Assembly (NCBI GenBank): GCA_030637655.1
Contig: DAOWGI010000109.1
Span: 1-64,000 of the forward strand
DNA: 64,000 bases
Source: a candidate division FCPU426 bacterium
Lineage (GTDB): Bacteria; Oederibacteriota; JAAXVQ01; JAUVAV01
Reading direction: 5' to 3'
Part shown: one piece after another, positions 1 to 64,000 of the stretch
Layout: the number at the start of each line of letters is the position of its first letter
How positions within the stretch are numbered: the first letter of the stretch is position 1
Made by a program: the position numbers and the translations under genes
The notes under the pieces: model-generated
What the model was told of the DNA's origin: nothing
The model's database searches: none
The model's input: the letters and a program-made list of their open reading frames with translations, nothing else

Positions 1-48
1 CAAATTCCTCTTGAAATCTTCTTCAAAATGGCGATACTGTTTCTTCAT
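1..48 (-). mobile_element. 5' end of a probable IS3-family transposase OrfA (runs off the window start)
   Basis: Minus strand reads GAAAGGAG-TCGGACAG-ATG, then MKKQYRHFEEDFKRNL. This resembles the 'RRxxxxEFK' start of IS3 OrfA HTH proteins. An IS-end-like inverted repeat lies directly upstream. Only 16 codons are visible. Confidence 0.5.
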
Positions 49-91
49 CTGTCCGACTCCTTTCGGGGATTGGCCCCATTATATCGGACAG
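49..91. repeat. Inverted repeat resembling IS3-type terminal IRs (CTGTCCGA...TCGGACAG)
   Basis: CTGTCCGA (49-56) and TCGGACAG (84-91) flank an inner GGGGATTGGCCCC hairpin. Confidence 0.5.
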
Positions 92-108
92 GCACACTAA
101 TTTTTAGG

Positions 109-513
109 CTAAAGTTGTCCAGCTACAGGGGTGCACTCCAGATAATCTTCTTTGGTTTTCACCATAATATCCTTACCTTCATTTGATACAGTTTCTTGGT
201 AAAGTTCTAACCGGTTATAAATAGATTTTAGTGTTTTTAAAAATCTTCCAGTAGTTATATCAGCACCACCAATTGACGGGACACCCTTTTCTATAAACTC
301 ATCTGACAATTCATCCGTTGAAAATATTTGGCGTAAGAGCTCCTTTGTGAAATCATACCAATGCCGCGCATCATCATTTTCATTAACTGATTCATTTAGA
401 ACCGTTGCGGCTTTTTCTATCTGCTTTAACACACAGCTCTTTGCTTTATCTCTTGATATGACCAAACAAGGCCTTTCATGGTTTTCTTTTTGAATCGTTC
501 TCTTTTTAGTCAT
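109..513 (-). CDS. Hypothetical protein, possibly a truncated N-terminal domain of a TIR-like nucleotide-binding protein
   Basis: ORF 109..558. The ATG at 513 follows a GGAGG RBS. AT-rich. The family resemblance is weak and by eye only. Confidence 0.5.
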   Translation of the reverse strand: MTKKRTIQKENHERPCLVISRDKAKSCVLKQIEKAATVLNESVNENDDARHWYDFTKELLRQIFSTDELSDEFIEKGVPSIGGADITTGRFLKTLKSIYNRLELYQETVSNEGKDIMVKTKEDYLECTPVAGQL

Positions 514-538
514 TATCGCCTCCTGAAATCCGGTGCAT

Positions 539-952
539 TTAACGGTGCTTTTTTGCAAAATGATCTTTTGTCATTTTATCGATTGCTTCCAATTCTTCAT
601 TTGAATATTCAACCCCATTTTTTGGTGGGGGTGCGCCACAGTCTATCATTATTTGCATTAACTCCTCATCAGTACGTCCTCTAAAGCTTGTTATTGGCTT
701 TATTTCGGGCATTTCACGGATTTTCCCGTCCATTCTATCCATTATGATCTGTAAGGCTTTTAAATCGCCTTTTTTAGCCTTTGTGATCAATATTTGAGCC
801 AGCTCATTTTGACTTACTCTGCCTGTTTCAAAACTTTCACGCAGGACAGTATGCCAATGCCGGATACCTCGCCTGGCTCCATTTGGATTACCGCTTTGTC
901 CCTTTTTCCAAGGATGTCTTAATCCTTTGGTTTTAGATAATTTATCGGTCAT
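539..952 (-). CDS. DUF5681-family / phage terminase-small-subunit-like protein
   Basis: N-terminal PWKKGQSGNPNG motif, followed by 'AKKGDLKALQIIMDRMDGK', typical of this phage-associated family. Confidence 0.7.
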   Translation of the reverse strand: MTDKLSKTKGLRHPWKKGQSGNPNGARRGIRHWHTVLRESFETGRVSQNELAQILITKAKKGDLKALQIIMDRMDGKIREMPEIKPITSFRGRTDEELMQIMIDCGAPPPKNGVEYSNEELEAIDKMTKDHFAKKHR

Positions 953-1009
953 AACTTGCCTTTTGATAACATTTTTTATTGAATTATAAATATAAATATA
1001 AATATCTTA

Positions 1010-1076
1010 CAGGGACGTTGCTTTGTTGTCCATTTGTCAACTAAATATCAACTAGACAACTAAGCAACGTCCCCTG
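1010..1076. repeat. Imperfect inverted repeat (21/22-bp arms)
   Basis: CAGGGACGTTGCTTTGTTGTC (1010-1030) pairs with GACAACTAAGCAACGTCCCCTG (1055-1076). Confidence 0.75.
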
Positions 1077-1166
1077 CTAGACAGGAGATTTGGAATAAAA
1101 TTGCAGGAAAAATGACAAAAATTGAAAAAAGAAAGGCAAATTAAAATCAAAGAAAAAAGCAATGGA

Positions 1167-1237
1167 GGAGAGGCGAAAGGCGAGAGGGGACCGCAGGGGA
1201 TCGGCTGTGCTTTTCCCCTTTCACCTCTCGCCTCTCC
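1167..1237. repeat. Imperfect inverted repeat built from GAGAGGC-like heptamers
   Basis: GGAGAGGCGAAAGGCGAGAGGGGA (1167-1190) vs TCCCCTTTCACCTCTCGCCTCTCC (1214-1237). Confidence 0.65.
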
Positions 1238-1266
1238 CCTGCTCCGTTTTTCGCGGAGCGAAAAAC

Positions 1267-1287
1267 TGGCGTCCCAGCCAGGATTCG
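1267..1287 (-). repeat. 21-bp direct duplication of the tRNA-Arg 3' end (att-like)
   Basis: TGGCGTCCCAGCCAGGATTCG is identical at 1267-1287 and 1452-1472. Confidence 0.85.
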
Positions 1288-1404
1288 GCTACTACGCTCG
1301 CAGTGCTCACTGCGTAGCCTCCCCTCGCACGCTGACGCCCAGAGGGCTTTTCCTCGCTTTTCGCTCGGCGCGTGCTCGCCTTCGAATCCCGGCACTATTG
1401 AATA

Positions 1405-1454
1405 CCAATAAATAAAAGCGCCCTCGTTTTCACGAGGGCGCTTTTATTTATTGG
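1405..1454 (-). terminator. Perfect 23-bp-stem hairpin, probable (bidirectional) terminator after tRNA-Arg
   Basis: CCAATAAATAAAAGCGCCCTCGT-tttc-ACGAGGGCGCTTTTATTTATTGG. Confidence 0.8.
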
Positions 1455-1528
1455 CGTCCCAGCCAGGATTCGAACCCGGGGCCGACGGATTAGAAATCCG
1501 TTGCTCTATCCAACTGAGCTACTGGGAC
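1452..1528 (-). tRNA. tRNA-Arg(UCU)
   Basis: Reverse complement GTCCCAGTAGCTCAGTTGGATAGAGCAACGGATTTCTAATCCGTCGGCCCCGGGTTCGAATCCTGGCTGGGACGCCA. Anticodon TCT, CCA encoded. Confidence 0.96.
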
Positions 1529-1535
1529 GTATATC

Positions 1536-2083
1536 GTAGGGGCGATTCGCGAATCGCCCTACTTATCGTTTTAAAACACACGGGCAGACACTGGGGGCTG
1601 CCTCTACAAATTATATCTTAAAATTACGGGCGAATACAAGATTCGCCCCTACTTTTTTAACCGCGGGCGCACTCAGCGCGCCCCTAGGAATTATATTTCA
1701 AATACAACGGGCATACACTGGGGTCTGCCCCTACAAATTATATCTTAAAATTGCGGACGAATACAAGATTCGCCCCTACTTTTTTTTACCGTGGGCGCAC
1801 TCAGGGCGCCCGTACGAATTATATTTCAAATACAACGGGCGAATACAAGATTCGCCCCTACTTTTTTACTGTGGGCACACTCAGCGCGCCCCTACGAATT
1901 ATATCTCAAATACAACGGGCGAATACAAGATTCGCCCGTACTTTTTTAACGCGGGCGCACTCAGTGCGCCCCTACGAATACTGATCTAAAACACGGGCAG
2001 ACACGGGGGGCTGCCCCTACCTAAAAACCACTTTTCACTGCTTGATTAATATAAGCTGGTGGGCGAGGGCACCTCGCCCCTAC
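1536..2083. repeat. Array of 13 GTAG-type REP-like palindromes (BIME-like)
   Basis: Units start at 1536, 1581, 1627, 1664, 1708, 1754, 1792, 1836, 1872, 1916, 1952, 1994 and 2061. Nearly all have the form GGGC...GCCCCTAC. Confidence 0.9.
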
Positions 2084-2134
2084 GATTCGAAAATAGAAAA
2101 CTGAAAATTGACCATAAACCATATGGTTTATGGC

Positions 2135-2210
2135 TGGTCGGGGTAGAAGGATTTGAACCTTCGACCCCCTGCTCCCAAAGCAGGTACGCTAGCCACTGCG
2201 CTATACCCCG
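2135..2210 (-). tRNA. tRNA-Pro(UGG)
   Basis: Reverse complement CGGGGTATAGCGCAGTGGCTAGCGTACCTGCTTTGGGAGCAGGGGGTCGAAGGTTCAAATCCTTCTACCCCGACCA. Anticodon TGG. Confidence 0.96.
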
Positions 2211-2253
2211 ATTAAATGTGGAACTAAGTTTTTATCCTGTTCTGCCGACTTTT

Positions 2254-2895
2254 TCAAGTAAATTCTGCATTTTTCGGATTTTTTTTTATTATATATTGTC
2301 TGATTACCTTCGCTATCTTCTGTACTGCCAAGGATCGATGGCTTATTTTGTTCTTCTCTGATGCTTTCATTTCCGCAAAGGTTTTTTTCCAGCCACACGG
2401 TTGAAAAACAGGATCATAGCCAAAACCATTTGACCCTTTGGCAGTTTCGGTAATCATGCCCCAAATCTTGCCCACCCGGGTTATGGTTTTTCTGCCTGGA
2501 ACTGCAAAGGCCATGACTGTAGCAAAATAGGCTCTTCTGTCCTTAGCCTGGTAAGCCTTTAAGTTTTGCAATAATTTCCGATTGTTGGCAGGATAATCAC
2601 AGGCCGGACCGGCATAGCGCGCGGAACGGACTCCTGGTTGTCCTGACAGTTTTGGGACAAACAATCCGGAATCATCGGACAAGGCCGGATGGCCGAAGGT
2701 TTTCATTACTGTTTCGGCTTTTTTGGCGGCATTGGCTGCCAGGGTTTTCCCATTCTCAACAATGTCCGGTATCAAAGGGAAATCAGACAATGACTTCACT
2801 ACAATGCCGGAACCGCTTAATATTTTTTTAATCTCCTGCAGCTTATGCTTGTTTTTCGTGGCTGCAATGACAGTATTTCTTTTACTGTGAGCCAT
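2254..2895 (-). CDS. rdgB: dITP/XTP pyrophosphatase (HAM1 family)
   Basis: ATKNKHKLQE, DDSGL, PGVRSARY, GFGYDPVF and KNKISHR motifs. Adjacent to rph. Confidence 0.95.
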   Translation of the reverse strand: MAHSKRNTVIAATKNKHKLQEIKKILSGSGIVVKSLSDFPLIPDIVENGKTLAANAAKKAETVMKTFGHPALSDDSGLFVPKLSGQPGVRSARYAGPACDYPANNRKLLQNLKAYQAKDRRAYFATVMAFAVPGRKTITRVGKIWGMITETAKGSNGFGYDPVFQPCGWKKTFAEMKASEKNKISHRSLAVQKIAKVIRQYIIKKNPKNAEFT

Positions 2896-3623
2896 TAGTT
2901 TTTCCGCTGACCTTCCTCGCTAATTTGCTTTTGCTTTTCCACCAATTTAGCAATACCTTGGCCTGCCATATCCAGCATGGCATTGAGTTGTTCCCGTGAA
3001 AAAGCTTCTTTTTCCGCTGTGCCTTGCACCTCAATCATTTTGCCGGAACCGGTCATAATGACATTCATGTCCACTTCAGCCTGGCTATCTTCCTCATAAT
3101 CCAAATCCAATAATACTTTATTTTCCACAATCCCAACCGAGACCGCGGCCACCTGATCCAAGAGCGGCCAGTCGGTAATTTTCTCCTTTTTTTGCAAATA
3201 TCGGCAGGCATCCACCAGCGCCAAAAAAGAACCGGTTATAGCCGCGGTCCGGGTGCCGCCGTCTGCTTGCAATACATCGCAATCAAGAATAATAGTTCTT
3301 TCTCCCAATTTTTGCATATCCACTACAACCCTGAGTGAGCGCCCGATTAAGCGTTGTATCTCCTGGGTCCGACCGCTCTTACTGCGCCCGGCTTCCCGCT
3401 GTATGCGCGAGGGCGAGGAACGAGGTAACATGCCGTACTCTGCCGTGACCCATCCCTGTCCTTTCCCCCGTAAAAACGGGGGTACCTCCTCTTTTACTGT
3501 AGCAGTGCAAATGACCTTGGTATCTCCGTTCTCAATCAAGACCGCTCCTTCCACACCTTTTAAATAATTTCGTGTGATGTTCAAAGGGCGCAGAGCATCC
3601 TCTGCTCGTTCGTTGTTTCTCAT
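2895..3623 (-). CDS. rph: Ribonuclease PH
   Basis: [24 protein letters not shown] and [14 protein letters not shown] motifs. Confidence 0.97.
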
Positions 3624-4384
3624 TCTTCTTCCTCCTTATCCAACATTTCCAGACAACCCAAAACGCCGTTGTATTCCGGAGCTTCAGGAATCACGACAGC
3701 ATAGTGTGCTTGCTGTAAATAATGCAGCATGGCTTTATTTTTGGCTCCCCCGCCGACAAAAACCAGTTCCTTTTGGGGCCACCGTTCCAACATGGGACGG
3801 ATCTTTAAAAAAGTGGAATAATTGACGCCGGCACACAATTGCGGCATGGTTACACCTTCCGCCAGTTTTCCAATAATTTCCGATTCAGCATACACAGCAC
3901 AGGTGGTGGTAAGATCCGCCGGATCTGCATAATAAGAAAATAGCTCTTCCAATGGAACTCCCAACACCTGCGCCATATTCTCCAAATAGCGTCCACTGCC
4001 GGCCGCGCATTTGTCATTTACCGAAAAATCCTCAACCTGACCATCTCTGACCAAGGCGACTTTGGTATCTTGACCGCCCATGTCCAGCATAAGAAATTCT
4101 CCCTGTAAAACACGCATCGCGCCTGCCGCGTGAGCTAAAATTTCACTGACCACCAAAGCCTGGCTGAGTTTGACATTGTTGCGGCCATATCCGGTCGCTG
4201 CCACAATATCTACCTGAGGCAGACCCAGACTATGAAAATCCAATTCATTAGTTCCGTCCGGTTTGCGGTGTAAATGCTGATGATACAAATCCGTGGTCGG
4301 CATATCCCATAATTTCATCCGGTTGTTATCTGACTGCAGCGCAAATTTTACTTTGCGCGATCCTATATCAATTCCTAAACGCAT
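3620..4384 (-). CDS. Acyl-CoA dehydratase activase (HgdC/BadF-BadG-BcrA-BcrD ASKHA ATPase)
   Basis: [33 protein letters not shown] and CAVYAESE motifs. Confidence 0.92.
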
Positions 4385-5393
4385 CTTCTTTTCTCCGTTT
4401 TTTACTTTTTAACATCTGTACGAACGTATCCAAGCGTGTTTTAGTTCTGCCATCCAATTTACCCACACGGTCTCCCTCCAAAGTCAGAATGGGCAGGGAC
4501 AACTGCTCACGGAATCCTAAATCTTCCAACTGATGATGGCAAAAGGACTGCACATAGTGAATAAAACCGTCTAAATGCCGCAATCCGGCTTCTTCTTGAA
4601 TATCTTTCACGCGCCCATAAAAACTATACGGATAAGTATAACTCAGATTCTGTTCCAATAAATCCTTAGCATACTCTGGCATGGCAAATTGTCTGGCCAC
4701 TTCGTGGTAGACCACGCGTGCTCCTTGAGACTCCAAATATGGATACAAATCTGTAAATACCGTAGGCACTCCCAAAAGACCAAACCGCAAATGGCTTCTC
4801 GGATAAGGCTCTCTCTTTTTATCCAATATTCTTTTCAATTGTATTTTAAACGCTTCCGGATTGCCCATAAAATCAGTACTGTTAATCAGAGCATAAAAAT
4901 TATCCTGACTGGATACAGTATTATCTTCCCAGGTCATGCGATCAATAGTATGAATTATTTTTCGTACTTCATCCAAACGGGCTTTACTGGCCAAGCAATC
5001 ATCCCATTGTACGCCAAAATAATCCATGATCTTCTGCATTTCCCAACGCAACAATTTCCGGCTCTTTTCATATGGAAATGAAAATGGTATGAATTCCACA
5101 CCAGCAGGCAATAAGGATTCCAACATGCTGACAATATGCGTGCAATCACCCTGTACTACCCCAATCACAGTATGAATGTCCGTGTGCTTCAATACACTGT
5201 ACATGCCCTTGACCCAAGTACAGGTGTTGCGCGGCAATCCCAGGCGCTCCGCTTCATCCACTATAACCTGCGGATGTTTGTCAGTAATAAAAATATTATT
5301 CAGATCAACCGGAACGCACTGCGAAGCATAGATAATCTCCACAGGAATAGTGGAAGTAATACCAATGCGTTCTTTAGCTGTTTTTTCACTCAT
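4368..5393 (-). CDS. 2-hydroxyacyl-CoA dehydratase family subunit (HGD-D)
   Basis: RNTCTWVKG, QGDC, HYVQSFCH, PILTLEGD and TRLDTF motifs. Overlaps the activase gene. Confidence 0.85.
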   Translation of the reverse strand: MSEKTAKERIGITSTIPVEIIYASQCVPVDLNNIFITDKHPQVIVDEAERLGLPRNTCTWVKGMYSVLKHTDIHTVIGVVQGDCTHIVSMLESLLPAGVEFIPFSFPYEKSRKLLRWEMQKIMDYFGVQWDDCLASKARLDEVRKIIHTIDRMTWEDNTVSSQDNFYALINSTDFMGNPEAFKIQLKRILDKKREPYPRSHLRFGLLGVPTVFTDLYPYLESQGARVVYHEVARQFAMPEYAKDLLEQNLSYTYPYSFYGRVKDIQEEAGLRHLDGFIHYVQSFCHHQLEDLGFREQLSLPILTLEGDRVGKLDGRTKTRLDTFVQMLKSKKRRKEDAFRN

Positions 5394-5414
5394 GCTGCCG
5401 CTACCTTAATATGA

Positions 5415-6179
5415 TCATTTAATATACAAATACTTATGCATTTGCGGAATCAAACGCAACTGTGAATGTATTTTAGCTATGCTGCCAATATTATTCTCGA
5501 GCACACTTTTGTTTTTTGCAGAACTCCAGTTCGGACCACTCCTGGGTTGCAGAATAAAGTCCCAGGAGGGTTGGTGACGTTTGGCCAGCAAAGCTGCTGC
5601 CGCGATCTCCGGTAACGGGGTCTGAGGTCCAAAAACAACTTTCACACAACCTTTTTTAATTTTTTCGGTTGCGCGGAAAAAAGCAGCATGCTTTTTCATA
5701 CTGCCGGCTATTTTGGCAACTGAAGGCAACTTAATATCCATAGCCAGAAAGTCAAATTTACCTTTGAGTTTTTTTATAACTTTGTGTTCTAATCCGTTTG
5801 TTTCCAACATTATTTCTAAATTATCAATATTTCTTTTTAATCCGTTTAACAGCCCAAGCATAAATTCCGGCTGCTCCAAAGGTTCTCCACCTGTAATAGC
5901 CACAGAATAAACAGCGTGCTTTCTCATAATCTGCTTAACTCTTGGCAGCAAGAATGGCAGCAGCACAGGATTTTCATACGAAATTGGCGGCCATTTATTA
6001 GAGTCATACATGACCCAATTTTTTACCTTTTTTTTCCAGGTGTTTTTCGTATCGCAATACGGACATTGCTGAGAACAACCAGCCAGTCTTATAAACAATT
6101 GCCGTTTTCCTACCCAAGAACCTTCTCCCTGGATGCTAATAAAAACTTCGCTTAAAAATCCGAGGCTTTTGTCATTCAT
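5415..6179 (-). CDS. queE: 7-carboxy-7-deazaguanine synthase (radical SAM)
   Basis: EVFISIQGEG, CxxxCxxC (CSQQCPYCDT), ITGGEPL, LETNG and RLIPQMHK motifs. Confidence 0.92.
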   Translation of the reverse strand: MNDKSLGFLSEVFISIQGEGSWVGKRQLFIRLAGCSQQCPYCDTKNTWKKKVKNWVMYDSNKWPPISYENPVLLPFLLPRVKQIMRKHAVYSVAITGGEPLEQPEFMLGLLNGLKRNIDNLEIMLETNGLEHKVIKKLKGKFDFLAMDIKLPSVAKIAGSMKKHAAFFRATEKIKKGCVKVVFGPQTPLPEIAAAALLAKRHQPSWDFILQPRSGPNWSSAKNKSVLENNIGSIAKIHSQLRLIPQMHKYLYIK

Positions 6180-6540
6180 AATACCGGATTGAGGCTTTAC
6201 TGGATTCCCAGACAGTGACTGCTATCATTTGTATAGGCAAGGTGACTATTGCTGTTTTGCATTCCTGATAAATGATACGTGCTAAATTTTCCGAAGTTGG
6301 ATTGGTTTTGGCAAACTCCGGCAAATCATTGAGCATTCTATGGTCGTATTTTTCCAATATGCCCTGCAATATTTTTTTCAAATCATTAAAATCAATGGCC
6401 AAACCGCTATCATCCAGTTCAGGCCGTGATACTTCCAGGCGGATTTTCCAATTATGACCATGCACATTCTCACATTTGCCCTGATACCCACGCAATTTAT
6501 GTCCTGAGGATATCTCTTGTTCTATGATAATATCATACAT
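6172..6540 (-). CDS. queD: 6-carboxytetrahydropterin synthase
   Basis: GHKL..Y.GKCENVHGHNW, DHRMLN and NPTSENLA motifs. Confidence 0.94.
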   Translation of the reverse strand: MYDIIIEQEISSGHKLRGYQGKCENVHGHNWKIRLEVSRPELDDSGLAIDFNDLKKILQGILEKYDHRMLNDLPEFAKTNPTSENLARIIYQECKTAIVTLPIQMIAVTVWESSKASIRYYE

Positions 6541-6545
6541 CCTGC

Positions 6546-7370
6546 TTAATCCTCCAAGGTTACACGATGCACATGGTTAAGTTTTCTGCCCAGTATAATC
6601 GCACCCACACGCTTAAATTGTTCCGGCACATCGGTAACCAAATATTTTTGAGTCCCACGTTTTTCACTCGGCGTTGCCAAATCTTTTTTCCATAGGGTGT
6701 TTTCCAGCTCTTTGGCTACCTCTTCCGCAGAATCAATTATTTTTACACGGCTGCCGCACACTTGGGTCAAAACCGGTTTCAAAACCGGATAATGGGTACA
6801 ACCCAGAATCAAACTGCGAATGTTTTTTTCTAAAAAAGGCGCCAAATATTTTTTAATTACACCTATGGGAATCGAACCCTCTAACCAACCCTCTTCGACC
6901 AAGGGCACAAACAAAGGACAAGGATAGGCCAAAACTTGGCACGCTTTCTTCATCTTGGCAATGGTCTTTTGATAGGCATGCGAATTAATGGTTGCCCGGG
7001 TTCCAATAACTCCAATACAACCGTATTTGCTCTGGGCCACCGCAGCCCGGGAACCGGGTTGAATAACACCTAAAATAGGAATCTTGAAATTCCGGCGCAA
7101 CCGGGGCAAGGTATAGGCAGAAGCAGTATTACAAGCCACCACCAAGGCTTTGATCCGGTAGCGCATCAGATGCGTGACGCATTCCCGGGTAAAACGGATC
7201 ACTGTTTCACCGGCTTTATTCCCGTACGGCGTACGCGCCGTATCTCCCAAATACACCAAATTTTCATTCGGTAATTTACGTTGAATGGCATTCACAACCG
7301 TCAAGCCACCCACTCCGGAATCAAAAATACCTATCGGAGATGCCTTGCTTGGTTTTCTTCTTATCGCCAC
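6546..7370 (-). CDS. murI: Glutamate racemase
   Basis: FDSGVGGLTV, VACNTAS and LGCTHYP motifs. Confidence 0.97.
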   Translation of the reverse strand: MAIRRKPSKASPIGIFDSGVGGLTVVNAIQRKLPNENLVYLGDTARTPYGNKAGETVIRFTRECVTHLMRYRIKALVVACNTASAYTLPRLRRNFKIPILGVIQPGSRAAVAQSKYGCIGVIGTRATINSHAYQKTIAKMKKACQVLAYPCPLFVPLVEEGWLEGSIPIGVIKKYLAPFLEKNIRSLILGCTHYPVLKPVLTQVCGSRVKIIDSAEEVAKELENTLWKKDLATPSEKRGTQKYLVTDVPEQFKRVGAIILGRKLNHVHRVTLED

Positions 7371-8932
7371 TTTTTATCACTCCGCAATTTGTATTCTACT
7401 GAATCATTGAGCGCTTCCCAGGAGGCCTCAATCACATCGTTAGAAACCCCTACAGTTCCCCATACCATGGATTCGTCCCGGCTTTCAATAAAGACCCGGA
7501 CTTTGGCAGCGGTTCCGGTTTTGGACTCCAAAACACGCACTTTAAAATCAACCAGATGAATTTTTTTTAGTTTTGGGTAATACGGTTCCAGTGCCTTACG
7601 CAGCGCGTTATCCATGGCATTTATAGGACCGTCCCCTTCGGCCGCGGTATGGACTAAAACTCCTTTGATCCGCAATTTGATGGTCGCTTCCGAAACCAGT
7701 TTCCCTTCCCGATTTTCAACAATCACGCGGAAGCCTTCCAAATCATAAAAGGAGCGATGCTGTTTAAAATTACGGTCCACCAAAAGTCGAAAACTGGCAT
7801 CCGCGCCCTCGAATTTGTAGCCCAGATGTTCAAGCTTCTTCACTTTCTCAATAATGCTCTTGGCTTCATCAGAACCCGGCTTCATCTTAAAACCCATCTG
7901 TTCCGCCTTGAAAAGCACAGAAGCCATACCAGCTTGCTCTGACATAATAATCCGGCGTTCATTGCCAACCAATTCGGGTTTCACATGTTCATACGAGAGT
8001 GGGGTTTTACGAACCGCGTCTACATGCAACCCGCCTTTGTGCGCGAAAGCATTCATCCCAACATAGGAATTATACTCACGCGGAGGAACATTGGCGATTT
8101 CAGAAACCGTCCGTGACACGTGGGTCAACTTGGCTAATTTCTTTGGCGTTAAACAACTTTTCCCAAGTTTCAACTGTAGATTTGGAATTACAGAACATAA
8201 ATTAGCGTTTCCACAACGTTCGCCATATCCATTGATCGTGCCTTGCACCATGGTTGCCCCAGCCTGCACAGCAGCTATGGAATTGGCCACTGCCAGCTCG
8301 GTATCATTGTGCGCATGGATTCCCACCGGCACGTTGAAGTTTTTTTTCACTTCCAAGGTAATGGCATTAATCTTATCCGACATGGTTCCACCATTAGTAT
8401 CACACAAAACCAGCCAGTCAGCTCCGCCATCGGTTGCCGCTTGCAGTACTTGGCGGGTGTACTCCGGATTTTTCAGATAGGCGTCATAAAAATGTTCAGC
8501 ATCAAAAAACACGTCCCGTTTTTTGGATTTCAAATAGTGAATACTGTCTTTGATCATACGCAGATTTTCTTCCAAAGAAATCCGCAAGACCTCACGTACA
8601 TGCAAATCCCAGGTTTTTCCCACCACGGCAATTATAGGAGCACCGGTATCCAACAACGCTTGGATGGCCGGATCTTCCTCAACTTTGTATTTGGCACGCC
8701 GGGTACTGCCAAACGCGACCAAGCGGGCATTTTTTAAGGGCGTTTTTTTTAGCCGGCGGTAAAACTCTAAATCCTTGGTATTGGACGGCGCCGGGTATCC
8801 ACCCTCAATGTACGGCACACCCATTTCATCCAATAAATGCGCGATCGCTAATTTGTCTTCCAACGAAAACTCAATTTCTTCCGCCTGTGACCCGTCCCGC
8901 AAGGTCGTATCATAAATATATACTTTTGACAT
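7361..8932 (-). CDS. cimA: Citramalate synthase (LeuA/CimA family)
   Basis: YDTTLRDGSQAE, FFDAEHF, HAHND, GERCGNANL and AFAHKGGLH motifs, plus a C-terminal regulatory domain. Confidence 0.88.
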   Translation of the reverse strand: MSKVYIYDTTLRDGSQAEEIEFSLEDKLAIAHLLDEMGVPYIEGGYPAPSNTKDLEFYRRLKKTPLKNARLVAFGSTRRAKYKVEEDPAIQALLDTGAPIIAVVGKTWDLHVREVLRISLEENLRMIKDSIHYLKSKKRDVFFDAEHFYDAYLKNPEYTRQVLQAATDGGADWLVLCDTNGGTMSDKINAITLEVKKNFNVPVGIHAHNDTELAVANSIAAVQAGATMVQGTINGYGERCGNANLCSVIPNLQLKLGKSCLTPKKLAKLTHVSRTVSEIANVPPREYNSYVGMNAFAHKGGLHVDAVRKTPLSYEHVKPELVGNERRIIMSEQAGMASVLFKAEQMGFKMKPGSDEAKSIIEKVKKLEHLGYKFEGADASFRLLVDRNFKQHRSFYDLEGFRVIVENREGKLVSEATIKLRIKGVLVHTAAEGDGPINAMDNALRKALEPYYPKLKKIHLVDFKVRVLESKTGTAAKVRVFIESRDESMVWGTVGVSNDVIEASWEALNDSVEYKLRSDKKWR

Positions 8933-8982
8933 TTCTTCTTCCTCCCGCCCGTTTTATCAGTCTACAAGTCATCCGCGATACA

Positions 8983-9010
8983 GTAGGGGCGTATTGCAAT
9001 ACGCTCCTAC
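8983..9010. repeat. REP-like palindrome
   Basis: GTAGGGGCGTATTGCAATACGCTCCTAC. Near-identical copies at 42955 and 48004. Confidence 0.85.
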
Positions 9011-9018
9011 GCCATACT

Positions 9019-10731
9019 TTATTTTTCTCGCTCCGTTGAATACCGAAAATCTTTCATTTCAATCTGCAAGGTGGTCGTATTATTCCACACATTTTCCGAT
9101 GCATGTCCTACAATATCAATCAAATTATTACAATTTATCTCTGCCATACGCTCACCCAAACCAAAACCTATGACATCCACAACCGCCTTGCGGCCGGCAC
9201 TCACTTTGAATTTCACATGCCGTTCACCCACCAAACGGGGCGGCAAACACACCTGCATTCTTGAAAAATGCAATATAGGCCGGGTATTTTTATATCCAAA
9301 AGGTTCAAACCGTTTTAGTTCTTTTATGAACTGCGGAGTAATATCCGACAAGTCAACCTGAGCATCAATGCACAATTGAGGTTGTTTGTCTTCAGGCTTC
9401 AACTTTTCTTTCGCTATCTTTTCAAGCGATTGACGAAAGGCTTCGATATTTTCGGTTCGCAATGTTACCCCGGCAGCCATGTGATGTCCACCCCACTTCT
9501 CCAAATACTCGGAACTGGCATTAAGCGCTTCGGGCAACGAAAAACCGGGTATACTCCGTCCTGACCCTTTGGCTTCTCCGTTTTTTTCAGACAAAACAAA
9601 ACACGGTCGAAAATACCGTTCACTTAAACGCGAAGCAGCCAAACCAAGAACCCCAATTGGCCAGGCCGGATTAGAAACCACAATCGCATTTGGGAGTTCG
9701 AAAAAGGATCCAACCATTTGCTCCGCTTCATTCAATACTGTTTGTTCAATATTCCGGCGCTCACTGTTTTGCTGATTTAAAAATTGTGCTAAGTCCTGAG
9801 CTGTTTGGGCATCTTGCGTCAGCAGTAAATCAAAAGCTGCTTGGGCATCACCCAGGCGGCCGGCCGCATTCATCCGTGGTGCCAAGCGAAAAGCCAAATC
9901 CGTCGAGGTTAGAGAACCATTTTCCCTGCCAGCACTTTTGGCCAAAGCTCTCAAGCCCGGACGATTCCCGCGATTCATAACAGCCAGACCGGCACGAACC
10001 AAAGAACGATTCTCCCCCCACAAGGGTACGACATCCGCCACCGTGCCAAAGGCCACCAAATCCAAATGTTGCCGCAACTGTTCCGAATCTTTTTCTCCTA
10101 ACGCACCTGCTGTAGCACGAACTACTTGCAGGATCACGCCGACACCGGCCAACAGTTCCAGATCTTCAGGCCCAGTCAGTTTAGGATTCACAATCACATC
10201 AGCCGGCGGCACCTCAGAGCCCGGTTCATGATGATCAGTAATAATGACATCCAAGCTATTTTGTTTTAGCAGCTTAATTTCCTGCGTAGCCGTGATACCA
10301 CAATCCACCGTAATCAAAAGCTTAGCTCCGGTCTTCACTACTTTATCCATGGCCTGCGGATTCAAACCATACCCTTCCAGCATGCGATTAGGCAAATACA
10401 CTTCACAATCCCCTTGCCGTTGACGTATAAATTCCGTCAGCACCGCGGAAGCGGTTATCCCATCCACATCGTAATCACCAAAGATAACTATTTTTTCTTT
10501 TTCTCTAATTGCTTTGGCAATCCGTTCTCCGGCAGCCGGCGTACCGGGCAAATCGCGGAAATCACGCAAACGTAAACCGCTCGGATCAAAAAAATAGCGC
10601 GCGTTTTGCCCTTCCAATCCACGCCCGGCCAATATGGCGGCCGTCATCGGCAAAATATGCAACCTTTGAACCAAAGCATTTATCTTTTCTTCCGGTACAC
10701 GTTCCGGAAATACCCAGCGTTTGTTTGCCAC
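9019..10731 (-). CDS. recJ: ssDNA-specific exonuclease RecJ
   Basis: GDYDVDG, TVDCG, TDHH, GTVADVVPL, NAAGRL, GSGRS and GGH motifs. Confidence 0.96.
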   Translation of the reverse strand: MANKRWVFPERVPEEKINALVQRLHILPMTAAILAGRGLEGQNARYFFDPSGLRLRDFRDLPGTPAAGERIAKAIREKEKIVIFGDYDVDGITASAVLTEFIRQRQGDCEVYLPNRMLEGYGLNPQAMDKVVKTGAKLLITVDCGITATQEIKLLKQNSLDVIITDHHEPGSEVPPADVIVNPKLTGPEDLELLAGVGVILQVVRATAGALGEKDSEQLRQHLDLVAFGTVADVVPLWGENRSLVRAGLAVMNRGNRPGLRALAKSAGRENGSLTSTDLAFRLAPRMNAAGRLGDAQAAFDLLLTQDAQTAQDLAQFLNQQNSERRNIEQTVLNEAEQMVGSFFELPNAIVVSNPAWPIGVLGLAASRLSERYFRPCFVLSEKNGEAKGSGRSIPGFSLPEALNASSEYLEKWGGHHMAAGVTLRTENIEAFRQSLEKIAKEKLKPEDKQPQLCIDAQVDLSDITPQFIKELKRFEPFGYKNTRPILHFSRMQVCLPPRLVGERHVKFKVSAGRKAVVDVIGFGLGERMAEINCNNLIDIVGHASENVWNNTTTLQIEMKDFRYSTEREK

Positions 10732-10895
10732 TGCGACAATTCCTTCCTAAGTAAAAATCCCAAATTCCAAATCACGAAATCGGACTTGAAATTCGGGACT
10801 CATCTGACTTCCAAATCAATGAATAACTCAGAATCAAATCCAAACATCAAACCCAACAGGCGGTTGGGTTATAGGATCACTGTTGGCACACGATA

Positions 10896-12713
10896 TTAAC
10901 TGGCCACCCGCAATAACTCATCGTACGAGGTAATGCCGACCAGCACTTTTTTCGCCACTTGCGCTTTTAAAGAAACAAAACCGGGCGTATCGGCAATGGC
11001 TTTTTTCATAACCGCCGCCGGCGCTTTATTAATAATCATGTCACGAACCGCCTCTTTTATCGGAACAACCTCAAAAACAGCCTGTCTGCCGCGATATCCG
11101 GTTTTCGCACAGCTATCACAACCTCTACCACGCGCCAATACAGCCTTGCGGCCTGCAGGCGCGCCAAGATATTTAGCAATTTCCGGAGGTGCCGCATAGG
11201 TTTCTTTGCATTCCGGACACACCATGCGAACCAAACGTTCATTTACAATAACGGTTAAGGCAACTCCAACTAAATACGATTCAATACCCATATTTATCAT
11301 ATACTGAACCGCAGAAACCGCATCATTGGCGTTAACCGTTGAAACCACTAGATGTCCGGAAGGGACTGCATCTAAAACCAGACGGGCAATCTCCAAATCA
11401 TTCATATCTCCTATAAGCAAAACATCCGAATCTTGATCCAGCATGGCACGCACTCCACCTTGATAGGTGCTGCCGCGCTTTTCATTTACCACGAACTGAT
11501 TGATGCCCGGCAAAGAATAATCCACATCCTCATCCACGGCGGATACATTCTTGGTAGGCTGATTTAACGAACTTAAAGTAGCATAGGCTGTCGTGGTCCG
11601 GCCACTTTGTCGTGGTCCGGTAATCAGAATCAAACCATGCGGTTGTTGGGTCATACGACGATATAGCTCATGCTGGGACGGCTCCATCCCCAATTTATCC
11701 AATTCCAGAATAACACCCTCGGAATTCAGAATATGCATGACCACCTTTTCTCCCCACATGGTCGGAACGATTAATATGGACATAGAGACATCTTTGCCCG
11801 GGATTTTTAATTTCATACGACCCTGTTGGGCTTGACCCTTGGTTTGGGTATTCATCTCTGCCATTACTTTTAAGCGCGTTGCCAAAGCGTTGGCCAAAGA
11901 ACGAGGTGGAGACTGCACTTCCTGCAAAATCCCGTCAATTCGCCAGCGAATACGAAAACTTTTTTCATACGGCTCAAAATGAATATCCGTAGCTCTGACT
12001 TTATTGGCTTCGACCAGCACACTGGTTAAAAAGTTGATGACCGGAGTATCCCCGGGACCACTGGCTGTGGCAGTAGGTATTGCAGACGTCGGCTCCGGAG
12101 CTGTAGCAATATTCGCTGCCGCTGCGGTTGCGGCCGAAGACATACTTGGAGTATTCCTGGCAGATATAGGAGACGGTTCTTGCCCCCGGGGTTTCGCTGC
12201 CATTCCACCCGGCGCTGTACCAAACGTATCGTCTTCTACAGATGCTTTCACCAGTTCTCCGGCATCATCTTCTTTGAAACCAAAATATTTATCAATCGCT
12301 GCTTTGACCTCTTTTTCCGAAGATAAACGTAATTCCAGATCACAACGGGTGGTCAACTTAATATCATCCGTGACAAAAACATTGGTAGGATCAGCCATTG
12401 CCAATATTAAATTATTTCCTTTTTTACTGACCGGCACCACATGTTGGGTACGCATCAATTGTTCGGGAATTAGTTTCAATAAAGCCGTTGGGATATTCTG
12501 CATCTCAGACAGCGAGATATACGGCACACCCATTTGAGTCCCTAAAAAGGCCATTAACACTTCCAAGGTAACATACCCCTTGCGTACCATTACTTCACCG
12601 ACCTTTTCACCGGTTACTTTTTGCTCCTGCAAACATTCTTTCAGCTGTTCTTCAGTTATAATTTCTTCATCCAAAAGCATCTCGCCGATACGATGGCCTT
12701 TGTTTGTTGCCAT
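10896..12713 (-). CDS. PilB/GspE-family secretion ATPase homolog with N-terminal MshEN domain and degenerate catalytic motifs
   Basis: RIGEMLL..IITEEQL...L.EQ, DIHFEP, RIDGIL and CPEC/CDSC are present. Walker A reads GPRQSGRTTT and the Walker B region reads LLIGDMND. Confidence 0.88.
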   Translation of the reverse strand: MATNKGHRIGEMLLDEEIITEEQLKECLQEQKVTGEKVGEVMVRKGYVTLEVLMAFLGTQMGVPYISLSEMQNIPTALLKLIPEQLMRTQHVVPVSKKGNNLILAMADPTNVFVTDDIKLTTRCDLELRLSSEKEVKAAIDKYFGFKEDDAGELVKASVEDDTFGTAPGGMAAKPRGQEPSPISARNTPSMSSAATAAAANIATAPEPTSAIPTATASGPGDTPVINFLTSVLVEANKVRATDIHFEPYEKSFRIRWRIDGILQEVQSPPRSLANALATRLKVMAEMNTQTKGQAQQGRMKLKIPGKDVSMSILIVPTMWGEKVVMHILNSEGVILELDKLGMEPSQHELYRRMTQQPHGLILITGPRQSGRTTTAYATLSSLNQPTKNVSAVDEDVDYSLPGINQFVVNEKRGSTYQGGVRAMLDQDSDVLLIGDMNDLEIARLVLDAVPSGHLVVSTVNANDAVSAVQYMINMGIESYLVGVALTVIVNERLVRMVCPECKETYAAPPEIAKYLGAPAGRKAVLARGRGCDSCAKTGYRGRQAVFEVVPIKEAVRDMIINKAPAAVMKKAIADTPGFVSLKAQVAKKVLVGITSYDELLRVAS

Positions 12714-12872
12714 AGTAAAACCTCCCCAAGGGAAAATAGATATCGCTTTTTACCCGAGTGTACCAGGCGTCGTGTTTCTTTTATCTATTGTAAATTAATT
12801 CGGCTTATTTTAAAGAACAATTTTGTTTTTTTTACTTTTTTCCTAGAGTATGGGGTGACAATAGTAAAATCA

Positions 12873-14555
12873 TTATCCTCCGAATAAACCAAACAACCCT
12901 TTTTTCTTCTCTTTTTTTGTTACTTCCGCTTCATCACCCGGTTTCGCATCTTTTACTTCATTATAATCAACCTGCTTACCTTTATCTTGTTTTGCCGGCA
13001 TTTTGACTTCAGATTGTTCTTTGGCATATTGTGTAATTTCAGATTCAGTCAGACCAGAATTCGGAGTAATTTTGATTGCCTGCTCTTTACCGCTTCCTAA
13101 ATCCGTCGCAGAAACGCGCACAATACCATTGGCATCCACATCAAAAGAAACTTCGATTTGGGGCACTTCGCGCGAGGCTGGTGGAATTCCAACCAAGTCA
13201 AAAGTCCCAATCAGTTTGTTGTCTGCTGCCATTGGTTTTTCTCCTTGATACACCTGAATCCGAACAAAGGTCTGGTTGTCTTTGGCGGTTGAAAAAATCT
13301 CGCCTTTTCGAACCGGGATGGTGGAATTTTTTTCTATAATTTTCGACATCATACCGCCTTCAGTACGAATTCCCAAAGAAAACGGAGTGACGTCCAGGAG
13401 TAAGATATCCCGGATATTCCCCTTCAAGACCGAGGCTTGAATCGCGGCGCCACCGGCTACGGTTTCATCAGGATTAACTCCCGGATAAGGCTCTTTATTA
13501 AATAATTTTTTAACCGCTTCACGGACTTTGGGCATCCGTGTCATACCACCAACCAAAACGATCTGATCAATATTCTGTGACTTTAACCCGGCGTCTTTGA
13601 GCGCTTGCTTACAAGGTTCAATGGTCATTTCCACCAGTTCTTTCGTCAAATCCTCATACTTCGAACGGGTCAGTTTGGCATTCAAGTGCTTGGGACCGGA
13701 ACTGTCTGAGGCAATAAACGGCAGCGTTATTTCTGCGGTCGGTTTTTCCGAGAGTTCACATTTGGCTTTTTCCGCCACCTCTTTTAAACGCTGCAAAGCA
13801 ATCCGATCCCGACGCAAATCAACTTTTTCATCCTTTTTGAATTCTTCGATCAGCCAGTCAATAATCTTCTGGTCAAAGTCATCACCACCCAAGTGTGTAT
13901 CACCCGATGTGGATTTGACTTCAAAAACACCATTCCCCAGTTCAAGAATACTAATATCAAATGTCCCACCGCCCAAATCATAGATAGCCACTTTGCGTTT
14001 GGTCTTCCGGTCAAAACCCGATGCCAAGGAAGCCGCAGTCGGTTCATTGATAATACGCAATACCTCCAAGCCGGCAATTTTTCCCGCATCCTTAGTGGCT
14101 TGACGCTGACTGTCATTGAAATAAGCCGGACAGGTAATTACGGCTTTTTCGATTTTCTCATTGAGAAAAGCTTCCGCATCCCGCTTAATTTTCACTAATA
14201 TCATAGCTGAAATTTCCGGCGGCGAATAATCACGCCCATAAATTTCAACCCGCACATCACCATTGCTGGCGGCTTTTAAGCTATACGGCATCAACTCACG
14301 GTCTTTTTCCACCGCAGGATCTTCCAGTTTCAATCCCATAAAACGTTTTACTGAAAAGACGGTGCTTTCCGGATTAATAACTTCTTGTCGTTTGGCCGGT
14401 TCGCCCACCACCATTTCACCGTTTTTCATAATGCTAACCACTGAAGGTGTGGTACTCATCCCTTCCGCGTTAGGAATAATCACCAATTCATTATCCTGCA
14501 TCAGAGCCGCGCAGGAATTAGTTGTGCCCAAATCGATGCCAATAATCTTAGACAT
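12873..14555 (-). CDS. dnaK: DnaK/Hsp70 paralog lacking the C-terminal helical lid
   Basis: [23 protein letters not shown], the DILLLDVTP linker and SBD-beta are present. 560 aa, ending [11 protein letters not shown]. Confidence 0.9.
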
Positions 14556-14575
14556 GGTAGCCGCCTTTCACCTCT

Positions 14576-15115
14576 TTACTTCTTTGCTAATTCATCCAAA
14601 CGACGCATGGTACGCTGTATTTCCTGATCTTTGGAATTCAGTGCGATTACTTTTTTAAAATAATTCCGCGCCTCATCGTTCTTCCGCATATCCACCATAC
14701 ACAACCCAATATTGTATAGGGCTTCCGGGAATTCCGGCCACTGCCTAACGGTTTCCCGGAACTTGGCCAAAGCTTTCGTTTTTTGACGATCAAACAATGC
14801 AACCCCGGCATTAAATTGCGCTAAGGCCTCATTCCATTGTTGTTTTTGTTTTTTCTGAAAGAACATAAACTTCTTTTCCGGAACTTTCTTTTTGACCGAA
14901 CAGTAAATCTGGAAATTATGCAGTTTGCGCTTTTCCGGATTGGCGAGACACTGAAACGCTTCAACCACCTTGGCGGTCATCTTATGCGCCCAGTCAGCAC
15001 GGTCCGGATTGTGATCCGGATGGTATTTATACAGCAACATCCGATAAGCGGTTTCAATCTCTTCAAGTTTTGCGGCTGGGTAAACTTCCAGGATTTCGTA
15101 ATAATTTTCACCCAC
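14576..15115 (-). CDS. J-domain (HPD) + TPR co-chaperone
   Basis: NYYEILEV...YHPDHNP J domain and C-terminal TPR (EALYNIGLC). GTG start at 15115 after a GGAG RBS. Confidence 0.9.
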   Translation of the reverse strand: MGENYYEILEVYPAAKLEEIETAYRMLLYKYHPDHNPDRADWAHKMTAKVVEAFQCLANPEKRKLHNFQIYCSVKKKVPEKKFMFFQKKQKQQWNEALAQFNAGVALFDRQKTKALAKFRETVRQWPEFPEALYNIGLCMVDMRKNDEARNYFKKVIALNSKDQEIQRTMRRLDELAKK

Positions 15116-15131
15116 AATAGCACTCCTTTTT

Positions 15132-16589
15132 TTAAAACTTCGCTCCGGTGACCCGATAGACTTCCAAAGTCTCACCCGTATCCGGCATTTGCAAATCTTC
15201 CACTTTTTCTCCGCGGATTATGTTGGTTACCCGCCGAAAAATATCACCGGCCACCATAACCACTGAAAATGGTTGCTCACTCATTTTCTGGGTAAAATTC
15301 AAATAATCCCTAATGACTTCCATGGTGCCGATCCCTTTTGGGGTTAACAGCGATCCCATGGCTTCACCCGAGGCTATGCCCAAAGATATAAAAATAGGAG
15401 TCTGATTCTGATTGACTCTAAATTTATTAATTTCAGCCAAGGCTTTTTGAACATTCACGGCAGTTAAAATCGCGCGGCGATCATCGTCCTGATGGGTCTG
15501 CGGAATACCAAAAACCACCATGAACACATTTTCTGTGAACTTATACACTTGACCTTCGTACTCAAATACGGTCGCGACAAACTTGCGAAAATAAGTTTCC
15601 AAGGCTTCAGACAACGAGGCCGCGTCTTGCGTGGTTGCCTGTTGGGCAACCTGGGTAAGGTCCGCAAATAAAATAGTTGCCGGATACCGCTTATCTTCAC
15701 TGGCTTGCAAAGCAATAGCTGAAGTATCCACAAATCGTTCTTGGGCTTCTTTGCTGATATACAATTCAAAGGAAGCTTTTATCTTCTCCACTTCCTTCAA
15801 TTCATCCGCCACCACATCAAAAGCATCTTTGATACGGACTTTTTCTTTTAAATCCTGGACCATAAGATTGAAACTTTGGGTTAACAACCCAATCTCATCT
15901 TTGCTTTTTACCAGTGCGATTACGCCTAAATCCCCTTTGGCCACTTTGGCCATCGCAGTAGTCAAATCAGCAATCGGACGGGTAACGGTTTTAGAAACCC
16001 AGAGCGCCCCCCCAAAACCCAAGGCCATCATTACCAAAGTCAACAATATATTACGAATCTTGGCCAGCATAATTTCCTGTTTCAAAGCCAATAAGGAAAA
16101 GCGCAGATTCACGGTTGCCACCCGAGTATCTTCTACTATGATATCACCGGAAATCCTGGCTGTATTTCCAAGTGTGAATTTGTACTTTGCCAATTTGAGC
16201 AAGGTAGCTTCGCTCTCAGCAATCCCTTCCAAAGACGCGTCCAACGAGGCTGCTGTCCCCGGATTGACGGTAAATGCTTTCACTTCTCCTTCATTATCCA
16301 CAATGGAGATATACAGAATGTTGGAGTCCAGATTGCGTACCACTTTAATGAACTCCCGAAAAATCGGCCAGGCCACTCGTTCGCCAGCCAGGGGTTCAAT
16401 CAACTTCAAGGCCGCGATCATATTCGCCACATCTGTCATCCGCTGGTCCATTTCCTGATTTTTCAATTTGGATTCTTGAATAATCGAGAAATAAGAAACT
16501 ATACCCATGATTAGCGTAACCAGGGTAATGACCAACATGGTTATTTTATGCGTTAATCCGAAACGAACCGTTTTTTTTGCTGTCGCCAT
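15132..16589 (-). CDS. Two-TM sensor with HAMP and a degenerate class III nucleotide-cyclase-like domain
   Basis: Two TM helices, HAMP (RPIADL...DEIGLLTQSFNLM), then ATILFADL...YKFTENVFMVVFGIP and GIASGE. Confidence 0.85.
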   Translation of the reverse strand: MATAKKTVRFGLTHKITMLVITLVTLIMGIVSYFSIIQESKLKNQEMDQRMTDVANMIAALKLIEPLAGERVAWPIFREFIKVVRNLDSNILYISIVDNEGEVKAFTVNPGTAASLDASLEGIAESEATLLKLAKYKFTLGNTARISGDIIVEDTRVATVNLRFSLLALKQEIMLAKIRNILLTLVMMALGFGGALWVSKTVTRPIADLTTAMAKVAKGDLGVIALVKSKDEIGLLTQSFNLMVQDLKEKVRIKDAFDVVADELKEVEKIKASFELYISKEAQERFVDTSAIALQASEDKRYPATILFADLTQVAQQATTQDAASLSEALETYFRKFVATVFEYEGQVYKFTENVFMVVFGIPQTHQDDDRRAILTAVNVQKALAEINKFRVNQNQTPIFISLGIASGEAMGSLLTPKGIGTMEVIRDYLNFTQKMSEQPFSVVMVAGDIFRRVTNIIRGEKVEDLQMPDTGETLEVYRVTGAKF

Positions 16590-16604
16590 AGTTATCCGGG
16601 TTCC

Positions 16605-18008
16605 TTAAGGGATATAGGTAAAGCCATAGACACTCTTATCAAACGAACCTACGGCTAATATAGCATCGGAAATCATGGGCGATGAATTAACCGCTCCACC
16701 TGCCGTATATTTCCATTTTTCTTTCCCATCGTTGGCCCGTAAAGCGTATAGATCCGAACCTGCTCCTACATAAACAACACCATTAAATTCAACCGGCGAA
16801 GAAAGCACGGTGCCTTTCAATTTCGCTTTCCAACGGATACCTCCGGTACTATTGTTTAAGGCGTATAGATGCTTGTCTTTTGAACCAACAAATAAATACT
16901 TGCCGGAAATACAGGGAGACGAAGATACCCAACCATTGGTAGCGCACTTCCAAACTAACTCACCATCATCAATATTCAATGCATAAATACTCTTGTCATC
17001 CGAGCCAAAAAAGACTTTGTCGTCACCAATCGCAGCAGAAGAGAAAATCTGGCGATTAGCTTTAAACTTCCAATTCACACTCCCGCCGGCTAGATCCAAG
17101 GAGTAAAATATTCCGCCCAAGGTCCCGATATATACTATACCCTTTTTTACTTTGGGGCTGGCGGCAATTGGACCACCTAAGTTTTTCTTCCAGACCTCAG
17201 AACCATTGCCGGCATTATAGGCATACAGCACACCATCCATGCTGCCGACCAAGGCAATACCGCCGACCACCGCCGGGCTGGAAAAATTGATAGCCCCGCC
17301 GGTAAGCGTTCTCCAAAGCATTTTACCGGTTTGGGCGCTTAAGCAATAGAGATAAGTATCTTGGGAACCAATATAGACTTTTCCTTTCACTACAGTAGGT
17401 GATGAAGTCACCGGAGCGCCGGTAGTCTTTTCCCATATTTGGCGGCCATCTTTGGCATTGATGGCATAGACTTTGCCATCCCCGGAGCCAATGTACACGA
17501 CCCCGCCAACCAAAGTCGGCGAACTATCAACCACACCTCCAGTCCGGTATTTCCACTGTAAATCCAGGGGTGGCGAAATCGGAATGCCGGAAGCAGGCCG
17601 GTTTTTTGCATTCTTACGAAACATGGCCCAACCGGTTGCCTGGTCAGAAGATATTTTTGGAACAGCCGCCTTGGTGGGCTTGGATGCGGGTTTTTTCTCT
17701 GGTACTGCCTGTATCTGTTCCTTAACTGCGGCAATTTGCTGTTCGATCTGTTTCACTTGGCGTTTAGAAGTACGGCCGCCTGATTTGCGAACTTGTGCCA
17801 GCGCCTGACGCAATTCTTCCAGTTTACGCTGTTGTTCAGCAATAATTCTCTGTTGTTCCGCGGCTTTCTGTTGCGTTTGCGCGTTTCCAGAGACATTAAA
17901 CTGTATTTTTATTTCTTTTTCCTGGGAAGGTTTACCGCATCCGATTATTAAACCAAAAACAAATGGTACGAGCAGAAGAAATCCAATCGCCCGTCGTAGT
18001 ATAGTCAT
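16605..18008 (-). CDS. Lipoprotein with coiled coil and PQQ-like/BamB-type beta-propeller
   Basis: Signal peptide with lipobox (LIIG-C). About 8 repeats of 'SSP.V.GG.VYIGS.DG..YA.NA..G...W'. Confidence 0.9.
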   Translation of the reverse strand: MTILRRAIGFLLLVPFVFGLIIGCGKPSQEKEIKIQFNVSGNAQTQQKAAEQQRIIAEQQRKLEELRQALAQVRKSGGRTSKRQVKQIEQQIAAVKEQIQAVPEKKPASKPTKAAVPKISSDQATGWAMFRKNAKNRPASGIPISPPLDLQWKYRTGGVVDSSPTLVGGVVYIGSGDGKVYAINAKDGRQIWEKTTGAPVTSSPTVVKGKVYIGSQDTYLYCLSAQTGKMLWRTLTGGAINFSSPAVVGGIALVGSMDGVLYAYNAGNGSEVWKKNLGGPIAASPKVKKGIVYIGTLGGIFYSLDLAGGSVNWKFKANRQIFSSAAIGDDKVFFGSDDKSIYALNIDDGELVWKCATNGWVSSSPCISGKYLFVGSKDKHLYALNNSTGGIRWKAKLKGTVLSSPVEFNGVVYVGAGSDLYALRANDGKEKWKYTAGGAVNSSPMISDAILAVGSFDKSVYGFTYIP

Positions 18009-18065
18009 ATTGTTAAAACCTCCACGTTTCTCGAGTATTAATTTTATCCATTAATTTTCCTACAA

Positions 18066-18095
18066 ATTCTAGCATGCGTTAATTTAAATTGTCAA
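18066..18095 (-). promoter_or_regulatory. Sigma70-type promoter for the lipoprotein-dnaK operon
   Basis: Minus strand TTGACA-18 bp-TAGAAT, with a TGn extended -10. Confidence 0.6.
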
Positions 18096-18174
18096 TCTCA
18101 CTTTATATATTTTGGCAAATTATTAAACACCGGAAAATGTTGAATTTTAAAGATAGGTTCACAAAATTTCAACT

Positions 18175-18304
18175 GTAAGGGCGGGTTTGAACCGAGGGGA
18201 ATCCCATACGATTGCTCCTCCGGTCGGGGAAACCTGCCCTTGTTTTTATATGTAACAACGGGCGGATTAAAAACCTGGCGGGCAGGTTTGGAACCTGCCC
18301 CTAC
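18175..18304. repeat. REP-like palindromes; the first carries a 40-bp insert
   Basis: GTAAGGGCGGGTTTG[18190-18229]AAACCTGCCCT, and an empty copy GGGCAGGTTTGGAACCTGCCCCTAC at 18280-18304. Confidence 0.75.
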
Positions 18305-18327
18305 TTTTTAAAATCCGTCCTTATACC

Positions 18328-21300
18328 CTAATTCAAGGAGACCTCTTCCATAGCCATAGAAGTGACCGGTTGCAGGGACTGTTCCTCTTTATCTCCTTTG
18401 AATTTCACAGCTATCAGACTGGATACACCTGATTCTTGCATGGTCACACCATAGAGAACACCTGCTGTTTCCATAGTAATCTTATTATGCGTAATGACAA
18501 TAAACTGTGATTTTTTCGCAAATTCATTGAGAATGCGACCAAAACGCATGGTATTGGTATCATCCAAAGGCGCGTCCATTTCATCAAAAATGCAGAAAGG
18601 ACTGGGTTTAATCAAGAATATGGCAAACAGCAGTGCAATAGCAGTCAGCGCTTTCTCTCCACCTGAAAGCAATGAGATGTTTTGCAAACGTTTTCCCGGA
18701 GGCCGGGCAATGATCTCTATCCCTGTTTCCAGCATATTAGTCTCATCCAATAAGACCAGATCCGCATCTCCGCCATTAAACAATCTCCTGAACACCTCTT
18801 TGAATTTAATCCGAACCTGGGAGAAGGTGTCGGAAAAGCGTTCCCGGCTCTCTAGGTTAATCTTGGTAATCAAGCGCTGCAAGTTATCCTTGGCCTCTTT
18901 CAAATCCGATAATTGTTTGGTTAAGAACTCGTAGCGCTGCTCCAATTCATCGTATTCTTCCATAGCCACTAAATTTACAGATCCCATAGTATTGATTTTG
19001 TCTTTCAATTCTTTAATTCTGGTCCGAATTGCTTCCGTATCTTCGCTGGTCTCAACCGCAGTTTCCTCACTGCCTTCTTCATCGTTTTCCAAATTCAAAT
19101 TCAGTTTGTATTCTTCTTCCATATAGGTCTCAAGTGACTTGAGATTCATTTTCAATTGCGTTTTTTTCAACTCGAATTCATGCAATTCCTGTTTGGTGGT
19201 ATTTAAAATATCCTGAATCTCACGCAACCCGGCCTCTTTCTCTTTCTTCTGCGCAGTCAGCGTTTCCCGCTGTTGCTTCATGCCGGACAAGGCCTTTTCC
19301 TGGATTACCTTATTTCCCGATAAGCGTTCCAATTGCGCCTGTTTCTCTTTCATCTGATAGTCCATATCCGACATACGGTCTTGGTCACGTTTAATGTTGG
19401 TGATTTTCTCGGCTTTTTGAGCGGAGATCTCATTCAATTCCGTAGTCACCCGCCCGGTTTCAGTATTCAGGTTGCTCAATTGCTGCTCCAGGGAAGCAGA
19501 ACTCACCCGCAATTCACCGGCCCGCAGTGAACGTTCATCATATTCCCGGCGCCGCTCCTCAATCTCTTCTTGATGATTGGTCAACTCTTCCTGGGTTTTA
19601 CGGTCTGTCAGTTCCAATTCCATCAGTTGTTTGGCAGTCTCAGCATGCTCACTCAGAGTCTTATTCAAGAGTTCTATGACCTGCGCCCGTTCTCCTTGCA
19701 AGACAACAGTCTGTTTTTCCACTTCCTGCAATTGGGTTTGGGTTCCTTCCAAGGACTTCTCAATCTGGGCAGCTTTGATTTCCATTTCGTGCAATTGTGA
19801 ATTCACGGTTTCCAAGCCGCCGGTGGTTTCCTCCAAACAAAGCTTGGTCGTGTCCATTTCTGCCTGAGTATTGACCAGGTTTTTCTGTAAAACCTCCAGC
19901 TCAGCTTTTAATTCTTCGATCTCGCGTTCACGTCCCAGCAATCCTTTTTCCATCACATCCTGACTACCGCCGGTCAACCAGCGCTCCCGGGTCTGAATTT
20001 CACCATTCAGAGTGACCAAGGTTACCTGAGCACCGGCCTCTCGCGCTTTTTGCATGGCTTCCATATCTTGCACAATTACCACATCGTCCAGCAATTGATT
20101 AAAAATACCCCGAAAACGTTCATCAATGCGCACCAAATACTTAGCCCAGCCCAGCGTACCGGGTAATTTTAACCATGGTTCGGATTGTGCTTCTCCCGGT
20201 AATGTTTCTATTTCTGAGTGCAAATAATTTTCCAAGGGAATAAAAGTGGCACGGCCACGGTTTCCAGCTTGCAGAAATTCAATAACCGGCTTGGTATCAC
20301 TCTCTTTTTGAAGCAAAATATACTGCAAACGATGGCCTAACAAAGCTTCAAAAGCGAACTCGTATTTTTCATCCGTACGAATAAAATTGAGTACCGGACC
20401 GATAATACCGGGAAAGCGTTCAGGCTTGGATTTTTTTTCCAGCAGAATGGTTTTGGCTCCCGTTTCATATCCATCCAGCCCGTTTTTCAACTCTTCAATC
20501 CACGTCAAGCGGGAGGTCAACTGGGTCAGGGTAGTATTAAAATTTTCCAACATCGACGTAAGTGTTTTCAGCACATGTTCCAAACGCTCTTTTTCCTGTG
20601 TCAGCTTTTCCTGTTCCGCGCGCAAAGCGGCAATGGATTCCGCGTTATTTTTCGCATCGGTTTCCAGGATATTTTTTTCCCGGAGCATTTCCTGATTCTG
20701 CTCATGCAAGGATTCCAGTTGCAATTCCAATTTGGCCAGCCTTTGCTCCTGTTCACCTCGACGAATTCCTAAGTTTTTCAGAGTTCCGCGCAGAGTAGAC
20801 ATTTGATCCACAATTTCCAACAACCGGGATTGCTGGTCCTGCACCCGGGCGGCACGTTCTTTCAACTCCTGTTCCAATACGTTTAAACGTTCTTCTTCCT
20901 GACTTAGGGATTCCTGGCAGGAAAGCAATTCATTTTCTTTTTGTTCACGCGCTTCCAGAGTCCCGGCGTTCTGTTCCCTAAGCTGTGTCTCTTTAGTATT
21001 GAGCGTTGTCAGTTCGGTTTCCAAACGTTCAATACTGATTTGCAAATCATTCTTTCGCAATTCAGAGGAAGAAACAAAATCTTCGGTTTTAATCATTTCT
21101 TCATTCACACGATGAACCGATTCCTGCATTTCAGTCAATTTCGCTTCTGCGTTTGTGAGCGCATCGTTCAATCCGGAGATTTCAGCCTCCAGGGTTAGCC
21201 GGCGCACTTCCTGTTCCTCGGTCCGGGTTTGGCACCCTTCCCATTCCTGCTCAATCTTTCTTAGCTGACGCCGTTTCTCTTTCAGTTCCCGTTTGCCCCG

Positions 21301-21984
21301 TGAGACTTCCAGGGTAGTCAATTCCTGTTTGCAGGATTGAAAACGACGCGCTTTTTGAACTTGGCGTTCCAATGAATTAGTCTGACGTTTCACTTCCACC
21401 GCGATATCATTCACGCGCAGATAATTTTGTTCTGTGGATTCCAGTTTCCGCAGCGACTCATCTTTGCGCGCTTTGTATTTTGAAATCCCGGCAGCTTCTT
21501 CAAACACAAAACGACGATCCGCGGGTTTTGAAGAAACAATGAGATCAATCTTACCTTGCTCCAAAATAGAATAAGAATTGGTGCCGATGCCGGTATCCAT
21601 AAACAAATCCTGAATGTCCCGCAAACGACACGGAACTTTATTGATAAGGTATTCACTCTCACCTGACCGGAAGGTACGCCGGGTAATGGTAATTTCTTCA
21701 TGTTGGCTCTTGAGTTGCCTGTCACTGTTGTTCATAGTCAGAGAGACTTCGGCCATGCCCACGGCTTTTCTTTGATCCGTACCGTTAAAAATAACATCTT
21801 CCATCCGTGCTCCGCGCAGTGATTTCGCGCTCTGTTCGCCCAATACCCAGCGAATGGAATCAACAATATTGGATTTACCACAACCGTTAGGACCGACTAT
21901 AGCGGTTATGCCTGATTCAAAATTAAGTGTGGTTGGATCAACAAAAGACTTAAACCCTTGCATTTCCAGTTGTTTAAAATACAC
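18328..21984 (-). CDS. smc: Chromosome segregation protein SMC
   Basis: GFKSF, GPNGCGKSN, hinge GRATFIPL, LSGGEKALTA and FDEMDAPLD motifs. Long coiled coils. Confidence 0.97.
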   Translation of the reverse strand: MYFKQLEMQGFKSFVDPTTLNFESGITAIVGPNGCGKSNIVDSIRWVLGEQSAKSLRGARMEDVIFNGTDQRKAVGMAEVSLTMNNSDRQLKSQHEEITITRRTFRSGESEYLINKVPCRLRDIQDLFMDTGIGTNSYSILEQGKIDLIVSSKPADRRFVFEEAAGISKYKARKDESLRKLESTEQNYLRVNDIAVEVKRQTNSLERQVQKARRFQSCKQELTTLEVSRGKRELKEKRRQLRKIEQEWEGCQTRTEEQEVRRLTLEAEISGLNDALTNAEAKLTEMQESVHRVNEEMIKTEDFVSSSELRKNDLQISIERLETELTTLNTKETQLREQNAGTLEAREQKENELLSCQESLSQEEERLNVLEQELKERAARVQDQQSRLLEIVDQMSTLRGTLKNLGIRRGEQEQRLAKLELQLESLHEQNQEMLREKNILETDAKNNAESIAALRAEQEKLTQEKERLEHVLKTLTSMLENFNTTLTQLTSRLTWIEELKNGLDGYETGAKTILLEKKSKPERFPGIIGPVLNFIRTDEKYEFAFEALLGHRLQYILLQKESDTKPVIEFLQAGNRGRATFIPLENYLHSEIETLPGEAQSEPWLKLPGTLGWAKYLVRIDERFRGIFNQLLDDVVIVQDMEAMQKAREAGAQVTLVTLNGEIQTRERWLTGGSQDVMEKGLLGREREIEELKAELEVLQKNLVNTQAEMDTTKLCLEETTGGLETVNSQLHEMEIKAAQIEKSLEGTQTQLQEVEKQTVVLQGERAQVIELLNKTLSEHAETAKQLMELELTDRKTQEELTNHQEEIEERRREYDERSLRAGELRVSSASLEQQLSNLNTETGRVTTELNEISAQKAEKITNIKRDQDRMSDMDYQMKEKQAQLERLSGNKVIQEKALSGMKQQRETLTAQKKEKEAGLREIQDILNTTKQELHEFELKKTQLKMNLKSLETYMEEEYKLNLNLENDEEGSEETAVETSEDTEAIRTRIKELKDKINTMGSVNLVAMEEYDELEQRYEFLTKQLSDLKEAKDNLQRLITKINLESRERFSDTFSQVRIKFKEVFRRLFNGGDADLVLLDETNMLETGIEIIARPPGKRLQNISLLSGGEKALTAIALLFAIFLIKPSPFCIFDEMDAPLDDTNTMRFGRILNEFAKKSQFIVITHNKITMETAGVLYGVTMQESGVSSLIAVKFKGDKEEQSLQPVTSMAMEEVSLN

Positions 21985-22013
21985 AGTACCTTCCCCCTAA
22001 AACATCATTCGCA

Positions 22014-22029
22014 CCACAATATATTGGGG
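22014..22029. promoter_or_regulatory. NrdR-box-like palindrome upstream of smc
   Basis: CCACAATATATTGGGG. Weaker copies at 22112-22127 and 22158-22173. Confidence 0.5.
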
Positions 22030-22031
22030 TG

Positions 22032-22060
22032 AATATACACCTTAATAATAAGTATGTCAA
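22032..22060 (-). promoter_or_regulatory. Sigma70-type promoter for smc
   Basis: Minus strand TTGACA-17 bp-TATATT. Confidence 0.65.
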
Positions 22061-22213
22061 GGGGGGAAAAAGATAAAAAAACGCAAAATTTAGATGTCCG
22101 TAACGGAGCCTATACAATATGCTGTGTGATATAATTGCAATTATGTAATATTACAAGACACAATATGTGGGATGTAAGAAAATCGTTAAATTTCAAGATT
22201 TTTTTGTTATATA

Positions 22214-22291
22214 GTAGGGAATGGTCCTGTAGGGAATGGTCGCGACCAAAGGGAATCCCATTCGTAGGGAACGGTCGCGACCGTTCCCTAC
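22214..22291. repeat. Nested/partial REP cluster
   Basis: Two half-REPs (GTAGGGAATGGTC), a partial insert (AAGGGAATCCCAT) and a full GTAGGGAACGGTCGCGACCGTTCCCTAC (22264-22291). Confidence 0.8.
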
Positions 22292-22295
22292 AGGT

Positions 22296-23117
22296 TTATA
22301 TTCCAACCAATGTGATTTTCGCCTTATTAGCAAGCGCAATAGTCTGTTCTTGCTGTATAAACAGTGTCTTCCCGGCATCAAATGCCAGTACCGTGGCTTT
22401 GGCTTTTTGCAGGGATTCAATGGTGTTGGGCCCAATCACTGGCGTGTCAAACCGCAAATCCTGCTTGGGCTTCAACACCTTTACCACCACTGCCCCGCCT
22501 CTGGAAAACTCACCGCTTCTCACAATACACGCATCAGTACCTTCCATGGCTTCCACAGCGATCACTGCTTTTTCTTTCACCACCACAGTTTGCCCCACAT
22601 CCGCGCCAGCCAGATGTTTCGCAATTTTATAACCAAATTGAATATCTTCCTGTTCACGCTTAGTGGGCCGGCGCCTGGTAAGCATACCTTTTTCCGGCAG
22701 ATTGGATTTCAAATAGGGTAAAGGTGAAATAAGTTCCACCCCTTCTTGGGCCAAGACGCCAGACACTGCTTTTAGCAAAGAATCAGCACGTTTGTCTTTT
22801 ACTTTGGCCAATAGTGTTACAGCTTTGAGGTCTAATTTGAGGTTTGAAAAAAGCCGCTTGTGTCGAATCATGCCGGCCATAACAACTTGCGTGATACCCG
22901 CGGTTTTGAATGCTTTTATCATTTTTCCCAACTGCCCAATACTCACCCAGTGAATCTCATTCACACTTTGCGCCAGCTCAGCATACGTCTCTCCTGGGAA
23001 AGCCACGGCTATCACGGTTTTGCCTTTGGCTTTCATGGTTTGAGCAACCAAAAACGGAAATTCTCCCCAGCCGGCAATCAAGCCGATCTTATTTGTCTTA
23101 TTACTTTGCGATGCCAC
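22296..23117 (-). CDS. lpxI: UDP-2,3-diacylglucosamine diphosphatase LpxI (DUF1009)
   Basis: GLIAGWGEFP, DVGQTVVV, AVEAMEGTD and KPKQDLRFDTPVIG motifs. Follows lpxA. Confidence 0.92.
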   Translation of the reverse strand: MASQSNKTNKIGLIAGWGEFPFLVAQTMKAKGKTVIAVAFPGETYAELAQSVNEIHWVSIGQLGKMIKAFKTAGITQVVMAGMIRHKRLFSNLKLDLKAVTLLAKVKDKRADSLLKAVSGVLAQEGVELISPLPYLKSNLPEKGMLTRRRPTKREQEDIQFGYKIAKHLAGADVGQTVVVKEKAVIAVEAMEGTDACIVRSGEFSRGGAVVVKVLKPKQDLRFDTPVIGPNTIESLQKAKATVLAFDAGKTLFIQQEQTIALANKAKITLVGI

Positions 23118-23877
23118 GTTCGGATTCTTTTATGAAATTAACCAGCAATTCTATTTCTTGATGCTGGCGGGCTTCCGCTTCCAACTTGACGAGGGCTTGC
23201 GAAGTATTCAACTTGGAACGGTATAAAATACGATACGCTTTCTCAATAATACCAATTTGGTCTTTCGTGAATCCCTTCCGCTCCAAACCGATCTTGTTGA
23301 TTCCCGCGATACGCAACGGAGAATCAGCGCACATAATGTAGGGCGGAACATCTTTGGCCACGCGCGAATGACCGCCAATAATGGCATAAGAGCCAATCCG
23401 GACATACTGGTGGATGGCATTAAGACCTCCAATATTCGCATGATCCATAATGGTCACATGTCCGGCCATGGCAATGGCATTGGCCATAATGTTGTTGTTT
23501 CCAATTTTACAATCGTGCGCCACATGCGCGTAGGTCATAATTAGATTATCATTGCCAATCACGGTCGAGAGTTCTCCGTCGGTCGCGCGATTGATGGTCA
23601 CGTACTCTCTAATGGTATTTCGGTCACCTATTTTGGCAAACGACTTCTCACCTCTATACTTTAAATCCTGACATTCGGACCCAACGATCGCTCCGGTAAA
23701 TATTTTATTATCGCAACCCACGGTGGTCCACTTATCGACCAACGCGTAGGCGCCCACCTGGGTACGATCACCGATCTGCGCTTCCGCATTAATAATCGCG
23801 CCTGGACCTATTTCAACATCCTCGCCTAGTTGGGCTTGCGGATGGACAATTGCTGTAGAATGAATAATAACTGCCAT
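23101..23877 (-). CDS. lpxA: UDP-N-acetylglucosamine acyltransferase
   Basis: Hexapeptide repeats, QDLKY, IREYVTINRAT and HVAHDC. ATG at 23877 after a GGAG RBS. Confidence 0.96.
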   Translation of the reverse strand: MAVIIHSTAIVHPQAQLGEDVEIGPGAIINAEAQIGDRTQVGAYALVDKWTTVGCDNKIFTGAIVGSECQDLKYRGEKSFAKIGDRNTIREYVTINRATDGELSTVIGNDNLIMTYAHVAHDCKIGNNNIMANAIAMAGHVTIMDHANIGGLNAIHQYVRIGSYAIIGGHSRVAKDVPPYIMCADSPLRIAGINKIGLERKGFTKDQIGIIEKAYRILYRSKLNTSQALVKLEAEARQHQEIELLVNFIKESERGIAK

Positions 23878-23904
23878 GGGTTTCTCCTTTTCAAATACTT
23901 TATA

Positions 23905-23973
23905 GTAGGGAACGGTCGCAACCGAAGGGAATCCCATTTTAGATATCCATCCGGTCGGGGGACCGTTCCCTAC
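23905..23973. repeat. REP palindrome with 41-bp central insert
   Basis: GTAGGGAACGGTCGC[AACCGAAGGGAATCCCATTTTAGATATCCATCCGGTCGGGG]GACCGTTCCCTAC. Confidence 0.85.
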
Positions 23974-23981
23974 ACCGTTTC

Positions 23982-25289
23982 CTACCGATCCATGATGACG
24001 GACATCAGATCAGCCTCACACACCAAGTCTTCACCAACAAAGGCCTTGCCGTGCATCTTGGCAATTTTGGAACGAAGCTTGTCTACCTCAATTTCTAAGC
24101 GGAGTTGATCACCGGGCACCACTGGTTTGCGGAATTTGACATTATCAATTCCCATAAAATACACTACTTTGTCCCGCGCATCCGGAAAACTCTTCATCAA
24201 CAAGACTCCACCGCATTGTGCCATGGCTTCAATGATTAACACGCCCGGCATAATCGGATGCCCGGGAAAATGTCCCTGAAAAAACTGCTCGTTCATCGTC
24301 ACATTTTTTATACCCACCACGCGCTTGCCTATTTCCAAATCAATCACGCGATCAACCAGTAACATCGGATACCGGTGCGGCAATAAAGTTTCAATCTCTT
24401 TGGCATCAATAATCATTTTTTCTTTCCCCCTCTCCATAATACCATTTCGTTCTTTTATTTTTTTAAGTTGCTGAACCAAACGCGCGTTCATTTCATGGCC
24501 GGTGTAATGCGCCACAAAATGGCCCTGCACAGCCGAACCAAAAAGAGCCAAATCACCGATAAAATCCAGAATTTTATGCATCCCCAGCTCTTGCTCAGTG
24601 CGTAAAGGCGGATTCAACGGTCCCTGTTCACCGATAACCAGAGCATTTTCCAGGCTGCCGCCTTTGGCCAAGCCATTAGATTTAAGCCAGTCTATTTCCT
24701 GCTCCAGGCAGAAGGTTCGGCAGTGCGCAACTTGTTTTTCAAATACTTCAGGTGATAATTCCACATCAACCCTTTGGGGTTGTAACCAGGGATGATCATA
24801 ATATAAATTGTAGGTAATACGCAAGCCGGGATAGGGCCAACCGACAATTTCCTTAGAACCGTTTTGGAGGATAACCGGTTTTGGCAGTCGAAATACCTGC
24901 CGTTTACTTCCCGGAATTTCGACAATACCTGTTTTAAGAATGGCTTGTACATATGGCTGAGCCGAACCATCCATGATCGGTGGTTCAGAGGCAGTCAATT
25001 CAACCAGGCAATTATCTACTTCCAAGCCGGCTAAGGCTGCCAATGCATGCTCAATCGTATGAATTTTAACGCCATTTTCCTGAATCGTGGTTCCGCGCGT
25101 GGTTTGCGAAACCAATTCCGGACGAGGAGAAATTCGTGGTTCTCCCGGTATATCTTTACGCACCAGAATATATCCGGTATCCGCCGGCGCGGGACAAAAT
25201 GTCAGAGTTGTTTCCAGCCCGGTATGTAAACCAATCCCGGTAAGCGCCACAGGCTTAGCCAAAGTACGCTGCCAAACGTCTGATTTCAT
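23982..25289 (-). CDS. lpxC: Bifunctional LpxC deacetylase / FabZ dehydratase fusion
   Basis: LpxC motifs GIGLHTG, TIEHAL and HKILDFIGDL, followed in frame by FabZ motifs LPHRYPMLLVD and FFQGHFPGHPIMPGVLIIEAMAQ. Confidence 0.95.
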   Translation of the reverse strand: MKSDVWQRTLAKPVALTGIGLHTGLETTLTFCPAPADTGYILVRKDIPGEPRISPRPELVSQTTRGTTIQENGVKIHTIEHALAALAGLEVDNCLVELTASEPPIMDGSAQPYVQAILKTGIVEIPGSKRQVFRLPKPVILQNGSKEIVGWPYPGLRITYNLYYDHPWLQPQRVDVELSPEVFEKQVAHCRTFCLEQEIDWLKSNGLAKGGSLENALVIGEQGPLNPPLRTEQELGMHKILDFIGDLALFGSAVQGHFVAHYTGHEMNARLVQQLKKIKERNGIMERGKEKMIIDAKEIETLLPHRYPMLLVDRVIDLEIGKRVVGIKNVTMNEQFFQGHFPGHPIMPGVLIIEAMAQCGGVLLMKSFPDARDKVVYFMGIDNVKFRKPVVPGDQLRLEIEVDKLRSKIAKMHGKAFVGEDLVCEADLMSVIMDR

Positions 25290-26320
25290 TCCTTTTCCAA
25301 CTCTTTTAAACGCGTTTCCAACTGCTCGATTTTTTTTCTCAACTCAGGGAGCCGATGAAATTCCGCCAACAAACGCATATCTTCTTTATGGGACTTGGCA
25401 GGATACCCGGAGATAAACTGTCCGGGCGCAACATCCTTGGTAATGCCGGATTGTCCTCCAACAATAACCCGATCGCCAATTTCAATATGACCCGCGGTTC
25501 CGATCTGGCCACCCATCATCACATTATTCCCAACTTTGGTGCTGCCGCTAAATCCGGTCTGACCGGCCACCACAGTATTGGAACCAATCCGCACATTATG
25601 AGCCACCATAATCAGATTATCCAGTTTTGTACCTTGTCCAACCCGGGTTTCCCCGAGTGCGGCCCGATCCACAGTGGTGTTGGCCCCGATCTCAACATCA
25701 TCTTCAATAACCACAGTGCCAATTTGGGGGATTTTTTGGTACTTCCCACCGTCTGGAGCAAAACCAAAACCATCACCACCCAGGACAACTCCGGGGTTCA
25801 GAATAACGCGGTTACCGATGGAGATACTTTCCCGGATCACAACACCAGGATGGAATTGACAATGTTCACCCACTGTGGTGTTTTCACCCACATACACTTG
25901 TGCCACTAATACACTCCCTTTTCCAATCTCAGCTCCGGCTTGCACTACACAAAAGGGTCCTATGGCCGCATCCTTTGCCAGCTTCGCTTTAGGATGCACA
26001 AATGCCATGGGATGAATGCCCGGTTCGGGTAATGGGATGGAGGGAGCATACAGCGACAAAATCTTGACAAAATCAAGGTAAGGGTTTTTACTCGTCAAAC
26101 ACGGCCGATCATATGAAATATGCGAAGACAACACCACCGCCCCGGCCTGTGTGGTTTCCAATTGTTTGCGATACCGCTTATTGGATAAAAAACTCAGGGT
26201 CGACCCATCCGCGGTATCCAACGGTCCAACTTTGGTAATAATAACCTCTGCCGCATTGGCCCCCCGCATCGCAGCGCCGGTAAATTCAGCCAGTTCTCGT
26301 AATGATTTAGCACACTCCAT
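25286..26320 (-). CDS. lpxD: UDP-3-O-acylglucosamine N-acyltransferase
   Basis: DGFGFA, KIPQIGTVVIEDDVEIGANTTVDR and KLDNLIMVAHNV motifs. Confidence 0.96.
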   Translation of the reverse strand: MECAKSLRELAEFTGAAMRGANAAEVIITKVGPLDTADGSTLSFLSNKRYRKQLETTQAGAVVLSSHISYDRPCLTSKNPYLDFVKILSLYAPSIPLPEPGIHPMAFVHPKAKLAKDAAIGPFCVVQAGAEIGKGSVLVAQVYVGENTTVGEHCQFHPGVVIRESISIGNRVILNPGVVLGGDGFGFAPDGGKYQKIPQIGTVVIEDDVEIGANTTVDRAALGETRVGQGTKLDNLIMVAHNVRIGSNTVVAGQTGFSGSTKVGNNVMMGGQIGTAGHIEIGDRVIVGGQSGITKDVAPGQFISGYPAKSHKEDMRLLAEFHRLPELRKKIEQLETRLKELEKE

Positions 26321-26410
26321 AATAACAATCCTTATTCTTAATGTATCCCGAAAACCAGCAAAATTTGTATCATGTGAGTGAAGTGCTGTGTTTTGTCAAA
26401 TAACCCGGAA

Positions 26411-26568
26411 ACATATGGTCTGCTGATTTATTTTTTCCCAGGGGGAAAGCGCGCGCTTACCAAGCCGGATACGAAATTCTAAATAACTTAGCTGATCAGC
26501 AATTTTGAATTTGCACCTACGGAGGCAAGTCGCGTCCCTGGGAAAAAATAAATCAGCAGACCATATGT
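26411..26568. mobile_element. 158-bp MITE-like element with perfect 33-bp terminal inverted repeats
   Basis: ACATATGGTCTGCTGATTTATTTTTTCCCAGGG (26411-26443) and its exact reverse complement (26536-26568). Non-coding interior. Confidence 0.65.
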
Positions 26569-26599
26569 CTTTCTCGCTTCACTGACATGTTACCAGAAT

Positions 26600-27112
26600 T
26601 TATTGCGCGTTTAATTTATCCAATACTTTATAGGTGATGTCATCACCGGCACTATACAAAACCGTTTCTTTGTCTAAAACCAACTCATACTTCTCTTTTT
26701 TAGCAATGACTTTCACAATAGCTTTGACATCGTTGACAATGCCTTCCAACAAGGTTCTCTGTTTGTTCATCAGCGTGCTCTGGACTTCACGGTATTTTTC
26801 CCGAAACACATCTTGTTTGGCCTCATATTTGCTCTCGAGTTTTTTATACTTTTTCTCAGAGATAATGCCTTTTTGCTTTTCCAATTTGGCTTTGTCTTTT
26901 TCCAATTCATCATTCAGATCTTTCAATTCGGCCTTCTTGTCTTCCAATTCTTTTTCCAGACGCGTTTGTGCTTCCTGGGTTTTTTTATATTCCTTCACTA
27001 CCTTGGCAGTATCCACCACTGCCACCTTGGCAGCCATAGCTGTGGCCGTAAAACAAAATCCCACCAGTAGCGCGACCAGCAGTCCCATACGGCTGAAGTA
27101 TTTAAAATTCAT
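26600..27112 (-). CDS. skp: OmpH/Skp periplasmic chaperone
   Basis: Signal peptide, KVAVVD, coiled coil and DITYKVL. Lies between bamA and lpxD. Confidence 0.9.
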   Translation of the reverse strand: MNFKYFSRMGLLVALLVGFCFTATAMAAKVAVVDTAKVVKEYKKTQEAQTRLEKELEDKKAELKDLNDELEKDKAKLEKQKGIISEKKYKKLESKYEAKQDVFREKYREVQSTLMNKQRTLLEGIVNDVKAIVKVIAKKEKYELVLDKETVLYSAGDDITYKVLDKLNAQ

Positions 27113-27164
27113 CTTTCCATCCTCCTTTTTATTTGACCTTTCAAGAACAAGGTTATATCACGTT

Positions 27165-29546
27165 TTAAAATATGTTGCCAATGTTAAAGTGATATTGCAG
27201 CGCGGGTGGCAATCCGTCCGGATTGGGATCCAACGGATATCCAAAATCAAAGCGGATTAAAATAACCGTGCCCGGAACTGTCAAACGAAAACCCACTCCT
27301 GCTCCTTTATACAGAGATGGATAGTCGGTAAAATACTCTGTTTTAGTGTGGCTAATATCTTCATTCGGAAATATTTCCGGATCGTACCGACTATCAATGC
27401 CACTCCACGCATTTCCAGCATCAAAAAATGCGACGCCCTTCAAGGGACCAATAATCGGGAAATGCAATTCTACGTTAGAGGCTAATTTAAACCGCCCGCC
27501 ATTACCAGCCAAATTTTTCCCGAACACACCTTCTCCATAACCACGCACGGAATCCGTCCCACCCATACGAAAGCGTTCATCCGGAGGAACATTTGTGAAA
27601 TCAGAAATACCAAACTTATATCCCAGGCCATATCCAACTTCACCATGCAAAGCAAGCACCAATTTCCAAATCAAAGGGATATAATACGTGCTGTCTAAAG
27701 AATATTTTAAATAATTATTGTCACCACCCAAGGGACCACCGGCAATTTCCACAGAGAGACGCTGATACATACCCTGTGACGGATCGAAAATATTATTCCG
27801 GGTATCATAGATTAATGTTGGGGTAATCGAGCTTGTGTCTTTTCGCCCTTCAGTATATACACTTTCATCATCCAGATCCGTATATTCATTGCTCTCTAGT
27901 TTGTAAGTTAAGTACCCTTTCCAGCGATCACTGAAACGGCGTCCCAAACGGATATCGCCACCTTGCGCGAGCAGATTATATGCCTGGCCGGTATATCCCT
28001 TGTTTTTATTAATATGCCAAACATCCACGCCAAAAGAAACCGGTGAATCAAACAACCAGGGTTCAGTAAAGGACATTTGCCAACTCTGACGCAATGCTCC
28101 CAATTCCCACTGCAAACTCACGGATTGCCCATTACCAAAGAGATTGGCCTGGGTCAACTGCAAGTAACCCATCAGATAATCAACGGATGAATACCCGGCA
28201 CCCAGGCTGATGGTTCCGGTATGCCGTTCATCCACCTCAAAAACCAGGACCTGCTCAGAGGGGGTACTACCGGGCTCAGTGATCACTTTCACATCCTGAA
28301 AGAACCCCAAGTTTGTAATTTTTTCTTTAGAACGCTGTATTTTTCTGGAATCAAAAGGCTCTCCGGGTTTGACCGCTATTTCACGACGAATCACTTTGTC
28401 TTTGGTCATGTTATTGCCGCGAATATCCACACGTTCCACCCGGGCAATGGTTCCTTCCCGGATAATAATCGTTATATCCACTTGGCCGGCGTCATCGTTG
28501 TATTCCATTTCCGGAGTAATATCAGCAAAAATATAACCCTTTTCCGAATAGGCCATACGGACCATATACAAATCTTTCTCAAAGGTCAAGCGATTGAGAA
28601 TGGCTTCACTCTTCAATTCCATCCGGCTTAGCAATTCTTGTTCAGAGTAGATGATATTCCCTTTAACGGTTACATCTCTCACTTTGTATTGCGGCCCTTC
28701 TTCCACTGCCAGGGTAATGGTCATTTCCTTTTTAACTTCATCCACTACCAGGGCTTGTTTGGTAATAGCGGCACGTTGCAGATCCACGTCATTCATACCA
28801 AACCCATATATTTTCGCTTTTAAATACCCTTCCATGGCATAATGCATAAGGACTTTTTTCAAGTCCTCCACAAAGGTATCATCTTTATAAATACCACCCA
28901 CAAACCAGCCGGCCTCTTTGGTTTCCATAATTCCTTTTATTTTGCCTTCGGAAAATGCCTGATTGCCGGTAACTTGAATTTTGGCAATCCTGACTTTCAT
29001 ACCTTCGGTGATCTCCAAGATCAGAGTTACTTTATCCTCCTCACGAACGACCTGGGGTTTACATTGGGCTTGATAATATTCTTTTTCTTTATAATGATTC
29101 TCGATTTTTTTAACGGCTTTATCCACGATAAAAGCAGCATAGGGGGTTCCCACAGTTAATTCGGATTTCTCGAGTAAGATTTTTTCCTTAAACGCGTGGT
29201 TGCCGGAGAAATTGATTTTAATTAATAAAGGTTTCTCTTGAACAGTAATAAGCAAGCGCACTGTTCCATCTGAGAGCGGGACTAATGAGTACACTATATT
29301 TTCGAATTTCCCGGTCTTCCAGAGCTGCTTCAAATCACGGTTCATAACCATGTGCACAGCTTTGACTTCTTCTCCGGGTTTCACCTTCAGCCAGGAAACA
29401 ATATCAGCTCCGGCAATACTTTTATTTCCTTGAATCCTAATATCAGAAATAATTTTGTTATCCAGTTGAATGGCTAAAACAGGTGAAATCATACAACCCA
29501 GCAAGATTGCTTGTACTAAAGATAATTTAAAAAGCCTTGAAAACAC
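27165..29546 (-). CDS. bamA: Outer-membrane protein assembly factor BamA
   Basis: POTRA repeats (GN..TKDKVIRRE), GG.DSVRGY motif, C-terminal Phe. Confidence 0.95.
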   Translation of the reverse strand: MFSRLFKLSLVQAILLGCMISPVLAIQLDNKIISDIRIQGNKSIAGADIVSWLKVKPGEEVKAVHMVMNRDLKQLWKTGKFENIVYSLVPLSDGTVRLLITVQEKPLLIKINFSGNHAFKEKILLEKSELTVGTPYAAFIVDKAVKKIENHYKEKEYYQAQCKPQVVREEDKVTLILEITEGMKVRIAKIQVTGNQAFSEGKIKGIMETKEAGWFVGGIYKDDTFVEDLKKVLMHYAMEGYLKAKIYGFGMNDVDLQRAAITKQALVVDEVKKEMTITLAVEEGPQYKVRDVTVKGNIIYSEQELLSRMELKSEAILNRLTFEKDLYMVRMAYSEKGYIFADITPEMEYNDDAGQVDITIIIREGTIARVERVDIRGNNMTKDKVIRREIAVKPGEPFDSRKIQRSKEKITNLGFFQDVKVITEPGSTPSEQVLVFEVDERHTGTISLGAGYSSVDYLMGYLQLTQANLFGNGQSVSLQWELGALRQSWQMSFTEPWLFDSPVSFGVDVWHINKNKGYTGQAYNLLAQGGDIRLGRRFSDRWKGYLTYKLESNEYTDLDDESVYTEGRKDTSSITPTLIYDTRNNIFDPSQGMYQRLSVEIAGGPLGGDNNYLKYSLDSTYYIPLIWKLVLALHGEVGYGLGYKFGISDFTNVPPDERFRMGGTDSVRGYGEGVFGKNLAGNGGRFKLASNVELHFPIIGPLKGVAFFDAGNAWSGIDSRYDPEIFPNEDISHTKTEYFTDYPSLYKGAGVGFRLTVPGTVILIRFDFGYPLDPNPDGLPPALQYHFNIGNIF

Positions 29547-29582
29547 AGGCTATAATTCCTCCATTCGTTAAAATTTTGACCG

Positions 29583-29611
29583 ATTCTATCAGAACTCCCA
29601 TACCTCGTCAA
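29583..29611 (-). promoter_or_regulatory. Sigma70-type promoter for bamA
   Basis: Minus strand TTGACG-17 bp-TAGAAT, with TGn. Confidence 0.55.
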
Positions 29612-29779
29612 GTAATTACAGCTATTGTTTTTAATTTAAACCGGATAGAGCCAAGGGCTAGGTCAATCCCCGCCCCAGGCTCTATAACACATGAAGTGAA
29701 AGATAGAGTCTACTCAGCATATTTATTCGACACTCGTTTTCAGCTTTGGTTCAATAATTTATCTATTTTTTATTTAATT

Positions 29780-29804
29780 GTAGGGGCACCCTTTACGGGT
29801 GCCC
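29780..29804. repeat. REP-like hairpin
   Basis: GTAGGGGCACCCTTTACGGGTGCCC. Confidence 0.65.
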
Positions 29805-29828
29805 AAATAACTAGCCCCCACACACGCA

Positions 29829-32800
29829 TCAATTCATAATTTTCTCATTCAAAACCGGGGTCAGCGTGGGCATTAATTGCCGGGGAGGAGCCGCGGTTTC
29901 AGGCTGTTTCTCAATTTCAGGGTTCCACCCCTCAAATTGCATTCTGCCCTCAATGCCCCAAAACAATTCCTGATCCGAATCAACATCAAAATTCTTATAT
30001 ATTTTAATTTTTTTCGAGGAATCCAGATTATATTCCAAGCCAAAATAGGATTGCCAAGCCAAACCGCCTTTTTCTTCACCCACGTCTTTCAATATCCCGC
30101 GATAATTCAAAAACAGGTCATCTGTCAGGTATTTTCCCACATCAATCTGGGTATCCTGCAAGAGACTGCTTCCGGTAATATTTGAGCCTGTGTCACTCTC
30201 AGCAGTCCCGGTATTATTCGCGCCAGACACAATATTGTCCGCTAATTTCTCCACCCCGCCCAAACGGATATCAATAACATCCAAGGGTGTGATTTTTTTA
30301 ATGCTTTTTTCTATTTCGCGTCCAATCAGATTCCCGGCCAGCCGTCCCAAAACCCTTGCTCCGGCACTCTGGATTTTCCGGTCTACTTCTTCCTGAGACC
30401 AACTGGAGAAATCCTCCCCTAAAGTTAACAAAGATACCATCTGAGCTTGGGTCATATCCGGATCTGATTCCAACTTAACATTGAGCGCCCCTATGGTCCC
30501 ATACACACGCAAATAAATCGTCGCATCCCTTTTACGGCCCTCATCTTTAATTTCCACGTTTCGGATGACAGTTTTTGCCAGAGCTTGCAATTGCGGTTTT
30601 TCCCGGCCCGGACAGATAACCACAGTCTCTTCGTTCGGATCCAGATTAAAATCTGTTTCCAAATAAGTAAATGAACCCTTGGCAATCACAATCCGCCCTT
30701 CCCCGGAGAACGAATGCTTACCTCCATCCAGCATCGCGAATTGATCCGGTTTTATCTGAGCACGAACCATATCATTGTAATACCAGACATTTTTCCGCGA
30801 GACGAGTTTCAATTGATCATAAGTCATATCGGATGCTTGAAGATTTTCAGCCCAATCCGTATGCAACCGCGCAGGAAAGGTGAACTGCCCATCGGAAAGC
30901 TCCAACGAACCTCCCAGAATCGGAGCTTCCAACGTTCCGGTCAACAGAGCATCCATCCGCACATCAGCAGCAACAAATTCATAATCAGCGGTGGTATCCA
31001 AACGAATGGGACCATCTAAAGAATCCAGTTTCAAATTCAATTGATGAGGCTGTAAGCGGCGGAAAATAGTTACCCAGTCTCCGGCTGGTCCGGATACAAC
31101 CTGCAAGCGTCCCTGGCCGATTTTCCCTTCCATTTTACTTACAAACATCTTATTTTCTTCAAACGTCACAGCGGCCTTCAAGTTTTCAATTTTCGGGGTA
31201 TACAAACGAGGTTCCAGTGTGCCGTTTTCCACCCAGGCCCGGCCATACATGGTGGGATAATCCATAGTCCCTTTGATGTTCAGATCCAGCATACTCTTAC
31301 CGGAAGCTTTGGCGATGTACGGAACAAATGTAATATAAGAAAAATCACCTTCCGGCATCACCACCCGGATATCCATTTCTGCTCCCTTTAATGCTTCAGC
31401 AGCTTCATCGCATTGCGGTAAAGGCAACTTGCCGCTTAGACGCATAGTATATTTCCCATGCTTTTTCAGCACGCAAGTCCCTTCCGGACCTTGAAAATAC
31501 AACCAATCATGATCCACCACAATCTTGCCGTAAAAGGTATCAAAAGGCAGATGGAGTACACTGCCATTATCAATCTTAACCATAATATCAAAACGGGTTA
31601 TTTCATTCGGATTCGTATACCGAAAACTTCCATTGGCCAGACCGCTCCAGGGCTGAGGCCAACCCAAAGAACGCGCAATGACCTTGGCCGGGACGTCCCG
31701 AACCTTGATCAGCAGGTCCGAGGTTCCCCGGCCATCCACCCGGCCTTGAACAGAGACATACTCCTGATCTTTATCCGAAACCGTTAAACGCCGGAAAATA
31801 ACATCACCGCCCGGCGGCAGCCAAAAATCACCTACAATTTGATACGGATAATCTGCCGGAGTGCGAATCATCAAGTTTTCACCTTGATACCTCAGCGCTG
31901 CGCGAAAATCATTAAACGGATATAGATTTAATTTAAAATCCGGGCTGACTACAGCCAGCTGCAAATCAAAGGGTGCAACCGCCAATTTGCCGTTTACGCC
32001 AAAATGTCCGTGATACAAACGCGAAAAGAAGGAAAAATTATCCGCCACTAAATTGAGGCTCAAATCCATAGTACCATCCGGATTCTCGCGCATAGCGCCG
32101 CCTTCAGAGCACAGACTACCGCGCGCTTGAAGCCCTTCCAGGGTTTTTAAATTCCATTGTTCACCGCTGGTTTCCCAGACTGCCTTTAGGGTTTTAAAAT
32201 TCCAAAGACCAAAAACAAAATCAGAGAAAATCAAATCACCATCAATTTTTTCCGGTTTCTCTGTTTTTCCCTCAAACACCACCCGGCCACTCAAGGTCCC
32301 GCGCGGCGCATGGGGGGGGGCAGCCAACAAAAATAAATCAAACAACGTCGATGTTTTAAAATTCCGCATTTGCAGACGACCCTGATAATCACTCAGGGCT
32401 CCTTTTCCGGTGAGTTGTACGGTCGCTTCCGCGTTGAGCGTGTTTTCACCGGTCGTCAACCGAAGCTTTCCTGCTATGGCATCATCCTCAAGCATAACAT
32501 TCAGGATTCCTGAAAGATGTTCGTTTAATTCCCCTTGCTTTGGCGCCAACAGAATACGTATTGGCTTAAGATCGGAATTGTCCAGACGTATCTGGAGATT
32601 TCCTTTCTTTTCAGGCGGCAATATATACTTGCCGGTTAAGCTGATATTTTTTCCAAAATGCAGATAGGCTAAATTTATTTTGTTTTGCGAAAAAACCAGT
32701 TCACCATCAGCTGCCGGTAAAACGTGTTGATCCACCTTAAAATTATCCAGCTGCAAACGCGCGATGTATTTGGGGCACGAACCGGAATCCTGATACGAGC

Positions 32801-35270
32801 CTTTTACTTTTAAATCACCGGTCCATTTCCGCTCTCCCAGGCTAAAGTTTTTCATCCACGCCAGAATCTGAAAAAGACCGGAACTTTTTCCCAATTCCGT
32901 TTCGAACACGGCATTTAATTTTCCGCCGGGCTGAACGAGTTCCATTTCTTTAATCCAGACACGTTTTCCCAGCGTGGTAAAATTAAGTATCCCGCTGTCA
33001 GCCTGGAGTTGCTTCCATTTCAATTGCGCGAGAAAAATTTCACCATCACACTTCAACTTTTTCGTTGAGCCGGAAACACTCACTCTGCCGTGAACTGTGC
33101 CCTGGATCACCTCCTCTGGTACCATGCCGCCCAGAGCAGCCAAATGTTGCAACGGCATGCGCGACAGGTTTACTTCACCCTGTAAAAATGCTTTTTTTCC
33201 AAACCCAATCTGTCCATTCAGCCCAAACCGTTTACGATCCAACCATATTTTTTTAAGTTGAATATTATTCCGCGTAACCTCAATTTCCCCTTTGGCATCA
33301 AGCTTGCCTTTCGGGAAAGTCATTAAACATTTGGTATCAAAGTGACCCAACAGATATGGCGCTTTGCTGGTTCCTTTTAGTTCGCCGGTAAAATTGATGG
33401 TTCCGTTCAAATGCTTCAGTGCAACCGGCAATAACGGAATGGTCTGGATGGGTAAACCTTGAGCACTGATTTTTCCCCGCAAAACATCTTTTGTAGGTCC
33501 GCCCCACTGGCCGGAGGCCTGCAGCAATTTTTGTTTATCGCGGATAATTTGGAATTTTTCCAAATGCCAACCGTCCGGATATTTCTTGGTTTTAAGGCCC
33601 AAATGCACATTCTTCAACGGACCCCAATCCGCATCCAAATTTAGCCGCAAGGACTCGTGGTTGTACTCCAAATTCCCTTTCACCTGCTGAAACGTGCTTC
33701 CGGACACCTTGATTTGATCGGAATTTACTTCCGCATGCAAGGTGGGCTGTTTCACCGGTCCGGTCAGCAAAAGCATGCCGCCAAAACGTCCCTTCACGCT
33801 TTTTACACCCAAAAGATCGGCAATGTCCTGTAAAGCCAAGTCCATGGCATCACCCCGAAAATTTAAAATTGCCGGTTCATTTTCATTTTCAGGAAATAGA
33901 ATACGTCCACGTCCTTCAATCCAACCCCGGGCAAAAATACCTCTGGCGAGCAAGAGGCGTAATTCCCGCGATCGATAGCGTGTAATCACTTCAAAACGGC
34001 GAATTCGCAACCGTCCGATTTTTCCTTTGGGCATGTAAAAATTAGCTGTCACCGTCAGGTCCGGCGCTTTCCCTTTTATTAAAATCGCCGCTTTACCTGA
34101 GCCGCTGGTATTCAACTGAGCCAGACTTGGAAACGTTCCAACCAAATCAGCAAGCTCAAGTTCATCACTTTGGACATGAATATTCAAACGTGGTGTTTGT
34201 ATATCCTGAATTTTACCGCGCGCGGACCAGGTCGTTTTTCCCAGTATGGCCTGCATGTTTTTCAAGGTCATATTGCGATCCGCCAGATGAGCTACTCCAA
34301 AAATATTTTTCAACGGTTCGTTTAGCAAACGAGTCTGCAGGGTCAGATCATACATAACCAGTTTGCCTTTCACTCCCACACCTGAAATCAAATCCTGGGA
34401 TGAGGGTGCGCGCGATGTGAATTTCAATTCCAAGTCCGCTTGTCCCTGCTGAATGTTAATAAAATCAGAGAGATGCACAACTTGTTCCAGTGGTTGCAGG
34501 TCCACCCGCGACGCTTTTAAACGTATACGAAAAGAACCGGCCGGCAAATCAATAATTCCGGAAATTTTCAGATTGTTCCGGCGATGTGATTCGGTCCGGC
34601 CTGCCAGATACAATCGGCCGGCTGAGGAATCCTTCAAGTTTAATAACCCTTTGAGTTTTTTAATGCTGGTAGAATGGCTGCCATCAGTCAGCCGGATTTC
34701 TGCGTCGTGCAAGGAGATTTTAATAGGCGGCAGCTTAGGCGCCGGTGTTGCCGGGCCGGCCACGAGAGAAGGTTGTAAACGCAATGCCAGTTTTGGCGAG
34801 CGCCATATTCCGTCCGGCGAACGTTCAAATATAATCAAGGGACGAATCAATTGAATGGAATGCAGACTCTCCGCCAGCGGACGTTTACGCACCAGAATAT
34901 CCCACAACGAATATTGGACTACCACCCGCTGTATGGTAATGTCCAAAGATTCGGGCGCTGTTGTTCGGGTGGAAATACTAACATCCCGCAGCACCACCCG
35001 GTCAAACAGACCGCCTTCCAAACGGCCTACCGTCACTTCGCGACTTAGGGCCTTGGACAGTTCCACTTCCAGTTGCGGTTTGAAACGATTCGCAATTACA
35101 CCGCTGGAGGAAACCATCCATAATCCACTGACTAAGAGAAACGTTCCGCCCAACAAGATGGCAAGTGAAAGCAAAGGATGGCGAGCCTTCTGAACACGTC
35201 CGGCAGGTAAATGATGATGAACCTTTTGTTTCGCAGGTGCTTTCTTTTTAATCTTCCGTGCTGGTGGCAA
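29829..35270 (-). CDS. tamB: TamB/AsmA-like beta-taco protein (translocation and assembly module)
   Basis: N-terminal TM anchor, 1813 aa beta-rich body, DUF490-like C-terminus (LESDPDMTQAQMVSLLTLG; VGKYLTDDLFLNY). Upstream of bamA. Confidence 0.8.
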   Translation of the reverse strand: MPPARKIKKKAPAKQKVHHHLPAGRVQKARHPLLSLAILLGGTFLLVSGLWMVSSSGVIANRFKPQLEVELSKALSREVTVGRLEGGLFDRVVLRDVSISTRTTAPESLDITIQRVVVQYSLWDILVRKRPLAESLHSIQLIRPLIIFERSPDGIWRSPKLALRLQPSLVAGPATPAPKLPPIKISLHDAEIRLTDGSHSTSIKKLKGLLNLKDSSAGRLYLAGRTESHRRNNLKISGIIDLPAGSFRIRLKASRVDLQPLEQVVHLSDFINIQQGQADLELKFTSRAPSSQDLISGVGVKGKLVMYDLTLQTRLLNEPLKNIFGVAHLADRNMTLKNMQAILGKTTWSARGKIQDIQTPRLNIHVQSDELELADLVGTFPSLAQLNTSGSGKAAILIKGKAPDLTVTANFYMPKGKIGRLRIRRFEVITRYRSRELRLLLARGIFARGWIEGRGRILFPENENEPAILNFRGDAMDLALQDIADLLGVKSVKGRFGGMLLLTGPVKQPTLHAEVNSDQIKVSGSTFQQVKGNLEYNHESLRLNLDADWGPLKNVHLGLKTKKYPDGWHLEKFQIIRDKQKLLQASGQWGGPTKDVLRGKISAQGLPIQTIPLLPVALKHLNGTINFTGELKGTSKAPYLLGHFDTKCLMTFPKGKLDAKGEIEVTRNNIQLKKIWLDRKRFGLNGQIGFGKKAFLQGEVNLSRMPLQHLAALGGMVPEEVIQGTVHGRVSVSGSTKKLKCDGEIFLAQLKWKQLQADSGILNFTTLGKRVWIKEMELVQPGGKLNAVFETELGKSSGLFQILAWMKNFSLGERKWTGDLKVKGSYQDSGSCPKYIARLQLDNFKVDQHVLPAADGELVFSQNKINLAYLHFGKNISLTGKYILPPEKKGNLQIRLDNSDLKPIRILLAPKQGELNEHLSGILNVMLEDDAIAGKLRLTTGENTLNAEATVQLTGKGALSDYQGRLQMRNFKTSTLFDLFLLAAPPHAPRGTLSGRVVFEGKTEKPEKIDGDLIFSDFVFGLWNFKTLKAVWETSGEQWNLKTLEGLQARGSLCSEGGAMRENPDGTMDLSLNLVADNFSFFSRLYHGHFGVNGKLAVAPFDLQLAVVSPDFKLNLYPFNDFRAALRYQGENLMIRTPADYPYQIVGDFWLPPGGDVIFRRLTVSDKDQEYVSVQGRVDGRGTSDLLIKVRDVPAKVIARSLGWPQPWSGLANGSFRYTNPNEITRFDIMVKIDNGSVLHLPFDTFYGKIVVDHDWLYFQGPEGTCVLKKHGKYTMRLSGKLPLPQCDEAAEALKGAEMDIRVVMPEGDFSYITFVPYIAKASGKSMLDLNIKGTMDYPTMYGRAWVENGTLEPRLYTPKIENLKAAVTFEENKMFVSKMEGKIGQGRLQVVSGPAGDWVTIFRRLQPHQLNLKLDSLDGPIRLDTTADYEFVAADVRMDALLTGTLEAPILGGSLELSDGQFTFPARLHTDWAENLQASDMTYDQLKLVSRKNVWYYNDMVRAQIKPDQFAMLDGGKHSFSGEGRIVIAKGSFTYLETDFNLDPNEETVVICPGREKPQLQALAKTVIRNVEIKDEGRKRDATIYLRVYGTIGALNVKLESDPDMTQAQMVSLLTLGEDFSSWSQEEVDRKIQSAGARVLGRLAGNLIGREIEKSIKKITPLDVIDIRLGGVEKLADNIVSGANNTGTAESDTGSNITGSSLLQDTQIDVGKYLTDDLFLNYRGILKDVGEEKGGLAWQSYFGLEYNLDSSKKIKIYKNFDVDSDQELFWGIEGRMQFEGWNPEIEKQPETAAPPRQLMPTLTPVLNEKIMN

Positions 35271-35275
35271 CCGTA

Positions 35276-37708
35276 TTATGCCTCAACTTTCACCTCAAAC
35301 TTAACGACACCGTTGATGGGTTTGGTCTCCACGGTATCGCCGGTCTTGACAACGCCTTTGAGGATCAATTCCGCTAATGGATCTTCAATGAAGCGCTGAA
35401 TCGAACGCTTTAGAGGACGCGCTCCCATTTGCGGACTGTAGCCTTCCTCAATTAGAAAATCTTTAACTTCCCGGCTGACATCCAAGGTTATTTCTTTTTC
35501 TTTCAACCGCTCATTCACATAGCCCATGAGCAGATCAATAATTTCTTCCAAGTGCTGTTTGGCCAGGCTATGGAATACAATAACCTCATCCACCCGGTTG
35601 AGAAACTCCGGATTAAACACTTTCTTGACTTCACCCATAATCTTGTCTTTCATGCTCCGGTGCGTGCTCTCGGTAGATGCCGGTTGAAAACCCAATCCAG
35701 CGCCGCCCTTGTCAATCAAGCGCGCGCCGATATTGCTGGTCATGATTACCACGGCATTTTTAAAATCAACAACACGTCCGTTATTATCCGTCAGCCGGCC
35801 GTCCTCCAGCACTTGCAGCAGAATATTAAATACATCCGGATGCGCTTTTTCAATCTCATCAAACAAAATAACCGAATATGGATTGCGCCGTACTTTCTCG
35901 GTTAATTGACCACCCTCATCATGTCCGATGTATCCCGGAGGCGCTCCTACCAAGCGTGAGACGGCAAATTTCTCCATGTACTCGGACATATCAATTCGAA
36001 TCAGCATACTCTCATCCTCAAAGAGAAACTCTGCCAAGGCACGGGCCATTTCGGTCTTGCCGACCCCGGTGGGACCCAGGAAGATAAAGGATCCGATGGG
36101 GCGTTTAGGATCCGCGACCCCGGCCCGGGAACGGCGCACGGAACGAGAGATCGCATTGATGGCTTCTTCCTGACCAATAACGCGTTTATGCAATTCTTCT
36201 TCCATACGCAAGAGTTTGGCGGATTCCTGCTCTGCCAATTTGAAAACCGGCACTCCGGTCCATTTGCTAATAATATAAGCAATATCTTCAGCTTCCACGG
36301 TACTCATGTTTTTTGTCCGGGACTGTTCCCAGAGCCGTTTCTTTTCCTCTTTTTTCTGACGCAAGGCTTTTATTTTATCCCGCAAGCTGGCGGCATATTC
36401 AAATTCCTGGGTTTTAATGGCTGCTTCTTTTTCTTTGGTAATGGTGTCAATCTCTTCTTCAGTCTTCTTCAAATCCGGAGGCAGGATGGCAGCCGCGAGT
36501 CGTGCCCGGGCTCCTGCTTCGTCCATCACATCAATGGCCTTATCCGGCAATAGTCTGCCGGAAATATAGCGGTTCGACAATTTTACTGCCGCGCTCAAAG
36601 AGTCATCTGAGTAACGGACATGATGGTGTGACTCATAACGATCACGTAATCCTTTTAAAATCAGTATCGCTTCCTCCACATTGGGCGCATCCACTTTGAT
36701 GGATTGAAAACGCCGTTCCAAAGCGCCGTCTTTTTCAATATACTTTCGATATTCATCCATGGTAGTGGCGCCAATACATTGTACCTCACCGCGAGCCAAG
36801 GCCGGTTTTAACATATTGGAAGCATCGATCGCTCCTTCGGCAGCGCCGGCTCCCACCAAGGTATGCAACTCATCAATAAATAAAATAATGGTTGCGGCGG
36901 CTGACTTGATTTCCTGCATCACGGTTTTCAAACGTTCTTCAAACTCACCGCGATATTTAGTGCCCGCCACCACTGCCGCCAAATCCAAGGTTACGATTCG
37001 TTTCCCCAGCAATAATTCCGGCACATTGCCGGCCACGATATTCTGAGCCAAACCTTCGGCAATCGCTGTTTTTCCAACACCCGGCTCACCGATTAATACC
37101 GGATTATTTTTAGTACGGCGACAGAGAATTTGAATTACGCGTTCGATCTCATCCTCCCGGCCAATAACCGGATCCAATTTTCCTTCGCGGCTCAATTGGG
37201 TGAGATCACGTCCGAAAGCATCCAAAGTGGGACTATTGGTTTTGGCCTGACTCTGCAGGTATTTCGGAAGGTTGCCGCCCAATAGATAAATGGTCATCTC
37301 ACGCGCTTTTTCAATTTTAAGATTGAAGCGTTCCAAAACCCGCGCCGCAACACCCTCACCCTCACGAATCAAACCCAAGAGAATATGTTCCGTCCCTATA
37401 TAATTATGCCCCAGGGCTTGAGCTTCTTCCAAGGCCAGCTCCAGCACCTTTTTGGCTCGTGGTGTGAACGGCACCTCACCCAAAGTCATGGTACCGCCGC
37501 CCATGTTGATGGCTTTCTCTATTTCCAATTTTATCCGTTCCAGATCGATCCCAATATTCTCCAGCACTGCAGTGGCAACCCCGCCACCTTCCTTAATCAA
37601 TCCCAGCAAAAGATGTTCAGTGCCAATGTAATCATGACCCAAACGCGCCGCTTCTTCTCTGGCTAAATTGATTATTTTTTTTGCTCGTTCAGTAAATTTA
37701 TCAAACAT
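35276..37708 (-). CDS. clpC: ATP-dependent Clp protease ATPase ClpC
   Basis: Clp-N repeats, two AAA modules ([16 protein letters not shown]), UVR middle domain. Confidence 0.97.
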
Positions 37709-37750
37709 ATGACAGCTTCCTCCTAATTTAAGTCGGGGTGAATATACACT

Positions 37751-38824
37751 TCATTTTCGTTTTTTTTTGTCACTCAAGTAGTGTTTTAAGCTTTTTCGCA
37801 GCCATTCCGCGCGTCTCAAAAACTCATCAGTTCCGGTTAACGTTTTTTTGGCCAAGAGCTGCAAATGAGAGGTTTGGCTTTGGAGCATTAATTCATTAAA
37901 CACGGTTTTGGGTATATCCGGAATAATCTTCACTTCCGCACCCAGACGTAATATGGATAAAAGATCCAATGCTTCTTCAAACCCCAGCATGCGACAATGG
38001 CTTAAGATTCCTTTCGCCCTCCCTACTTTATCCTCGAGCAAAGCGGATTCATCCTTCACTAGTTTTTGGCGGGCGTCTTTCTCCCGATCCATAATTTGAC
38101 GAATCACACCAACCAATTGCTGGATAATTTCCTCCTCGGTTCTGCCTAAGGTCACTTGGTTGCTGACCTGAAAAAACATACTGCGCAATTCCGAGCCTTC
38201 GCCGTAAAATCCGCGCACAGCCAAGCTCATGTGCAAAACTGCCTGCAATACCTGCACAATGCCCCTGGTTAAAGTTAGGGCCGGCAAATGGAGCATTACC
38301 GAAGCGCGCATGCCGGTCCCCACATTAGTGGGGCAGGCGGTTAAAAAACCAAATTCTTTATGCGTGGCCAATTCAAAACCCCGGCTTAGTTGTTCATCCA
38401 GCTGTTGACTCATCTTCAAGCAGCGTTCCAAGTTGAGTCCTTCATAGATAACCTGCGTTCGCAGATGATCTTCTTCATTGACCAAGATGGAAACCGATTG
38501 TCCCGGCCCCAATGCCAAACCCGTATAATCAGGTTCCCGGGCGGATTCAAGATGCATCAAACCGCGTTCCGCCAAAATTCCGCGCTGCATAATATCCATG
38601 TCGCGCAAACGATAAAATTGCAGAGCTGGTTTCAACGAAATTTTTAAAATCTGCTGTTCAATCTTACTTAAAAGTATTTCCCGTTCCTGTTTGTCCATAG
38701 CCTGCGGAAAGCGGTATTTTTTCAGATTCCGGGCTAAGCGCACGCGTGAGGATATAACAATATTTTCATTGGGCGAAGTATTTTTCAACCACGCTGGAAA
38801 CGCTATTTTTTTACCCGGCATCAC
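37751..38824 (-). CDS. mcsB: Protein arginine kinase McsB
   Basis: SSRVRLARNL, NEEDHLR and LTACPTNVGTGMRASVMLHLP motifs. Confidence 0.94.
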   Translation of the reverse strand: MMPGKKIAFPAWLKNTSPNENIVISSRVRLARNLKKYRFPQAMDKQEREILLSKIEQQILKISLKPALQFYRLRDMDIMQRGILAERGLMHLESAREPDYTGLALGPGQSVSILVNEEDHLRTQVIYEGLNLERCLKMSQQLDEQLSRGFELATHKEFGFLTACPTNVGTGMRASVMLHLPALTLTRGIVQVLQAVLHMSLAVRGFYGEGSELRSMFFQVSNQVTLGRTEEEIIQQLVGVIRQIMDREKDARQKLVKDESALLEDKVGRAKGILSHCRMLGFEEALDLLSILRLGAEVKIIPDIPKTVFNELMLQSQTSHLQLLAKKTLTGTDEFLRRAEWLRKSLKHYLSDKKKRK

Positions 38825-39321
38825 GAATCCCTGCCTTCCAGACGACGAATCCGATCCCGCAGTTGGGCTGCCATCTCAAAATTTTCCTGTGCAATCGCCT
38901 GCTGCAACCGGGCTTTGGTTTCCTTTATTTCCTTCTGTTTTATTTTACTTTCCATCTCCTGATTTTGCATAAATCGTCCGCGATGCTCCTCGGATTGATG
39001 AAACTGTCTAAATAGCGGCAACAAATTTTTCCGAAACGTATCATAACACTGAGCACAACCAAATCGCCCAATTTCCCGGAAGCGCGAAAAGGTCATACCG
39101 CAGTTCGGACATTTTATTTCCTTGGCACTAAGCGTTGTCACACCCAATTCCAGAATCGAGGCCAGCAATTCATGAATCGCCATAGCCGGTTTGGTCAGCA
39201 TCTCACCTAAATGACGCTTCTGGGCGCAGCTCTCACAAATATGCATGACGGATTGTTTTCCCCCGATATTCTCAATCAGATATACGTTCGCTTCCTCCTG
39301 ATGGCAGATCTGACACTGCAT
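38821..39321 (-). CDS. mcsA: McsA (four CxxC motifs + UVR domain)
   Basis: CQIC, CESC, CPNC, CAQC and ENFEMAAQLRDRI. Likely start MQCQIC at 39321. Confidence 0.92.
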   Translation of the reverse strand: MQCQICHQEEANVYLIENIGGKQSVMHICESCAQKRHLGEMLTKPAMAIHELLASILELGVTTLSAKEIKCPNCGMTFSRFREIGRFGCAQCYDTFRKNLLPLFRQFHQSEEHRGRFMQNQEMESKIKQKEIKETKARLQQAIAQENFEMAAQLRDRIRRLEGRDS

Positions 39322-40015
39322 CTTTGGCCACCCCTTTCTCGCCGACAATCAAACCGTCTTCTATGGTTATAACACGATTGGCAATCCTACCCAGTTCCGG
39401 ATTGTGTGTTACGATGATGATCGTTTGACCGTGCGTTTCATTAAAACGCTGAAATAATTCATGAATTCCTTTGGCGGTGACACCGTCCAGATCGCCGGTC
39501 GGTTCATCGGCCAAGAGCAAGCGGGGTTCATTCATTAGCGCGCGGGCAATTGCCACCCGTTGCTGCTCACCACCGGACAATTCTCCCGGACGGTGCTTGA
39601 AGCGTTTTTCCAAGCCGACCTCAGCCAGCAGGGATCGAGCGCGCTCACACGCCAAACGCCGCACAGCACCTTGAATCATGGCCGGCAGCATAACATTTTC
39701 TTCCGCCGTAAACTCCGGCAGCAAATGATGCATCTGAAAAACAAAACCCACGTATTGGCTCCGGCTGCGGGAAAGCCCCTCATCATTTTGCGCAAATAGA
39801 TCGCGCCCGGATATTTCCACAGTACCCGAGCTGGGACACATTAATCCTCCGGCAATATTCAACAGGGTGGTTTTGCCGGCACCCGATGGTCCCATGATCG
39901 CTACCGTTTCTCCTTGCGCCACGTGCAAGGATACTCCTTTGAGCACAGGAACCGGTTGTTTCCCAAGAATAAATCTCTTTTTTACAGCATTAAGTTTAAG
40001 TAAAAAATCACTCAT
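39272..40015 (-). CDS. lolD: Lipoprotein-releasing ABC ATPase
   Basis: GPSGAGKT, GFVFQMHHLLPEFTA, LSGGEQQR and LADEPTG motifs. Downstream of lolC/E. Confidence 0.9.
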   Translation of the reverse strand: MSDFLLKLNAVKKRFILGKQPVPVLKGVSLHVAQGETVAIMGPSGAGKTTLLNIAGGLMCPSSGTVEISGRDLFAQNDEGLSRSRSQYVGFVFQMHHLLPEFTAEENVMLPAMIQGAVRRLACERARSLLAEVGLEKRFKHRPGELSGGEQQRVAIARALMNEPRLLLADEPTGDLDGVTAKGIHELFQRFNETHGQTIIIVTHNPELGRIANRVITIEDGLIVGEKGVAKDAVSDLPSGGSERISD

Positions 40016-41279
40016 AACGAATCGCTTCCACCGGATCGAGCCGGGACGCTTGCCAAGCAGGATAGATGGTCGAGATTAAGCACACCAATAATGACAACAC
40101 AATTATCAGGACAACATCCAGAGTTTGCGTGGCTACCGGTAATTTTTCAATATAATATACACTTCCCCCGCCGGGAATCTGTATCGGATAAAGCTTCAAC
40201 AACAAGCACGTGAACAAACCGCCGGCCAGGCCAAGCAGCGTTCCGACGATTCCAATCACCGCGCCCTCCAGCATAAACAAGCGCATAATAAAACGGCGGT
40301 CAGCTCCAATGGCTTTCAAAATACCAATGTCTTTCTTTTTTTCCATAACTACCATGATCAACGTGGAAGCGATATTAAAAGCCGCTACCATGACAATCAT
40401 GATCAAAATGATGAACATCACAATTTTTTCAGTTTCCAAAGCAGTGGCCAGATTGCGATTCATGGCCATAAAATCCCGGGCCCAATAGCCGGATCCGATT
40501 TTTTGCAGATCACGTGCCACCGCGCGGGCCTTTTCCAATTGATCCACCCGAATGGCTATACCATTGACCACCCCAGGCTGTTCAAAGAGTATTTGCGCGG
40601 TTTCCAAAGAGACGTACGCAAAGGTGGCATCATACTCGTACATGCCCACCTCAAAAATACCAACCACCTGAAAGGTCGCCACTTTGGGTACAGTGCCGGC
40701 AGCCGTGACCTTGAATACCGGAGCCACAATGGTGATTTCATCACCTGTCAAGACACCTAATTTCCTGGCTACTTCCACACCCAACACAATACCCCGTCCA
40801 CGCAAAGGATTATTCTTGCTTTTCGGTGGTTGATTCAGTTTTTCCAGACTACCGGTCTTCATATTCTCACCCAACTTGGTCACGGATTTCTCTCGCCGGG
40901 TATCAATGCCCCAAATCATCACACCCTCAACATGATGCTCATTTTTCAACATCACTTGATTGGCCAGGTAAGGCGAAACCGCTTTGACCCGGGGATGTTC
41001 TTCCGCTTGGGCCAAAATTTTTTGCCAGCCGGCTATGCCGCCTTGATCATAACTGGCAATAACCACATGGGCTTGGGCGCCAATAATTTTTTTACGGATG
41101 TCTTCCCGAAAACCGTTCATCACCGACATCACCACAATAAGCGTCATTACACCCAAGGCTACACCCATCACCGAAATAACAGAAATAAGTGAAATAAAAG
41201 TCTGCTTTTGCTTGGCACGCAAGTAACGCAGTCCAATATGAAATTCAAAAGGCAAAGGCAACCCGGCCACTTCCTTCAT
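40008..41279 (-). CDS. lolC: Lipoprotein-releasing ABC permease LolC/E
   Basis: IGLRYLRAK..FISLIS, VMSVMNGF, DIGILKAIGA and YPAWQASRLDPVEAIRYE motifs. Confidence 0.92.
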   Translation of the reverse strand: MKEVAGLPLPFEFHIGLRYLRAKQKQTFISLISVISVMGVALGVMTLIVVMSVMNGFREDIRKKIIGAQAHVVIASYDQGGIAGWQKILAQAEEHPRVKAVSPYLANQVMLKNEHHVEGVMIWGIDTRREKSVTKLGENMKTGSLEKLNQPPKSKNNPLRGRGIVLGVEVARKLGVLTGDEITIVAPVFKVTAAGTVPKVATFQVVGIFEVGMYEYDATFAYVSLETAQILFEQPGVVNGIAIRVDQLEKARAVARDLQKIGSGYWARDFMAMNRNLATALETEKIVMFIILIMIVMVAAFNIASTLIMVVMEKKKDIGILKAIGADRRFIMRLFMLEGAVIGIVGTLLGLAGGLFTCLLLKLYPIQIPGGGSVYYIEKLPVATQTLDVVLIIVLSLLVCLISTIYPAWQASRLDPVEAIRYE

Positions 41280-41291
41280 AAAATTAAAATT

Positions 41292-41319
41292 GTAGAGGCG
41301 CGATTAATCGCGCCTCTAC
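41292..41319. repeat. REP palindrome
   Basis: GTAGAGGCGCGATTAATCGCGCCTCTAC. Confidence 0.85.
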
Positions 41320-41362
41320 GACAACAATTTAGACACCTGTCTTTTTCGCAGGTTCTCAGGAG

Positions 41363-41400
41363 TCAGAGTAGGGGCGCGATTAATCGCGCCCCTACTCTGA
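41363..41400. repeat. REP palindrome overlapping the lysS stop codon
   Basis: Perfect 38-bp palindrome TCAGAGTAGGGGCGCGATTAATCGCGCCCCTACTCTGA. Confidence 0.85.
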
Positions 41401-42906
41401 CATGGTATCCGAAAGGTCTTCCCCATCCACATCCGAGTGTTTAATCTGTCGCAGTTGCGGAAAAAGGATAACATCCCGAATTGAAGGAGAATCAGTGAGC
41501 AACATAATTAAGCGATCGATACCAATGCCCAATCCACCTGCCGGCGGCAATCCATATTCCAAGGCACGAATATAATCTTCATCCATCATTTGCGCTTCTT
41601 CATCTCCTTGGGCACGTTTTTGCGCCTGCCTTTCAAAGCGTTTCCGCTGTTCCTGAGGATCATTCAATTCGGAAAAACCATTGGCAAATTCATGACCCAC
41701 AATGTAGGGCTCAAAGCGATCCGCCAATTCCGAATCGCCTTCTTTTTGTTTAGCCAAAGGAGACAGTTCAATGGGAAAATCCACCACAAAAGTTGGTTGA
41801 ATCAGTTTCGGTTCCACTAAATTTTCAAACAGAATCTCCACCAACTCCGCTTTATCGGCTTTTTCCGGAGCATCCAGATGGTGTTCTTTGCACACTGCTT
41901 GTAATTTCTCCGGTGTTTGATTCCACACATCCACCTTGGTCTGTTCTTTGACTGCGTCCACATAGGAGACCCGACGCCAGGGTGTAGTCATATCAATCTC
42001 TTGGCCTTGATAATTAATCTTAGTTCCATTGGTCAGCGTCTTTACCAGATGTACAAATATCTTTTCCGTCAATTCCATCATGGTTTGTCCATTGACATAG
42101 GCTTGATAGACTTCCAGCATGGTAAATTCCGGATTGTGCATGGTACTTATACCTTCGTTCCGAAAATTACGATTCAATTCATAGACTTTTTCCAAACCAC
42201 CAACCAACAAACGTTTCAAATACAATTCCGGCGCAACCCGCAAATACAAATCACGATTCAAAGCATTGTGATGCGTAATAAACGGTTTGGCAGCAGCGCC
42301 TCCGGCAATAGGCTGCATCATGGGTGTCTCTACTTCCAGAAAACCCAAATTATCCAGAAAATTCCGGACTTCTTTCACAATCCGAAAGCGTGTCAGAAAA
42401 ACAGCGCGTGATTTCTCATTAGACAAAATATCCAAATACCGTTGACGATACCGAACTTCCACATCCTTCACGCCATGCCATTTTTCCGGCAAGGCCCGGA
42501 TGGCTTTGGCCAGCAGAATGAATTCTTCCACTTTGACTGTTAATTCTCCGGTCTTGGTGCGAAACACCTGGCCCTTAACTCCTAAAAAATCCCCCACATC
42601 CAGGCGTTTGACAATCTCAAATTTCTCTTCGCCCAGGTCATTGGCGCGAAAATAGATCTGTACCTGCCCGCTCTCATCCTGCAAATGCGCAAAAATCGTC
42701 TTACCGTGACCACGGTAGGTTTTAATTCTGCCCGGGATGGAAATCGAAACTTCAGACCGGTCCTCCCCTTGCAAACGGGAGAAAGTTTCTTGAATTTTGG
42801 CCGCGGTATGGGTACGGGCATAACGGTAGGCATACGGTTCTATCCCTGAATCACGCAGAGCTTGAATTTTTTCTAAACGTTGCTGAATAAGTTCTTTTTC
42901 CGACAC
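41392..42906 (-). CDS. lysS: Lysine--tRNA ligase (class II)
   Basis: OB fold, RYRQRYLD, YLRVAPELYLKRL, FRNEG and GGLGIGIDRL motifs. Confidence 0.97.
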   Translation of the reverse strand: MSEKELIQQRLEKIQALRDSGIEPYAYRYARTHTAAKIQETFSRLQGEDRSEVSISIPGRIKTYRGHGKTIFAHLQDESGQVQIYFRANDLGEEKFEIVKRLDVGDFLGVKGQVFRTKTGELTVKVEEFILLAKAIRALPEKWHGVKDVEVRYRQRYLDILSNEKSRAVFLTRFRIVKEVRNFLDNLGFLEVETPMMQPIAGGAAAKPFITHHNALNRDLYLRVAPELYLKRLLVGGLEKVYELNRNFRNEGISTMHNPEFTMLEVYQAYVNGQTMMELTEKIFVHLVKTLTNGTKINYQGQEIDMTTPWRRVSYVDAVKEQTKVDVWNQTPEKLQAVCKEHHLDAPEKADKAELVEILFENLVEPKLIQPTFVVDFPIELSPLAKQKEGDSELADRFEPYIVGHEFANGFSELNDPQEQRKRFERQAQKRAQGDEEAQMMDEDYIRALEYGLPPAGGLGIGIDRLIMLLTDSPSIRDVILFPQLRQIKHSDVDGEDLSDTMSE

Positions 42907-42954
42907 AACAAGTTCTCCTTTTAACCCTAATGGGAATAATTTCGTATCAATTAA

Positions 42955-42982
42955 GTAGGGGCGTATTGCAATACGCCCCTAC
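42955..42982. repeat. REP palindrome
   Basis: GTAGGGGCGTATTGCAATACGCCCCTAC. Confidence 0.85.
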
Positions 42983-43023
42983 TACTACTACGGGCCTAGT
43001 CTATCAGTGCTATTACCTATTTG

Positions 43024-44490
43024 TCAATCATTGGTAGCGGGAATTGGTGGGGCTTTCACTCCCGGATTTCTCAGGAAAATAATTATTCCCGCATCCTCTT
43101 TCCATATTTTATACCTTGTATCCAGACGCATCTGATCCAAGGTGCGCAGGTAGTTTCCCCGGGAAAAGGGCCACATGTTTCCCTTGACATGAAACACAAC
43201 AAAATGCGGCAAGGTCTTGAAGGAATTCACACCTAAAACACTTACCCGGTTCTGTTCGGAAATATGTGGCGCCACATTGGCTTGGGCCAGCACTCTTCCC
43301 TGGTCCGGCAATTTATTCACTAACTTTTTAACATTTCTATGCTCTGGGGTCACAGCATAGGGCGAGATCCAGGCAAAATTAAAGATTAATAAAAAGAGCG
43401 CTACGCCACACAACACCAATGGTCTTTGGGTGCCGGGCAGTACGAAACGCCGCTCCATTTTAACCCAACCGGCAGCCAAGGCGGTAAATAAGAACGGTAA
43501 AATCGGCGCTGCGTAATACATTTTCAGACCAGCCTGAGGAGCATGATTGGAAGCCAACTGAATCCAAGCCGGCACAATCAAGGTAATGCCCCAGCTGGTG
43601 AAAAACGGTAAAGCAGCTGTAGCTAAAATCATTTTTACCATTTCCGGTTTCAGCAATACTCCAAGGGCCTTAAAAGGTTGGCTAACCGCTCCACCCGCAA
43701 TACCAAATATCCCCTGACCAAAATGTGACCAGTAGGCAAAATACGGATACACTCCTTTGTTCAGAGGCAACAAGAACAGCAACGAAAGTATTCCACCGAA
43801 AAAAGCAATCGCGGCCGCGATCAAGGCCGGTGTCCGCTCTGTTGGTTTAAAAACCGCAATGATCAATGCCCACGGAAAGAGATAAAAGCCCATATCCTCT
43901 TTAATCAGCAGACAGACCACCAACATGAGCCAAAATTTCCAATCCCGCTTGGCCAGAAAAAGGTAGAACAATGAAAAAATCGCCAAAGGAATGAGATTTT
44001 CAATATGAAAATCACTAAACGCCATTTGCCGCGTATAGATAAAATTCAGATACAGAAAAGAAATTAAGATGGCCGGCCAGGCGGAAGCGCCCAGGCGACG
44101 GGATAGAAAATACAAAGGAATTGCCGCTGCGGCAATGACTAGTGCCTGAATCAGGAACAAAGCATTGGGAATATTATTGAATTTGATAATGGGAACAAAA
44201 AGAAACAGCAAAGGAGAAAAGTGTTCTGTAAAAAGACTTTTCTCCATAATCGGAGTATACAAATTCCAATTGGAGAGCGCTTGCAGATAAACCGAGATAT
44301 CGACGGCAAAGGTGTTAAAACTGGCGTGGCGGCTTAGATTCCAGTAAAAATACACGAAGGTATAAATAACAACCAAAACGCCCAGCACAATTTCTTTCCT
44401 GATGGCGGGAAGTTTTCTCTCTTTTTTCAACAAAACATGTGCCAGGTAAAACAAAAAACTCCAAATACAAACTTTAAGAAAAAAAATCAA
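43024..44490 (-). CDS. DUF2079-like polytopic membrane protein (probable GT-C glycosyltransferase)
   Basis: More than 10 TM segments; DISVYLQAL, EHFSPLL, DFH.E and LLIKED motifs. Confidence 0.75.
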   Translation of the reverse strand: MIFFLKVCIWSFLFYLAHVLLKKERKLPAIRKEIVLGVLVVIYTFVYFYWNLSRHASFNTFAVDISVYLQALSNWNLYTPIMEKSLFTEHFSPLLFLFVPIIKFNNIPNALFLIQALVIAAAAIPLYFLSRRLGASAWPAILISFLYLNFIYTRQMAFSDFHIENLIPLAIFSLFYLFLAKRDWKFWLMLVVCLLIKEDMGFYLFPWALIIAVFKPTERTPALIAAAIAFFGGILSLLFLLPLNKGVYPYFAYWSHFGQGIFGIAGGAVSQPFKALGVLLKPEMVKMILATAALPFFTSWGITLIVPAWIQLASNHAPQAGLKMYYAAPILPFLFTALAAGWVKMERRFVLPGTQRPLVLCGVALFLLIFNFAWISPYAVTPEHRNVKKLVNKLPDQGRVLAQANVAPHISEQNRVSVLGVNSFKTLPHFVVFHVKGNMWPFSRGNYLRTLDQMRLDTRYKIWKEDAGIIIFLRNPGVKAPPIPATND

Positions 44491-44640
44491 AATCCCCTCC
44501 GCATGGAAATAATGTAGTTGTATATCAGTCTACCTTAAGTCAGAGGGATTTTCCAGAAAAAATTGGAGCAGAACGCAGAACACTCGCTTTTCGGTTACTC
44601 AGAAAGCAGTGCGGAGATGTACTGGCATCGAATTGCTACT

Positions 44641-45366
44641 CTATTGATTTTCATTGGCATTTTCCCAATAGGCCATATCCCATTCCCACCCTTGGAGCCG
44701 ATGATTCTTATGAATGGCAAAAAACCAATTTTTCTCCCCGTTTTCCCAGCCTGTGGTTTTCAAGACCACACGTTCATCCTCCGCCTTGGAAATAATTTCA
44801 ACGGTCGGACGCCGCAAATTCGCCAACTCATCTGTCAGCATGTTCAGACCATCTTTATATTTAACCGCATACCGTTCGCTATAATTCCGGCCAAAACCGA
44901 AATCCCGGGAGATCAATTTCCCCAAGGCTTTTTGATCATGTTTTTGCAACGCCCTTTCCAGTTTCAAAATCAGTTCATCTAAAGAAGACATAACCCAGCT
45001 TTTGTCGCCCAGAAGCCAGTACAAGCGATTCTCCGTCATTACTCCCAGTTGTCCGCCTTCATGAATCACCGGATAGTTCATAAGCAAACGCAGATAGAGT
45101 TTCTTGGCTTCATTTTCTCTGCCAAAATTCTCAAAAGCCTGGGCAATGGTGTAAAGATAATATGCCAAGGAAACCGTGCGATTGAAATATCGGGTTTGCA
45201 GACGCACAGTTTCAACACCCGCGACTTCCAGGCGGCGATAGTCATAGTAAGACTTCACCGCCTGTTTAGGTTCTTTAAAGTCCACATTACGCTGCGGAAT
45301 TGAACCTTTTACACAACCGGTCAACAAAATCCCGGTTAAAATGTATAAAACCAGCTTATTCTTCAC
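44641..45366 (-). CDS. Hypothetical lipoprotein with TPR-like segment
   Basis: Lipobox LLTG-C; AYYLYTIAQAFE...EAKKLYLRLL..YP. Confidence 0.75.
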   Translation of the reverse strand: MKNKLVLYILTGILLTGCVKGSIPQRNVDFKEPKQAVKSYYDYRRLEVAGVETVRLQTRYFNRTVSLAYYLYTIAQAFENFGRENEAKKLYLRLLMNYPVIHEGGQLGVMTENRLYWLLGDKSWVMSSLDELILKLERALQKHDQKALGKLISRDFGFGRNYSERYAVKYKDGLNMLTDELANLRRPTVEIISKAEDERVVLKTTGWENGEKNWFFAIHKNHRLQGWEWDMAYWENANENQ

Positions 45367-45408
45367 AAAAAATACACCCCGGATTTATATTATACCGTTT
45401 CCTTAAAC

Positions 45409-45516
45409 GTAGGGAACGGTCGCGGTAGGGAACGGTCGCGGTAGGGAACGGTCGCGGTAGGGAACGGTCGCGGTAGGGAACGGTCGCGGTAGGGAACGGT
45501 CGCGACCGTTCCCTAC
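45409..45516. repeat. Six perfect tandem copies of a 16-bp REP half, closed by the REP right arm
   Basis: (GTAGGGAACGGTCGCG)x6 + ACCGTTCCCTAC. Confidence 0.92.
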
Positions 45517-45570
45517 AATAATTTATATATAAATTATAGCGCATTTCTCAACGTATCGCAAAGGTGAAAT

Positions 45571-45607
45571 AAAAAAGGCCATCCTCATTTAGCTTGAGAA
45601 TGGCCTT
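45571..45607 (-). terminator. Intrinsic terminator after secF
   Basis: Minus strand AAGGCCATTCTCA-loop-TGAGGATGGCC-TTTTTT. Confidence 0.7.
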
Positions 45608-45622
45608 GAAAAACAATACTTT

Positions 45623-46537
45623 TTAGCGTGGCAGAGGATCGCGATGGTGCCACTCAGTTAAAACACTACTGGCCACAAAAACAGAGGAATAGGTGCCAAT
45701 TAAAATACCCATAAGCATGGCCAAAGCAAAGGCGTGGATCACTTCACCACCCAAAATAACCAGACACAAGACCACCAACAGAGTTGTACCGGAAGTAATA
45801 ATGGTACGAGAAAGGGTCTCATTAATACTGGAATTAACCAAGGGTTGCATATCTTCTTTGCGGCGATGACGCATATTCTCGCGAATACGGTCAAAAACAA
45901 CGATAGTATCATTCAAAGAATATCCGGCTACGGTTAAAAGCGCGGTAATCAGAATCCAACTAATCTCATAACGCATGACCACAAAGATACCCAGTACTGC
46001 CAATACATCATGGAAAGTAGTAAAGGTAGCTGCCACCGCGAAACGAAAATCAAACCGCCACCAAATGTATAACAAAATCAAGACCGCTGCCCAAAATACC
46101 GCATACAAAGCCTGTTGCCGCAAATGCGCTGATACCGAGGGACCTACATCCTCAGAGGCCAGGAGTGTCACTTCATTGCCCTCAAACTTTGCTTTGAGTA
46201 CTTCCAACACGCGGGAACTGACGCGCTCGGTCGGTAACTTGGGCGCAAACACCCGCAGCATATATTTATACCGCCCGGGCTCACGAATGTACTGCTGGCT
46301 CACATTCTGAAAATCCGGATCATTCAGCGCATCGCGCAATTTATCGGATTTGATCTCTTTGGAAAATTCCACTTCCATGCTGGTTCCGCCGGAAAAATCA
46401 ACGCCCATATTCGCTTTGCCGGTAACAATTTGAATAATAGCAAAAATACCCATGGCTAAAAATATTCCGGAAACCAGAAACGCCAGTTTCCGTATGCGCA
46501 TAAAATCTATTTTGGTATCTCGAATGATTTGAAACAT
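45623..46537 (-). CDS. secF: Protein translocase subunit SecF
   Basis: GVDFSGG, VGPSV, GYSLNDTIVVFDRIRE and GTYSS motifs. Confidence 0.96.
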   Translation of the reverse strand: MFQIIRDTKIDFMRIRKLAFLVSGIFLAMGIFAIIQIVTGKANMGVDFSGGTSMEVEFSKEIKSDKLRDALNDPDFQNVSQQYIREPGRYKYMLRVFAPKLPTERVSSRVLEVLKAKFEGNEVTLLASEDVGPSVSAHLRQQALYAVFWAAVLILLYIWWRFDFRFAVAATFTTFHDVLAVLGIFVVMRYEISWILITALLTVAGYSLNDTIVVFDRIRENMRHRRKEDMQPLVNSSINETLSRTIITSGTTLLVVLCLVILGGEVIHAFALAMLMGILIGTYSSVFVASSVLTEWHHRDPLPR

Positions 46538-46564
46538 TGCTGTAAAATCCTCCTAAGACTCAAT

Positions 46565-46632
46565 GTAGGGAACGGTCGCAACCGAAGGGAATCCCATACG
46601 ATACCCCAACCGGTTGGGGGACCGTTCCCTAC
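46565..46632. repeat. REP palindrome with 40-bp insert
   Basis: GTAGGGAACGGTCGC[AACCGAAGGGAATCCCATACGATACCCCAACCGGTTGGGG]GACCGTTCCCTAC. Confidence 0.88.
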
Positions 46633-47969
46633 TAAATGGAAAGTTTTTTATAATGCTTCCGGGCATCAAACATTAACTTGGTTACAACTAAGGCCGTAAA
46701 GAGCGAAATTGAAATACCGCAAAGCAAGGTCACACCAAAACCTTTAATTGGACCGGTTCCGAATTGATATAAAATAAAGGCTGTAATCAAGGTTGTGACA
46801 TTGGCATCAATAATAGTCCACATGGCCTTGGCATACCCGGCATCAATAGCTGCCCGGACCGTTTTGCCGGTTTTTAATTCCTCGCGTATACGCTCAAAAA
46901 TAAGCACATTCGCGTCCACAGACATACCCATGGTCAGGATAATAGCCGCAATACCGGGCATGGTTAAGGTAGCCCCCAAAGCAGCCAGCAAGGCCAACAG
47001 GAAAAGGAAGTTCAATACTAAAGCAACGTCGGCAATCAAACCGGAAGAGCGGTAATAGACAAACATGAAGAGCACTACCATGATGATACCCACAACCCAG
47101 GATAGCGTACCTTTTTCAATAGAATCACGTCCCAAGGTGGGACCCACAACGTACTTATTGATAATATTCACCGGAGCCGGCAAAGCACCGGCTCGCAATA
47201 CCAGAGCTAAATCTTTGGCTTCCTGCAATTGGAATTGACCTTCAATGATTCCACTGCCGCCACTAATGCGTGATTTAATAACCGGCGCAGAATACACACG
47301 TTCGTCCAAAATAATAGCCAACCGCCGATTCACATTACTGCCCGTAATACCGGAAAACAGTTTTCCGCCCGCGCTGTCCAGCTTGAAAGAAACAATCGGA
47401 CGAGCGTAACCATCCATCTGCACTTTGGCATCAACCAGGCTTGATCCGGTCATCAGCCGTTTGGCATCCAGCACAAAGGGTTCACCATCGCGACCAGGCA
47501 AAATCTGAAGTTCCGGAGGCACTTTAGCAGCATCCGTATTGCCATCCGCATCCAACATATCCGCCAAATTATGACTTTCATTAACCAATTTAAATTCCAA
47601 AAGCGCGGTCTGACCAATAATTTTCACTGCCCGCTCAGGATCTTTAATACCAGGCAATTGAACAACAATCCACTGCTGCCCTTCCCGTGTAATAAGGGGT
47701 TCAGTAACACCCAAAGCATCAACACGATTACGCAAAACTTCAATCGCACGATCCCTGGCTTCATTCAAGGTAATATCCCCGGGCAATTCCTTAATATCTA
47801 CTTCCAATTTTAAGTACATACCGCCCTGCAAATCCAGACCCAAATTAATCTTACCCTTTTTCACCAACCCGCCATCACTGTCTTTAACATCAAAAGGTGG
47901 ATAAACAGCCCAAATACTGCTAATTACCAACACCACAGTCAGGGCAGTCAACCATTGCCGTAGACGCAT
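46632..47969 (-). CDS. secD: Protein translocase subunit SecD
   Basis: LGLDLQGG, LRAGALPAP, VGPTLG and GMSVDANVLIFERIREE motifs. Confidence 0.96.
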   Translation of the reverse strand: MRLRQWLTALTVVLVISSIWAVYPPFDVKDSDGGLVKKGKINLGLDLQGGMYLKLEVDIKELPGDITLNEARDRAIEVLRNRVDALGVTEPLITREGQQWIVVQLPGIKDPERAVKIIGQTALLEFKLVNESHNLADMLDADGNTDAAKVPPELQILPGRDGEPFVLDAKRLMTGSSLVDAKVQMDGYARPIVSFKLDSAGGKLFSGITGSNVNRRLAIILDERVYSAPVIKSRISGGSGIIEGQFQLQEAKDLALVLRAGALPAPVNIINKYVVGPTLGRDSIEKGTLSWVVGIIMVVLFMFVYYRSSGLIADVALVLNFLFLLALLAALGATLTMPGIAAIILTMGMSVDANVLIFERIREELKTGKTVRAAIDAGYAKAMWTIIDANVTTLITAFILYQFGTGPIKGFGVTLLCGISISLFTALVVTKLMFDARKHYKKLSI

Positions 47970-48003
47970 AATGAAAATCCCTCCTTCATTTATCTAATCG
48001 TAG

Positions 48004-48031
48004 GTAGGGGCGTATTGCAATACGCCCCTAC
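48004..48031. repeat. REP palindrome
   Basis: GTAGGGGCGTATTGCAATACGCCCCTAC. Confidence 0.85.
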
Positions 48032-48076
48032 AATAAATGTTTTAATAAAACGATTGAAAAACAAACAGATTGCGAA

Positions 48077-48105
48077 ATAATACACTACTGCCAAGGGTGT
48101 GTCAA
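48077..48105 (-). promoter_or_regulatory. Sigma70-type promoter for secDF
   Basis: Minus strand TTGACA-17 bp-TATTAT. Confidence 0.65.
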
Positions 48106-48129
48106 TCAATATTTGGGCGATTCAGTGCT

Positions 48130-48197
48130 GTAGGGAACGGTCCCCCAACCGGTTGGGGTATCGTATGGGATTCCCTTCGGTTGCGACCGTTCCCTAC
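48130..48197. repeat. REP + insert, exact reverse complement of 46565-46632
   Basis: 68-bp identity in inverted orientation. Contains the stop codon of the HEAT-repeat gene. Confidence 0.88.
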
Positions 48198-49933
48198 AGC
48201 TTGTTTTCCCTAAGTACTCGTTGTATGGTCTGCCGCACAGGTATTGAGGGTTCGCGACGCAAATACCATTTCAACTGCTCGATAATTTGGACGTCCGCGA
48301 TACTGCCCAACGCGATAATAGCCTCAGAACGTATATCCTCTTTGCGGGTTTCCAGACTATTCCAGAGTATGACTTGAAAATCACGAAATCCTGCTCTTAC
48401 CAGACTGGCAGCACACAAAATCCGCACCTGCGGATCCGGATCATCATTGGCCGTGTCTGCCAAAATCCGATAGCTCGTATCATCCGGGATATTTTCCAGA
48501 CCCAGGATAGCGTACCGGCGTATGTGCGGATACCCATGTTCCAACGCTGTTACCAGCGGAATACGAGCACGTGGGTCGCCTTTTACACCCAGCATTAAGG
48601 CAGCGGTAAAGGATTTAGTGAATTTGGTGGATCTCAGATCCAAAGCAATCTCAGCTTGCATCTTTTCATCACTAATGGCGCCTACTGCCAAAGCATAGGT
48701 CAAGCGTGATAACAGCTCCAGATCCGTACGCTGTAATTCCTGCCACAATACCTCCGCGCCCCGTGTGTTCCCAATACTAATCAAAGCTCTGGCTGCAGCT
48801 ACTTGTGCTTCCGAGGTTTCATCCCCATCCGTAATAATTTCCAGGAGCCTGGGTTCTGCCGCCTTTACCTTGAGTTCGCCCAAGGCTATGGCTGCTGAAG
48901 CACGGACCAGACTGGCTGGATGATCAAGTTTGCCCATGAGCTGCGTCGCCGCAGACGTGGCTTTCAATTGACTTAAGGTGTAGGTCGCCCAGTGTAAGGT
49001 GGTCGGGTCATCCTTATTAAAAATCTCCAAAACCACAGGAATACTGCTATCATCCGGGATTTCCACCATCGCGTACAGACACGCCATCCGGATACGCGGA
49101 TCTTTGCTCCGGCGTAATAAGGTGTGAATTTTAGGCAAAGCAGAAAAGGACTGAATTTGAGCGATCGCGTACATGCAGTGCAGCGCCAGATTAGTATTAC
49201 GCTGTTCCATACCATGCAGTAATAATTCTATGGGTTTTACATGCCCAATGTTGGCAAAAGCATCTGCCAGATGAATCTTCAGCCTACGATTGGCTTTATC
49301 CCACATTTCCATTAAAAACGGCAAGCTTGCCGAACGGCCAAGGATGGCTAAAATAACCACGGCTGTCTCGCGTACTTTTCTATTCCGATGAAGCAAAAAG
49401 GGATGCAGCTTATCCTCAAAGCCAGGCAATGGTTCCAGGCGATAAACCATTTCACGCAGCGACTCCATTATTAATAAAACCAGTTCCGTGTCTTTTACAT
49501 AGGTGTCCGCTGACGCAATTAAATAGTTGGCAATTATAGGCTCCCGCACCAAACCAGCCACATCCACAGCAGCCAGCCGGACTTTCCGTTTTTCAGCAGT
49601 CAATCCGGCAATAATGACCTCTCCGATGCGCGGATCATCCACCCCGGCTAACAGCCGTTGGGCTGCTCGTCGAACCGGCCTGGACTTGTCATGCAGCATG
49701 GTGCGAATTATCAAGCCGCGAGCATGCTGAGTGGCAATGCGCGCTAATTTTTCCAACACCAGCATGCGTTTGTATTCCAGTCCGCGCTTCAAATCGCGTT
49801 CCAGTTTTTCCATGGCAGTCATTTTTTTATTTGTCTTGGCAGCGCATGCTTGGGGAATGCTTCCTGCCTGAAACGTCAACAGACCGGCAACCATCAGTGG
49901 TATTAAAATTTTAATCATCAATTTACCTTTCAC
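48194..49933 (-). CDS. Exported HEAT/PBS-lyase-repeat protein
   Basis: N-terminal signal-like hydrophobic segment. Repeated 'VR.AA..AL' helical repeats. Confidence 0.8.
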   Translation of the reverse strand: MKGKLMIKILIPLMVAGLLTFQAGSIPQACAAKTNKKMTAMEKLERDLKRGLEYKRMLVLEKLARIATQHARGLIIRTMLHDKSRPVRRAAQRLLAGVDDPRIGEVIIAGLTAEKRKVRLAAVDVAGLVREPIIANYLIASADTYVKDTELVLLIMESLREMVYRLEPLPGFEDKLHPFLLHRNRKVRETAVVILAILGRSASLPFLMEMWDKANRRLKIHLADAFANIGHVKPIELLLHGMEQRNTNLALHCMYAIAQIQSFSALPKIHTLLRRSKDPRIRMACLYAMVEIPDDSSIPVVLEIFNKDDPTTLHWATYTLSQLKATSAATQLMGKLDHPASLVRASAAIALGELKVKAAEPRLLEIITDGDETSEAQVAAARALISIGNTRGAEVLWQELQRTDLELLSRLTYALAVGAISDEKMQAEIALDLRSTKFTKSFTAALMLGVKGDPRARIPLVTALEHGYPHIRRYAILGLENIPDDTSYRILADTANDDPDPQVRILCAASLVRAGFRDFQVILWNSLETRKEDIRSEAIIALGSIADVQIIEQLKWYLRREPSIPVRQTIQRVLRENKL

Positions 49934-49936
49934 GTC

Positions 49937-49964
49937 GTAGGGAACGGTCGCGACCGTTCCCTAC
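49937..49964. repeat. REP palindrome (empty form)
   Basis: GTAGGGAACGGTCGCGACCGTTCCCTAC, followed by ATCCATTCCGGTTGGG, which resembles the 3' half of the insert. Confidence 0.85.
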
Positions 49965-49983
49965 ATCCATTCCGGTTGGGAGA

Positions 49984-50538
49984 TCATTCACTACGAAAAA
50001 AACTCAAGGTTGTTTTACCATAACTCCGACTGCGAACCTGCACTAAATTGGCCCACGTTTCGGACACCGCGATTTTCTTAGCGTGCTGTAGCAGCAGAAT
50101 ACCTTTGGGCCGTAAAAGCAGGCCTAATTCTTGGTTTTTTCCCCACCGGTCTATCTCGGTTTGAGTATACGGCGGATCTAAAAATATAATATCATATTTT
50201 TCTTTTTTTAAACCCAATTGCCGTACTACCGACACGGCATCAGCAACAATCACTTGTGTGCGTAAATGTCGGTTATCAAATTTATCTACATTGTCTTGAA
50301 GGATTTTGGCCGGCTTACGATCCGCTTCTACAAAAACCACTTGTTGGGCTCCGCGACTCAAGGCTTCCAGACCAATACTTCCGGTACCGGCATACAGATC
50401 CAAAAAACGGGCTTCTTCCATGAGTGGCATCAAAATATTAAAAATGGATTCGCGAACACGACTCAGTGTGGGGCGACTTTCCTCACCCAAAGGTGTTTTG
50501 ATGGTTTGTCCTCGATATAGGCCGGAAATAATTCGCAT
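49984..50538 (-). CDS. rsmD: 16S rRNA m2G966 methyltransferase
   Basis: MRIISG, RPT..RVRESIFN, LDLYAGTGSIGLEALSRGA and DPPY motifs. Confidence 0.94.
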   Translation of the reverse strand: MRIISGLYRGQTIKTPLGEESRPTLSRVRESIFNILMPLMEEARFLDLYAGTGSIGLEALSRGAQQVVFVEADRKPAKILQDNVDKFDNRHLRTQVIVADAVSVVRQLGLKKEKYDIIFLDPPYTQTEIDRWGKNQELGLLLRPKGILLLQHAKKIAVSETWANLVQVRSRSYGKTTLSFFRSE

Positions 50539-50565
50539 AGGAGTGTTTGTATTGATCTTTCGTCG

Positions 50566-50949
50566 TTAGGCAGTAAAATGTTTTTTTATGCGTTGCCGCA
50601 ATTTCGCAGGTTCAAAAGGTTTCACAATATAATCATCTGCTTTTACCTTGTAACCCTGTTCGATCTCCCGTTTTTGACCAAACGCAGTAAGCATCACCAC
50701 TGGAATCCCGGAGGTTTCTTTATTTCCCTTGAGACGCCGGCAGATCTCATATCCGTCCAGTTTGGGTAACATAATGTCCAGTAAGATCAAGTCAGGATTG
50801 GCTGTGATTCCCAATTCCAGCCCCTGTTCGCCATCCACGGCTTTTAACAGATCATACTCATCCGAACTGAGCGTCAATTCAATCAATTCCATAATTTCCG
50901 GCTCATCTTCCACGATGAGTATTTTATACTTCTTTTCATTGTCCCCCAT
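50566..50949 (-). CDS. Single-domain response regulator
   Basis: ILIVEDE, LLDIMLP, MLTA and KPF motifs. ATG at 50949 after AGGAG. Confidence 0.9.
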   Translation of the reverse strand: MGDNEKKYKILIVEDEPEIMELIELTLSSDEYDLLKAVDGEQGLELGITANPDLILLDIMLPKLDGYEICRRLKGNKETSGIPVVMLTAFGQKREIEQGYKVKADDYIVKPFEPAKLRQRIKKHFTA

Positions 50950-50959
50950 AGACACTCCT

Positions 50960-51313
50960 TTAGTTCATACCGCAATTATTATATGGAATGAAAGGACAAC
51001 TGGCAAGCCATTTCTTGGCGGCACATTTTTTTGGCAGATTGAGTAACCCTGCCGGCACATTCAAAGCTTCACAGAAATTCCGGGAAATTCCAGGCGTCCT
51101 TGTGCCGTCCCGGGCATTTCCGGCAGCTGTTCCCACCGGGATAAGTGTTAATGCTACCCCGGCGTTATTGGCCAATAGCAGATCACTAAGATATATTAAT
51201 TTGGAAACATCGTCCTCACAAGTATATACTGCCGTAATGACAGTATTTTGTTTTACCGGAATCAGTGTTCCGGTTTTGACCTCCACCTGATATCCGCATA
51301 AATTAAACAACAA
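50960..51313 (-). CDS. CheC/CheX-like hypothetical protein, possibly degraded
   Basis: 'DLLLANNAGVALTLIP...RNFCEALNV.AGLLN' resembles the E..N phosphatase-like helix. Poor start site. Confidence 0.45.
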   Translation of the reverse strand: MLFNLCGYQVEVKTGTLIPVKQNTVITAVYTCEDDVSKLIYLSDLLLANNAGVALTLIPVGTAAGNARDGTRTPGISRNFCEALNVPAGLLNLPKKCAAKKWLASCPFIPYNNCGMN

Positions 51314-51340
51314 CCGGTAACACTGTATCCGGAAGTGATA

Positions 51341-51841
51341 TCATTGTTTTTGACCTCCACTTTCACCTCTTTGCAACACGACCAACAAAACATTCACCGT
51401 GCCCCACAGTGAATTACTGACCGCAGTAGCCAACGGTTCCTTAAAATGGACCATTCCATCGAAAAAGAAGGGCAAGCCGATCTGAGGTGAAGAAACGCGG
51501 TCAGCGACCAGGCGTTTTATACTTCCTGCGAGGATATTTGCCATTTCGCCTATCGCATCAGCCACATCCGCCGTGGTTACCGGTTCTGTATCCGCCATAC
51601 CTAATAAACTTCGGGAAAGCGCCTGACACCCCTCCGGATCACTGAGTATCCCGATTTCCATCTTCGCTGTCTCACCATCCCCCACTAAGGGGATGTAAGC
51701 TCCAATCTTCTTTAACGGCACTTCAGTCAAGCGGCCTATGACTTCGAATTTTTCATAGCCCAGCGCTGTGGTTACCAGCTCCTGCGCGGACGTTTCCGCT
51801 GCTTCCAGCCACTCTCTCATTGACATCTGCGCGCCGCTCAT
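51341..51841 (-). CDS. cheX: Chemotaxis phosphatase CheX family
   Basis: DVADAIGEMANILAGSIK and IGLP motifs. Confidence 0.85.
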   Translation of the reverse strand: MSGAQMSMREWLEAAETSAQELVTTALGYEKFEVIGRLTEVPLKKIGAYIPLVGDGETAKMEIGILSDPEGCQALSRSLLGMADTEPVTTADVADAIGEMANILAGSIKRLVADRVSSPQIGLPFFFDGMVHFKEPLATAVSNSLWGTVNVLLVVLQRGESGGQKQ

Positions 51842-52200
51842 GACAGAACTCCGGAAAGGGCTTGCTGAAAAGTTCCCACTGTGAATGGTTTGGAAATAAA
51901 GAACAGGGCCCCGGCTTCTATGGCTCTTTTTCTCATCTCCGGGGTTCCTTCAGAGGTCACAAATCCAAACTTTATTGGGGAGCTGTTTTTTTTCATTTCT
52001 TCAATTAATTCCATGCCGGACATCTCCGGCATATTCCAGTCTATAAGCACAATATCCGGGGACGATTGCAGAATGATGTTTAAGGCCTCTCTCCCGGTAG
52101 CGGCCTCTTCCGTAACGAAATCATCATATCCGGCCTGGCGCAAAGTACGTTTGACGATCATGCGCATAGCCTTGCTGTCATCGACAATCAATATCTTCAT
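51838..52200 (-). CDS. cheY: CheY-like response regulator
   Basis: ILIVDDS.AMR.IV, DWNMPEMSG, VTSE and KPF motifs. Confidence 0.85.
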   Translation of the reverse strand: MKILIVDDSKAMRMIVKRTLRQAGYDDFVTEEAATGREALNIILQSSPDIVLIDWNMPEMSGMELIEEMKKNSSPIKFGFVTSEGTPEMRKRAIEAGALFFISKPFTVGTFQQALSGVLS

Positions 52201-52366
52201 GTCCTCACTCCTCTTTATTGTATTTTGATAATTTACCCTGCAGCAAACTGCAGGGAATAATCCGGTTTAATTTCCAACTTTGCGCACCCTGCGCCTCGGC
52301 GGTGAAAACGTCCTGAAATCACAGGTTTAAAAACTATGAATATTGTCGGCTAATCATCCGAAAAAT

Positions 52367-52566
52367 TTAATTTTTTATCTCCTGACTCCTAAATTCCGAC
52401 TGCCGAAATTTACTTTTGAATTCCCGGATGCGCTTGCTTAAGCGCGCCCTGATTAGTTCTTGCTTACCGCTATGCAATGCAGGTTAATGCCGGTGATGGA
52501 CTTCACAAACGATGCAATCTCGCTAAGCTGCTTATCGGAAAGATCGTCGCTATCATTCCTGGACAT
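52367..52566 (-). pseudogene. cheR: Frameshifted and truncated cheR methyltransferase
   Basis: MSRNDSDDLSDKQLSEIASFVKSITGINLH, then after a 5-bp TGCAT duplication SGKQELIRARLSKRIREF (CheR N-terminal domain). The catalytic domain is absent. Confidence 0.8.
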
Positions 52567-52581
52567 AGACTTCACCCGACT

Positions 52582-53169
52582 TCATCCCCCGCATCCATCC
52601 TTCTCCTGAATATTTTCTTCTTTAGTATTTTCCGGCATCGTCTCAGCCAAGGACGAATCATTACTATGACTCTCGGGAAGCGATCCTAAAGAGTTGATTT
52701 CCTCGCTGGTTAATACCTTTTGAATATCCAGGAGGATAGTCACCCTTTTTTCTGATTTTCCCAGGCCCAGGATGAAGTCGGTATTAAGTGAAACCCCGAA
52801 TGACGGTGTTTTTTCTATCTCCAGTGCGGGAAAATTCACTACCTCGGAAACCTTATCAATGATTACGCCCATCTCAAGGTTTCCTAAATCGACTACAATA
52901 ATACAGGTCCGGTCCCCTTGGTCTGACTCCGGCATGCCAAATCTGAGACGCAAGTCAATTATAGGAATAACTTTGCCGCGCAGATTGATAACGCCTTTTA
53001 CGAAATCAGGCAGGCGGGGTATGGGAGTAATTTCCATCTTTTGTATGATTCCCTGCACCTTGAGAATCTCGATCCCATATTCCTCCCCGCTCATGCTAAA
53101 TGTCAGGTACAGGCCTCCGAGGTGGCTTTCCTGTGTTTCAATTGCCGAAACTGTTGATACCTGGTTCAT
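52582..53169 (-). CDS. cheW: Chemotaxis coupling protein CheW
   Basis: YLTF..EEYGIEILKV and FVKGVINLRGKVIPIIDLRLRF motifs. Confidence 0.95.
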   Translation of the reverse strand: MNQVSTVSAIETQESHLGGLYLTFSMSGEEYGIEILKVQGIIQKMEITPIPRLPDFVKGVINLRGKVIPIIDLRLRFGMPESDQGDRTCIIVVDLGNLEMGVIIDKVSEVVNFPALEIEKTPSFGVSLNTDFILGLGKSEKRVTILLDIQKVLTSEEINSLGSLPESHSNDSSLAETMPENTKEENIQEKDGCGG

Positions 53170-53386
53170 GGTCGACTCCTCTCTTTATGTTTTTTTCGCT
53201 TACTGTGTGTGTTAGCCACAGCTCATCTTCAGGATTGGTCTAATAAACAAACATCTCTTCATGGTCATTGATGCCGTCATCATCGCTATCCCTGGATTTT
53301 AATATGCCGTCACCGGAGGGTTAATAAAAGCTTTAAACAGTTGGTGGATATGCGGTGGCCGGCACCTGATATACCACAGGAAATAT

Positions 53387-54397
53387 TTAATGGGTAATCG
53401 CTGTTTTCCACAGCCTCCGTATGACAATCAAATAAATTTTTACTGTGCCGATTTCAACCAGCGCGCAAGCGGATTCCTGATTTTTGGTTAATTCGATATT
53501 CCCCTCAATAAAATTCGGCATACCAGTCCAAAGAACCGGTCGGCGGTCTATAATCCGGCGTTTGACTATTCCACATAAGATATTCAAAACTTCTCCCACA
53601 GCATCGACCATATCTTCCTTTGTGAGTTCATTATCTCCCGGTTCGAGTCCTAAAAAAGACCGCGCCAGTTCCTGCATCCCTTGCTGATTTGAGAGTATTC
53701 CGATCAAAACCGCATCTCCTTCACCCACCAGCGGAATATACGTCCCCAAGACATCGTCCTGCGGAAAATGAGGCTCTTTAGTCTTAACCGCATAATCATC
53801 TATTCCCAAAATCGTCTGAGACAACTCAAAGGTCGCGTCCGACATTTCATTGAGCCAATCCTGCGCGGTCATTTTAGCATCCACGTCGCAACCCTGGGGC
53901 TCGTCTTGCTGGAAACCTTCCGATTGTGACCGGATGATAATCAAATGAATTTTCACCTCACCGATTTCAACCAGTGAGCAAGAGAACTCCTGATTTTTTC
54001 TTAATTCAAAATATCCCTCAACAAAAACCGGCAACCCACTCTTAAGAATCGGGTTATGCTCAACCATTTGCCGTTTGACTATTCCACATAAGATATTCAA
54101 AATCTCTTTAATCGCATCAACTATATCTTCCTTTGACAGTTCTTCCGCGCCGGGCTCAAGCCCCAGAAAAGACTGCGCCAGTTCTTTCATCCCTTGCTGA
54201 TTCGAGAGTACGCCGATCAAAACCGCATCCTTTTCACCCACCAGCGGAATATACGCCCCCAAGACATCGTCCTTCGGAAAATCAGGCTCTTTAGTCTTGA
54301 CCGTATAATCATCTGTGCCCAAAATCGTCTGAGACAACACAAAGGTCGCGTCCGACATTTCATTGAGCCAATCCTGTTTACTTATTCTGGTATGCAT
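53387..54397 (-). CDS. Tandem-duplicated CheX-like protein
   Basis: Two near-identical ~170-aa halves, with DAIKEILNILCG and DAVGEVLNILCG respectively. Confidence 0.85.
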   Translation of the reverse strand: MHTRISKQDWLNEMSDATFVLSQTILGTDDYTVKTKEPDFPKDDVLGAYIPLVGEKDAVLIGVLSNQQGMKELAQSFLGLEPGAEELSKEDIVDAIKEILNILCGIVKRQMVEHNPILKSGLPVFVEGYFELRKNQEFSCSLVEIGEVKIHLIIIRSQSEGFQQDEPQGCDVDAKMTAQDWLNEMSDATFELSQTILGIDDYAVKTKEPHFPQDDVLGTYIPLVGEGDAVLIGILSNQQGMQELARSFLGLEPGDNELTKEDMVDAVGEVLNILCGIVKRRIIDRRPVLWTGMPNFIEGNIELTKNQESACALVEIGTVKIYLIVIRRLWKTAITH

Positions 54398-54767
54398 ATT
54401 ATTAATCTCCTGCCCCGGACCAACCTAAACTGAATCCTACCGCCTCTGCGCGCCGACAAACGCAGATAAATTAATTTTGTGCTGCTAAGCAGTCAGTAAT
54501 AAATCATCCCCGCACTGAAGTGCGGAGTATTAAGGTAGAGGGGATCCGGTAATATACCAGCCGTTCTCCATTATTATCGGAGCCTAAACTTTAATATTTA
54601 ATTTTTCATTAATATTTCGGAGCCGTTCAAGGCTTATTTTTGGAAAGCCCTGATTATTTCCCTGGTATCCGTTCCAAAGACAAAATCGTTTGCGCCGCGC
54701 CGATTTCGGCAGCAGCGCACCGGCTCAATTATTTTAACAATATCAAAATACGTAAGGGTGACCGGCA

Positions 54768-54795
54768 GTAGGGGCGCGATTAATCGCGCCCCTAC
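54768..54795. repeat. REP palindrome
   Basis: GTAGGGGCGCGATTAATCGCGCCCCTAC. Confidence 0.85.
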
Positions 54796-54807
54796 TGTAA
54801 AAGGAAA

Positions 54808-57800
54808 TTACGCCGCCCTGAAAGGCGATCTACGCATACGTTTGCGAAAGATATTATCAATAAGATCATCATTCATGCGAAATGGTAATGGTAACCAGAG
54901 ATCATACAAAACCTTGATATTTCTCCCATGTTGCAGCCATTCCGTTGGCAGCACCAATACTTGCGCTCGAGAGCCGCCCAATGGTTCTCCGACTTCGTTC
55001 CCATAGCCTGCCGCCATGACATCAATAGGCAGCATGAGTTTCAATAATTCCGAGAAGTACAGCCACTCGGTTGTTTGCCGTCCGGCATCATCCATAGCAG
55101 TAATGTAATCTTTTACCACCTGACCAAAGGCAATTCTGGTTTCCTTATTCGCATTCCCGGACATTTCAAAATAGGCTCTGCCAACCGATGATTTCTCATC
55201 TTGTAAAGCAATGGCCAATTGCGAAGCTTGTGCTAATTCCGGAGCGCGTTGGGCCAGCTCTGTTTGCAGCTGAGTGAGATATAATTGCGGATTTATACGT
55301 TGTACCAGACCTTGCAAGATACGCTGGATTATTAACGGTTGAATCTGACTGAAACGCCGGAACATGGCAGCTAAAGGACGAATGATTCCATGCGCCCGGG
55401 CAGCCGGCTTGCGCGGCTCCGGTTCTTCCTCAACTATTTTTGTTTTTTTACTGCCTGCTGCCAAAAACGGTTTTTGCCCCTTATCCCGCACAGTGCTTAC
55501 GCGATAAGTCACTTCAGCTGTGTAGTTCTTTTGAGTAATCGGTTTCAAACCGCGCGGATTTTTATATTCATTTAATCCATCCGGCGGCGAAGAGACCGGC
55601 TCAATAGCCAGGAATTTATTTTTCAGCAGGTCCCATATCACCACAAACGTGAGGGAACGGCTTTGCTCCACTTCTATTAATGTGCCGTCCGTTTCATTAT
55701 ATAAACGTGAAGTAGCCATACCCCGCTGATCATAATCCAGATCTTCCAACACTGCATGCCGGTCCGTGTCAGAAGGCTGTAAGTCTCTAAGGTCCAAATC
55801 CGTACCTGCCACTTCCCGGCGTGGATCTTTGGTCGGAATCATGTCCTTCATAACCACTTCTTTTTTTGCCGACGTGCTGATAAACCATTTACCCACACCG
55901 CGTTTGAACCAGGGATGGCTGCCAGTAGTAGCAATAGAACTGTTGCGCAGCTTAATCTTGCTTTTTAATTCATTGCCCTGCAGTGTATAAGAAACTGCGA
56001 TCTTGCCTTTACGTCCAAAACGGCTGGATATTTCCGGATGATCCCTGTTGGCAAAAGAGGTGCGAATGGAAATCCCGTTTTTATCAAACTTTATTTTCTC
56101 CACAGTCCACGGCAATTTACGCACCATGCCGTGGTACACGACTTTGGCAGCGTCTTTTTTGGTGAGTCCCGCAGTAACCAGATCATCATCCGTTAAATCA
56201 ATTTCATGTTCTTTGCCCTTTTCATCCACATAGACAGCTTTATTTCCAGCCACGCGATCAATAAAAGGATACATGACTTCAATGCCGCCGGAAGCCTGTA
56301 CACTTTCAAAATACAGCATTTCCTGGCCCTTGACTTTCCAGGATATAATCTTGCCGGCACAACCAGGCACTATTTCAAAAGAATTACCGGTATTTACATC
56401 TGTGAATATATAAGTGTCATACCCATCACGGCTGGATTGTTGCACATTATATCGGTTGGCAATAGGATTGATAAATTCCTGCGCAAAAGTAATTATCGAG
56501 ATGACCAAAGCAGGCAAACGCCTTGTCCAGGGATGCTGCATGGCCAGTATAATCCTTCTGGCTTCCCGGCCTGGATCCGGTGTGCCTTTAGGCAATAAAG
56601 CAGGTACGGCCTGTGATTCTGGGATGAGCGGTTCTCCTGGCAGTTTTGCAGCAGGGGTTTCTACTACCGGCTCTTTTATAGGCGCTGGTTTTAGTTTTTC
56701 TGCTTTGCCGTCCCCAACACGAATTTCAAATCCCTCGGCCAGAATAATATCCGCCTGCTCTTCGCGTTGTGGAATCCAGACGTGATGTTCCAGAATATCG
56801 TTCATAAAACTCATGACCAAAGTATCAATACCTGGAAAAACCCTGTCAAAATCAGCTTTGGGATCAAGCAAACGTTCTACCCGAAGTTTCTCCTGATTTT
56901 TTTTGAATACCCGGATATTAATAGCAGCTTCTAGTGCCTCGCTAATGCTCTTGGAAAAAGAACCCACCAATGCAAGCAAACCATCATCTATTACAATTAT
57001 ACTATAATCATTGGATGGATCCAGAGCGTGCTGAATTACTTCCATCTGTATCTCAGCTTTCTTCTGGAATAAAACATCAGTATCGATCACCTTAATCTTG
57101 GACGCTGGAATGCCGGCAAATCCCCTGTTTAACATTTGACGCGACAAATAACTTTTTCCGCTGCCTATGCGTCCGGAAACCAGAATAACTGCCCGGCCTT
57201 TTTTCGATATTTTATTTTTGACCCGGTGCTCAAGTTCCTTTAATCCCTCCTTCATGGGCAGTTCTTCAGGCCGTCGGTGCATATCATTCCAATAGGGCCT
57301 AAAGATAAACCTTATGTCTATCAGGGGAGAATCTATTTCGAAGCTGTCTGCCGGCGAACGCAAGCCCAATAAGGTTTCCATTTTCCAAATAATTGCAACT
57401 AATTTTTCAAGTTCACCTGCTTGCAAAGCATAAATTCCCATGGAATGTCTCAAATTCTCTAACCGTTCTACAGCTTGAGATAATTTTTCTTGCATTCGCT
57501 TTGCCAGCAAACTCATTCTGATCTCTTCGCGTAATGCTCTTAGTTCAGCACTCATACCGGATTGACCGGATTGCATTTGCAGGTAATGACTCACTTCATG
57601 CGCTACCTTACCTAAACGGCGGTGTTGAGTCAAAACTTTGATGTTTTGAGGCAGTCCCAGCGCGTTGCTGGCCGGATCATAATAAGAGAGCGCGCCCAAA
57701 CCCAATAATAACCACCAGGGATTAGTACTAACCATCGTCAGCTTTATCTGTTCGATCTCAGACGGAATGTCATCTGTCGCTCCATATATCCACGGGAGCC

Positions 57801-60800
57801 ACGCGTCAGGCAGCTCAGTTCCCAGACCGTTTAATTGGCGCAGATCATCCCGAAAATCCAATAACTCATAATTGGAATCCGCTTTATAACGCAAAGCCCA
57901 AACATCCGGTACCCGATATATAAAATTCAATGTTAAAAGTGTTCCCGCAATCCATATACTGTAGGCCAGCACCATCATAACAGCTTTCGCCAGCCAAAAT
58001 TCCAGTCCACGACCCCATTGGAGCAGCAAAAAATGAGCAGCTAAACTTGCCAATATGGGAATAATCCCAACAAAGAAAATCGGTTGGCGGCCGCTTTTTT
58101 CGCGCAATTCATAATCCGGTATTTGCCAAAACATCAAATTTTTCAGACTAAACATAAGCCGGGCAAAGCGTAAGGCGCGGCGAGTCATGGTGTCTTCCCT
58201 AATTACCTGATACCGCAGGGTATGGCCCAGATGGAGTTTTGCCACTGTGGTTGTAAAGTGGGAAGGTCTTTTGTTTATATTGGCATTTTGCTCTTCAGGT
58301 CTGCTGGGCGACAAATTCAGCGCAGCCAGTATTTGGCGCGGCACGTAAATCTCCAGTTCATCCGCCTCAGCCGCTATTTTGCCTTTTTCAATTAAGCGCT
58401 CTACTGGTATCCCAAATAATCGGTTTATCCAATACCTTCGGAATCCAAATGCTTTTTTATCCAATATTTTGATTTTAATTCTACTGTGCTTGAAATCAGC
58501 AAGGTTAAAATCATCCTTGGTAGCATACTCATACTTCAAATCAATTATAGTAGGATGCCGGTTTATTATCTTCTCAGTCGGCACTGCAGGCATCTGCCTG
58601 CCAAAAACAGAAGCAATCCCATGCACCAAGCTAAAAAACGTCCCTAACAGTGCAACCAACCCCCAGCGAAGCGGAGGTAACCTGTCAAAAACCGGACTAT
58701 GCTTGCGAAGGGGAATATTATATTTTCGTTCTGTAGCCGGCGCAGCGTGCTTAAGCACTTGCGCAAATATTTGCTGATCAAATTCATTGTGAATGAAAGA
58801 CGCCAGGAGGCCGAATGCGGCCAGAGGCAGGAACCACAGGGAGATGGCAGGCAGGGTTAAAAAGATATAAGGCAGCGTATGCTTAAATTGTTCCCGAAAA
58901 TTTCCAAAAAAGCCGGTTTTCCAGTTATAGTCCTGAAGAAATTCCCTAATGGAACCCGGACGTTCTGCTGGAGGCAGTTGCCCGCGGGCACGGTACTGGG
59001 CAATTAATTTCAAGGGCTGATGCAAAAAAAGAAAAACCAGCAAACTACCCATAAAAACAATGGGAGTTCCTGTGATTCCCAGCCCAACGAGCATGCCTAT
59101 TCCAAATAAGCCAACTTGCTCCAATTTTAAACCTGCCCGGCCCCATTGCACCCAACGCTTAGGGGAGCCGGGAAATAAAAACATGGCAAAGAAATATAGC
59201 AAGGAAGCTGCGGCAGCGGTGGCCGGCATTTCGCCGGCCTCAGCAAATTCAGTCGCTGCTTTAGCGCCAAAAGCATGAGATTTAGTAAGCGCGAGAGCTT
59301 CCTGAGCAGCTTGAATTTCCGCTAATTGCCGGAGGGAAATGAAACGAAAATTACCGTCCTCAATGGAATTGAATATATCCTCGCCATATACCTCTTTAAA
59401 GTATTCCCAGGTATCCGCGTGCCAAGGGCCTATGTGCATGGGAAGCGCTGACTGGTAAATACTCATTTCTGCAAGTGTACGCTTATTTTTAAAATTGAAT
59501 GAAGGATCGAGATCTTCCGGCAAGGCAATCCCAATACATTTTAACTCAGCAGCGGTTTTCCCGATGGCAAGCAACAAATTTGTTAATAGAGGTTCCCCAT
59601 CTAAAGCCGGCGCATTAATGGTGTTGATGGTTAACACTTTTTCTTTAGCATCATTTTTACCCACGCCTAATCCGACATAGCCTTTCAATGCTTTACCTTT
59701 ATAAACAAAATAATAAATCATATCCTCATGCATGGCCCGAGTATAGGCATCATTATATTCCAGATCAAACGTGCAATCAATAATACCGGCCCGGCCCCGG
59801 AAAACGCCCAGAAAATTCTGCGGCACCAACAAATAAGTCTTATTTTCGTCTTCCTCAATTCGATCCGCTTTTCGGATTTCCTGAAAGACATCCGCAGAAA
59901 AAGCGTGCATTGCCGGATAAAAACCCTTAATTTTTTGCACATTAATATCCAGAGCATTGGGAAGATGATGGATATAATTTTCGTAAAAATTCTCAAATCC
60001 AATTATACGTTCTGCTAGTGGTCCACTCTCCATCTGATTTACTAGGGCGGAATCCTCCATAGCATCACTGATCATTAATTCACACATCAAGAAAATTAGG
60101 CGTTCGGATTGTGCCTTGCGCTTTTGAGACAAATGACTTCTCAAGAAACGAAATGCGGCGAGGTAAAAAAGTCTCCGATTGGCCCGGAGTTCCCCAAATA
60201 TTTCACTGATTGGTTTTGCCGGTATGGCTGCCTTGACCCTGCGATCAGGCTTCTTACCCATTTTAAAGAACAGGAACTGCAAGTATAATCGGCTAAGCTG
60301 AAAATCCGGAATTATCTTTTTTAGCTCAGCATTCCAATCCAATTGATCAACTTGCTGCTTGCAAGCGTACAATTTTTTCATATGGTTATCCAGCACATTG
60401 GGATTGACTTGCGTAGTAACCTGCTCTTGTGCGCCCTGCACGCTTAGCAGCAACGATTTTAATCCGTTGGCTTTAGTAAAAAGTTTTTCAAAATAGCCGT
60501 TATGTATTTCATCCAATTTTGCCAATACCTCAACTCTTTTTACAAACTCCTCAAATCGAATTTTAATCCCGCAAAACCAAGTGCCGATATAAGCCAATTC
60601 CACTTGCCGGCGATCATTATAATCAAATCCATTTTGTATTAACCTCAAGCCTTGTTGTTTGGATTCTTCCAAAAACTCGTGCGGATTCCGGCATGCGAAG
60701 TAGTCCTCAGTCGTGCTTTCCAAATAGGGAAATCCGGCTTTTACCCAAGCCGAATATTTCATATAATCCTGCTTTGACAATCCGCCTAAATCCTGAATAA

Positions 60801-63800
60801 GCGCTGTGATGAAACTGCCAATATAGCGCAGCGCTTGCTCCCTGGCTATAAAATATACCCTTCGCAGTCCTCCAGTTAAATAATTGATAAACCAGGCAGG
60901 ATCACCGCCCTGTTGCAAACAGACCAGGCCGACCTTGCCAATCGCAGTTATTTCCGCCACTTCCAGGTTGATATTAATACTGAACAACAAATCCCGTAAA
61001 ATCCAGGCAGGCGCTTTCCCTTTTTTTATCAATTCAGGCAAGATAAGTCCCAGCGCCAATCTTGCTGAATTAGAAATGTCTTCATTTTCATTTTCATAGG
61101 CACGGGATCTTATTTCTGCTAAAGAAAGCATTCCGTCATAAAATAACTTGGCGTACACATTGGCAAACATTTTAGGTTCATCTGTGATTTGCTTTAAACT
61201 TTTACTGCCATCAGTTTTGAAATATTCTGTTTCAAAAACCGGCAACGTTTTTTGCTCGCTCCGGATCAAAGCAATAATTTCATCCGCGTTTTTTATTATT
61301 TCAATCATTTCAGGATCTTGTTCATGCAACTGATCCCAAAAATAAGGTATATCCTCCTCTGTTTTGCCAACAATAACTTGCTGAGCAAATTTCGCAGCTT
61401 GCTGAACGGATTTATTGCTGGAGCACAGCATCCTTTGTATTTCATTTTCATTTATTAACTTTCGAAAAAACAATTGGGCCAGAACCAGACCCTGCGCTTC
61501 AGGCGCACCAAACCAGCCGGCTGAGAAAGCTTCGGCCAAAAGCAGCAGCAGTTTTCGAAGATATAATGTTTTATTTTCTTTTAACTGGGTTCTTTGCTGT
61601 TCATGCTGCAAACGCATCCATTGTGTCGATTTTTTCTGAATTTCCCGGCCCAATATTCTGCCGACAAAACCTGGTAAAAATTTTCGATCGATTTCCGGTC
61701 TTTTTAAAACCTCAGCTAAATTGCGCAAAAGCTCTGCAGCAAAAACCGGTGCCGCTGTGGGATCTGATAATATACTTTTATGCAGCAATACCGCATGTGG
61801 AGAATCCAACCCTATATCCGGTATTGCCAATCCCAGCAAGTCAATACCCGCTGTCACTGCCGCATACGGCCCAATATTAATCTGCATATTTTCAATCACA
61901 AAAAAACCTTTGACCTCTTCGCCCCATTGCAGATGAAAATTTTCCTTTAGGGATATCCGATTAAGGATTTCTGCTGCTTGAATAATACGCCTGAGCACTT
62001 TTTGATCTTCAGTTACAGGCCCATGATTATCCAGAAAATTTTCGTATCCTTTCATTGCTTCACTGATTAGCCTTTTTTCATTCGGTCTTAAGACTCGGAG
62101 TTTTAATACCATATGGACAGGTTCCTCAGTCAATTCCCCGTCTGAAGTAACGCCCCGCGCCGAAATTCGTATCAGCTTAGGCCCTGGAACTCCAACCTCT
62201 CTTTCTATATCTTTGCTTTCTATTCCTGTAAGCGCTACCTGCCGCGAGTCCTTAGCCGCTACCAACTCCGGCTTTTTGCCATCACTTCGTCCTTCATTCA
62301 ATAAAGCTGGTTTGATTTTTTTACTAACCTTCAATATTCTTCGTCCTACCACTCGCGGCACTCCGGCCAATTGCATATACCTTAAATCCATTATCCTTCG
62401 TGTTAAAATACTTAAAATCAGTAGTCCGGTTATTACTATGCCTGGCATATTGCCGCTGACTATAAATATCGCCAACGCGATTCCTATCGCAGCGCCGGTC
62501 CAGGCCTGCGAACTTTCAATCTCTACTCTGGCCGGGATATTCAAAATCCAAGTCAATGCCTGTCTTGGCAAATTGAGAACTCTTTTACTTATTCGGTTAA
62601 GCCTAGCCGCCGGCGATTGCCGTTGACTATGGAATATTTTTTCTATATCAACTTTTGCTTCTTCTGAAGAATAATAATAGGCAATATTATAAGGACCGAT
62701 TTGCCCGGTTTTTTGAAAACTATGCTTTAAATTCCCTGCGATATTTTTTGCCGCTGATACAATCGCTATCATTGATTCACCGGATTTAGCTTGAAGCTTA
62801 GTGGGAATAATATGTACATCCGGCATTTGCTGGAGCAACGCTTTATTCTCAGTATAAAATTTATTATCCACAGCCACACAGACCGGCCCTGCTTGCGTGC
62901 TTTCTTCAAGCAGTGATTTCAATTTCTCCACGCCTAATTCCGCGGCTGCTATCACTTCGCAGTTTAATCTGAAATTACTCGCGAAAGTCCTCTGAAAGTT
63001 TTTAACTGCTTCTGTATGCTGAAGAAATGATTCCATAGCCATGATGTTCTGATTTTTGGCCAGCAGTTTTTCCAGCGGGGTCTGTTGGTTTTGCAGCAGG
63101 GAAAAATAGGGATTGATCACATCCTGTTGGGTCAGGCCAGGTGTGATGGATACATAAGTTATGCCGCGGCGTTTGAGTTCTGCCAGCACGTGGTCTGTGT
63201 GAAACCCGCCGGTGATCATAACCGACAGCTTTTCTCCGCTGCGGTTCATCTTCCGGATCAAATTGTCCACAAACTGAATGCTTCGCTCATCTGCCAGATG
63301 ATAAAAATCATCCACTCGCTGCAAATAGTTGTCAAGGGCATACATCTCCGGGTCCGGTTGTAAGGGCACGGCATCCGACTTCGCTAAAGCGATGTCGGAC
63401 AAGCATCGTGCCCTTACGTTATTAATAAAATTGGTAAATTCTTTCATGCTGTATTTTTCCCGCTGAGTGCGAAATTCTGCCAACTCATCAGCAGAAACGG
63501 AAATATTCAGGAGTTTTTCTACGATATCCAGACGGCGATAGAGAATATCTAATTCACGCTGGGGCTCACTGATATACAGCTGTTGGCGTATGACTGTATC
63601 CAGTTTATCCAGTTCCTGAAAAAGCCGGTCCGGATTGATTTCCAAAGAAAAGAAGTTCTGGTTCTCACTTACAAAGCGCTTAAGCTGGGGATAAATATCT
63701 ACCTTCAGTTTCAGCTTGCAGGCGCTGGTATATAGATGGACGCAGTATTTCAAAAGATCCAGGCTGCCTTCACGCCACGCCACGCGCCTGGCATCGAATT

Positions 63801-64000
63801 GCTTTAGCCGGGAGTTATAAAGCGTGGCTTTCAGTTCATCCAGTATCTCGCGCAGGTCATAGCAATATCCCTGGCTCTCGGCATTTAAAAAAGAACCAAC
63901 AGCCTGTCGGCTGGCTTCATACAAGGCCGGGGTCTCAATGCCTTCCAGGCGGATAGGATATTCGCCAATAGCCGCGTAAAATTCCGCGCCGGTGAGCTTG
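54808..64000 (-). CDS. Giant multi-domain membrane protein (>3060 aa, 5' end outside the window) with aldose-1-epimerase, P-loop and HExxH modules
   Basis: The frame stays open to the window edge (KLTGAEFYAAIGEYPIRLEGIETPALYE...). ITGGFH motif, several TM clusters, GRIGSGKS, HEVSH, and mutarotase motifs (YPFIDRV, HGMVR, SHPWF, AIEP). Confidence 0.85.
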   Translation of the reverse strand, partial: KLTGAEFYAAIGEYPIRLEGIETPALYEASRQAVGSFLNAESQGYCYDLREILDELKATLYNSRLKQFDARRVAWREGSLDLLKYCVHLYTSACKLKLKVDIYPQLKRFVSENQNFFSLEINPDRLFQELDKLDTVIRQQLYISEPQRELDILYRRLDIVEKLLNISVSADELAEFRTQREKYSMKEFTNFINNVRARCLSDIALAKSDAVPLQPDPEMYALDNYLQRVDDFYHLADERSIQFVDNLIRKMNRSGEKLSVMITGGFHTDHVLAELKRRGITYVSITPGLTQQDVINPYFSLLQNQQTPLEKLLAKNQNIMAMESFLQHTEAVKNFQRTFASNFRLNCEVIAAAELGVEKLKSLLEESTQAGPVCVAVDNKFYTENKALLQQMPDVHIIPTKLQAKSGESMIAIVSAAKNIAGNLKHSFQKTGQIGPYNIAYYYSSEEAKVDIEKIFHSQRQSPAARLNRISKRVLNLPRQALTWILNIPARVEIESSQAWTGAAIGIALAIFIVSGNMPGIVITGLLILSILTRRIMDLRYMQLAGVPRVVGRRILKVSKKIKPALLNEGRSDGKKPELVAAKDSRQVALTGIESKDIEREVGVPGPKLIRISARGVTSDGELTEEPVHMVLKLRVLRPNEKRLISEAMKGYENFLDNHGPVTEDQKVLRRIIQAAEILNRISLKENFHLQWGEEVKGFFVIENMQINIGPYAAVTAGIDLLGLAIPDIGLDSPHAVLLHKSILSDPTAAPVFAAELLRNLAEVLKRPEIDRKFLPGFVGRILGREIQKKSTQWMRLQHEQQRTQLKENKTLYLRKLLLLLAEAFSAGWFGAPEAQGLVLAQLFFRKLINENEIQRMLCSSNKSVQQAAKFAQQVIVGKTEEDIPYFWDQLHEQDPEMIEIIKNADEIIALIRSEQKTLPVFETEYFKTDGSKSLKQITDEPKMFANVYAKLFYDGMLSLAEIRSRAYENENEDISNSARLALGLILPELIKKGKAPAWILRDLLFSININLEVAEITAIGKVGLVCLQQGGDPAWFINYLTGGLRRVYFIAREQALRYIGSFITALIQDLGGLSKQDYMKYSAWVKAGFPYLESTTEDYFACRNPHEFLEESKQQGLRLIQNGFDYNDRRQVELAYIGTWFCGIKIRFEEFVKRVEVLAKLDEIHNGYFEKLFTKANGLKSLLLSVQGAQEQVTTQVNPNVLDNHMKKLYACKQQVDQLDWNAELKKIIPDFQLSRLYLQFLFFKMGKKPDRRVKAAIPAKPISEIFGELRANRRLFYLAAFRFLRSHLSQKRKAQSERLIFLMCELMISDAMEDSALVNQMESGPLAERIIGFENFYENYIHHLPNALDINVQKIKGFYPAMHAFSADVFQEIRKADRIEEDENKTYLLVPQNFLGVFRGRAGIIDCTFDLEYNDAYTRAMHEDMIYYFVYKGKALKGYVGLGVGKNDAKEKVLTINTINAPALDGEPLLTNLLLAIGKTAAELKCIGIALPEDLDPSFNFKNKRTLAEMSIYQSALPMHIGPWHADTWEYFKEVYGEDIFNSIEDGNFRFISLRQLAEIQAAQEALALTKSHAFGAKAATEFAEAGEMPATAAAASLLYFFAMFLFPGSPKRWVQWGRAGLKLEQVGLFGIGMLVGLGITGTPIVFMGSLLVFLFLHQPLKLIAQYRARGQLPPAERPGSIREFLQDYNWKTGFFGNFREQFKHTLPYIFLTLPAISLWFLPLAAFGLLASFIHNEFDQQIFAQVLKHAAPATERKYNIPLRKHSPVFDRLPPLRWGLVALLGTFFSLVHGIASVFGRQMPAVPTEKIINRHPTIIDLKYEYATKDDFNLADFKHSRIKIKILDKKAFGFRRYWINRLFGIPVERLIEKGKIAAEADELEIYVPRQILAALNLSPSRPEEQNANINKRPSHFTTTVAKLHLGHTLRYQVIREDTMTRRALRFARLMFSLKNLMFWQIPDYELREKSGRQPIFFVGIIPILASLAAHFLLLQWGRGLEFWLAKAVMMVLAYSIWIAGTLLTLNFIYRVPDVWALRYKADSNYELLDFRDDLRQLNGLGTELPDAWLPWIYGATDDIPSEIEQIKLTMVSTNPWWLLLGLGALSYYDPASNALGLPQNIKVLTQHRRLGKVAHEVSHYLQMQSGQSGMSAELRALREEIRMSLLAKRMQEKLSQAVERLENLRHSMGIYALQAGELEKLVAIIWKMETLLGLRSPADSFEIDSPLIDIRFIFRPYWNDMHRRPEELPMKEGLKELEHRVKNKISKKGRAVILVSGRIGSGKSYLSRQMLNRGFAGIPASKIKVIDTDVLFQKKAEIQMEVIQHALDPSNDYSIIVIDDGLLALVGSFSKSISEALEAAINIRVFKKNQEKLRVERLLDPKADFDRVFPGIDTLVMSFMNDILEHHVWIPQREEQADIILAEGFEIRVGDGKAEKLKPAPIKEPVVETPAAKLPGEPLIPESQAVPALLPKGTPDPGREARRIILAMQHPWTRRLPALVISIITFAQEFINPIANRYNVQQSSRDGYDTYIFTDVNTGNSFEIVPGCAGKIISWKVKGQEMLYFESVQASGGIEVMYPFIDRVAGNKAVYVDEKGKEHEIDLTDDDLVTAGLTKKDAAKVVYHGMVRKLPWTVEKIKFDKNGISIRTSFANRDHPEISSRFGRKGKIAVSYTLQGNELKSKIKLRNSSIATTGSHPWFKRGVGKWFISTSAKKEVVMKDMIPTKDPRREVAGTDLDLRDLQPSDTDRHAVLEDLDYDQRGMATSRLYNETDGTLIEVEQSRSLTFVVIWDLLKNKFLAIEPVSSPPDGLNEYKNPRGLKPITQKNYTAEVTYRVSTVRDKGQKPFLAAGSKKTKIVEEEPEPRKPAARAHGIIRPLAAMFRRFSQIQPLIIQRILQGLVQRINPQLYLTQLQTELAQRAPELAQASQLAIALQDEKSSVGRAYFEMSGNANKETRIAFGQVVKDYITAMDDAGRQTTEWLYFSELLKLMLPIDVMAAGYGNEVGEPLGGSRAQVLVLPTEWLQHGRNIKVLYDLWLPLPFRMNDDLIDNIFRKRMRRSPFRAA

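Follow-up and report, generated by a model that had tools for sequence, protein, structure and literature searches.

In cyanobacteria, a specialised DnaK and a small J protein have been tied to the type IV pilus (T4P) motor PilB through two-hybrid contact, co-localisation and control of both motility and polysaccharide secretion. In Nostoc, both DnaK1 and DnaJ3 are found at active T4P motors and make two-hybrid contact with PilB, and both are required for the secretion of polysaccharide (PMC9239167); the motility J protein (Sll1384/Npun_F1160) consists of a J-domain followed by TPR repeats (PMC13710413, PMC9948308). A second precedent is the PilB-StkA-Dif pathway of Myxococcus xanthus, which controls exopolysaccharide (EPS) and in which PilB acts upstream of the DnaK homolog StkA; because a Walker A mutant, dead as an ATPase, still signals EPS, PilB signalling there is independent of ATP hydrolysis (PMC5544727). 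In Escherichia coli, HscC is encoded beside class C J proteins of its own, DjlB and DjlC, and its presumed site of action is the plasma membrane, where its clients would be native proteins; the review describing it names only three prokaryotic Hsp70 types (DnaK, HscA and HscC), all of them lidded (PMC8215388).

The locus that we describe here lies in a window of 64,000 nucleotides (the whole stretch of DNA analysed) from a candidate division FCPU426 bacterium. It shares with the cyanobacterial system the combination of a specialised DnaK with a small J protein bearing C-terminal TPRs, a likeness of architecture only. It departs from that system in its Hsp70, which is lid-less where the lid of cyanobacterial DnaK1 is a normal alpha-helical one (PMC13710413), and in its PilB-like protein, for which we propose a role other than that of the cyanobacterial PilB, a working motor. 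Furthermore, dnaK1 and dnaJ3 are not described as one cluster with pilB in PMC9239167, PMC13710413 and PMC9948308, and the system set out there involves no pseudo-cyclase receptor or lipoprotein. M. xanthus PilB carries c-di-GMP-binding motifs, as the PilB-like protein of the window is predicted to do, but in the account of PMC5544727 a single PilB does both jobs, whereas here a separate and naturally degenerate clade stands beside DnaK. HscC resembles our Hsp70 in its neighbouring class C J protein, but keeps its SBD-alpha lid and belongs to a system whose membrane anchor sits on the tail-anchored DjlB and DjlC and not on the Hsp70 (PMC8215388).

Five minus-strand genes were identified, in the order propeller lipoprotein, receptor, J/TPR protein, Hsp70 and PilB-like protein, separated by gaps of 15, 16, 20 and 159 bp. 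Open reading frames and domain profile searches agree with the gene identities and gap sizes given by an earlier, sequence-only reading of this DNA. The features are as follows.

18066..18095, minus strand: sigma-70-like promoter, TTGACA-18 nt-(TG)TAGAAT, a consensus match only
16605..18008, minus strand: propeller lipoprotein, 467 amino acids (open reading frame and Pfam)
15132..16589, minus strand: two-TM HAMP/pseudo-cyclase receptor, 485 amino acids (open reading frame and Pfam)
14576..15115, minus strand: class C J-domain/TPR protein by its domain content, 179 amino acids from GTG 15115 (open reading frame and Pfam)
12873..14555, minus strand: lid-less DnaK-type Hsp70, 560 amino acids (open reading frame and Pfam)
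12714..12872, minus strand: the 159 bp separating the Hsp70 gene from the PilB-like gene; a weak promoter-like site lies at 12814-12787
10896..12713, minus strand: PilB/GspE-family protein, 605 amino acids (open reading frame and Pfam/NCBIfam)
10850..10870, minus strand: terminator-like hairpin 3' of the PilB-like gene, an 8-pair stem with a weak T-run, a consensus match only

The promoter that had been proposed for the cluster (18095-18066) is indeed the top consensus match between positions 10500 and 18500 (11/12, with a TG extension), but across these 8 kb promoter-like sites occur overall at chance level (14 against 13.4 +/- 3.2 expected). No minus-strand terminator-like site was found in the 159-bp spacer. 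Since every real gene of the window lies on the same strand, the shared direction of the five genes is uninformative. The window also holds housekeeping genes (lpx, bamA, tamB, clpC, lolDE, lysS and secDF).

The absence of a lid from the Hsp70, claimed earlier, was borne out by profile coverage, by alignment and by structure prediction. The HSP70 profile matches at 1e-223 over positions 1-535 of 599 and the NCBIfam match stops at position 527 of 625, while the alignment to E. coli DnaK, with which the protein shares ~60% identity, ends near residue 513. In the AlphaFold2 model, beta strands (417-495) are followed by a single helix (504-515) with no helical lid, and the C-terminus (514-560, 46 residues) is disordered, with a pLDDT of ~30. 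The catalytic Lys70 and Glu171, the DLGGGTFD phosphate loop and the interdomain linker DILLLDVT are invariant in 43/43 members of the lid-less family, and the Hsp70 retains the beta part of the substrate-binding domain (SBD-beta). Lid-less DnaKs make up 47 of the 120 matches listed and form one monophyletic clade (support 1.0), in which a conserved basic F..F tail motif replaces the lid (GLFGLFG in 17 sequences, SIFDIF in 27, partial in 3); the 73 listed DnaKs that fall outside it are canonical (71) or short (2).

Such a protein could simply be the general, perhaps the sole, DnaK of its lineage, with the J/TPR protein as an ordinary co-chaperone and with unrelated neighbours in a slowly rearranging block, a reading that we consider rather unlikely. 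Besides the identity to E. coli DnaK and the intact catalytic and linker residues, the score for the curated model PRK00290 (838.5, with 648 as the cut-off) speaks for it, and no canonical DnaK was seen on an equal-sized contig among the 120 matches listed, even for contigs of 0.5-1.6 Mb. In bacteria, dnaK is mostly single-copy, with at least 2 copies in 6.4% of genomes (PMC11019930). Against this stand the missing lid with a conserved tail in its place and a score slightly below the stricter TIGR02350 cut-off (809.3 against 822.55). The HscC model was absent from the NCBIfam matches of the Hsp70, which scores as DnaK-type, unlike HscC.

The partner J protein also argues against an ordinary co-chaperone. 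Its mechanical open reading frame spans 14576-15175, with a likely start at GTG 15115, 7 nt downstream of an AAGGAG. Pfam finds a DnaJ domain (PF00226, 2e-15) followed by TPRs only, with neither G/F region nor zinc finger, and the HPD motif is invariant in 12/12 sequences; on this domain content the protein is a class C J-domain protein, and the domains with which class A and class B DnaJ bind clients are missing from it. Its look-alikes include an Atlas cluster of J-plus-TPR proteins of ~204 amino acids, mostly cyanobacterial. The description of the Hsp70/J pair as membrane-bound went further than these data, as no hydrophobic or membrane segment is seen in the J/TPR sequence and it is the tail of the Hsp70 that suggests membrane contact.

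The PilB-like protein is built of an MshEN N-terminus (2.5e-16), a low-complexity linker, an ATPase core (T2SSE, 1.5e-94) and a four-cysteine zinc site that aligns with that of Geobacter PilB (5tsg). Its N-terminus is nearly invariant among orthologs and exceeds the cut-off of the NCBIfam c-di-GMP motif model NF053729 (58.7 bits against 38), from which we infer a predicted c-di-GMP-binding domain. With MshE/PilB-type ATPases it shares the MshEN domain, a fold made up of N2D and CTD, and the tetracysteine site; the clade differs from them in its Asp box, its His-box Thr and mostly its Walker B Arg, and the window gene has no pilC or pilM neighbours. In the window protein all four motifs are eroded (GPTGSGKT to GPRQSGRT, EDPVE to DEDVD, GEIRD to GDMND and LHTNDA to VNANDA), as the term pseudo-ATPase had implied. 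For the family, however, the term is overstated, because the Walker A Lys persists in the majority of orthologs (23/27, lost in just 4/27). The Asp box is changed in 27/27 orthologs and the His-box Thr clade-wide, and 24/26 lack the Walker B Arg, but the Walker B Glu is kept in 19/26 (lost in 7/26) and the His-box His is lost in only 6/26; since Walker A Lys and Walker B Glu are mostly kept, the family may retain some ATPase activity. The genome of the window is an extreme case, in which the Walker A Lys, the Walker B Glu and the His of the His box are all changed, whereas 18/18 canonical PilBs compared have all motifs intact. The degenerate proteins form one monophyletic clade of 31 (support 1.0), outside which fall 87 other PilBs (83 of them with all three canonical motifs), and the window protein scores below the curated cut-offs for both PilB (478.9 against 675.65) and GspE (426.9 against 630.25).

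The receptor comprises two TM segments, a periplasmic alpha/beta (PAS/Cache-like) domain, a HAMP domain (2.7e-14, Pfam), a long helix and a class III cyclase-homology domain, the last matched by Guanylate_cyc at 1.6e-6 (score 28.3, above the cut-off of 21.9), a match confined to profile positions 8-115 of 183. Its AlphaFold2 model (pLDDT 73.6) shows an intact cyclase-homology fold (Foldseek E 4e-12; TM 0.67-0.72 to Cya2, CyaB and CyaC). While the first metal Asp is retained (FADL), the second (GD to EN) is N or T in 10/10 sequences, the position of the transition-state Asn is variable (S, G, D or N) and the Arg has become Lys; judged by these residues, the domain is catalytically dead in all orthologs. 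Being strongly conserved in spite of having no enzymatic role, it would need a protein partner. A parallel is offered by FimX, whose inactive GGDEF domain regulates PilB (PMC11656802), a degenerate nucleotide-cyclase-type domain serving as regulator; by analogy, the receptor may likewise have kept a dead signalling-enzyme domain for regulation or docking in a PilB-family pathway, although it has a class III cyclase fold, is membrane-bound with a HAMP domain and has a PilB link that is proposed only. The cyclase domain also gave a weak PADLOC match to PycC (1.5e-8, 32 bits), which would fit an anti-phage defence that combines a cyclase with an ATPase. We give this idea next to no credence: the cyclase is dead, PADLOC gave no meaningful match for any of the other four proteins, and the core-genome position of the cluster is conserved throughout the 9 related loci.

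The lipoprotein consists of a signal peptide, a lipobox cysteine, an invariant N-terminal segment, a coiled coil, a Pro/Ala linker and a PQQ-like beta-propeller (PF13570 at 1.5e-72, PQQ_2 at 2e-50), and both the lipobox (IIGC, cysteine) and the KEKEIKIQFNVSGNAQ segment are conserved in 10/10 sequences. As PQQ_2 is a BamB family model and NCBIfam BamB models reach 192 bits, the protein could be the BamB of this lineage and the cluster could serve outer-membrane protein assembly, a reading to which the position of bamA, ompH, tamB and lpx genes 4-17 kb from the cluster would lend itself. We regard it as very improbable, since 192 bits lies far under both cut-offs (285 and 423), and the nearest solved structures are designed or PQQ-like propellers (200-277 bits), with PDB BamB chains at ~90 bits. 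The lipoprotein moreover carries a conserved N-terminal coiled-coil extension of ~120 residues, which BamB is not known to have.

Comparison with relatives placed the cluster within a conserved neighbourhood. The order propeller-receptor-J/TPR-Hsp70 is kept in 9/9 related loci, and the PilB-like gene follows the Hsp70 gene in the 8/8 that extend that far (the contig of locus L007 ends after the first 16 Hsp70 codons). The cluster lies in these same loci within a collinear 20-kb block (lpxA, lpxI, smc, the cluster, recJ, a leuA-like gene and a racemase). Synteny, which had been put forward as a check, was hence found in all 9 relatives, but is by itself weak evidence, because the housekeeping flanks are equally collinear and the order could reflect lineage inertia. 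The collinear flanks, together with the single-strand housekeeping content of the window, suit the general-DnaK reading; the spacing does not, as the genes within the cluster are packed closer to one another than the cluster is to its flanks. The propeller-receptor spacer measures 5-22 bp in 9/10 sequences and the Hsp70-PilB-like spacer just 37-43 bp in 4/8 related loci that reach the PilB-like gene, compared with 133-497 bp between smc and the propeller gene and 81-292 bp between the PilB-like gene and recJ.

Selection on the five genes agrees with the earlier proposal of repurposing rather than decay. Amino acid identities to the window are 80-84% for the Hsp70, 68-76% for the receptor, 66-73% for the J/TPR protein, 64-73% for the PilB-like protein and 60-70% for the propeller, with 54-62% for SMC and 49-54% for RecJ, such that the pseudo-cyclase and the PilB-like protein are better conserved than the adjacent SMC and RecJ. 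In the only unsaturated pair (L003/L009, dS 0.35-0.48), dN/dS is 0.11-0.21 across all five genes, indicating purifying selection, with 0.14 and 0.155 for the pseudo-cyclase and the PilB-like protein against 0.195 for recJ. Also as claimed before, no grpE, class A dnaJ or hrcA occurs among the scanned window ORFs of at least 150 amino acids, nor does a second Hsp70 or a second PilB, and a tblastn search with the window's own proteins found no neighbouring grpE, class A dnaJ or hrcA in the 9 related loci. The window contains no pilus, secretion, GGDEF or EAL genes (no pilC, pilM-Q or gsp).

The cluster might instead join two unrelated modules, an envelope sensor made of lipoprotein and receptor and a separate J/TPR-DnaK unit, perhaps with the PilB-like protein, that share only a promoter or a neighbourhood. 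Receptor orthologs number ~33 at 65-100% identity, after which the next matches drop to 29%, and no pseudo-cyclase relative is detectable outside the FCPU426/Goldbacteria-Firestonebacteria lineage, whereas the lid-less DnaK clade is wider; because of this border, the outer sensory layer would be lineage-specific. Small J-plus-TPR proteins are also found across many phyla in the absence of such a receptor, and in 3 loci as much as 148-201 bp separates the receptor gene from the J/TPR gene. Yet that spacer is 14-24 bp in 5/10 sequences, the first four genes are contiguous in every related locus, and the need of the dead cyclase domain for a protein partner speaks for a connection. We therefore judge a split into two modules to be unlikely.

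A connection between the Hsp70 and the PilB-like protein is also indicated beyond the lineage. In a search of 5.8 billion proteins, the best non-ortholog PilB-like matches listed (P0208 and P0209) have longest contigs of 61915 and 9623 bp, the same sizes as for P0081 and P0082, two sister lid-less DnaKs. Equal sizes are indirect evidence, indicating at most the same contig and not adjacency, and concern 2 contigs only; for the other 23 SIFDIF-tail DnaKs there was no matching PilB-like protein among the 120 matches listed. The lid-less DnaK clade and the degenerate PilB-like clade seem to be present together in a second lineage, and this apparent co-occurrence on two sister-lineage contigs, like the placement of each protein in a special monophyletic clade, weighs against mere housekeeping coincidence. 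The suggestion that the chaperone pair works on a pilus or secretion motor complex is thus upheld in part, by the two modified clades, the equal-sized sister contigs and the published DnaK-PilB precedents.

Combining the domains, the kept and lost catalytic residues, the purifying selection, the gene order, the two clades and the equal contig sizes, we infer the physical contacts, c-di-GMP binding, signalling direction and final output of the cluster in a two-layer model, in which the five genes form a conserved unit of the FCPU426/Goldbacteria-Firestonebacteria lineage. The core layer, which we hold to be somewhat probable, is a dedicated Hsp70/J pair working with a signalling-only PilB-family neighbour. 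In it, the lid-less DnaK and the J/TPR protein would be a catalytically competent pair, and the PilB-like protein, which keeps its MshEN c-di-GMP end, its fold and mostly its P-loop, is proposed to be a nucleotide-sensing switch or scaffold rather than a pilus motor, because the ATP-hydrolysing residues are lost. The pair would act on this switch by reading or resetting its conformation or its oligomeric state, with a lid-less substrate domain that may allow the fast on/off binding suited to a native client, and the machine that receives the output, encoded elsewhere in the genome, may be a type IV pilus, a type II secretion system or a polysaccharide exporter. The outer layer is distinctly more tentative: the propeller lipoprotein, together with the two-TM HAMP receptor, might detect an envelope cue, and the dead cyclase-homology dimer might offer the J/TPR-Hsp70 pair a surface for docking or output, with no cAMP or cGMP made. 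Taken as a whole, the two-layer model is plausible, if a little short of an even prospect.

By analogy, the cluster looks like a hard-wired form of the poorly understood link from chaperone to pilus motor of cyanobacteria and myxobacteria.

The five genes of the cluster lie on the minus strand between smc and recJ, and Pfam and NCBIfam searches recovered every domain that the sequence-only reading had named.

Features of the cluster and its immediate surroundings
18328-21984: flanking smc
18095-18066, minus strand: promoter-like TTGACA-18-TAGAAT with TG extension, the top promoter-like match in 8 kb
16605-18008, minus strand: lipoprotein with PQQ-like beta-propeller (Pfam, NCBIfam)
15132-16589, minus strand: two-TM HAMP protein with cyclase-homology domain (Pfam, NCBIfam)
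14576-15115, minus strand: J-domain/TPR protein, starting at a GTG at 15115, 7 nt past AAGGAG (mechanical ORF to 15175)
12873-14555, minus strand: Hsp70 (Pfam, NCBIfam)
10896-12713, minus strand: PilB/GspE-family protein (Pfam, NCBIfam)
10870-10850, minus strand: weak terminator-like site after the PilB-like gene (consensus match)
9019-10731: flanking recJ

Measured intergenic gaps within the cluster are 15, 16, 20 and 159 bp. A single sigma70-like promoter had been proposed to serve these genes; the element stands as the best match within 8 kb, but promoter-like matches in the region are in total as frequent as in shuffled sequence (14 vs 13.4). A hairpin lies 3' of smc, and between the smc stop and the cluster promoter the segment 18230-18308 carries repeated G+C-rich hairpin elements (AACCTGCCC / GGGCAGGTT) that have no Rfam match. 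Rfam returned no riboswitch or other RNA family 5' of the cluster, its only matches in the window being two tRNAs.

Scanning one genome per species yielded nine related loci, in all of which the propeller, receptor, J/TPR and Hsp70 genes are contiguous (9/9; locus L007 breaks off 16 codons into the Hsp70 gene), and the PilB-like gene comes next in 8/8 loci that extend that far. Taken by itself, this conserved order is weak evidence: lpxA, lpxI, smc, recJ and genes beyond them are collinear in those loci too, and the window is a one-strand housekeeping block. Spacing is tighter inside the cluster than toward its flanks, with a spacer of 37-43 bp between the Hsp70 and PilB-like genes in four loci. 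A more informative sign is that the five cluster proteins are more conserved than SMC or RecJ. The degenerate genes, previously suggested to be repurposed rather than decaying, proved to be constrained: dN/dS was 0.11-0.21 over all five genes, compared with 0.195 for recJ, in the locus pair L003/L009, the sole usable one since dS was saturated (>1 or undefined) in 5 of 6 pairs.

The one-strand block is itself unusually long, with all credible genes of at least 150 aa on the minus strand and a negative GC skew in 32/32 two-kb bins (1-64000). Near one end, a small DUF5681 ORF (539-952, minus strand) adjoins tRNA genes at 1455-1528 and 2138-2210 (both minus strand), and at the other a giant minus-strand ORF of at least 3038 aa (54808-63999) continues beyond the window end, its sole Pfam match being a weak Aldose_epim hit (9e-7) at residues ~2589-2778. 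LpxC and a FabA/FabZ-like dehydratase domain share a single 435-aa ORF (23982-25289, minus strand), and genes for CheW and two CheX-domain proteins (51341-54397, minus strand) lie ~35 kb from the cluster. Genes for a ClpC-type AAA+ protein, a McsB-like ATP:guanido phosphotransferase and a McsA-like UVR-motif protein follow one another at 35276-39348 (minus strand), alongside lpxA/C/D/I, bamA, ompH and tamB in the same window; the ClpC/McsB/McsA trio is best known in Gram-positives.

As far as residue 513, the Hsp70 of the cluster shares ~60% identity with E. coli DnaK, and its catalytic residues, interdomain linker and SBD-beta are invariant among 43 family members. The predicted structure continues with one helix (504-515) and then disorder through the C-terminus; the alpha-helical lid is missing. 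Among the best 120 Hsp70 matches, 17 end in a shared ten-residue sequence followed by S or G and 27 end in KKKKSIFDIFKKKE, at lengths of 558-581 aa. When the NBD and SBD-beta core was used for tree building, these 44 tailed sequences and 3 partial ones formed one clade with a support of 1.0, leaving 73 sequences outside (71 canonical DnaKs and 2 short). At least 44 clusters (90% identity) bearing a recognisable tail belong to the lid-less DnaK clade; the tail has either a GLFGLFG form or the SIFDIF form of a sister group, whose sole named member among the matches listed is labelled Aerophobetes. A search of the Atlas with the C-terminal part of the Hsp70 as query returned Hsp70 fragments only.

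Conservation is complete or almost complete for the two Phe residues of the tail and for a Tyr within VDY.EV, a vestige of the motif with which DnaKs usually end. For the GLFGLFG tail the helical hydrophobic moment is low (0.08, rank 511 of 550 windows), leaving a classical amphipathic, membrane-targeting helix unsupported there; the SIFDIF tail has a moderate one (0.34-0.61). The tail could form a basic-aromatic patch at the membrane, serve as a TPR ligand or act as a tethered pseudo-substrate for SBD-beta; DnaK prefers hydrophobic cores with basic residues on the flanks. The lid retards substrate release in Hsp70s, according to a review (PMC8215388), and its loss should therefore mean fast exchange, which would plausibly suit action on a folded partner. 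One ortholog, the 549-aa P0074 (L008:4946-6595), stops short of the conserved ten-residue tail, which could reflect a frameshift, an assembly error or true loss.

The PilB-like protein of the window is an extreme member within its own family. In Walker A its K has become R, in Walker B an E has become D and an R has become N, and in the His box the H has been replaced by N; the Asp box is altered as well. The protein retains the Cys4 site and an MshEN end with the c-di-GMP motif. In a motif census of 27 orthologs, the Asp box was altered in 27/27 and the Walker B Arg gone in 24/26, with less frequent loss of the Walker B Glu (7/26), the His-box His (6/26) and the Walker A Lys (4/27); canonical motifs were present in all 18 ordinary PilBs ranked just under the orthologs. 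Six sister proteins (P0208-P0213, 39-42% identity) retain the P-loop; their Asp box is broken, a D replaces the E in 5/6, the Arg is missing, and an Arg substitutes for the His. These losses in orthologs and sisters indicate that catalytic erosion is a trait of the clade, supplemented by further independent losses on single branches. In the PilB tree, from which two short sequences were excluded, 25 FCPU426-type and 6 sister PilB-likes formed one clade (support 1.0), with 87 other PilBs outside it. The N-terminal c-di-GMP motif is almost invariant across the family and, together with the eroded catalysis, gives the pattern expected if nucleotide sensing counts and turnover does not.

The two best-matching sister PilB-likes, P0208 and P0209, have longest contigs of 61915 and 9623 bp, the same values as those of the sister lid-less DnaKs P0081 and P0082, and the 9623-bp pair also has its source and five member sequences in common. 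On this indirect evidence, from 2 contigs, a lid-less DnaK and a degenerate PilB-like seem to be co-located in a second lineage; for the other SIFDIF-tail DnaKs, no PilB-like with a matching contig appeared among the matches listed. The main rival explanation is that the lid-less protein is the ordinary DnaK of its lineage, residing within a stable core-genome block. None of the canonical DnaKs in the best 120 of 8000 matches lay on a contig equal in size to the cluster-bearing ones, a comparison that is uninformative given how few of the matches it covers and how fragmented the MAGs are.

As for the remaining members, the J domain keeps its HPD in 12/12 sequences. An exhaustive J/TPR search was dominated by multi-TPR proteins, with full-length J/TPR proteins making up 6 of the best 150 matches (P0301 at 75%, P0303 at 43% and four at 31-35%). 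The receptor has ~33 orthologs at 65-100% identity, the next matches falling to 29%, and its relatives are labelled candidate division FCPU426, Firestonebacteria and Goldbacteria. Its cyclase-homology domain has a complete predicted fold (TM ~0.7 to Cya2, CyaB and CyaC), and has the second metal Asp replaced by N or T in 10/10 sequences, neither a GFT motif nor a fixed transition-state Asn, and Lys where Arg is expected. In the lipoprotein, residues 25-60, directly after the lipobox Cys (KEKEIKIQFNVSGNAQ.QQKAAEQ), are nearly invariant in 10/10 sequences and conserved above the level of the propeller, a sequence pattern that suggests a binding interface. BamB was rejected as the identity of the lipoprotein on curated scores, and a defence system on the PADLOC result and the core-genome position.

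The coupling of a specialised DnaK/J pair to PilB is already known. In Nostoc, DnaK1 and DnaJ3 assemble at active pilus motors and contact PilB and Hfq, and polysaccharide secretion depends on the two chaperones (PMC9239167). Synechocystis and Nostoc have a motility J protein (Sll1384, Npun_F1160) made up of a J domain and a C-terminal TPR (PMC13710413, PMC9948308). In M. xanthus, PilB signals for EPS production even when its ATPase is dead, and it does so upstream of StkA, a DnaK homolog (PMC5544727). The cluster looks like this known axis with its roles separated and hard-wired: a PilB paralog that only senses, a J/TPR adaptor of minimal size and an Hsp70 that lacks its lid.

On this dedicated-pathway reading, as opposed to that of an ordinary DnaK, the lipoprotein and pseudo-cyclase receptor would feed the chaperone/PilB-like unit, an input we infer because the genes are contiguous and a conserved dead domain needs a protein partner. 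In a bolder version, the HAMP receptor with its dead cyclase domain would gate the J/TPR protein, which would fire the lid-less, membrane-proximal Hsp70, and the Hsp70 would in turn switch the assembly of a PilB pseudo-ATPase that binds c-di-GMP and serves in signalling only. That signals cross the membrane by such chaperone action, running from receptor through J/TPR and Hsp70 to the PilB-like protein, instead of by phosphorylation or a second messenger, is a speculative proposal that we consider unlikely.

Neither the lid-less DnaK clade nor the degenerate PilB clade was found described in our literature search, and the pairing of the two and the operon with a pseudo-cyclase receptor were likewise not found in the literature, including the available portions of three reviews (PMC8215388, PMC11656802, PMC11019930). 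The first of these, from 2021, names in the text available no prokaryotic Hsp70 types other than DnaK, HscA and HscC, each of which has a lid (PMC8215388).

The route from a DnaK paralog to PilB that controls polysaccharide secretion and surface behaviour is unexplained in Myxococcus (StkA) and in cyanobacteria (DnaK1/DnaJ3). In this cluster, evolution seems to have parted and simplified the components into a motor-less sensing PilB relative, a lid-stripped Hsp70 and a minimal J/TPR adaptor, three side-by-side genes that offer a small, defined protein set for testing contact and its consequence in vitro. The clade of lid-less DnaKs is of interest by itself and, if the proposal is true, would be a fourth, unrecognised type of prokaryotic Hsp70, specialised in native-state switching.

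Follow-up and report, generated by a model that had tools for sequence, protein, structure and literature searches.

What kind of protein is encoded by an ORF that runs for more than 9.1 kb and contains both membrane segments and enzyme-like modules? The ORF lies in a window of 64,000 nucleotides, this being the whole stretch of DNA that was analysed. A preliminary description saw in it a 'conserved leader + swappable cargo' family, either delivered to host or prey cells or acting as a membrane enzyme scaffold.

A genuine gene for a giant membrane protein

A single ORF occupies positions 54808-63999 on the minus strand, on which all the features discussed below also lie. It ends with a TAA stop codon at 54808-54810, comprises 3,063 codons in the window and is open at the window edge, as had been described. 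In the retrieved upstream sequence the gene continues for a further 147 codons, giving a whole protein (P0002) of 3,210 aa, and an identical 3,210-aa protein is present on a 70,448-bp contig of a public collection. Residues 1-147 lie outside the window, and with them the leader, the first catalytic-type motif D86-x-H88, and E116.

The source is a metagenome-type contig and misassembly is frequent for giant ORFs, so the ORF might be a chimera of the assembly or might join several genes by read-through. We regard such an artefact as highly improbable. GC content and codon use are uniform across the ORF, and a search for internal repeats in it found none. The codon use matches that of the core-gene neighbours, with a correlation of 0.90 against 28 of them; for 1.5-kb segments of the ORF the correlation is 0.69-0.84, compared with 0.71-0.93 for background segments, and no sign of a chimera was found. 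Moreover, relatives in 79 loci, from MAGs with contigs of up to 1.47 Mb among others, are complete in 37 cases, at lengths of 956-3,617 aa, and 15 of these 37 ORFs carry the family head at the start and the tail domain at the end. Independent records also hold near-identical full-length pairs. We conclude that the gene is real and encodes a giant membrane protein.

The gene is surrounded by core genes, encoded on the same strand, for chemotaxis, SecDF, LysRS and envelope functions. Neither beside the window gene nor across the 79 relative loci did we find a conserved neighbour gene, for secretion, immunity or anything else; any one family of flanking ORFs recurs in six of these loci at most. 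PADLOC gave no match.

A very large family with constant ends and a variable body

We have searched for relatives with a profile built from 13 heads. With E<=1e-3 as threshold there are at least 9,820 matching cluster representatives, of which 6,435 pass E<=1e-30. The 150 matches listed out of these 9,820 all have the head at the N-terminus, starting within the first 103 residues; these 150 proteins have a median length of 2,293 aa and a maximum of 7,768 aa. Among pattern matches in species-representative genomes, 487 of 501 encode a relative. The best 79 loci come from 11 MAGs, with 14, 12, 11, 10, 8, 7, 6, 5, 4, 1 and 1 loci, so that among the best ~80 loci nine MAGs have 4-14 each. Omnitrophota carry the head, in line with the preliminary description; Elusimicrobiota, named there too, were not seen among the best ~80 loci.

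Paralogs sharing the N-terminal domain are many, and nearly every one has a different Pfam cargo. Pfam domains (E<=1e-5) were found in 21 of the 31 paralogs scanned, and only GH130 and PPDK recur there. The cargo includes enolase, TIM, PGM, PPDK, SecY with SecA, GH5, GH77, GH130 and HAD domains, as well as cytidylate kinase, radical SAM with B12, methyltransferases, NUDIX and HTH. The family is very large and as yet unnamed. Its head and tail are constant and enclose a variable body, in which membrane segments and helical spacers are combined with divergent copies of ordinary enzymes of cytoplasmic type; these parts are exchanged among members. The N-terminal position of the head, the 4-14 loci per genome and the varying cargo strongly support the 'conserved leader + swappable cargo' proposal; with no chimera sign, many paralogs and an architecture that is not fixed, the proposal stands. 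Missing from it were the conserved C-terminal domain and tail of the family, and the probable hydrolase nature of the leader part itself.

As portrayed in two studies (West-Roberts et al. 2023, bioRxiv 10.1101/2023.11.21.568195; bioRxiv 10.64898/2026.06.07.730766), the 'Archaeovorin' or 'multi-enzyme metabolic' giants of Omnitrophota resemble the family in their very long ORFs and many membrane segments, and in tiling divergent SecA, TIM, PGM/PMM, PPDK, methyltransferase, HAD, NUDIX, GNAT and HEAT domains on one chain; the family head also occurs in Omnitrophota. Those proteins exceed 10-30 kaa in both studies, whereas P0002 has 3.2 kaa and no SecA domain, and the present lineage is FCPU426/Firestonebacteria/Goldbacteria, with its 4-14 loci per genome. 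Passages in the same sources describe their N-terminal regions as ones that 'generally lack identifiable domains', and mention no common head, tail domain or [AS]A end.

The head is a probable hydrolase

The first ~470 aa form the head: a Sec-type leader and then an alpha/beta domain of ~440 aa, into which a helical part is inserted. The leader carries the motif F-x-x-P-Y-L-[TSA]-W-A-F-[ED]. Among 233 heads, position -3 is T, S, A or G in 200, position -1 is A, S or T in 211, and proline lies at -6 in 210. Lysine plus arginine average 3.3 residues in the 20 aa that precede the hydrophobic core, and 1.6 after it. The part of the head within the window (63001-63999, residues 148-480) contains LTGAEF at 63979-63996, LEGIE at 63934-63948 and ITGGFHT at 63196-63216, all as first reported. 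The last of these contains H414, the second catalytic-type histidine. The region had been taken for a helical domain, but the AF2 model (pLDDT 81.6, pTM 0.75) shows an alpha/beta core interrupted by a large helical insert of ~230 aa. In the model D86-x-H88, E116 and H414 are placed at strand ends, H414 following the strand of residues 405-411. Of 233 family heads, 225 retain H414, and the other eight have a gap there. Among 166 proteins found with the profile only, D86 is kept in 161, H88 in 162, E116 in 164 and H414 in 163; one protein has Thr at position 86, and gaps account for all other exceptions.

The top Foldseek match of the head is EreC (E 4e-3, prob 0.97). EreC takes ranks 1 and 2, BcR135 ranks 4 and 18 and HopBA1 rank 31 among 47 listed rows; no match has E<=0.001, and the TM-scores are 0.20-0.26. 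In PMC6254334, BcR135, HopBA1 and the erythromycin esterases, EreC being one of these, are placed in the TIKI superfamily, with a 2His/2Glu catalytic set in which the His-to-Glu spacing is 28 in BcR135 (H85/E113) and RRSP (H3902/E3930). The spacing from H88 to E116 is likewise 28 residues. The superfamily (erythromycin esterases EreA-D, BcR135/136, ChaN, TraB/PrgY/GumN, Tiki, RRSP, PMT C1/C2 and HopBA1) provides the best Foldseek matches of the head and shares with it an alpha/beta core with a helical lid, an acid-x-His, a Glu 28 residues on and a late His in a G-x-x-H context, at strand ends. The head differs in having Asp in place of the first Glu and a much larger helical insert, and in always being joined to a leader and a giant variable body. 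It also lacks a sequence-model match: Pfam TIKI-superfamily models found nothing in 13 heads save PF04187 in one, at E 0.07, a PDB sequence search found nothing, and hhalign gave a probability of 0.2% against E. coli YbaP (TraB family). We consider the head to be probably a TIKI/erythromycin-esterase-like hydrolase domain, weak as the match is by score. The combination of a Sec-type leader with a putative hydrolase carrying near-invariant D86-x-H88, E116 and H414 is a new, probable feature.

A conserved domain at the C-terminus

A domain of ~180 aa at the C-terminus is likewise conserved in the family and finishes with a basic cluster and [AS]A-COOH, a new observation. In P0002 this comprises residues 3023-3210 (54811-55374), ending ...RKRMRRSPFRAA-COOH. 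An ad hoc HMM finds it in 74 of 245 proteins of the family; of the 75 domains, 57 finish within 5 aa of the C-terminus. AA or SA is terminal in 27 of the 37 complete locus ORFs, and in none of 41 other window genes taken as a control. The AF2 model has a pLDDT of 86.6, and Foldseek found no structural match to it. C-terminal degrons of the ssrA type end in -LAA and are read by ClpXP/ClpAP, FtsH and Prc. Like them, most family members have a free C-terminus of Ala-Ala or Ser-Ala; unlike them, the family ending is genome-encoded and comes after a folded domain of 180 aa and a basic cluster.

Membrane segments and modules of the body

Beyond the head there is a hydrophobic stretch at residues 650-686 (62383-62493, Kyte-Doolittle scan) with a strongly basic flank after it. 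It had been described as a membrane hairpin, and may be that or a single long span. Among family proteins of more than 900 aa with a later segment, 79 of 101 have a hydrophobic segment 400-700 residues past QDxH. The helical region that follows (residues 687-1104, 61129-62382) has no match in Pfam or the PDB, and its residues 787-942 recur in P0045 and P0092. Module B (residues 1105-1731, 59248-61128) recurs in other giant proteins, being 37-42% identical to parts of P0005, P0006 and P0008 at other positions there; Pfam, the PDB and the Atlas gave no assignment. It includes a segment at 59340-59840 that had been called GNAT-like, a reading that is not confirmed, as the segment has no match in Pfam at E<=1 or by PDB sequence search; the Atlas has a GNAT cluster at rank 5 only, with a score of 0.83, below the tool's lead level of 0.9.

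A cluster of ~5 hydrophobic membrane segments at residues 1738-1946 (58603-59229) recurs in P0003, P0028, P0049 and P0056. The hydropathy scan gives six to seven hydrophobic segments across 57928-59229, in agreement with the number first proposed, and ~10 in the whole chain. Counted in this way, the segments between head and tail are even in number in 31 of 63 proteins and odd in 32. Charge bias is flat around the second hydrophobic region.

The next module (residues 2109-2313, 57502-58116) recurs in relatives and consists of two membrane segments and HExxH, here the HEVSH at 57586-57600 that had been noted earlier; this is a putative zincin-like site. The module is found in P0045 (twice), P0110, P0130 and P0043, and HExxH is kept in five of six aligned rows, P0043 being the sixth. 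A P-loop NTPase module at 56761-57258 has Walker A GRIGSGKS (57151-57174) and a Walker B-like IIVIDDG (56980-57000). The motif seen previously is there; the likeness to nucleoside or nucleotide kinases is weak: the NCBIfam uridine-kinase model gives E 0.008 and 15.6 bits, where its cut-off is 180, and a PDB search found no match. The proposed aldose-1-epimerase (mutarotase) domain is confirmed. Within residues 2661-3030 (55351-56460), Pfam PF01263 matches at E 9.2e-7 and 29 bits (cut-off 27) over profile positions 78-266 of 299 (window 55591-56160), and PDB chain 3k25 (Slr1438) at E 4.9e-5, with the HG, HPWF and EP motifs kept. The putative payload enzymes are very divergent, the mutarotase barely above threshold and the P-loop module far below any model cut-off.

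Could the chain be a polyprotein precursor that its TIKI-like head or its HExxH module, alone or together, cut into separate membrane and soluble enzymes, while the constant tail marks either the final fragment or the unprocessed precursor for turnover? There are proteases in the TIKI superfamily (Tiki and RRSP; PMC6254334), and cleavage by N-terminal peptidase domains is raised for Omnitrophota giants by West-Roberts et al. The near-invariance of the catalytic-type residues of the head, the retention of HExxH in the module rows and its double occurrence in P0045 would fit, as would the likeness of the tail end to a C-terminal degron. Yet an exported head would face the opposite side of the membrane from most of the cytoplasmic-type modules, neither cleavage sites nor conserved inter-module linkers were found, and many family members have no detectable HExxH module. 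We hold a polyprotein to be unlikely.

Heads and bodies have different histories

A new observation is that the history of a head does not follow that of its body. Proteins share the whole body only at a head identity of at least 90% (16 pairs); at 60-70% the median shared body fraction is 0.006 (114 pairs), and below ~70% shared body is gone. Two tandem genes in locus L009 have heads that are 82% identical (89% in DNA over 1.9 kb) and otherwise no likeness, one carrying PPDK and the other PGM. Between P0002 and the 7,117-aa P0119, the mutarotase-like module is 49% identical (residues 6095-6448 of P0119) and the head only 40%. Heavy paralogy, mosaicism and fast-diverging bodies are hallmarks of conflict and effector families too.

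A secreted or injected polymorphic effector would use the head for trafficking or processing, and its variable enzymes would act in prey or host, as in MARTX toxins. The constant N-terminal part, exchangeable enzyme domains, many paralogs, recombination and fast divergence of bodies are in keeping with this, and some relatives have F-box, LRR, WD40 and Ser/Thr protein-kinase domains. TIKI domains are reported in toxins and effectors (RRSP, itself a MARTX effector, PMT and the type III effector HopBA1; PMC6254334), and the published reading of Omnitrophota giant proteins is as tools of predation. On the other hand, P0002 and the 31 paralogs scanned have no toxin-type Pfam domain, RTX repeats and a cysteine protease domain were not detected, and the paralog cargo is glycolytic, sugar, nucleotide and Sec-type. 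The ~10 hydrophobic segments would keep the chain in the membrane of the producer, and a constant C-terminal domain is atypical for polymorphic toxins. The window gene lies among core genes, genes for immunity or type I secretion are absent from its surroundings, the flanks of the 79 loci yielded no conserved gene for immunity, secretion or a chaperone, and PADLOC is silent. Delivery to host or prey cells is unsupported, because the cargo is cytoplasmic-type, the membrane segments are many and no conserved neighbour was found. We judge an effector role to be distinctly unlikely.

A probable membrane-tethered enzyme carrier

The better of the two options in the preliminary description would be the membrane enzyme scaffold, and a membrane-tethered modular enzyme carrier is the most likely function. 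Our best overall explanation, to which we give an even chance, is a multi-pass inner-membrane 'capped' modular giant protein of a diderm bacterium close to FCPU426. The leader would export the head to the periplasm, where it may act as a TIKI/erythromycin-esterase-type hydrolase, either an esterase or a peptidase. At residues 650-686 the chain would re-enter the membrane. The inner membrane would anchor the body, with cofactor-dependent modules on the cytoplasmic side. Since the modules are a HExxH site, a P-loop kinase-like and a mutarotase-like domain, they suggest a sugar-handling payload at the membrane. Tandem gene arrays and homogenisation of the heads would underlie recombination that swaps the bodies. 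Head and tail together would form an invariant chassis for export, assembly or turnover, and the body would be the payload, varied by each of the many paralogs.

The giant ORF and its genomic setting

The preliminary description reported a single long ORF continuing beyond the window edge, and the giant ORF is real. The ORF listing gives 3,063 codons without a stop on the reverse strand, from 54808 up to base 63999, and a 100% identical protein in a public collection has 3,210 amino acids and comes from a 70,448-bp contig. The first 147 codons therefore lie outside the window. We term the complete protein P0002; other P numbers denote database proteins, and L numbers denote family loci in metagenome-assembled genomes (MAGs).

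Codon use of the ORF correlates with that of 28 neighboring genes with an overall r of 0.90, with 0.69-0.84 for ORF segments and 0.71-0.93 for background segments, and the GC content along the ORF also matches. This profile, a check proposed earlier for this ORF, shows no sign of a chimera, and an assembly artifact of that kind is rejected. No internal repeats were found within the giant ORF, and an origin by repeat expansion is rejected. A second family gene was sought inside the window and rejected.

Every large gene in the window lies on the same strand as the giant ORF and has a core function. Genes for CheX, CheW and two receiver proteins are directly downstream; in the region 50566-54397 (reverse strand) the order 3′ of the giant gene is a CheX-domain protein, CheW, a receiver, and then a further CheX-domain protein and receiver. 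The first of these proteins has 336 amino acids with the CheX domain at its C-terminus, and a 410-bp gap (54398-54807) separates its gene from the stop codon of the giant gene. Promoter and terminator signals 3′ of that stop were no higher than in shuffled sequences, and PADLOC gave no match. The other same-strand neighbors encode an RsmD-like methyltransferase, a HEAT protein, SecD, SecF, LysRS, LolCDE-like ABC parts, McsA, McsB, ClpC, a TamB-like protein, BamA, Skp, LpxD, an LpxC-FabZ fusion, LpxA, LpxI and SMC.

Three features of these neighbors may be recorded. The fusion (23982-25289, reverse strand) is a 435-aa ORF that combines an LpxC domain with a FabZ-like domain of the FabA family, and it belongs to an lpxD / lpxC-fabZ / lpxA / lpxI cluster. 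McsA-like (UVR motif), McsB-like (ATP:guanido phosphotransferase) and ClpC-type AAA+ genes occupy 35276-39348 (reverse strand); this set is better known from Gram-positive bacteria, and is here co-resident with BamA, TamB and Lpx genes. Across 29829-35270 and 27165-29546 (both reverse strand) a TamB/DUF748-like protein of 1,813 aa adjoins BamA and Skp. It is another envelope protein of great length in the window and has no relation to the giant family. The window LysRS is 78% and 70% identical to proteins of 'candidate division FCPU426 bacterium'. In the accessible text of Doud et al. (PMC7031533) the FCPU426 16S cluster is grouped with Goldbacteria, adjoining Firestonebacteria and Elusimicrobia.

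A large family defined by a common head

What P0002 has in common with the other giants found is only the first ~470 residues, which we call the head. It is always at the protein's own N-terminus, and matches to other giants cover 3-20% of the P0002 query. A profile made from 13 heads (A1) was scored against 1.84 billion cluster representatives, and matched 9,820 of them at E ≤ 1e-3, of which 6,435 pass E ≤ 1e-30. Among the 150 of these matches listed, the head starts no more than 103 residues from the N-terminus in every case, and the lengths range from 388 to 7,768 aa (median 2,293), 107 of the 150 having at least 1,500 aa.

A relative is encoded at 487 of 501 pattern matches, taking one genome per species. 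Only the best 80 were retained, giving 79 analyzed loci from 11 MAGs, so that the numbers of loci per MAG are lower bounds (at least 14, 12, 11, 10, 8, 7, 6, 5, 4, 1 and 1). Named records among the 79 are from Firestonebacteria, Goldiibacteriota, Omnitrophota and Planctomycetia, and the names of related proteins in the public collection point to Omnitrophota and Auribacterota. Among 79 family ORFs at these loci, 40 reach a stop codon and 39 run off the end of the sequence. One MAG contains at least 15 family genes with ~37,000 codons, and the family may take a noticeable share of some genomes. A second family gene adjoins on the same strand in at least 13 of the 79 loci (L009, L012, L016, L018, L022, L027, L031, L043, L046, L048, L068, L070 and L071). 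No conserved neighboring gene was found across the 79 loci, each non-family flanking gene family being present in at most six. At one locus, L066, the head is shortened to 188 aa (2905-3468) and is followed by a separate ORF (3862-5805) with the tail domain described below; the family gene there has been either disrupted or misassembled in that MAG.

The head as a probable distant member of the TIKI superfamily

Sequence comparison does not place the head in a named family. Residues 1-627 have no Pfam match, and the head has no sequence or profile match in NCBIfam or the PDB. The ChaN model of the TIKI superfamily (PF04187) matched one of the 13 heads, with an E value of only 0.07, and hhalign of the head profile against Escherichia coli YbaP (TraB family) gave a probability of 0.2%. 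An Atlas search with the head returned only unnamed Omnitrophota clusters.

An AlphaFold2 model of the head calculated from A1 is fairly confident (pLDDT 81.6, pTM 0.75). It has a helix at 15-38, strands at 68-74, 80-86, 112-115, 164-167, 405-411 and 428-434, and a helical insert at 171-401. In a Foldseek comparison with the PDB, EreC takes ranks 1 and 2, BcR135 ranks 4 and 18, and HopBA1 rank 31 among the 47 matches listed. The best E value is 4.1e-3 (EreC, probability 0.97), none reaching E ≤ 0.001, and the TM-scores are 0.20-0.26. According to the accessible text of PMC6254334, BcR135, HopBA1 and the erythromycin-esterase family all belong to the TIKI superfamily. That text describes a catalytic set of two histidines and two glutamates lying near the strands of the sheet core. 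It comprises an acidic residue two positions before one His, a Glu that pairs with this His, and another His; these are E3900, H3902, E3930 and H4030 in RRSP, and include H85 and E113 in BcR135.

The head has such a set, in D86-x-H88, E116 and H414, the last in a G-G-F-H context. The spacing of 28 residues between H88 and E116 is equal to that of H85/E113 in BcR135 and of H3902/E3930 in RRSP, and each catalytic-type residue directly follows a strand (80-86, 112-115 and 405-411). The first acid differs, being Asp in the head and Glu in the TIKI set. Across 166 heads recovered with the profile alone, 161 retain D86, 162 H88, 164 E116, 164 R386 and 163 H414; the exceptions are gaps, save for a single Thr at 86 and a single His at 386. 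Locus-derived heads, which bring the total to 233, are not counted for residues 85-94 because the selection pattern spans those positions. The head probably works like the TIKI/erythromycin-esterase hydrolases as a distant member of them, and the conservation of these residues argues for an active enzyme.

A leader that predicts export

The head is preceded by a leader that begins with positively charged residues, continues with a hydrophobic core and closes with the motif F-[VLI]-[LF]-P-Y-L-[TSA]-W-A-F-[ED]. This motif, defined by columns in 233 family heads, corresponds to P0002 residues 30-40, outside the window. Position -3 is T, S, A or G in 200 of the 233 heads, position -1 is A, S or T in 211, and Pro is present at -6 in 210. 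Lys and Arg together average 3.3 before the hydrophobic core and 1.6 after it. Both the distribution of charge and the fit to the -3/-1 rule of signal peptidase I lead us to predict export of the head. The W at -2, the F at +1 and the E/D at +2 are more strongly conserved than a generic signal peptide would require.

A conserved tail at the opposite end

The account read from the sequence had no constant tail. Residues 3023-3210 of P0002 (54811-55374, reverse strand) align with the C-termini of P0045, P0053 and P0155, and this conserved tail of ~180 aa is likewise found at the ends of L044, L009, L022, L057, L039, L011 and others. An HMM built iteratively on the 245 family proteins collected here matches 74 of them, and 57 of its 75 domains end within five residues of the C-terminus. 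Of the 37 complete locus ORFs longer than 900 aa, 15 contain the domain, whereas all 39 ORFs cut at the 3′ end lack it.

The extreme C-terminus has a basic cluster, about five further residues and a final [AS]A; the AA form may resemble ssrA-type degrons. The complete locus ORFs longer than 900 aa end in AA in 20 of 37 cases and SA in 7 (27 of 37 together), and database proteins longer than 1,500 aa in 69 and 16 of 123. As a control, neither ending occurs among the 41 other genes of the window. Among flanking ORFs 17 of 349 end in AA, and at least 10 of these 17 are themselves giant or tail-bearing.

The AlphaFold2 model of the tail is confident and has seven helices and a small beta/alpha part (pLDDT 86.6, pTM 0.80). 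Foldseek found no structural match (best E 0.26), nor is there a sequence match in the PDB. A homologue search with the tail alignment found none among proteins of 385-2,000 aa, which is weak evidence.

Modules of the P0002 body

Between the head and the tail lies a body assembled from pieces that occupy other positions in other family members. Residues 627-740 recur in P0034 (61% identity), 1105-1731 (module B) in P0005, P0006 and P0008 (37-42%), and 1686-2110 in P0003, P0028, P0049 and others (26-53%). A module with two membrane segments and an HExxH motif (2109-2313) is found twice in P0045 and in P0110, P0130 and P0043 (28-33%). The mutarotase module (2661-3030) recurs at 6095-6448 of the 7,117-aa P0119 with 49% identity. 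Module B is also in P0008 (2,519 aa, beginning with WD40-type repeats) and P0006 (1,911 aa, named 'partial' by its source), where a head was not detected, and thus body modules may circulate outside the head-bearing family.

The motifs from which the preliminary description had proceeded are correctly placed on re-checking the sequence. A hydropathy scan finds its hydrophobic hairpin at 62383-62493 and the six to seven further hydrophobic segments between 57928 and 59229. Whether the number of hydropathy-predicted membrane segments from head to tail is even or odd is uninformative, and the second hydrophobic region shows a flat charge bias.

The aldose-1-epimerase domain proposed there is the only Pfam domain supported in P0002. 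Its score of 29.0 bits with PF01263, at E 9.2e-7 over profile positions 78-266 of 299, lies above the gathering threshold of 27, and it matches PDB chains 3k25 (E 4.9e-5) and 3os7 (E 0.0066). The module contains YHG (56107-56136), GSHPWF (55906-55923), LDYD (within 55729-55746) and IEP (within 55588-55611). These align with HGF and LEP of 3k25, HMMER having shifted the HPYF alignment, and the His, His, Asp and Glu are candidate catalytic residues, after Lactococcus GalM.

Of the kinase-like P-loop that had been proposed, the P-loop itself is evident, with a Walker A sequence GRIGSGKS and a Walker B-like hhhhDD sequence IIVIDDG. The kinase assignment is far weaker, the score lying well under the cut-off of every kinase model; the best, uridine kinase, gives 15.6 bits against a cut-off of 180. 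Pfam AAA-type matches reach only E 0.22 and there is no PDB match. The segment at 59340-59840 had been called GNAT-like, and this assignment is not confirmed, with no Pfam match at E ≤ 1, no PDB match, and a GNAT cluster only at rank 5 (0.83) in the Atlas. The HExxH motif, a candidate zincin metallopeptidase site, is kept in five of six aligned module rows, and this module has no match in Pfam or the PDB. Neither module B nor residues 687-1104 have a PDB sequence match, and the C-terminal half of module B has no Atlas match at 0.9 or higher.

Discordance of heads and bodies

The proposal of a family with a conserved leader and swappable cargo is right at the family level and can be sharpened, for there are many paralogs with differing cargo. 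Pfam domains at E ≤ 1e-5 are found in 21 of 31 paralogs scanned from four MAGs (11 of 14 and 10 of 17). The set differs from paralog to paralog, with only GH130 and PPDK recurring, each in two of the 31. The cargo includes enolase with a TIM fragment, PGM and PPDK; SecY with SecA and GH5, GH130, GH77 and a trehalose-synthase-type GT; HAD, amidohydrolase, ARMT1-like phosphatase and HATPase; saccharopine dehydrogenase, PRTase-CE, GNAT, nucleotidyl transferase and cytidylate kinase; and methyltransferases with LOG and NUDIX, HTH_3, radical SAM with B12, and MTS. Scores are low for such families, indicating divergent copies. In L012 a single ORF (9941-21340) carries a GH5 cellulase domain, then a SecY-like domain, then a SecA DEAD domain, the SecY-like domain being full-length (Pfam 1-304 of 306, E 4e-40).

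We compared all pairs of 118 unique complete proteins, taking the body from residue 520 to 200 residues before the end, and measuring the fraction in any alignment. The median fraction of the body shared is 1.0 for head identities of at least 90% (16 pairs), 0.64 for 80-90% (9 pairs), 0.35 for 70-80% (9 pairs), 0.006 for 60-70% (114 pairs) and 0 below 60% (11,903 pairs). Individual pairs can be strikingly discordant. The heads of P0049 and L009_660 are 82% identical and share 2% of the body; those of P0003 and P0002 are 81% identical with only 21% of the body shared. Conversely, the heads of P0119 and P0002 are only 40% identical, and their mutarotase modules 49%. The tandem genes of L009 (660-9746 and 9956-21367) are 82% identical over 688 aa and 89% in DNA over 1.9 kb, and the rest is unrelated, one carrying PPDK and the other PGM. 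At this locus, the like heads with unrelated bodies suggest gene conversion or head duplication.

A rapid tree built from 75 heads, with SH-aLRT as its only support measure and used solely for this point, shows paralog lineages interleaved among MAGs. Ortholog pairs (for example L074/L075) occur in it, together with one expansion common to two MAGs (eight rows from CBDUZI, two from DAOVYW). Taken with the identity classes and the discordant pairs, this indicates that bodies are stable between close orthologs and are replaced or recombined over a longer scale. The tandem arrays could plausibly supply the material for such exchange.

Discussion

The closest described proteins are the giant proteins of Omnitrophota; P0002 is a small protein of related kind and belongs to another lineage. 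As presented in the accessible text of West-Roberts et al. (2023, 10.1101/2023.11.21.568195), these have many membrane regions and divergent SecA domains; carry TIM, GPI, FBPase, PGM/PMM, aldolase and PPDK domains, and a cellobiose-2-epimerase-like domain detected by structure; and have N-terminal regions generally without identifiable domains save C39/S8 peptidases. The accessible part of a 2026 preprint (10.64898/2026.06.07.730766) distinguishes three architectural classes, one being 'multi-enzyme metabolic'. Like the Omnitrophota giants as there described, P0002 and its relatives combine, in a single chain, many membrane segments with divergent domains of metabolic enzymes. They differ in size, the Omnitrophota giants or Archaeovorins exceeding 10-30 kaa whereas P0002 has 3,210 aa and the longest of the 150 family members listed 7,768 aa. 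The divergent SecA DEAD domain of Archaeovorins is absent from P0002 and present in its relatives P0004 and L012.

Giant multi-enzyme membrane proteins are thus already known as a kind. New here are the defined head, tail and leader, the new lineage, and the heavy paralogy with recombination of heads and bodies. We found no description of a common head, tail or leader in the literature on giant proteins, Omnitrophota, Firestonebacteria or Goldbacteria, on which preprint supplements may bear, nor in the accessible parts of PMC12057145 and the Lipocone preprint. None of the FCPU426 papers listed concerns giant proteins, as judged by title or abstract, and no literature linking erythromycin esterase with giant proteins was found.

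The family has a constant leader, head and tail, a variable body, paralogy, tandem arrays, head/body discordance and an absence of conserved partner genes. We propose that the leader exports the head, which would be a hydrolase, and that the cofactor-dependent modules face the cytoplasm of the producer; these are the P-loop, and in relatives PPDK, SecA, HATPase, SAM and radical-SAM enzymes. With those modules inside and the head exported, the protein would be a membrane-tethered carrier of enzyme modules, with head and tail serving export, assembly or turnover. The payload of P0002, comprising the HExxH site, the kinase-like P-loop and a mutarotase in which HG, HPWF and EP are kept, would then serve sugar handling at the membrane. 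We give this scheme about an even chance.

A secreted or injected polymorphic protein acting as an effector would also combine constant and variable parts. Polymorphic toxins and MARTX proteins carry toxin-type cargo and have adjacent immunity or secretion genes; in contrast, no such Pfam domain is present in P0002 or the 31 paralogs scanned, the downstream neighbor of P0002 is a CheX-domain gene, and the 79 loci have no recurrent neighbor. We consider this function improbable. Slightly less improbable, and still doubtful, is a polyprotein, in which the giant chain would be cut into separate parts. In order of probability, the functional readings of the family are the tethered carrier, the polyprotein and the effector.

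A broader proposition, which we regard as rather unlikely, is that this is an unnamed superfamily of ~10^4 clusters at 50% identity, with an exported TIKI-type hydrolase head of intact catalytic function and a degron-like tail of new fold as a fixed chassis into which several candidate phyla recombine arbitrary modules. At its boldest, head and tail would recognize or process each other, either in cis as a polyprotein or maturation system, or in trans, so that paralogs linked head to tail would form one membrane-bound multi-enzyme assembly. A predicted complex of head residues 45-450 with the tail domain (score 0.11, mark 0.32) bears neither way. If true, such recognition or processing would account for the constancy of the two ends alone across at least 10 paralogs per genome.

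In the accessible parts of the published accounts, the giant multi-enzyme membrane proteins of candidate phyla are domain catalogues, with no unifying element or mechanism, and thousands of clusters of the present family have no Pfam model. A head with a near-invariant set of catalytic-type residues, a common leader motif and a common tail provide a handle by which the family can be defined. These parts are small enough to be expressed and assayed, at about 180-480 aa each, and as the constant elements of the family they allow the exchange of bodies between its members to be traced.
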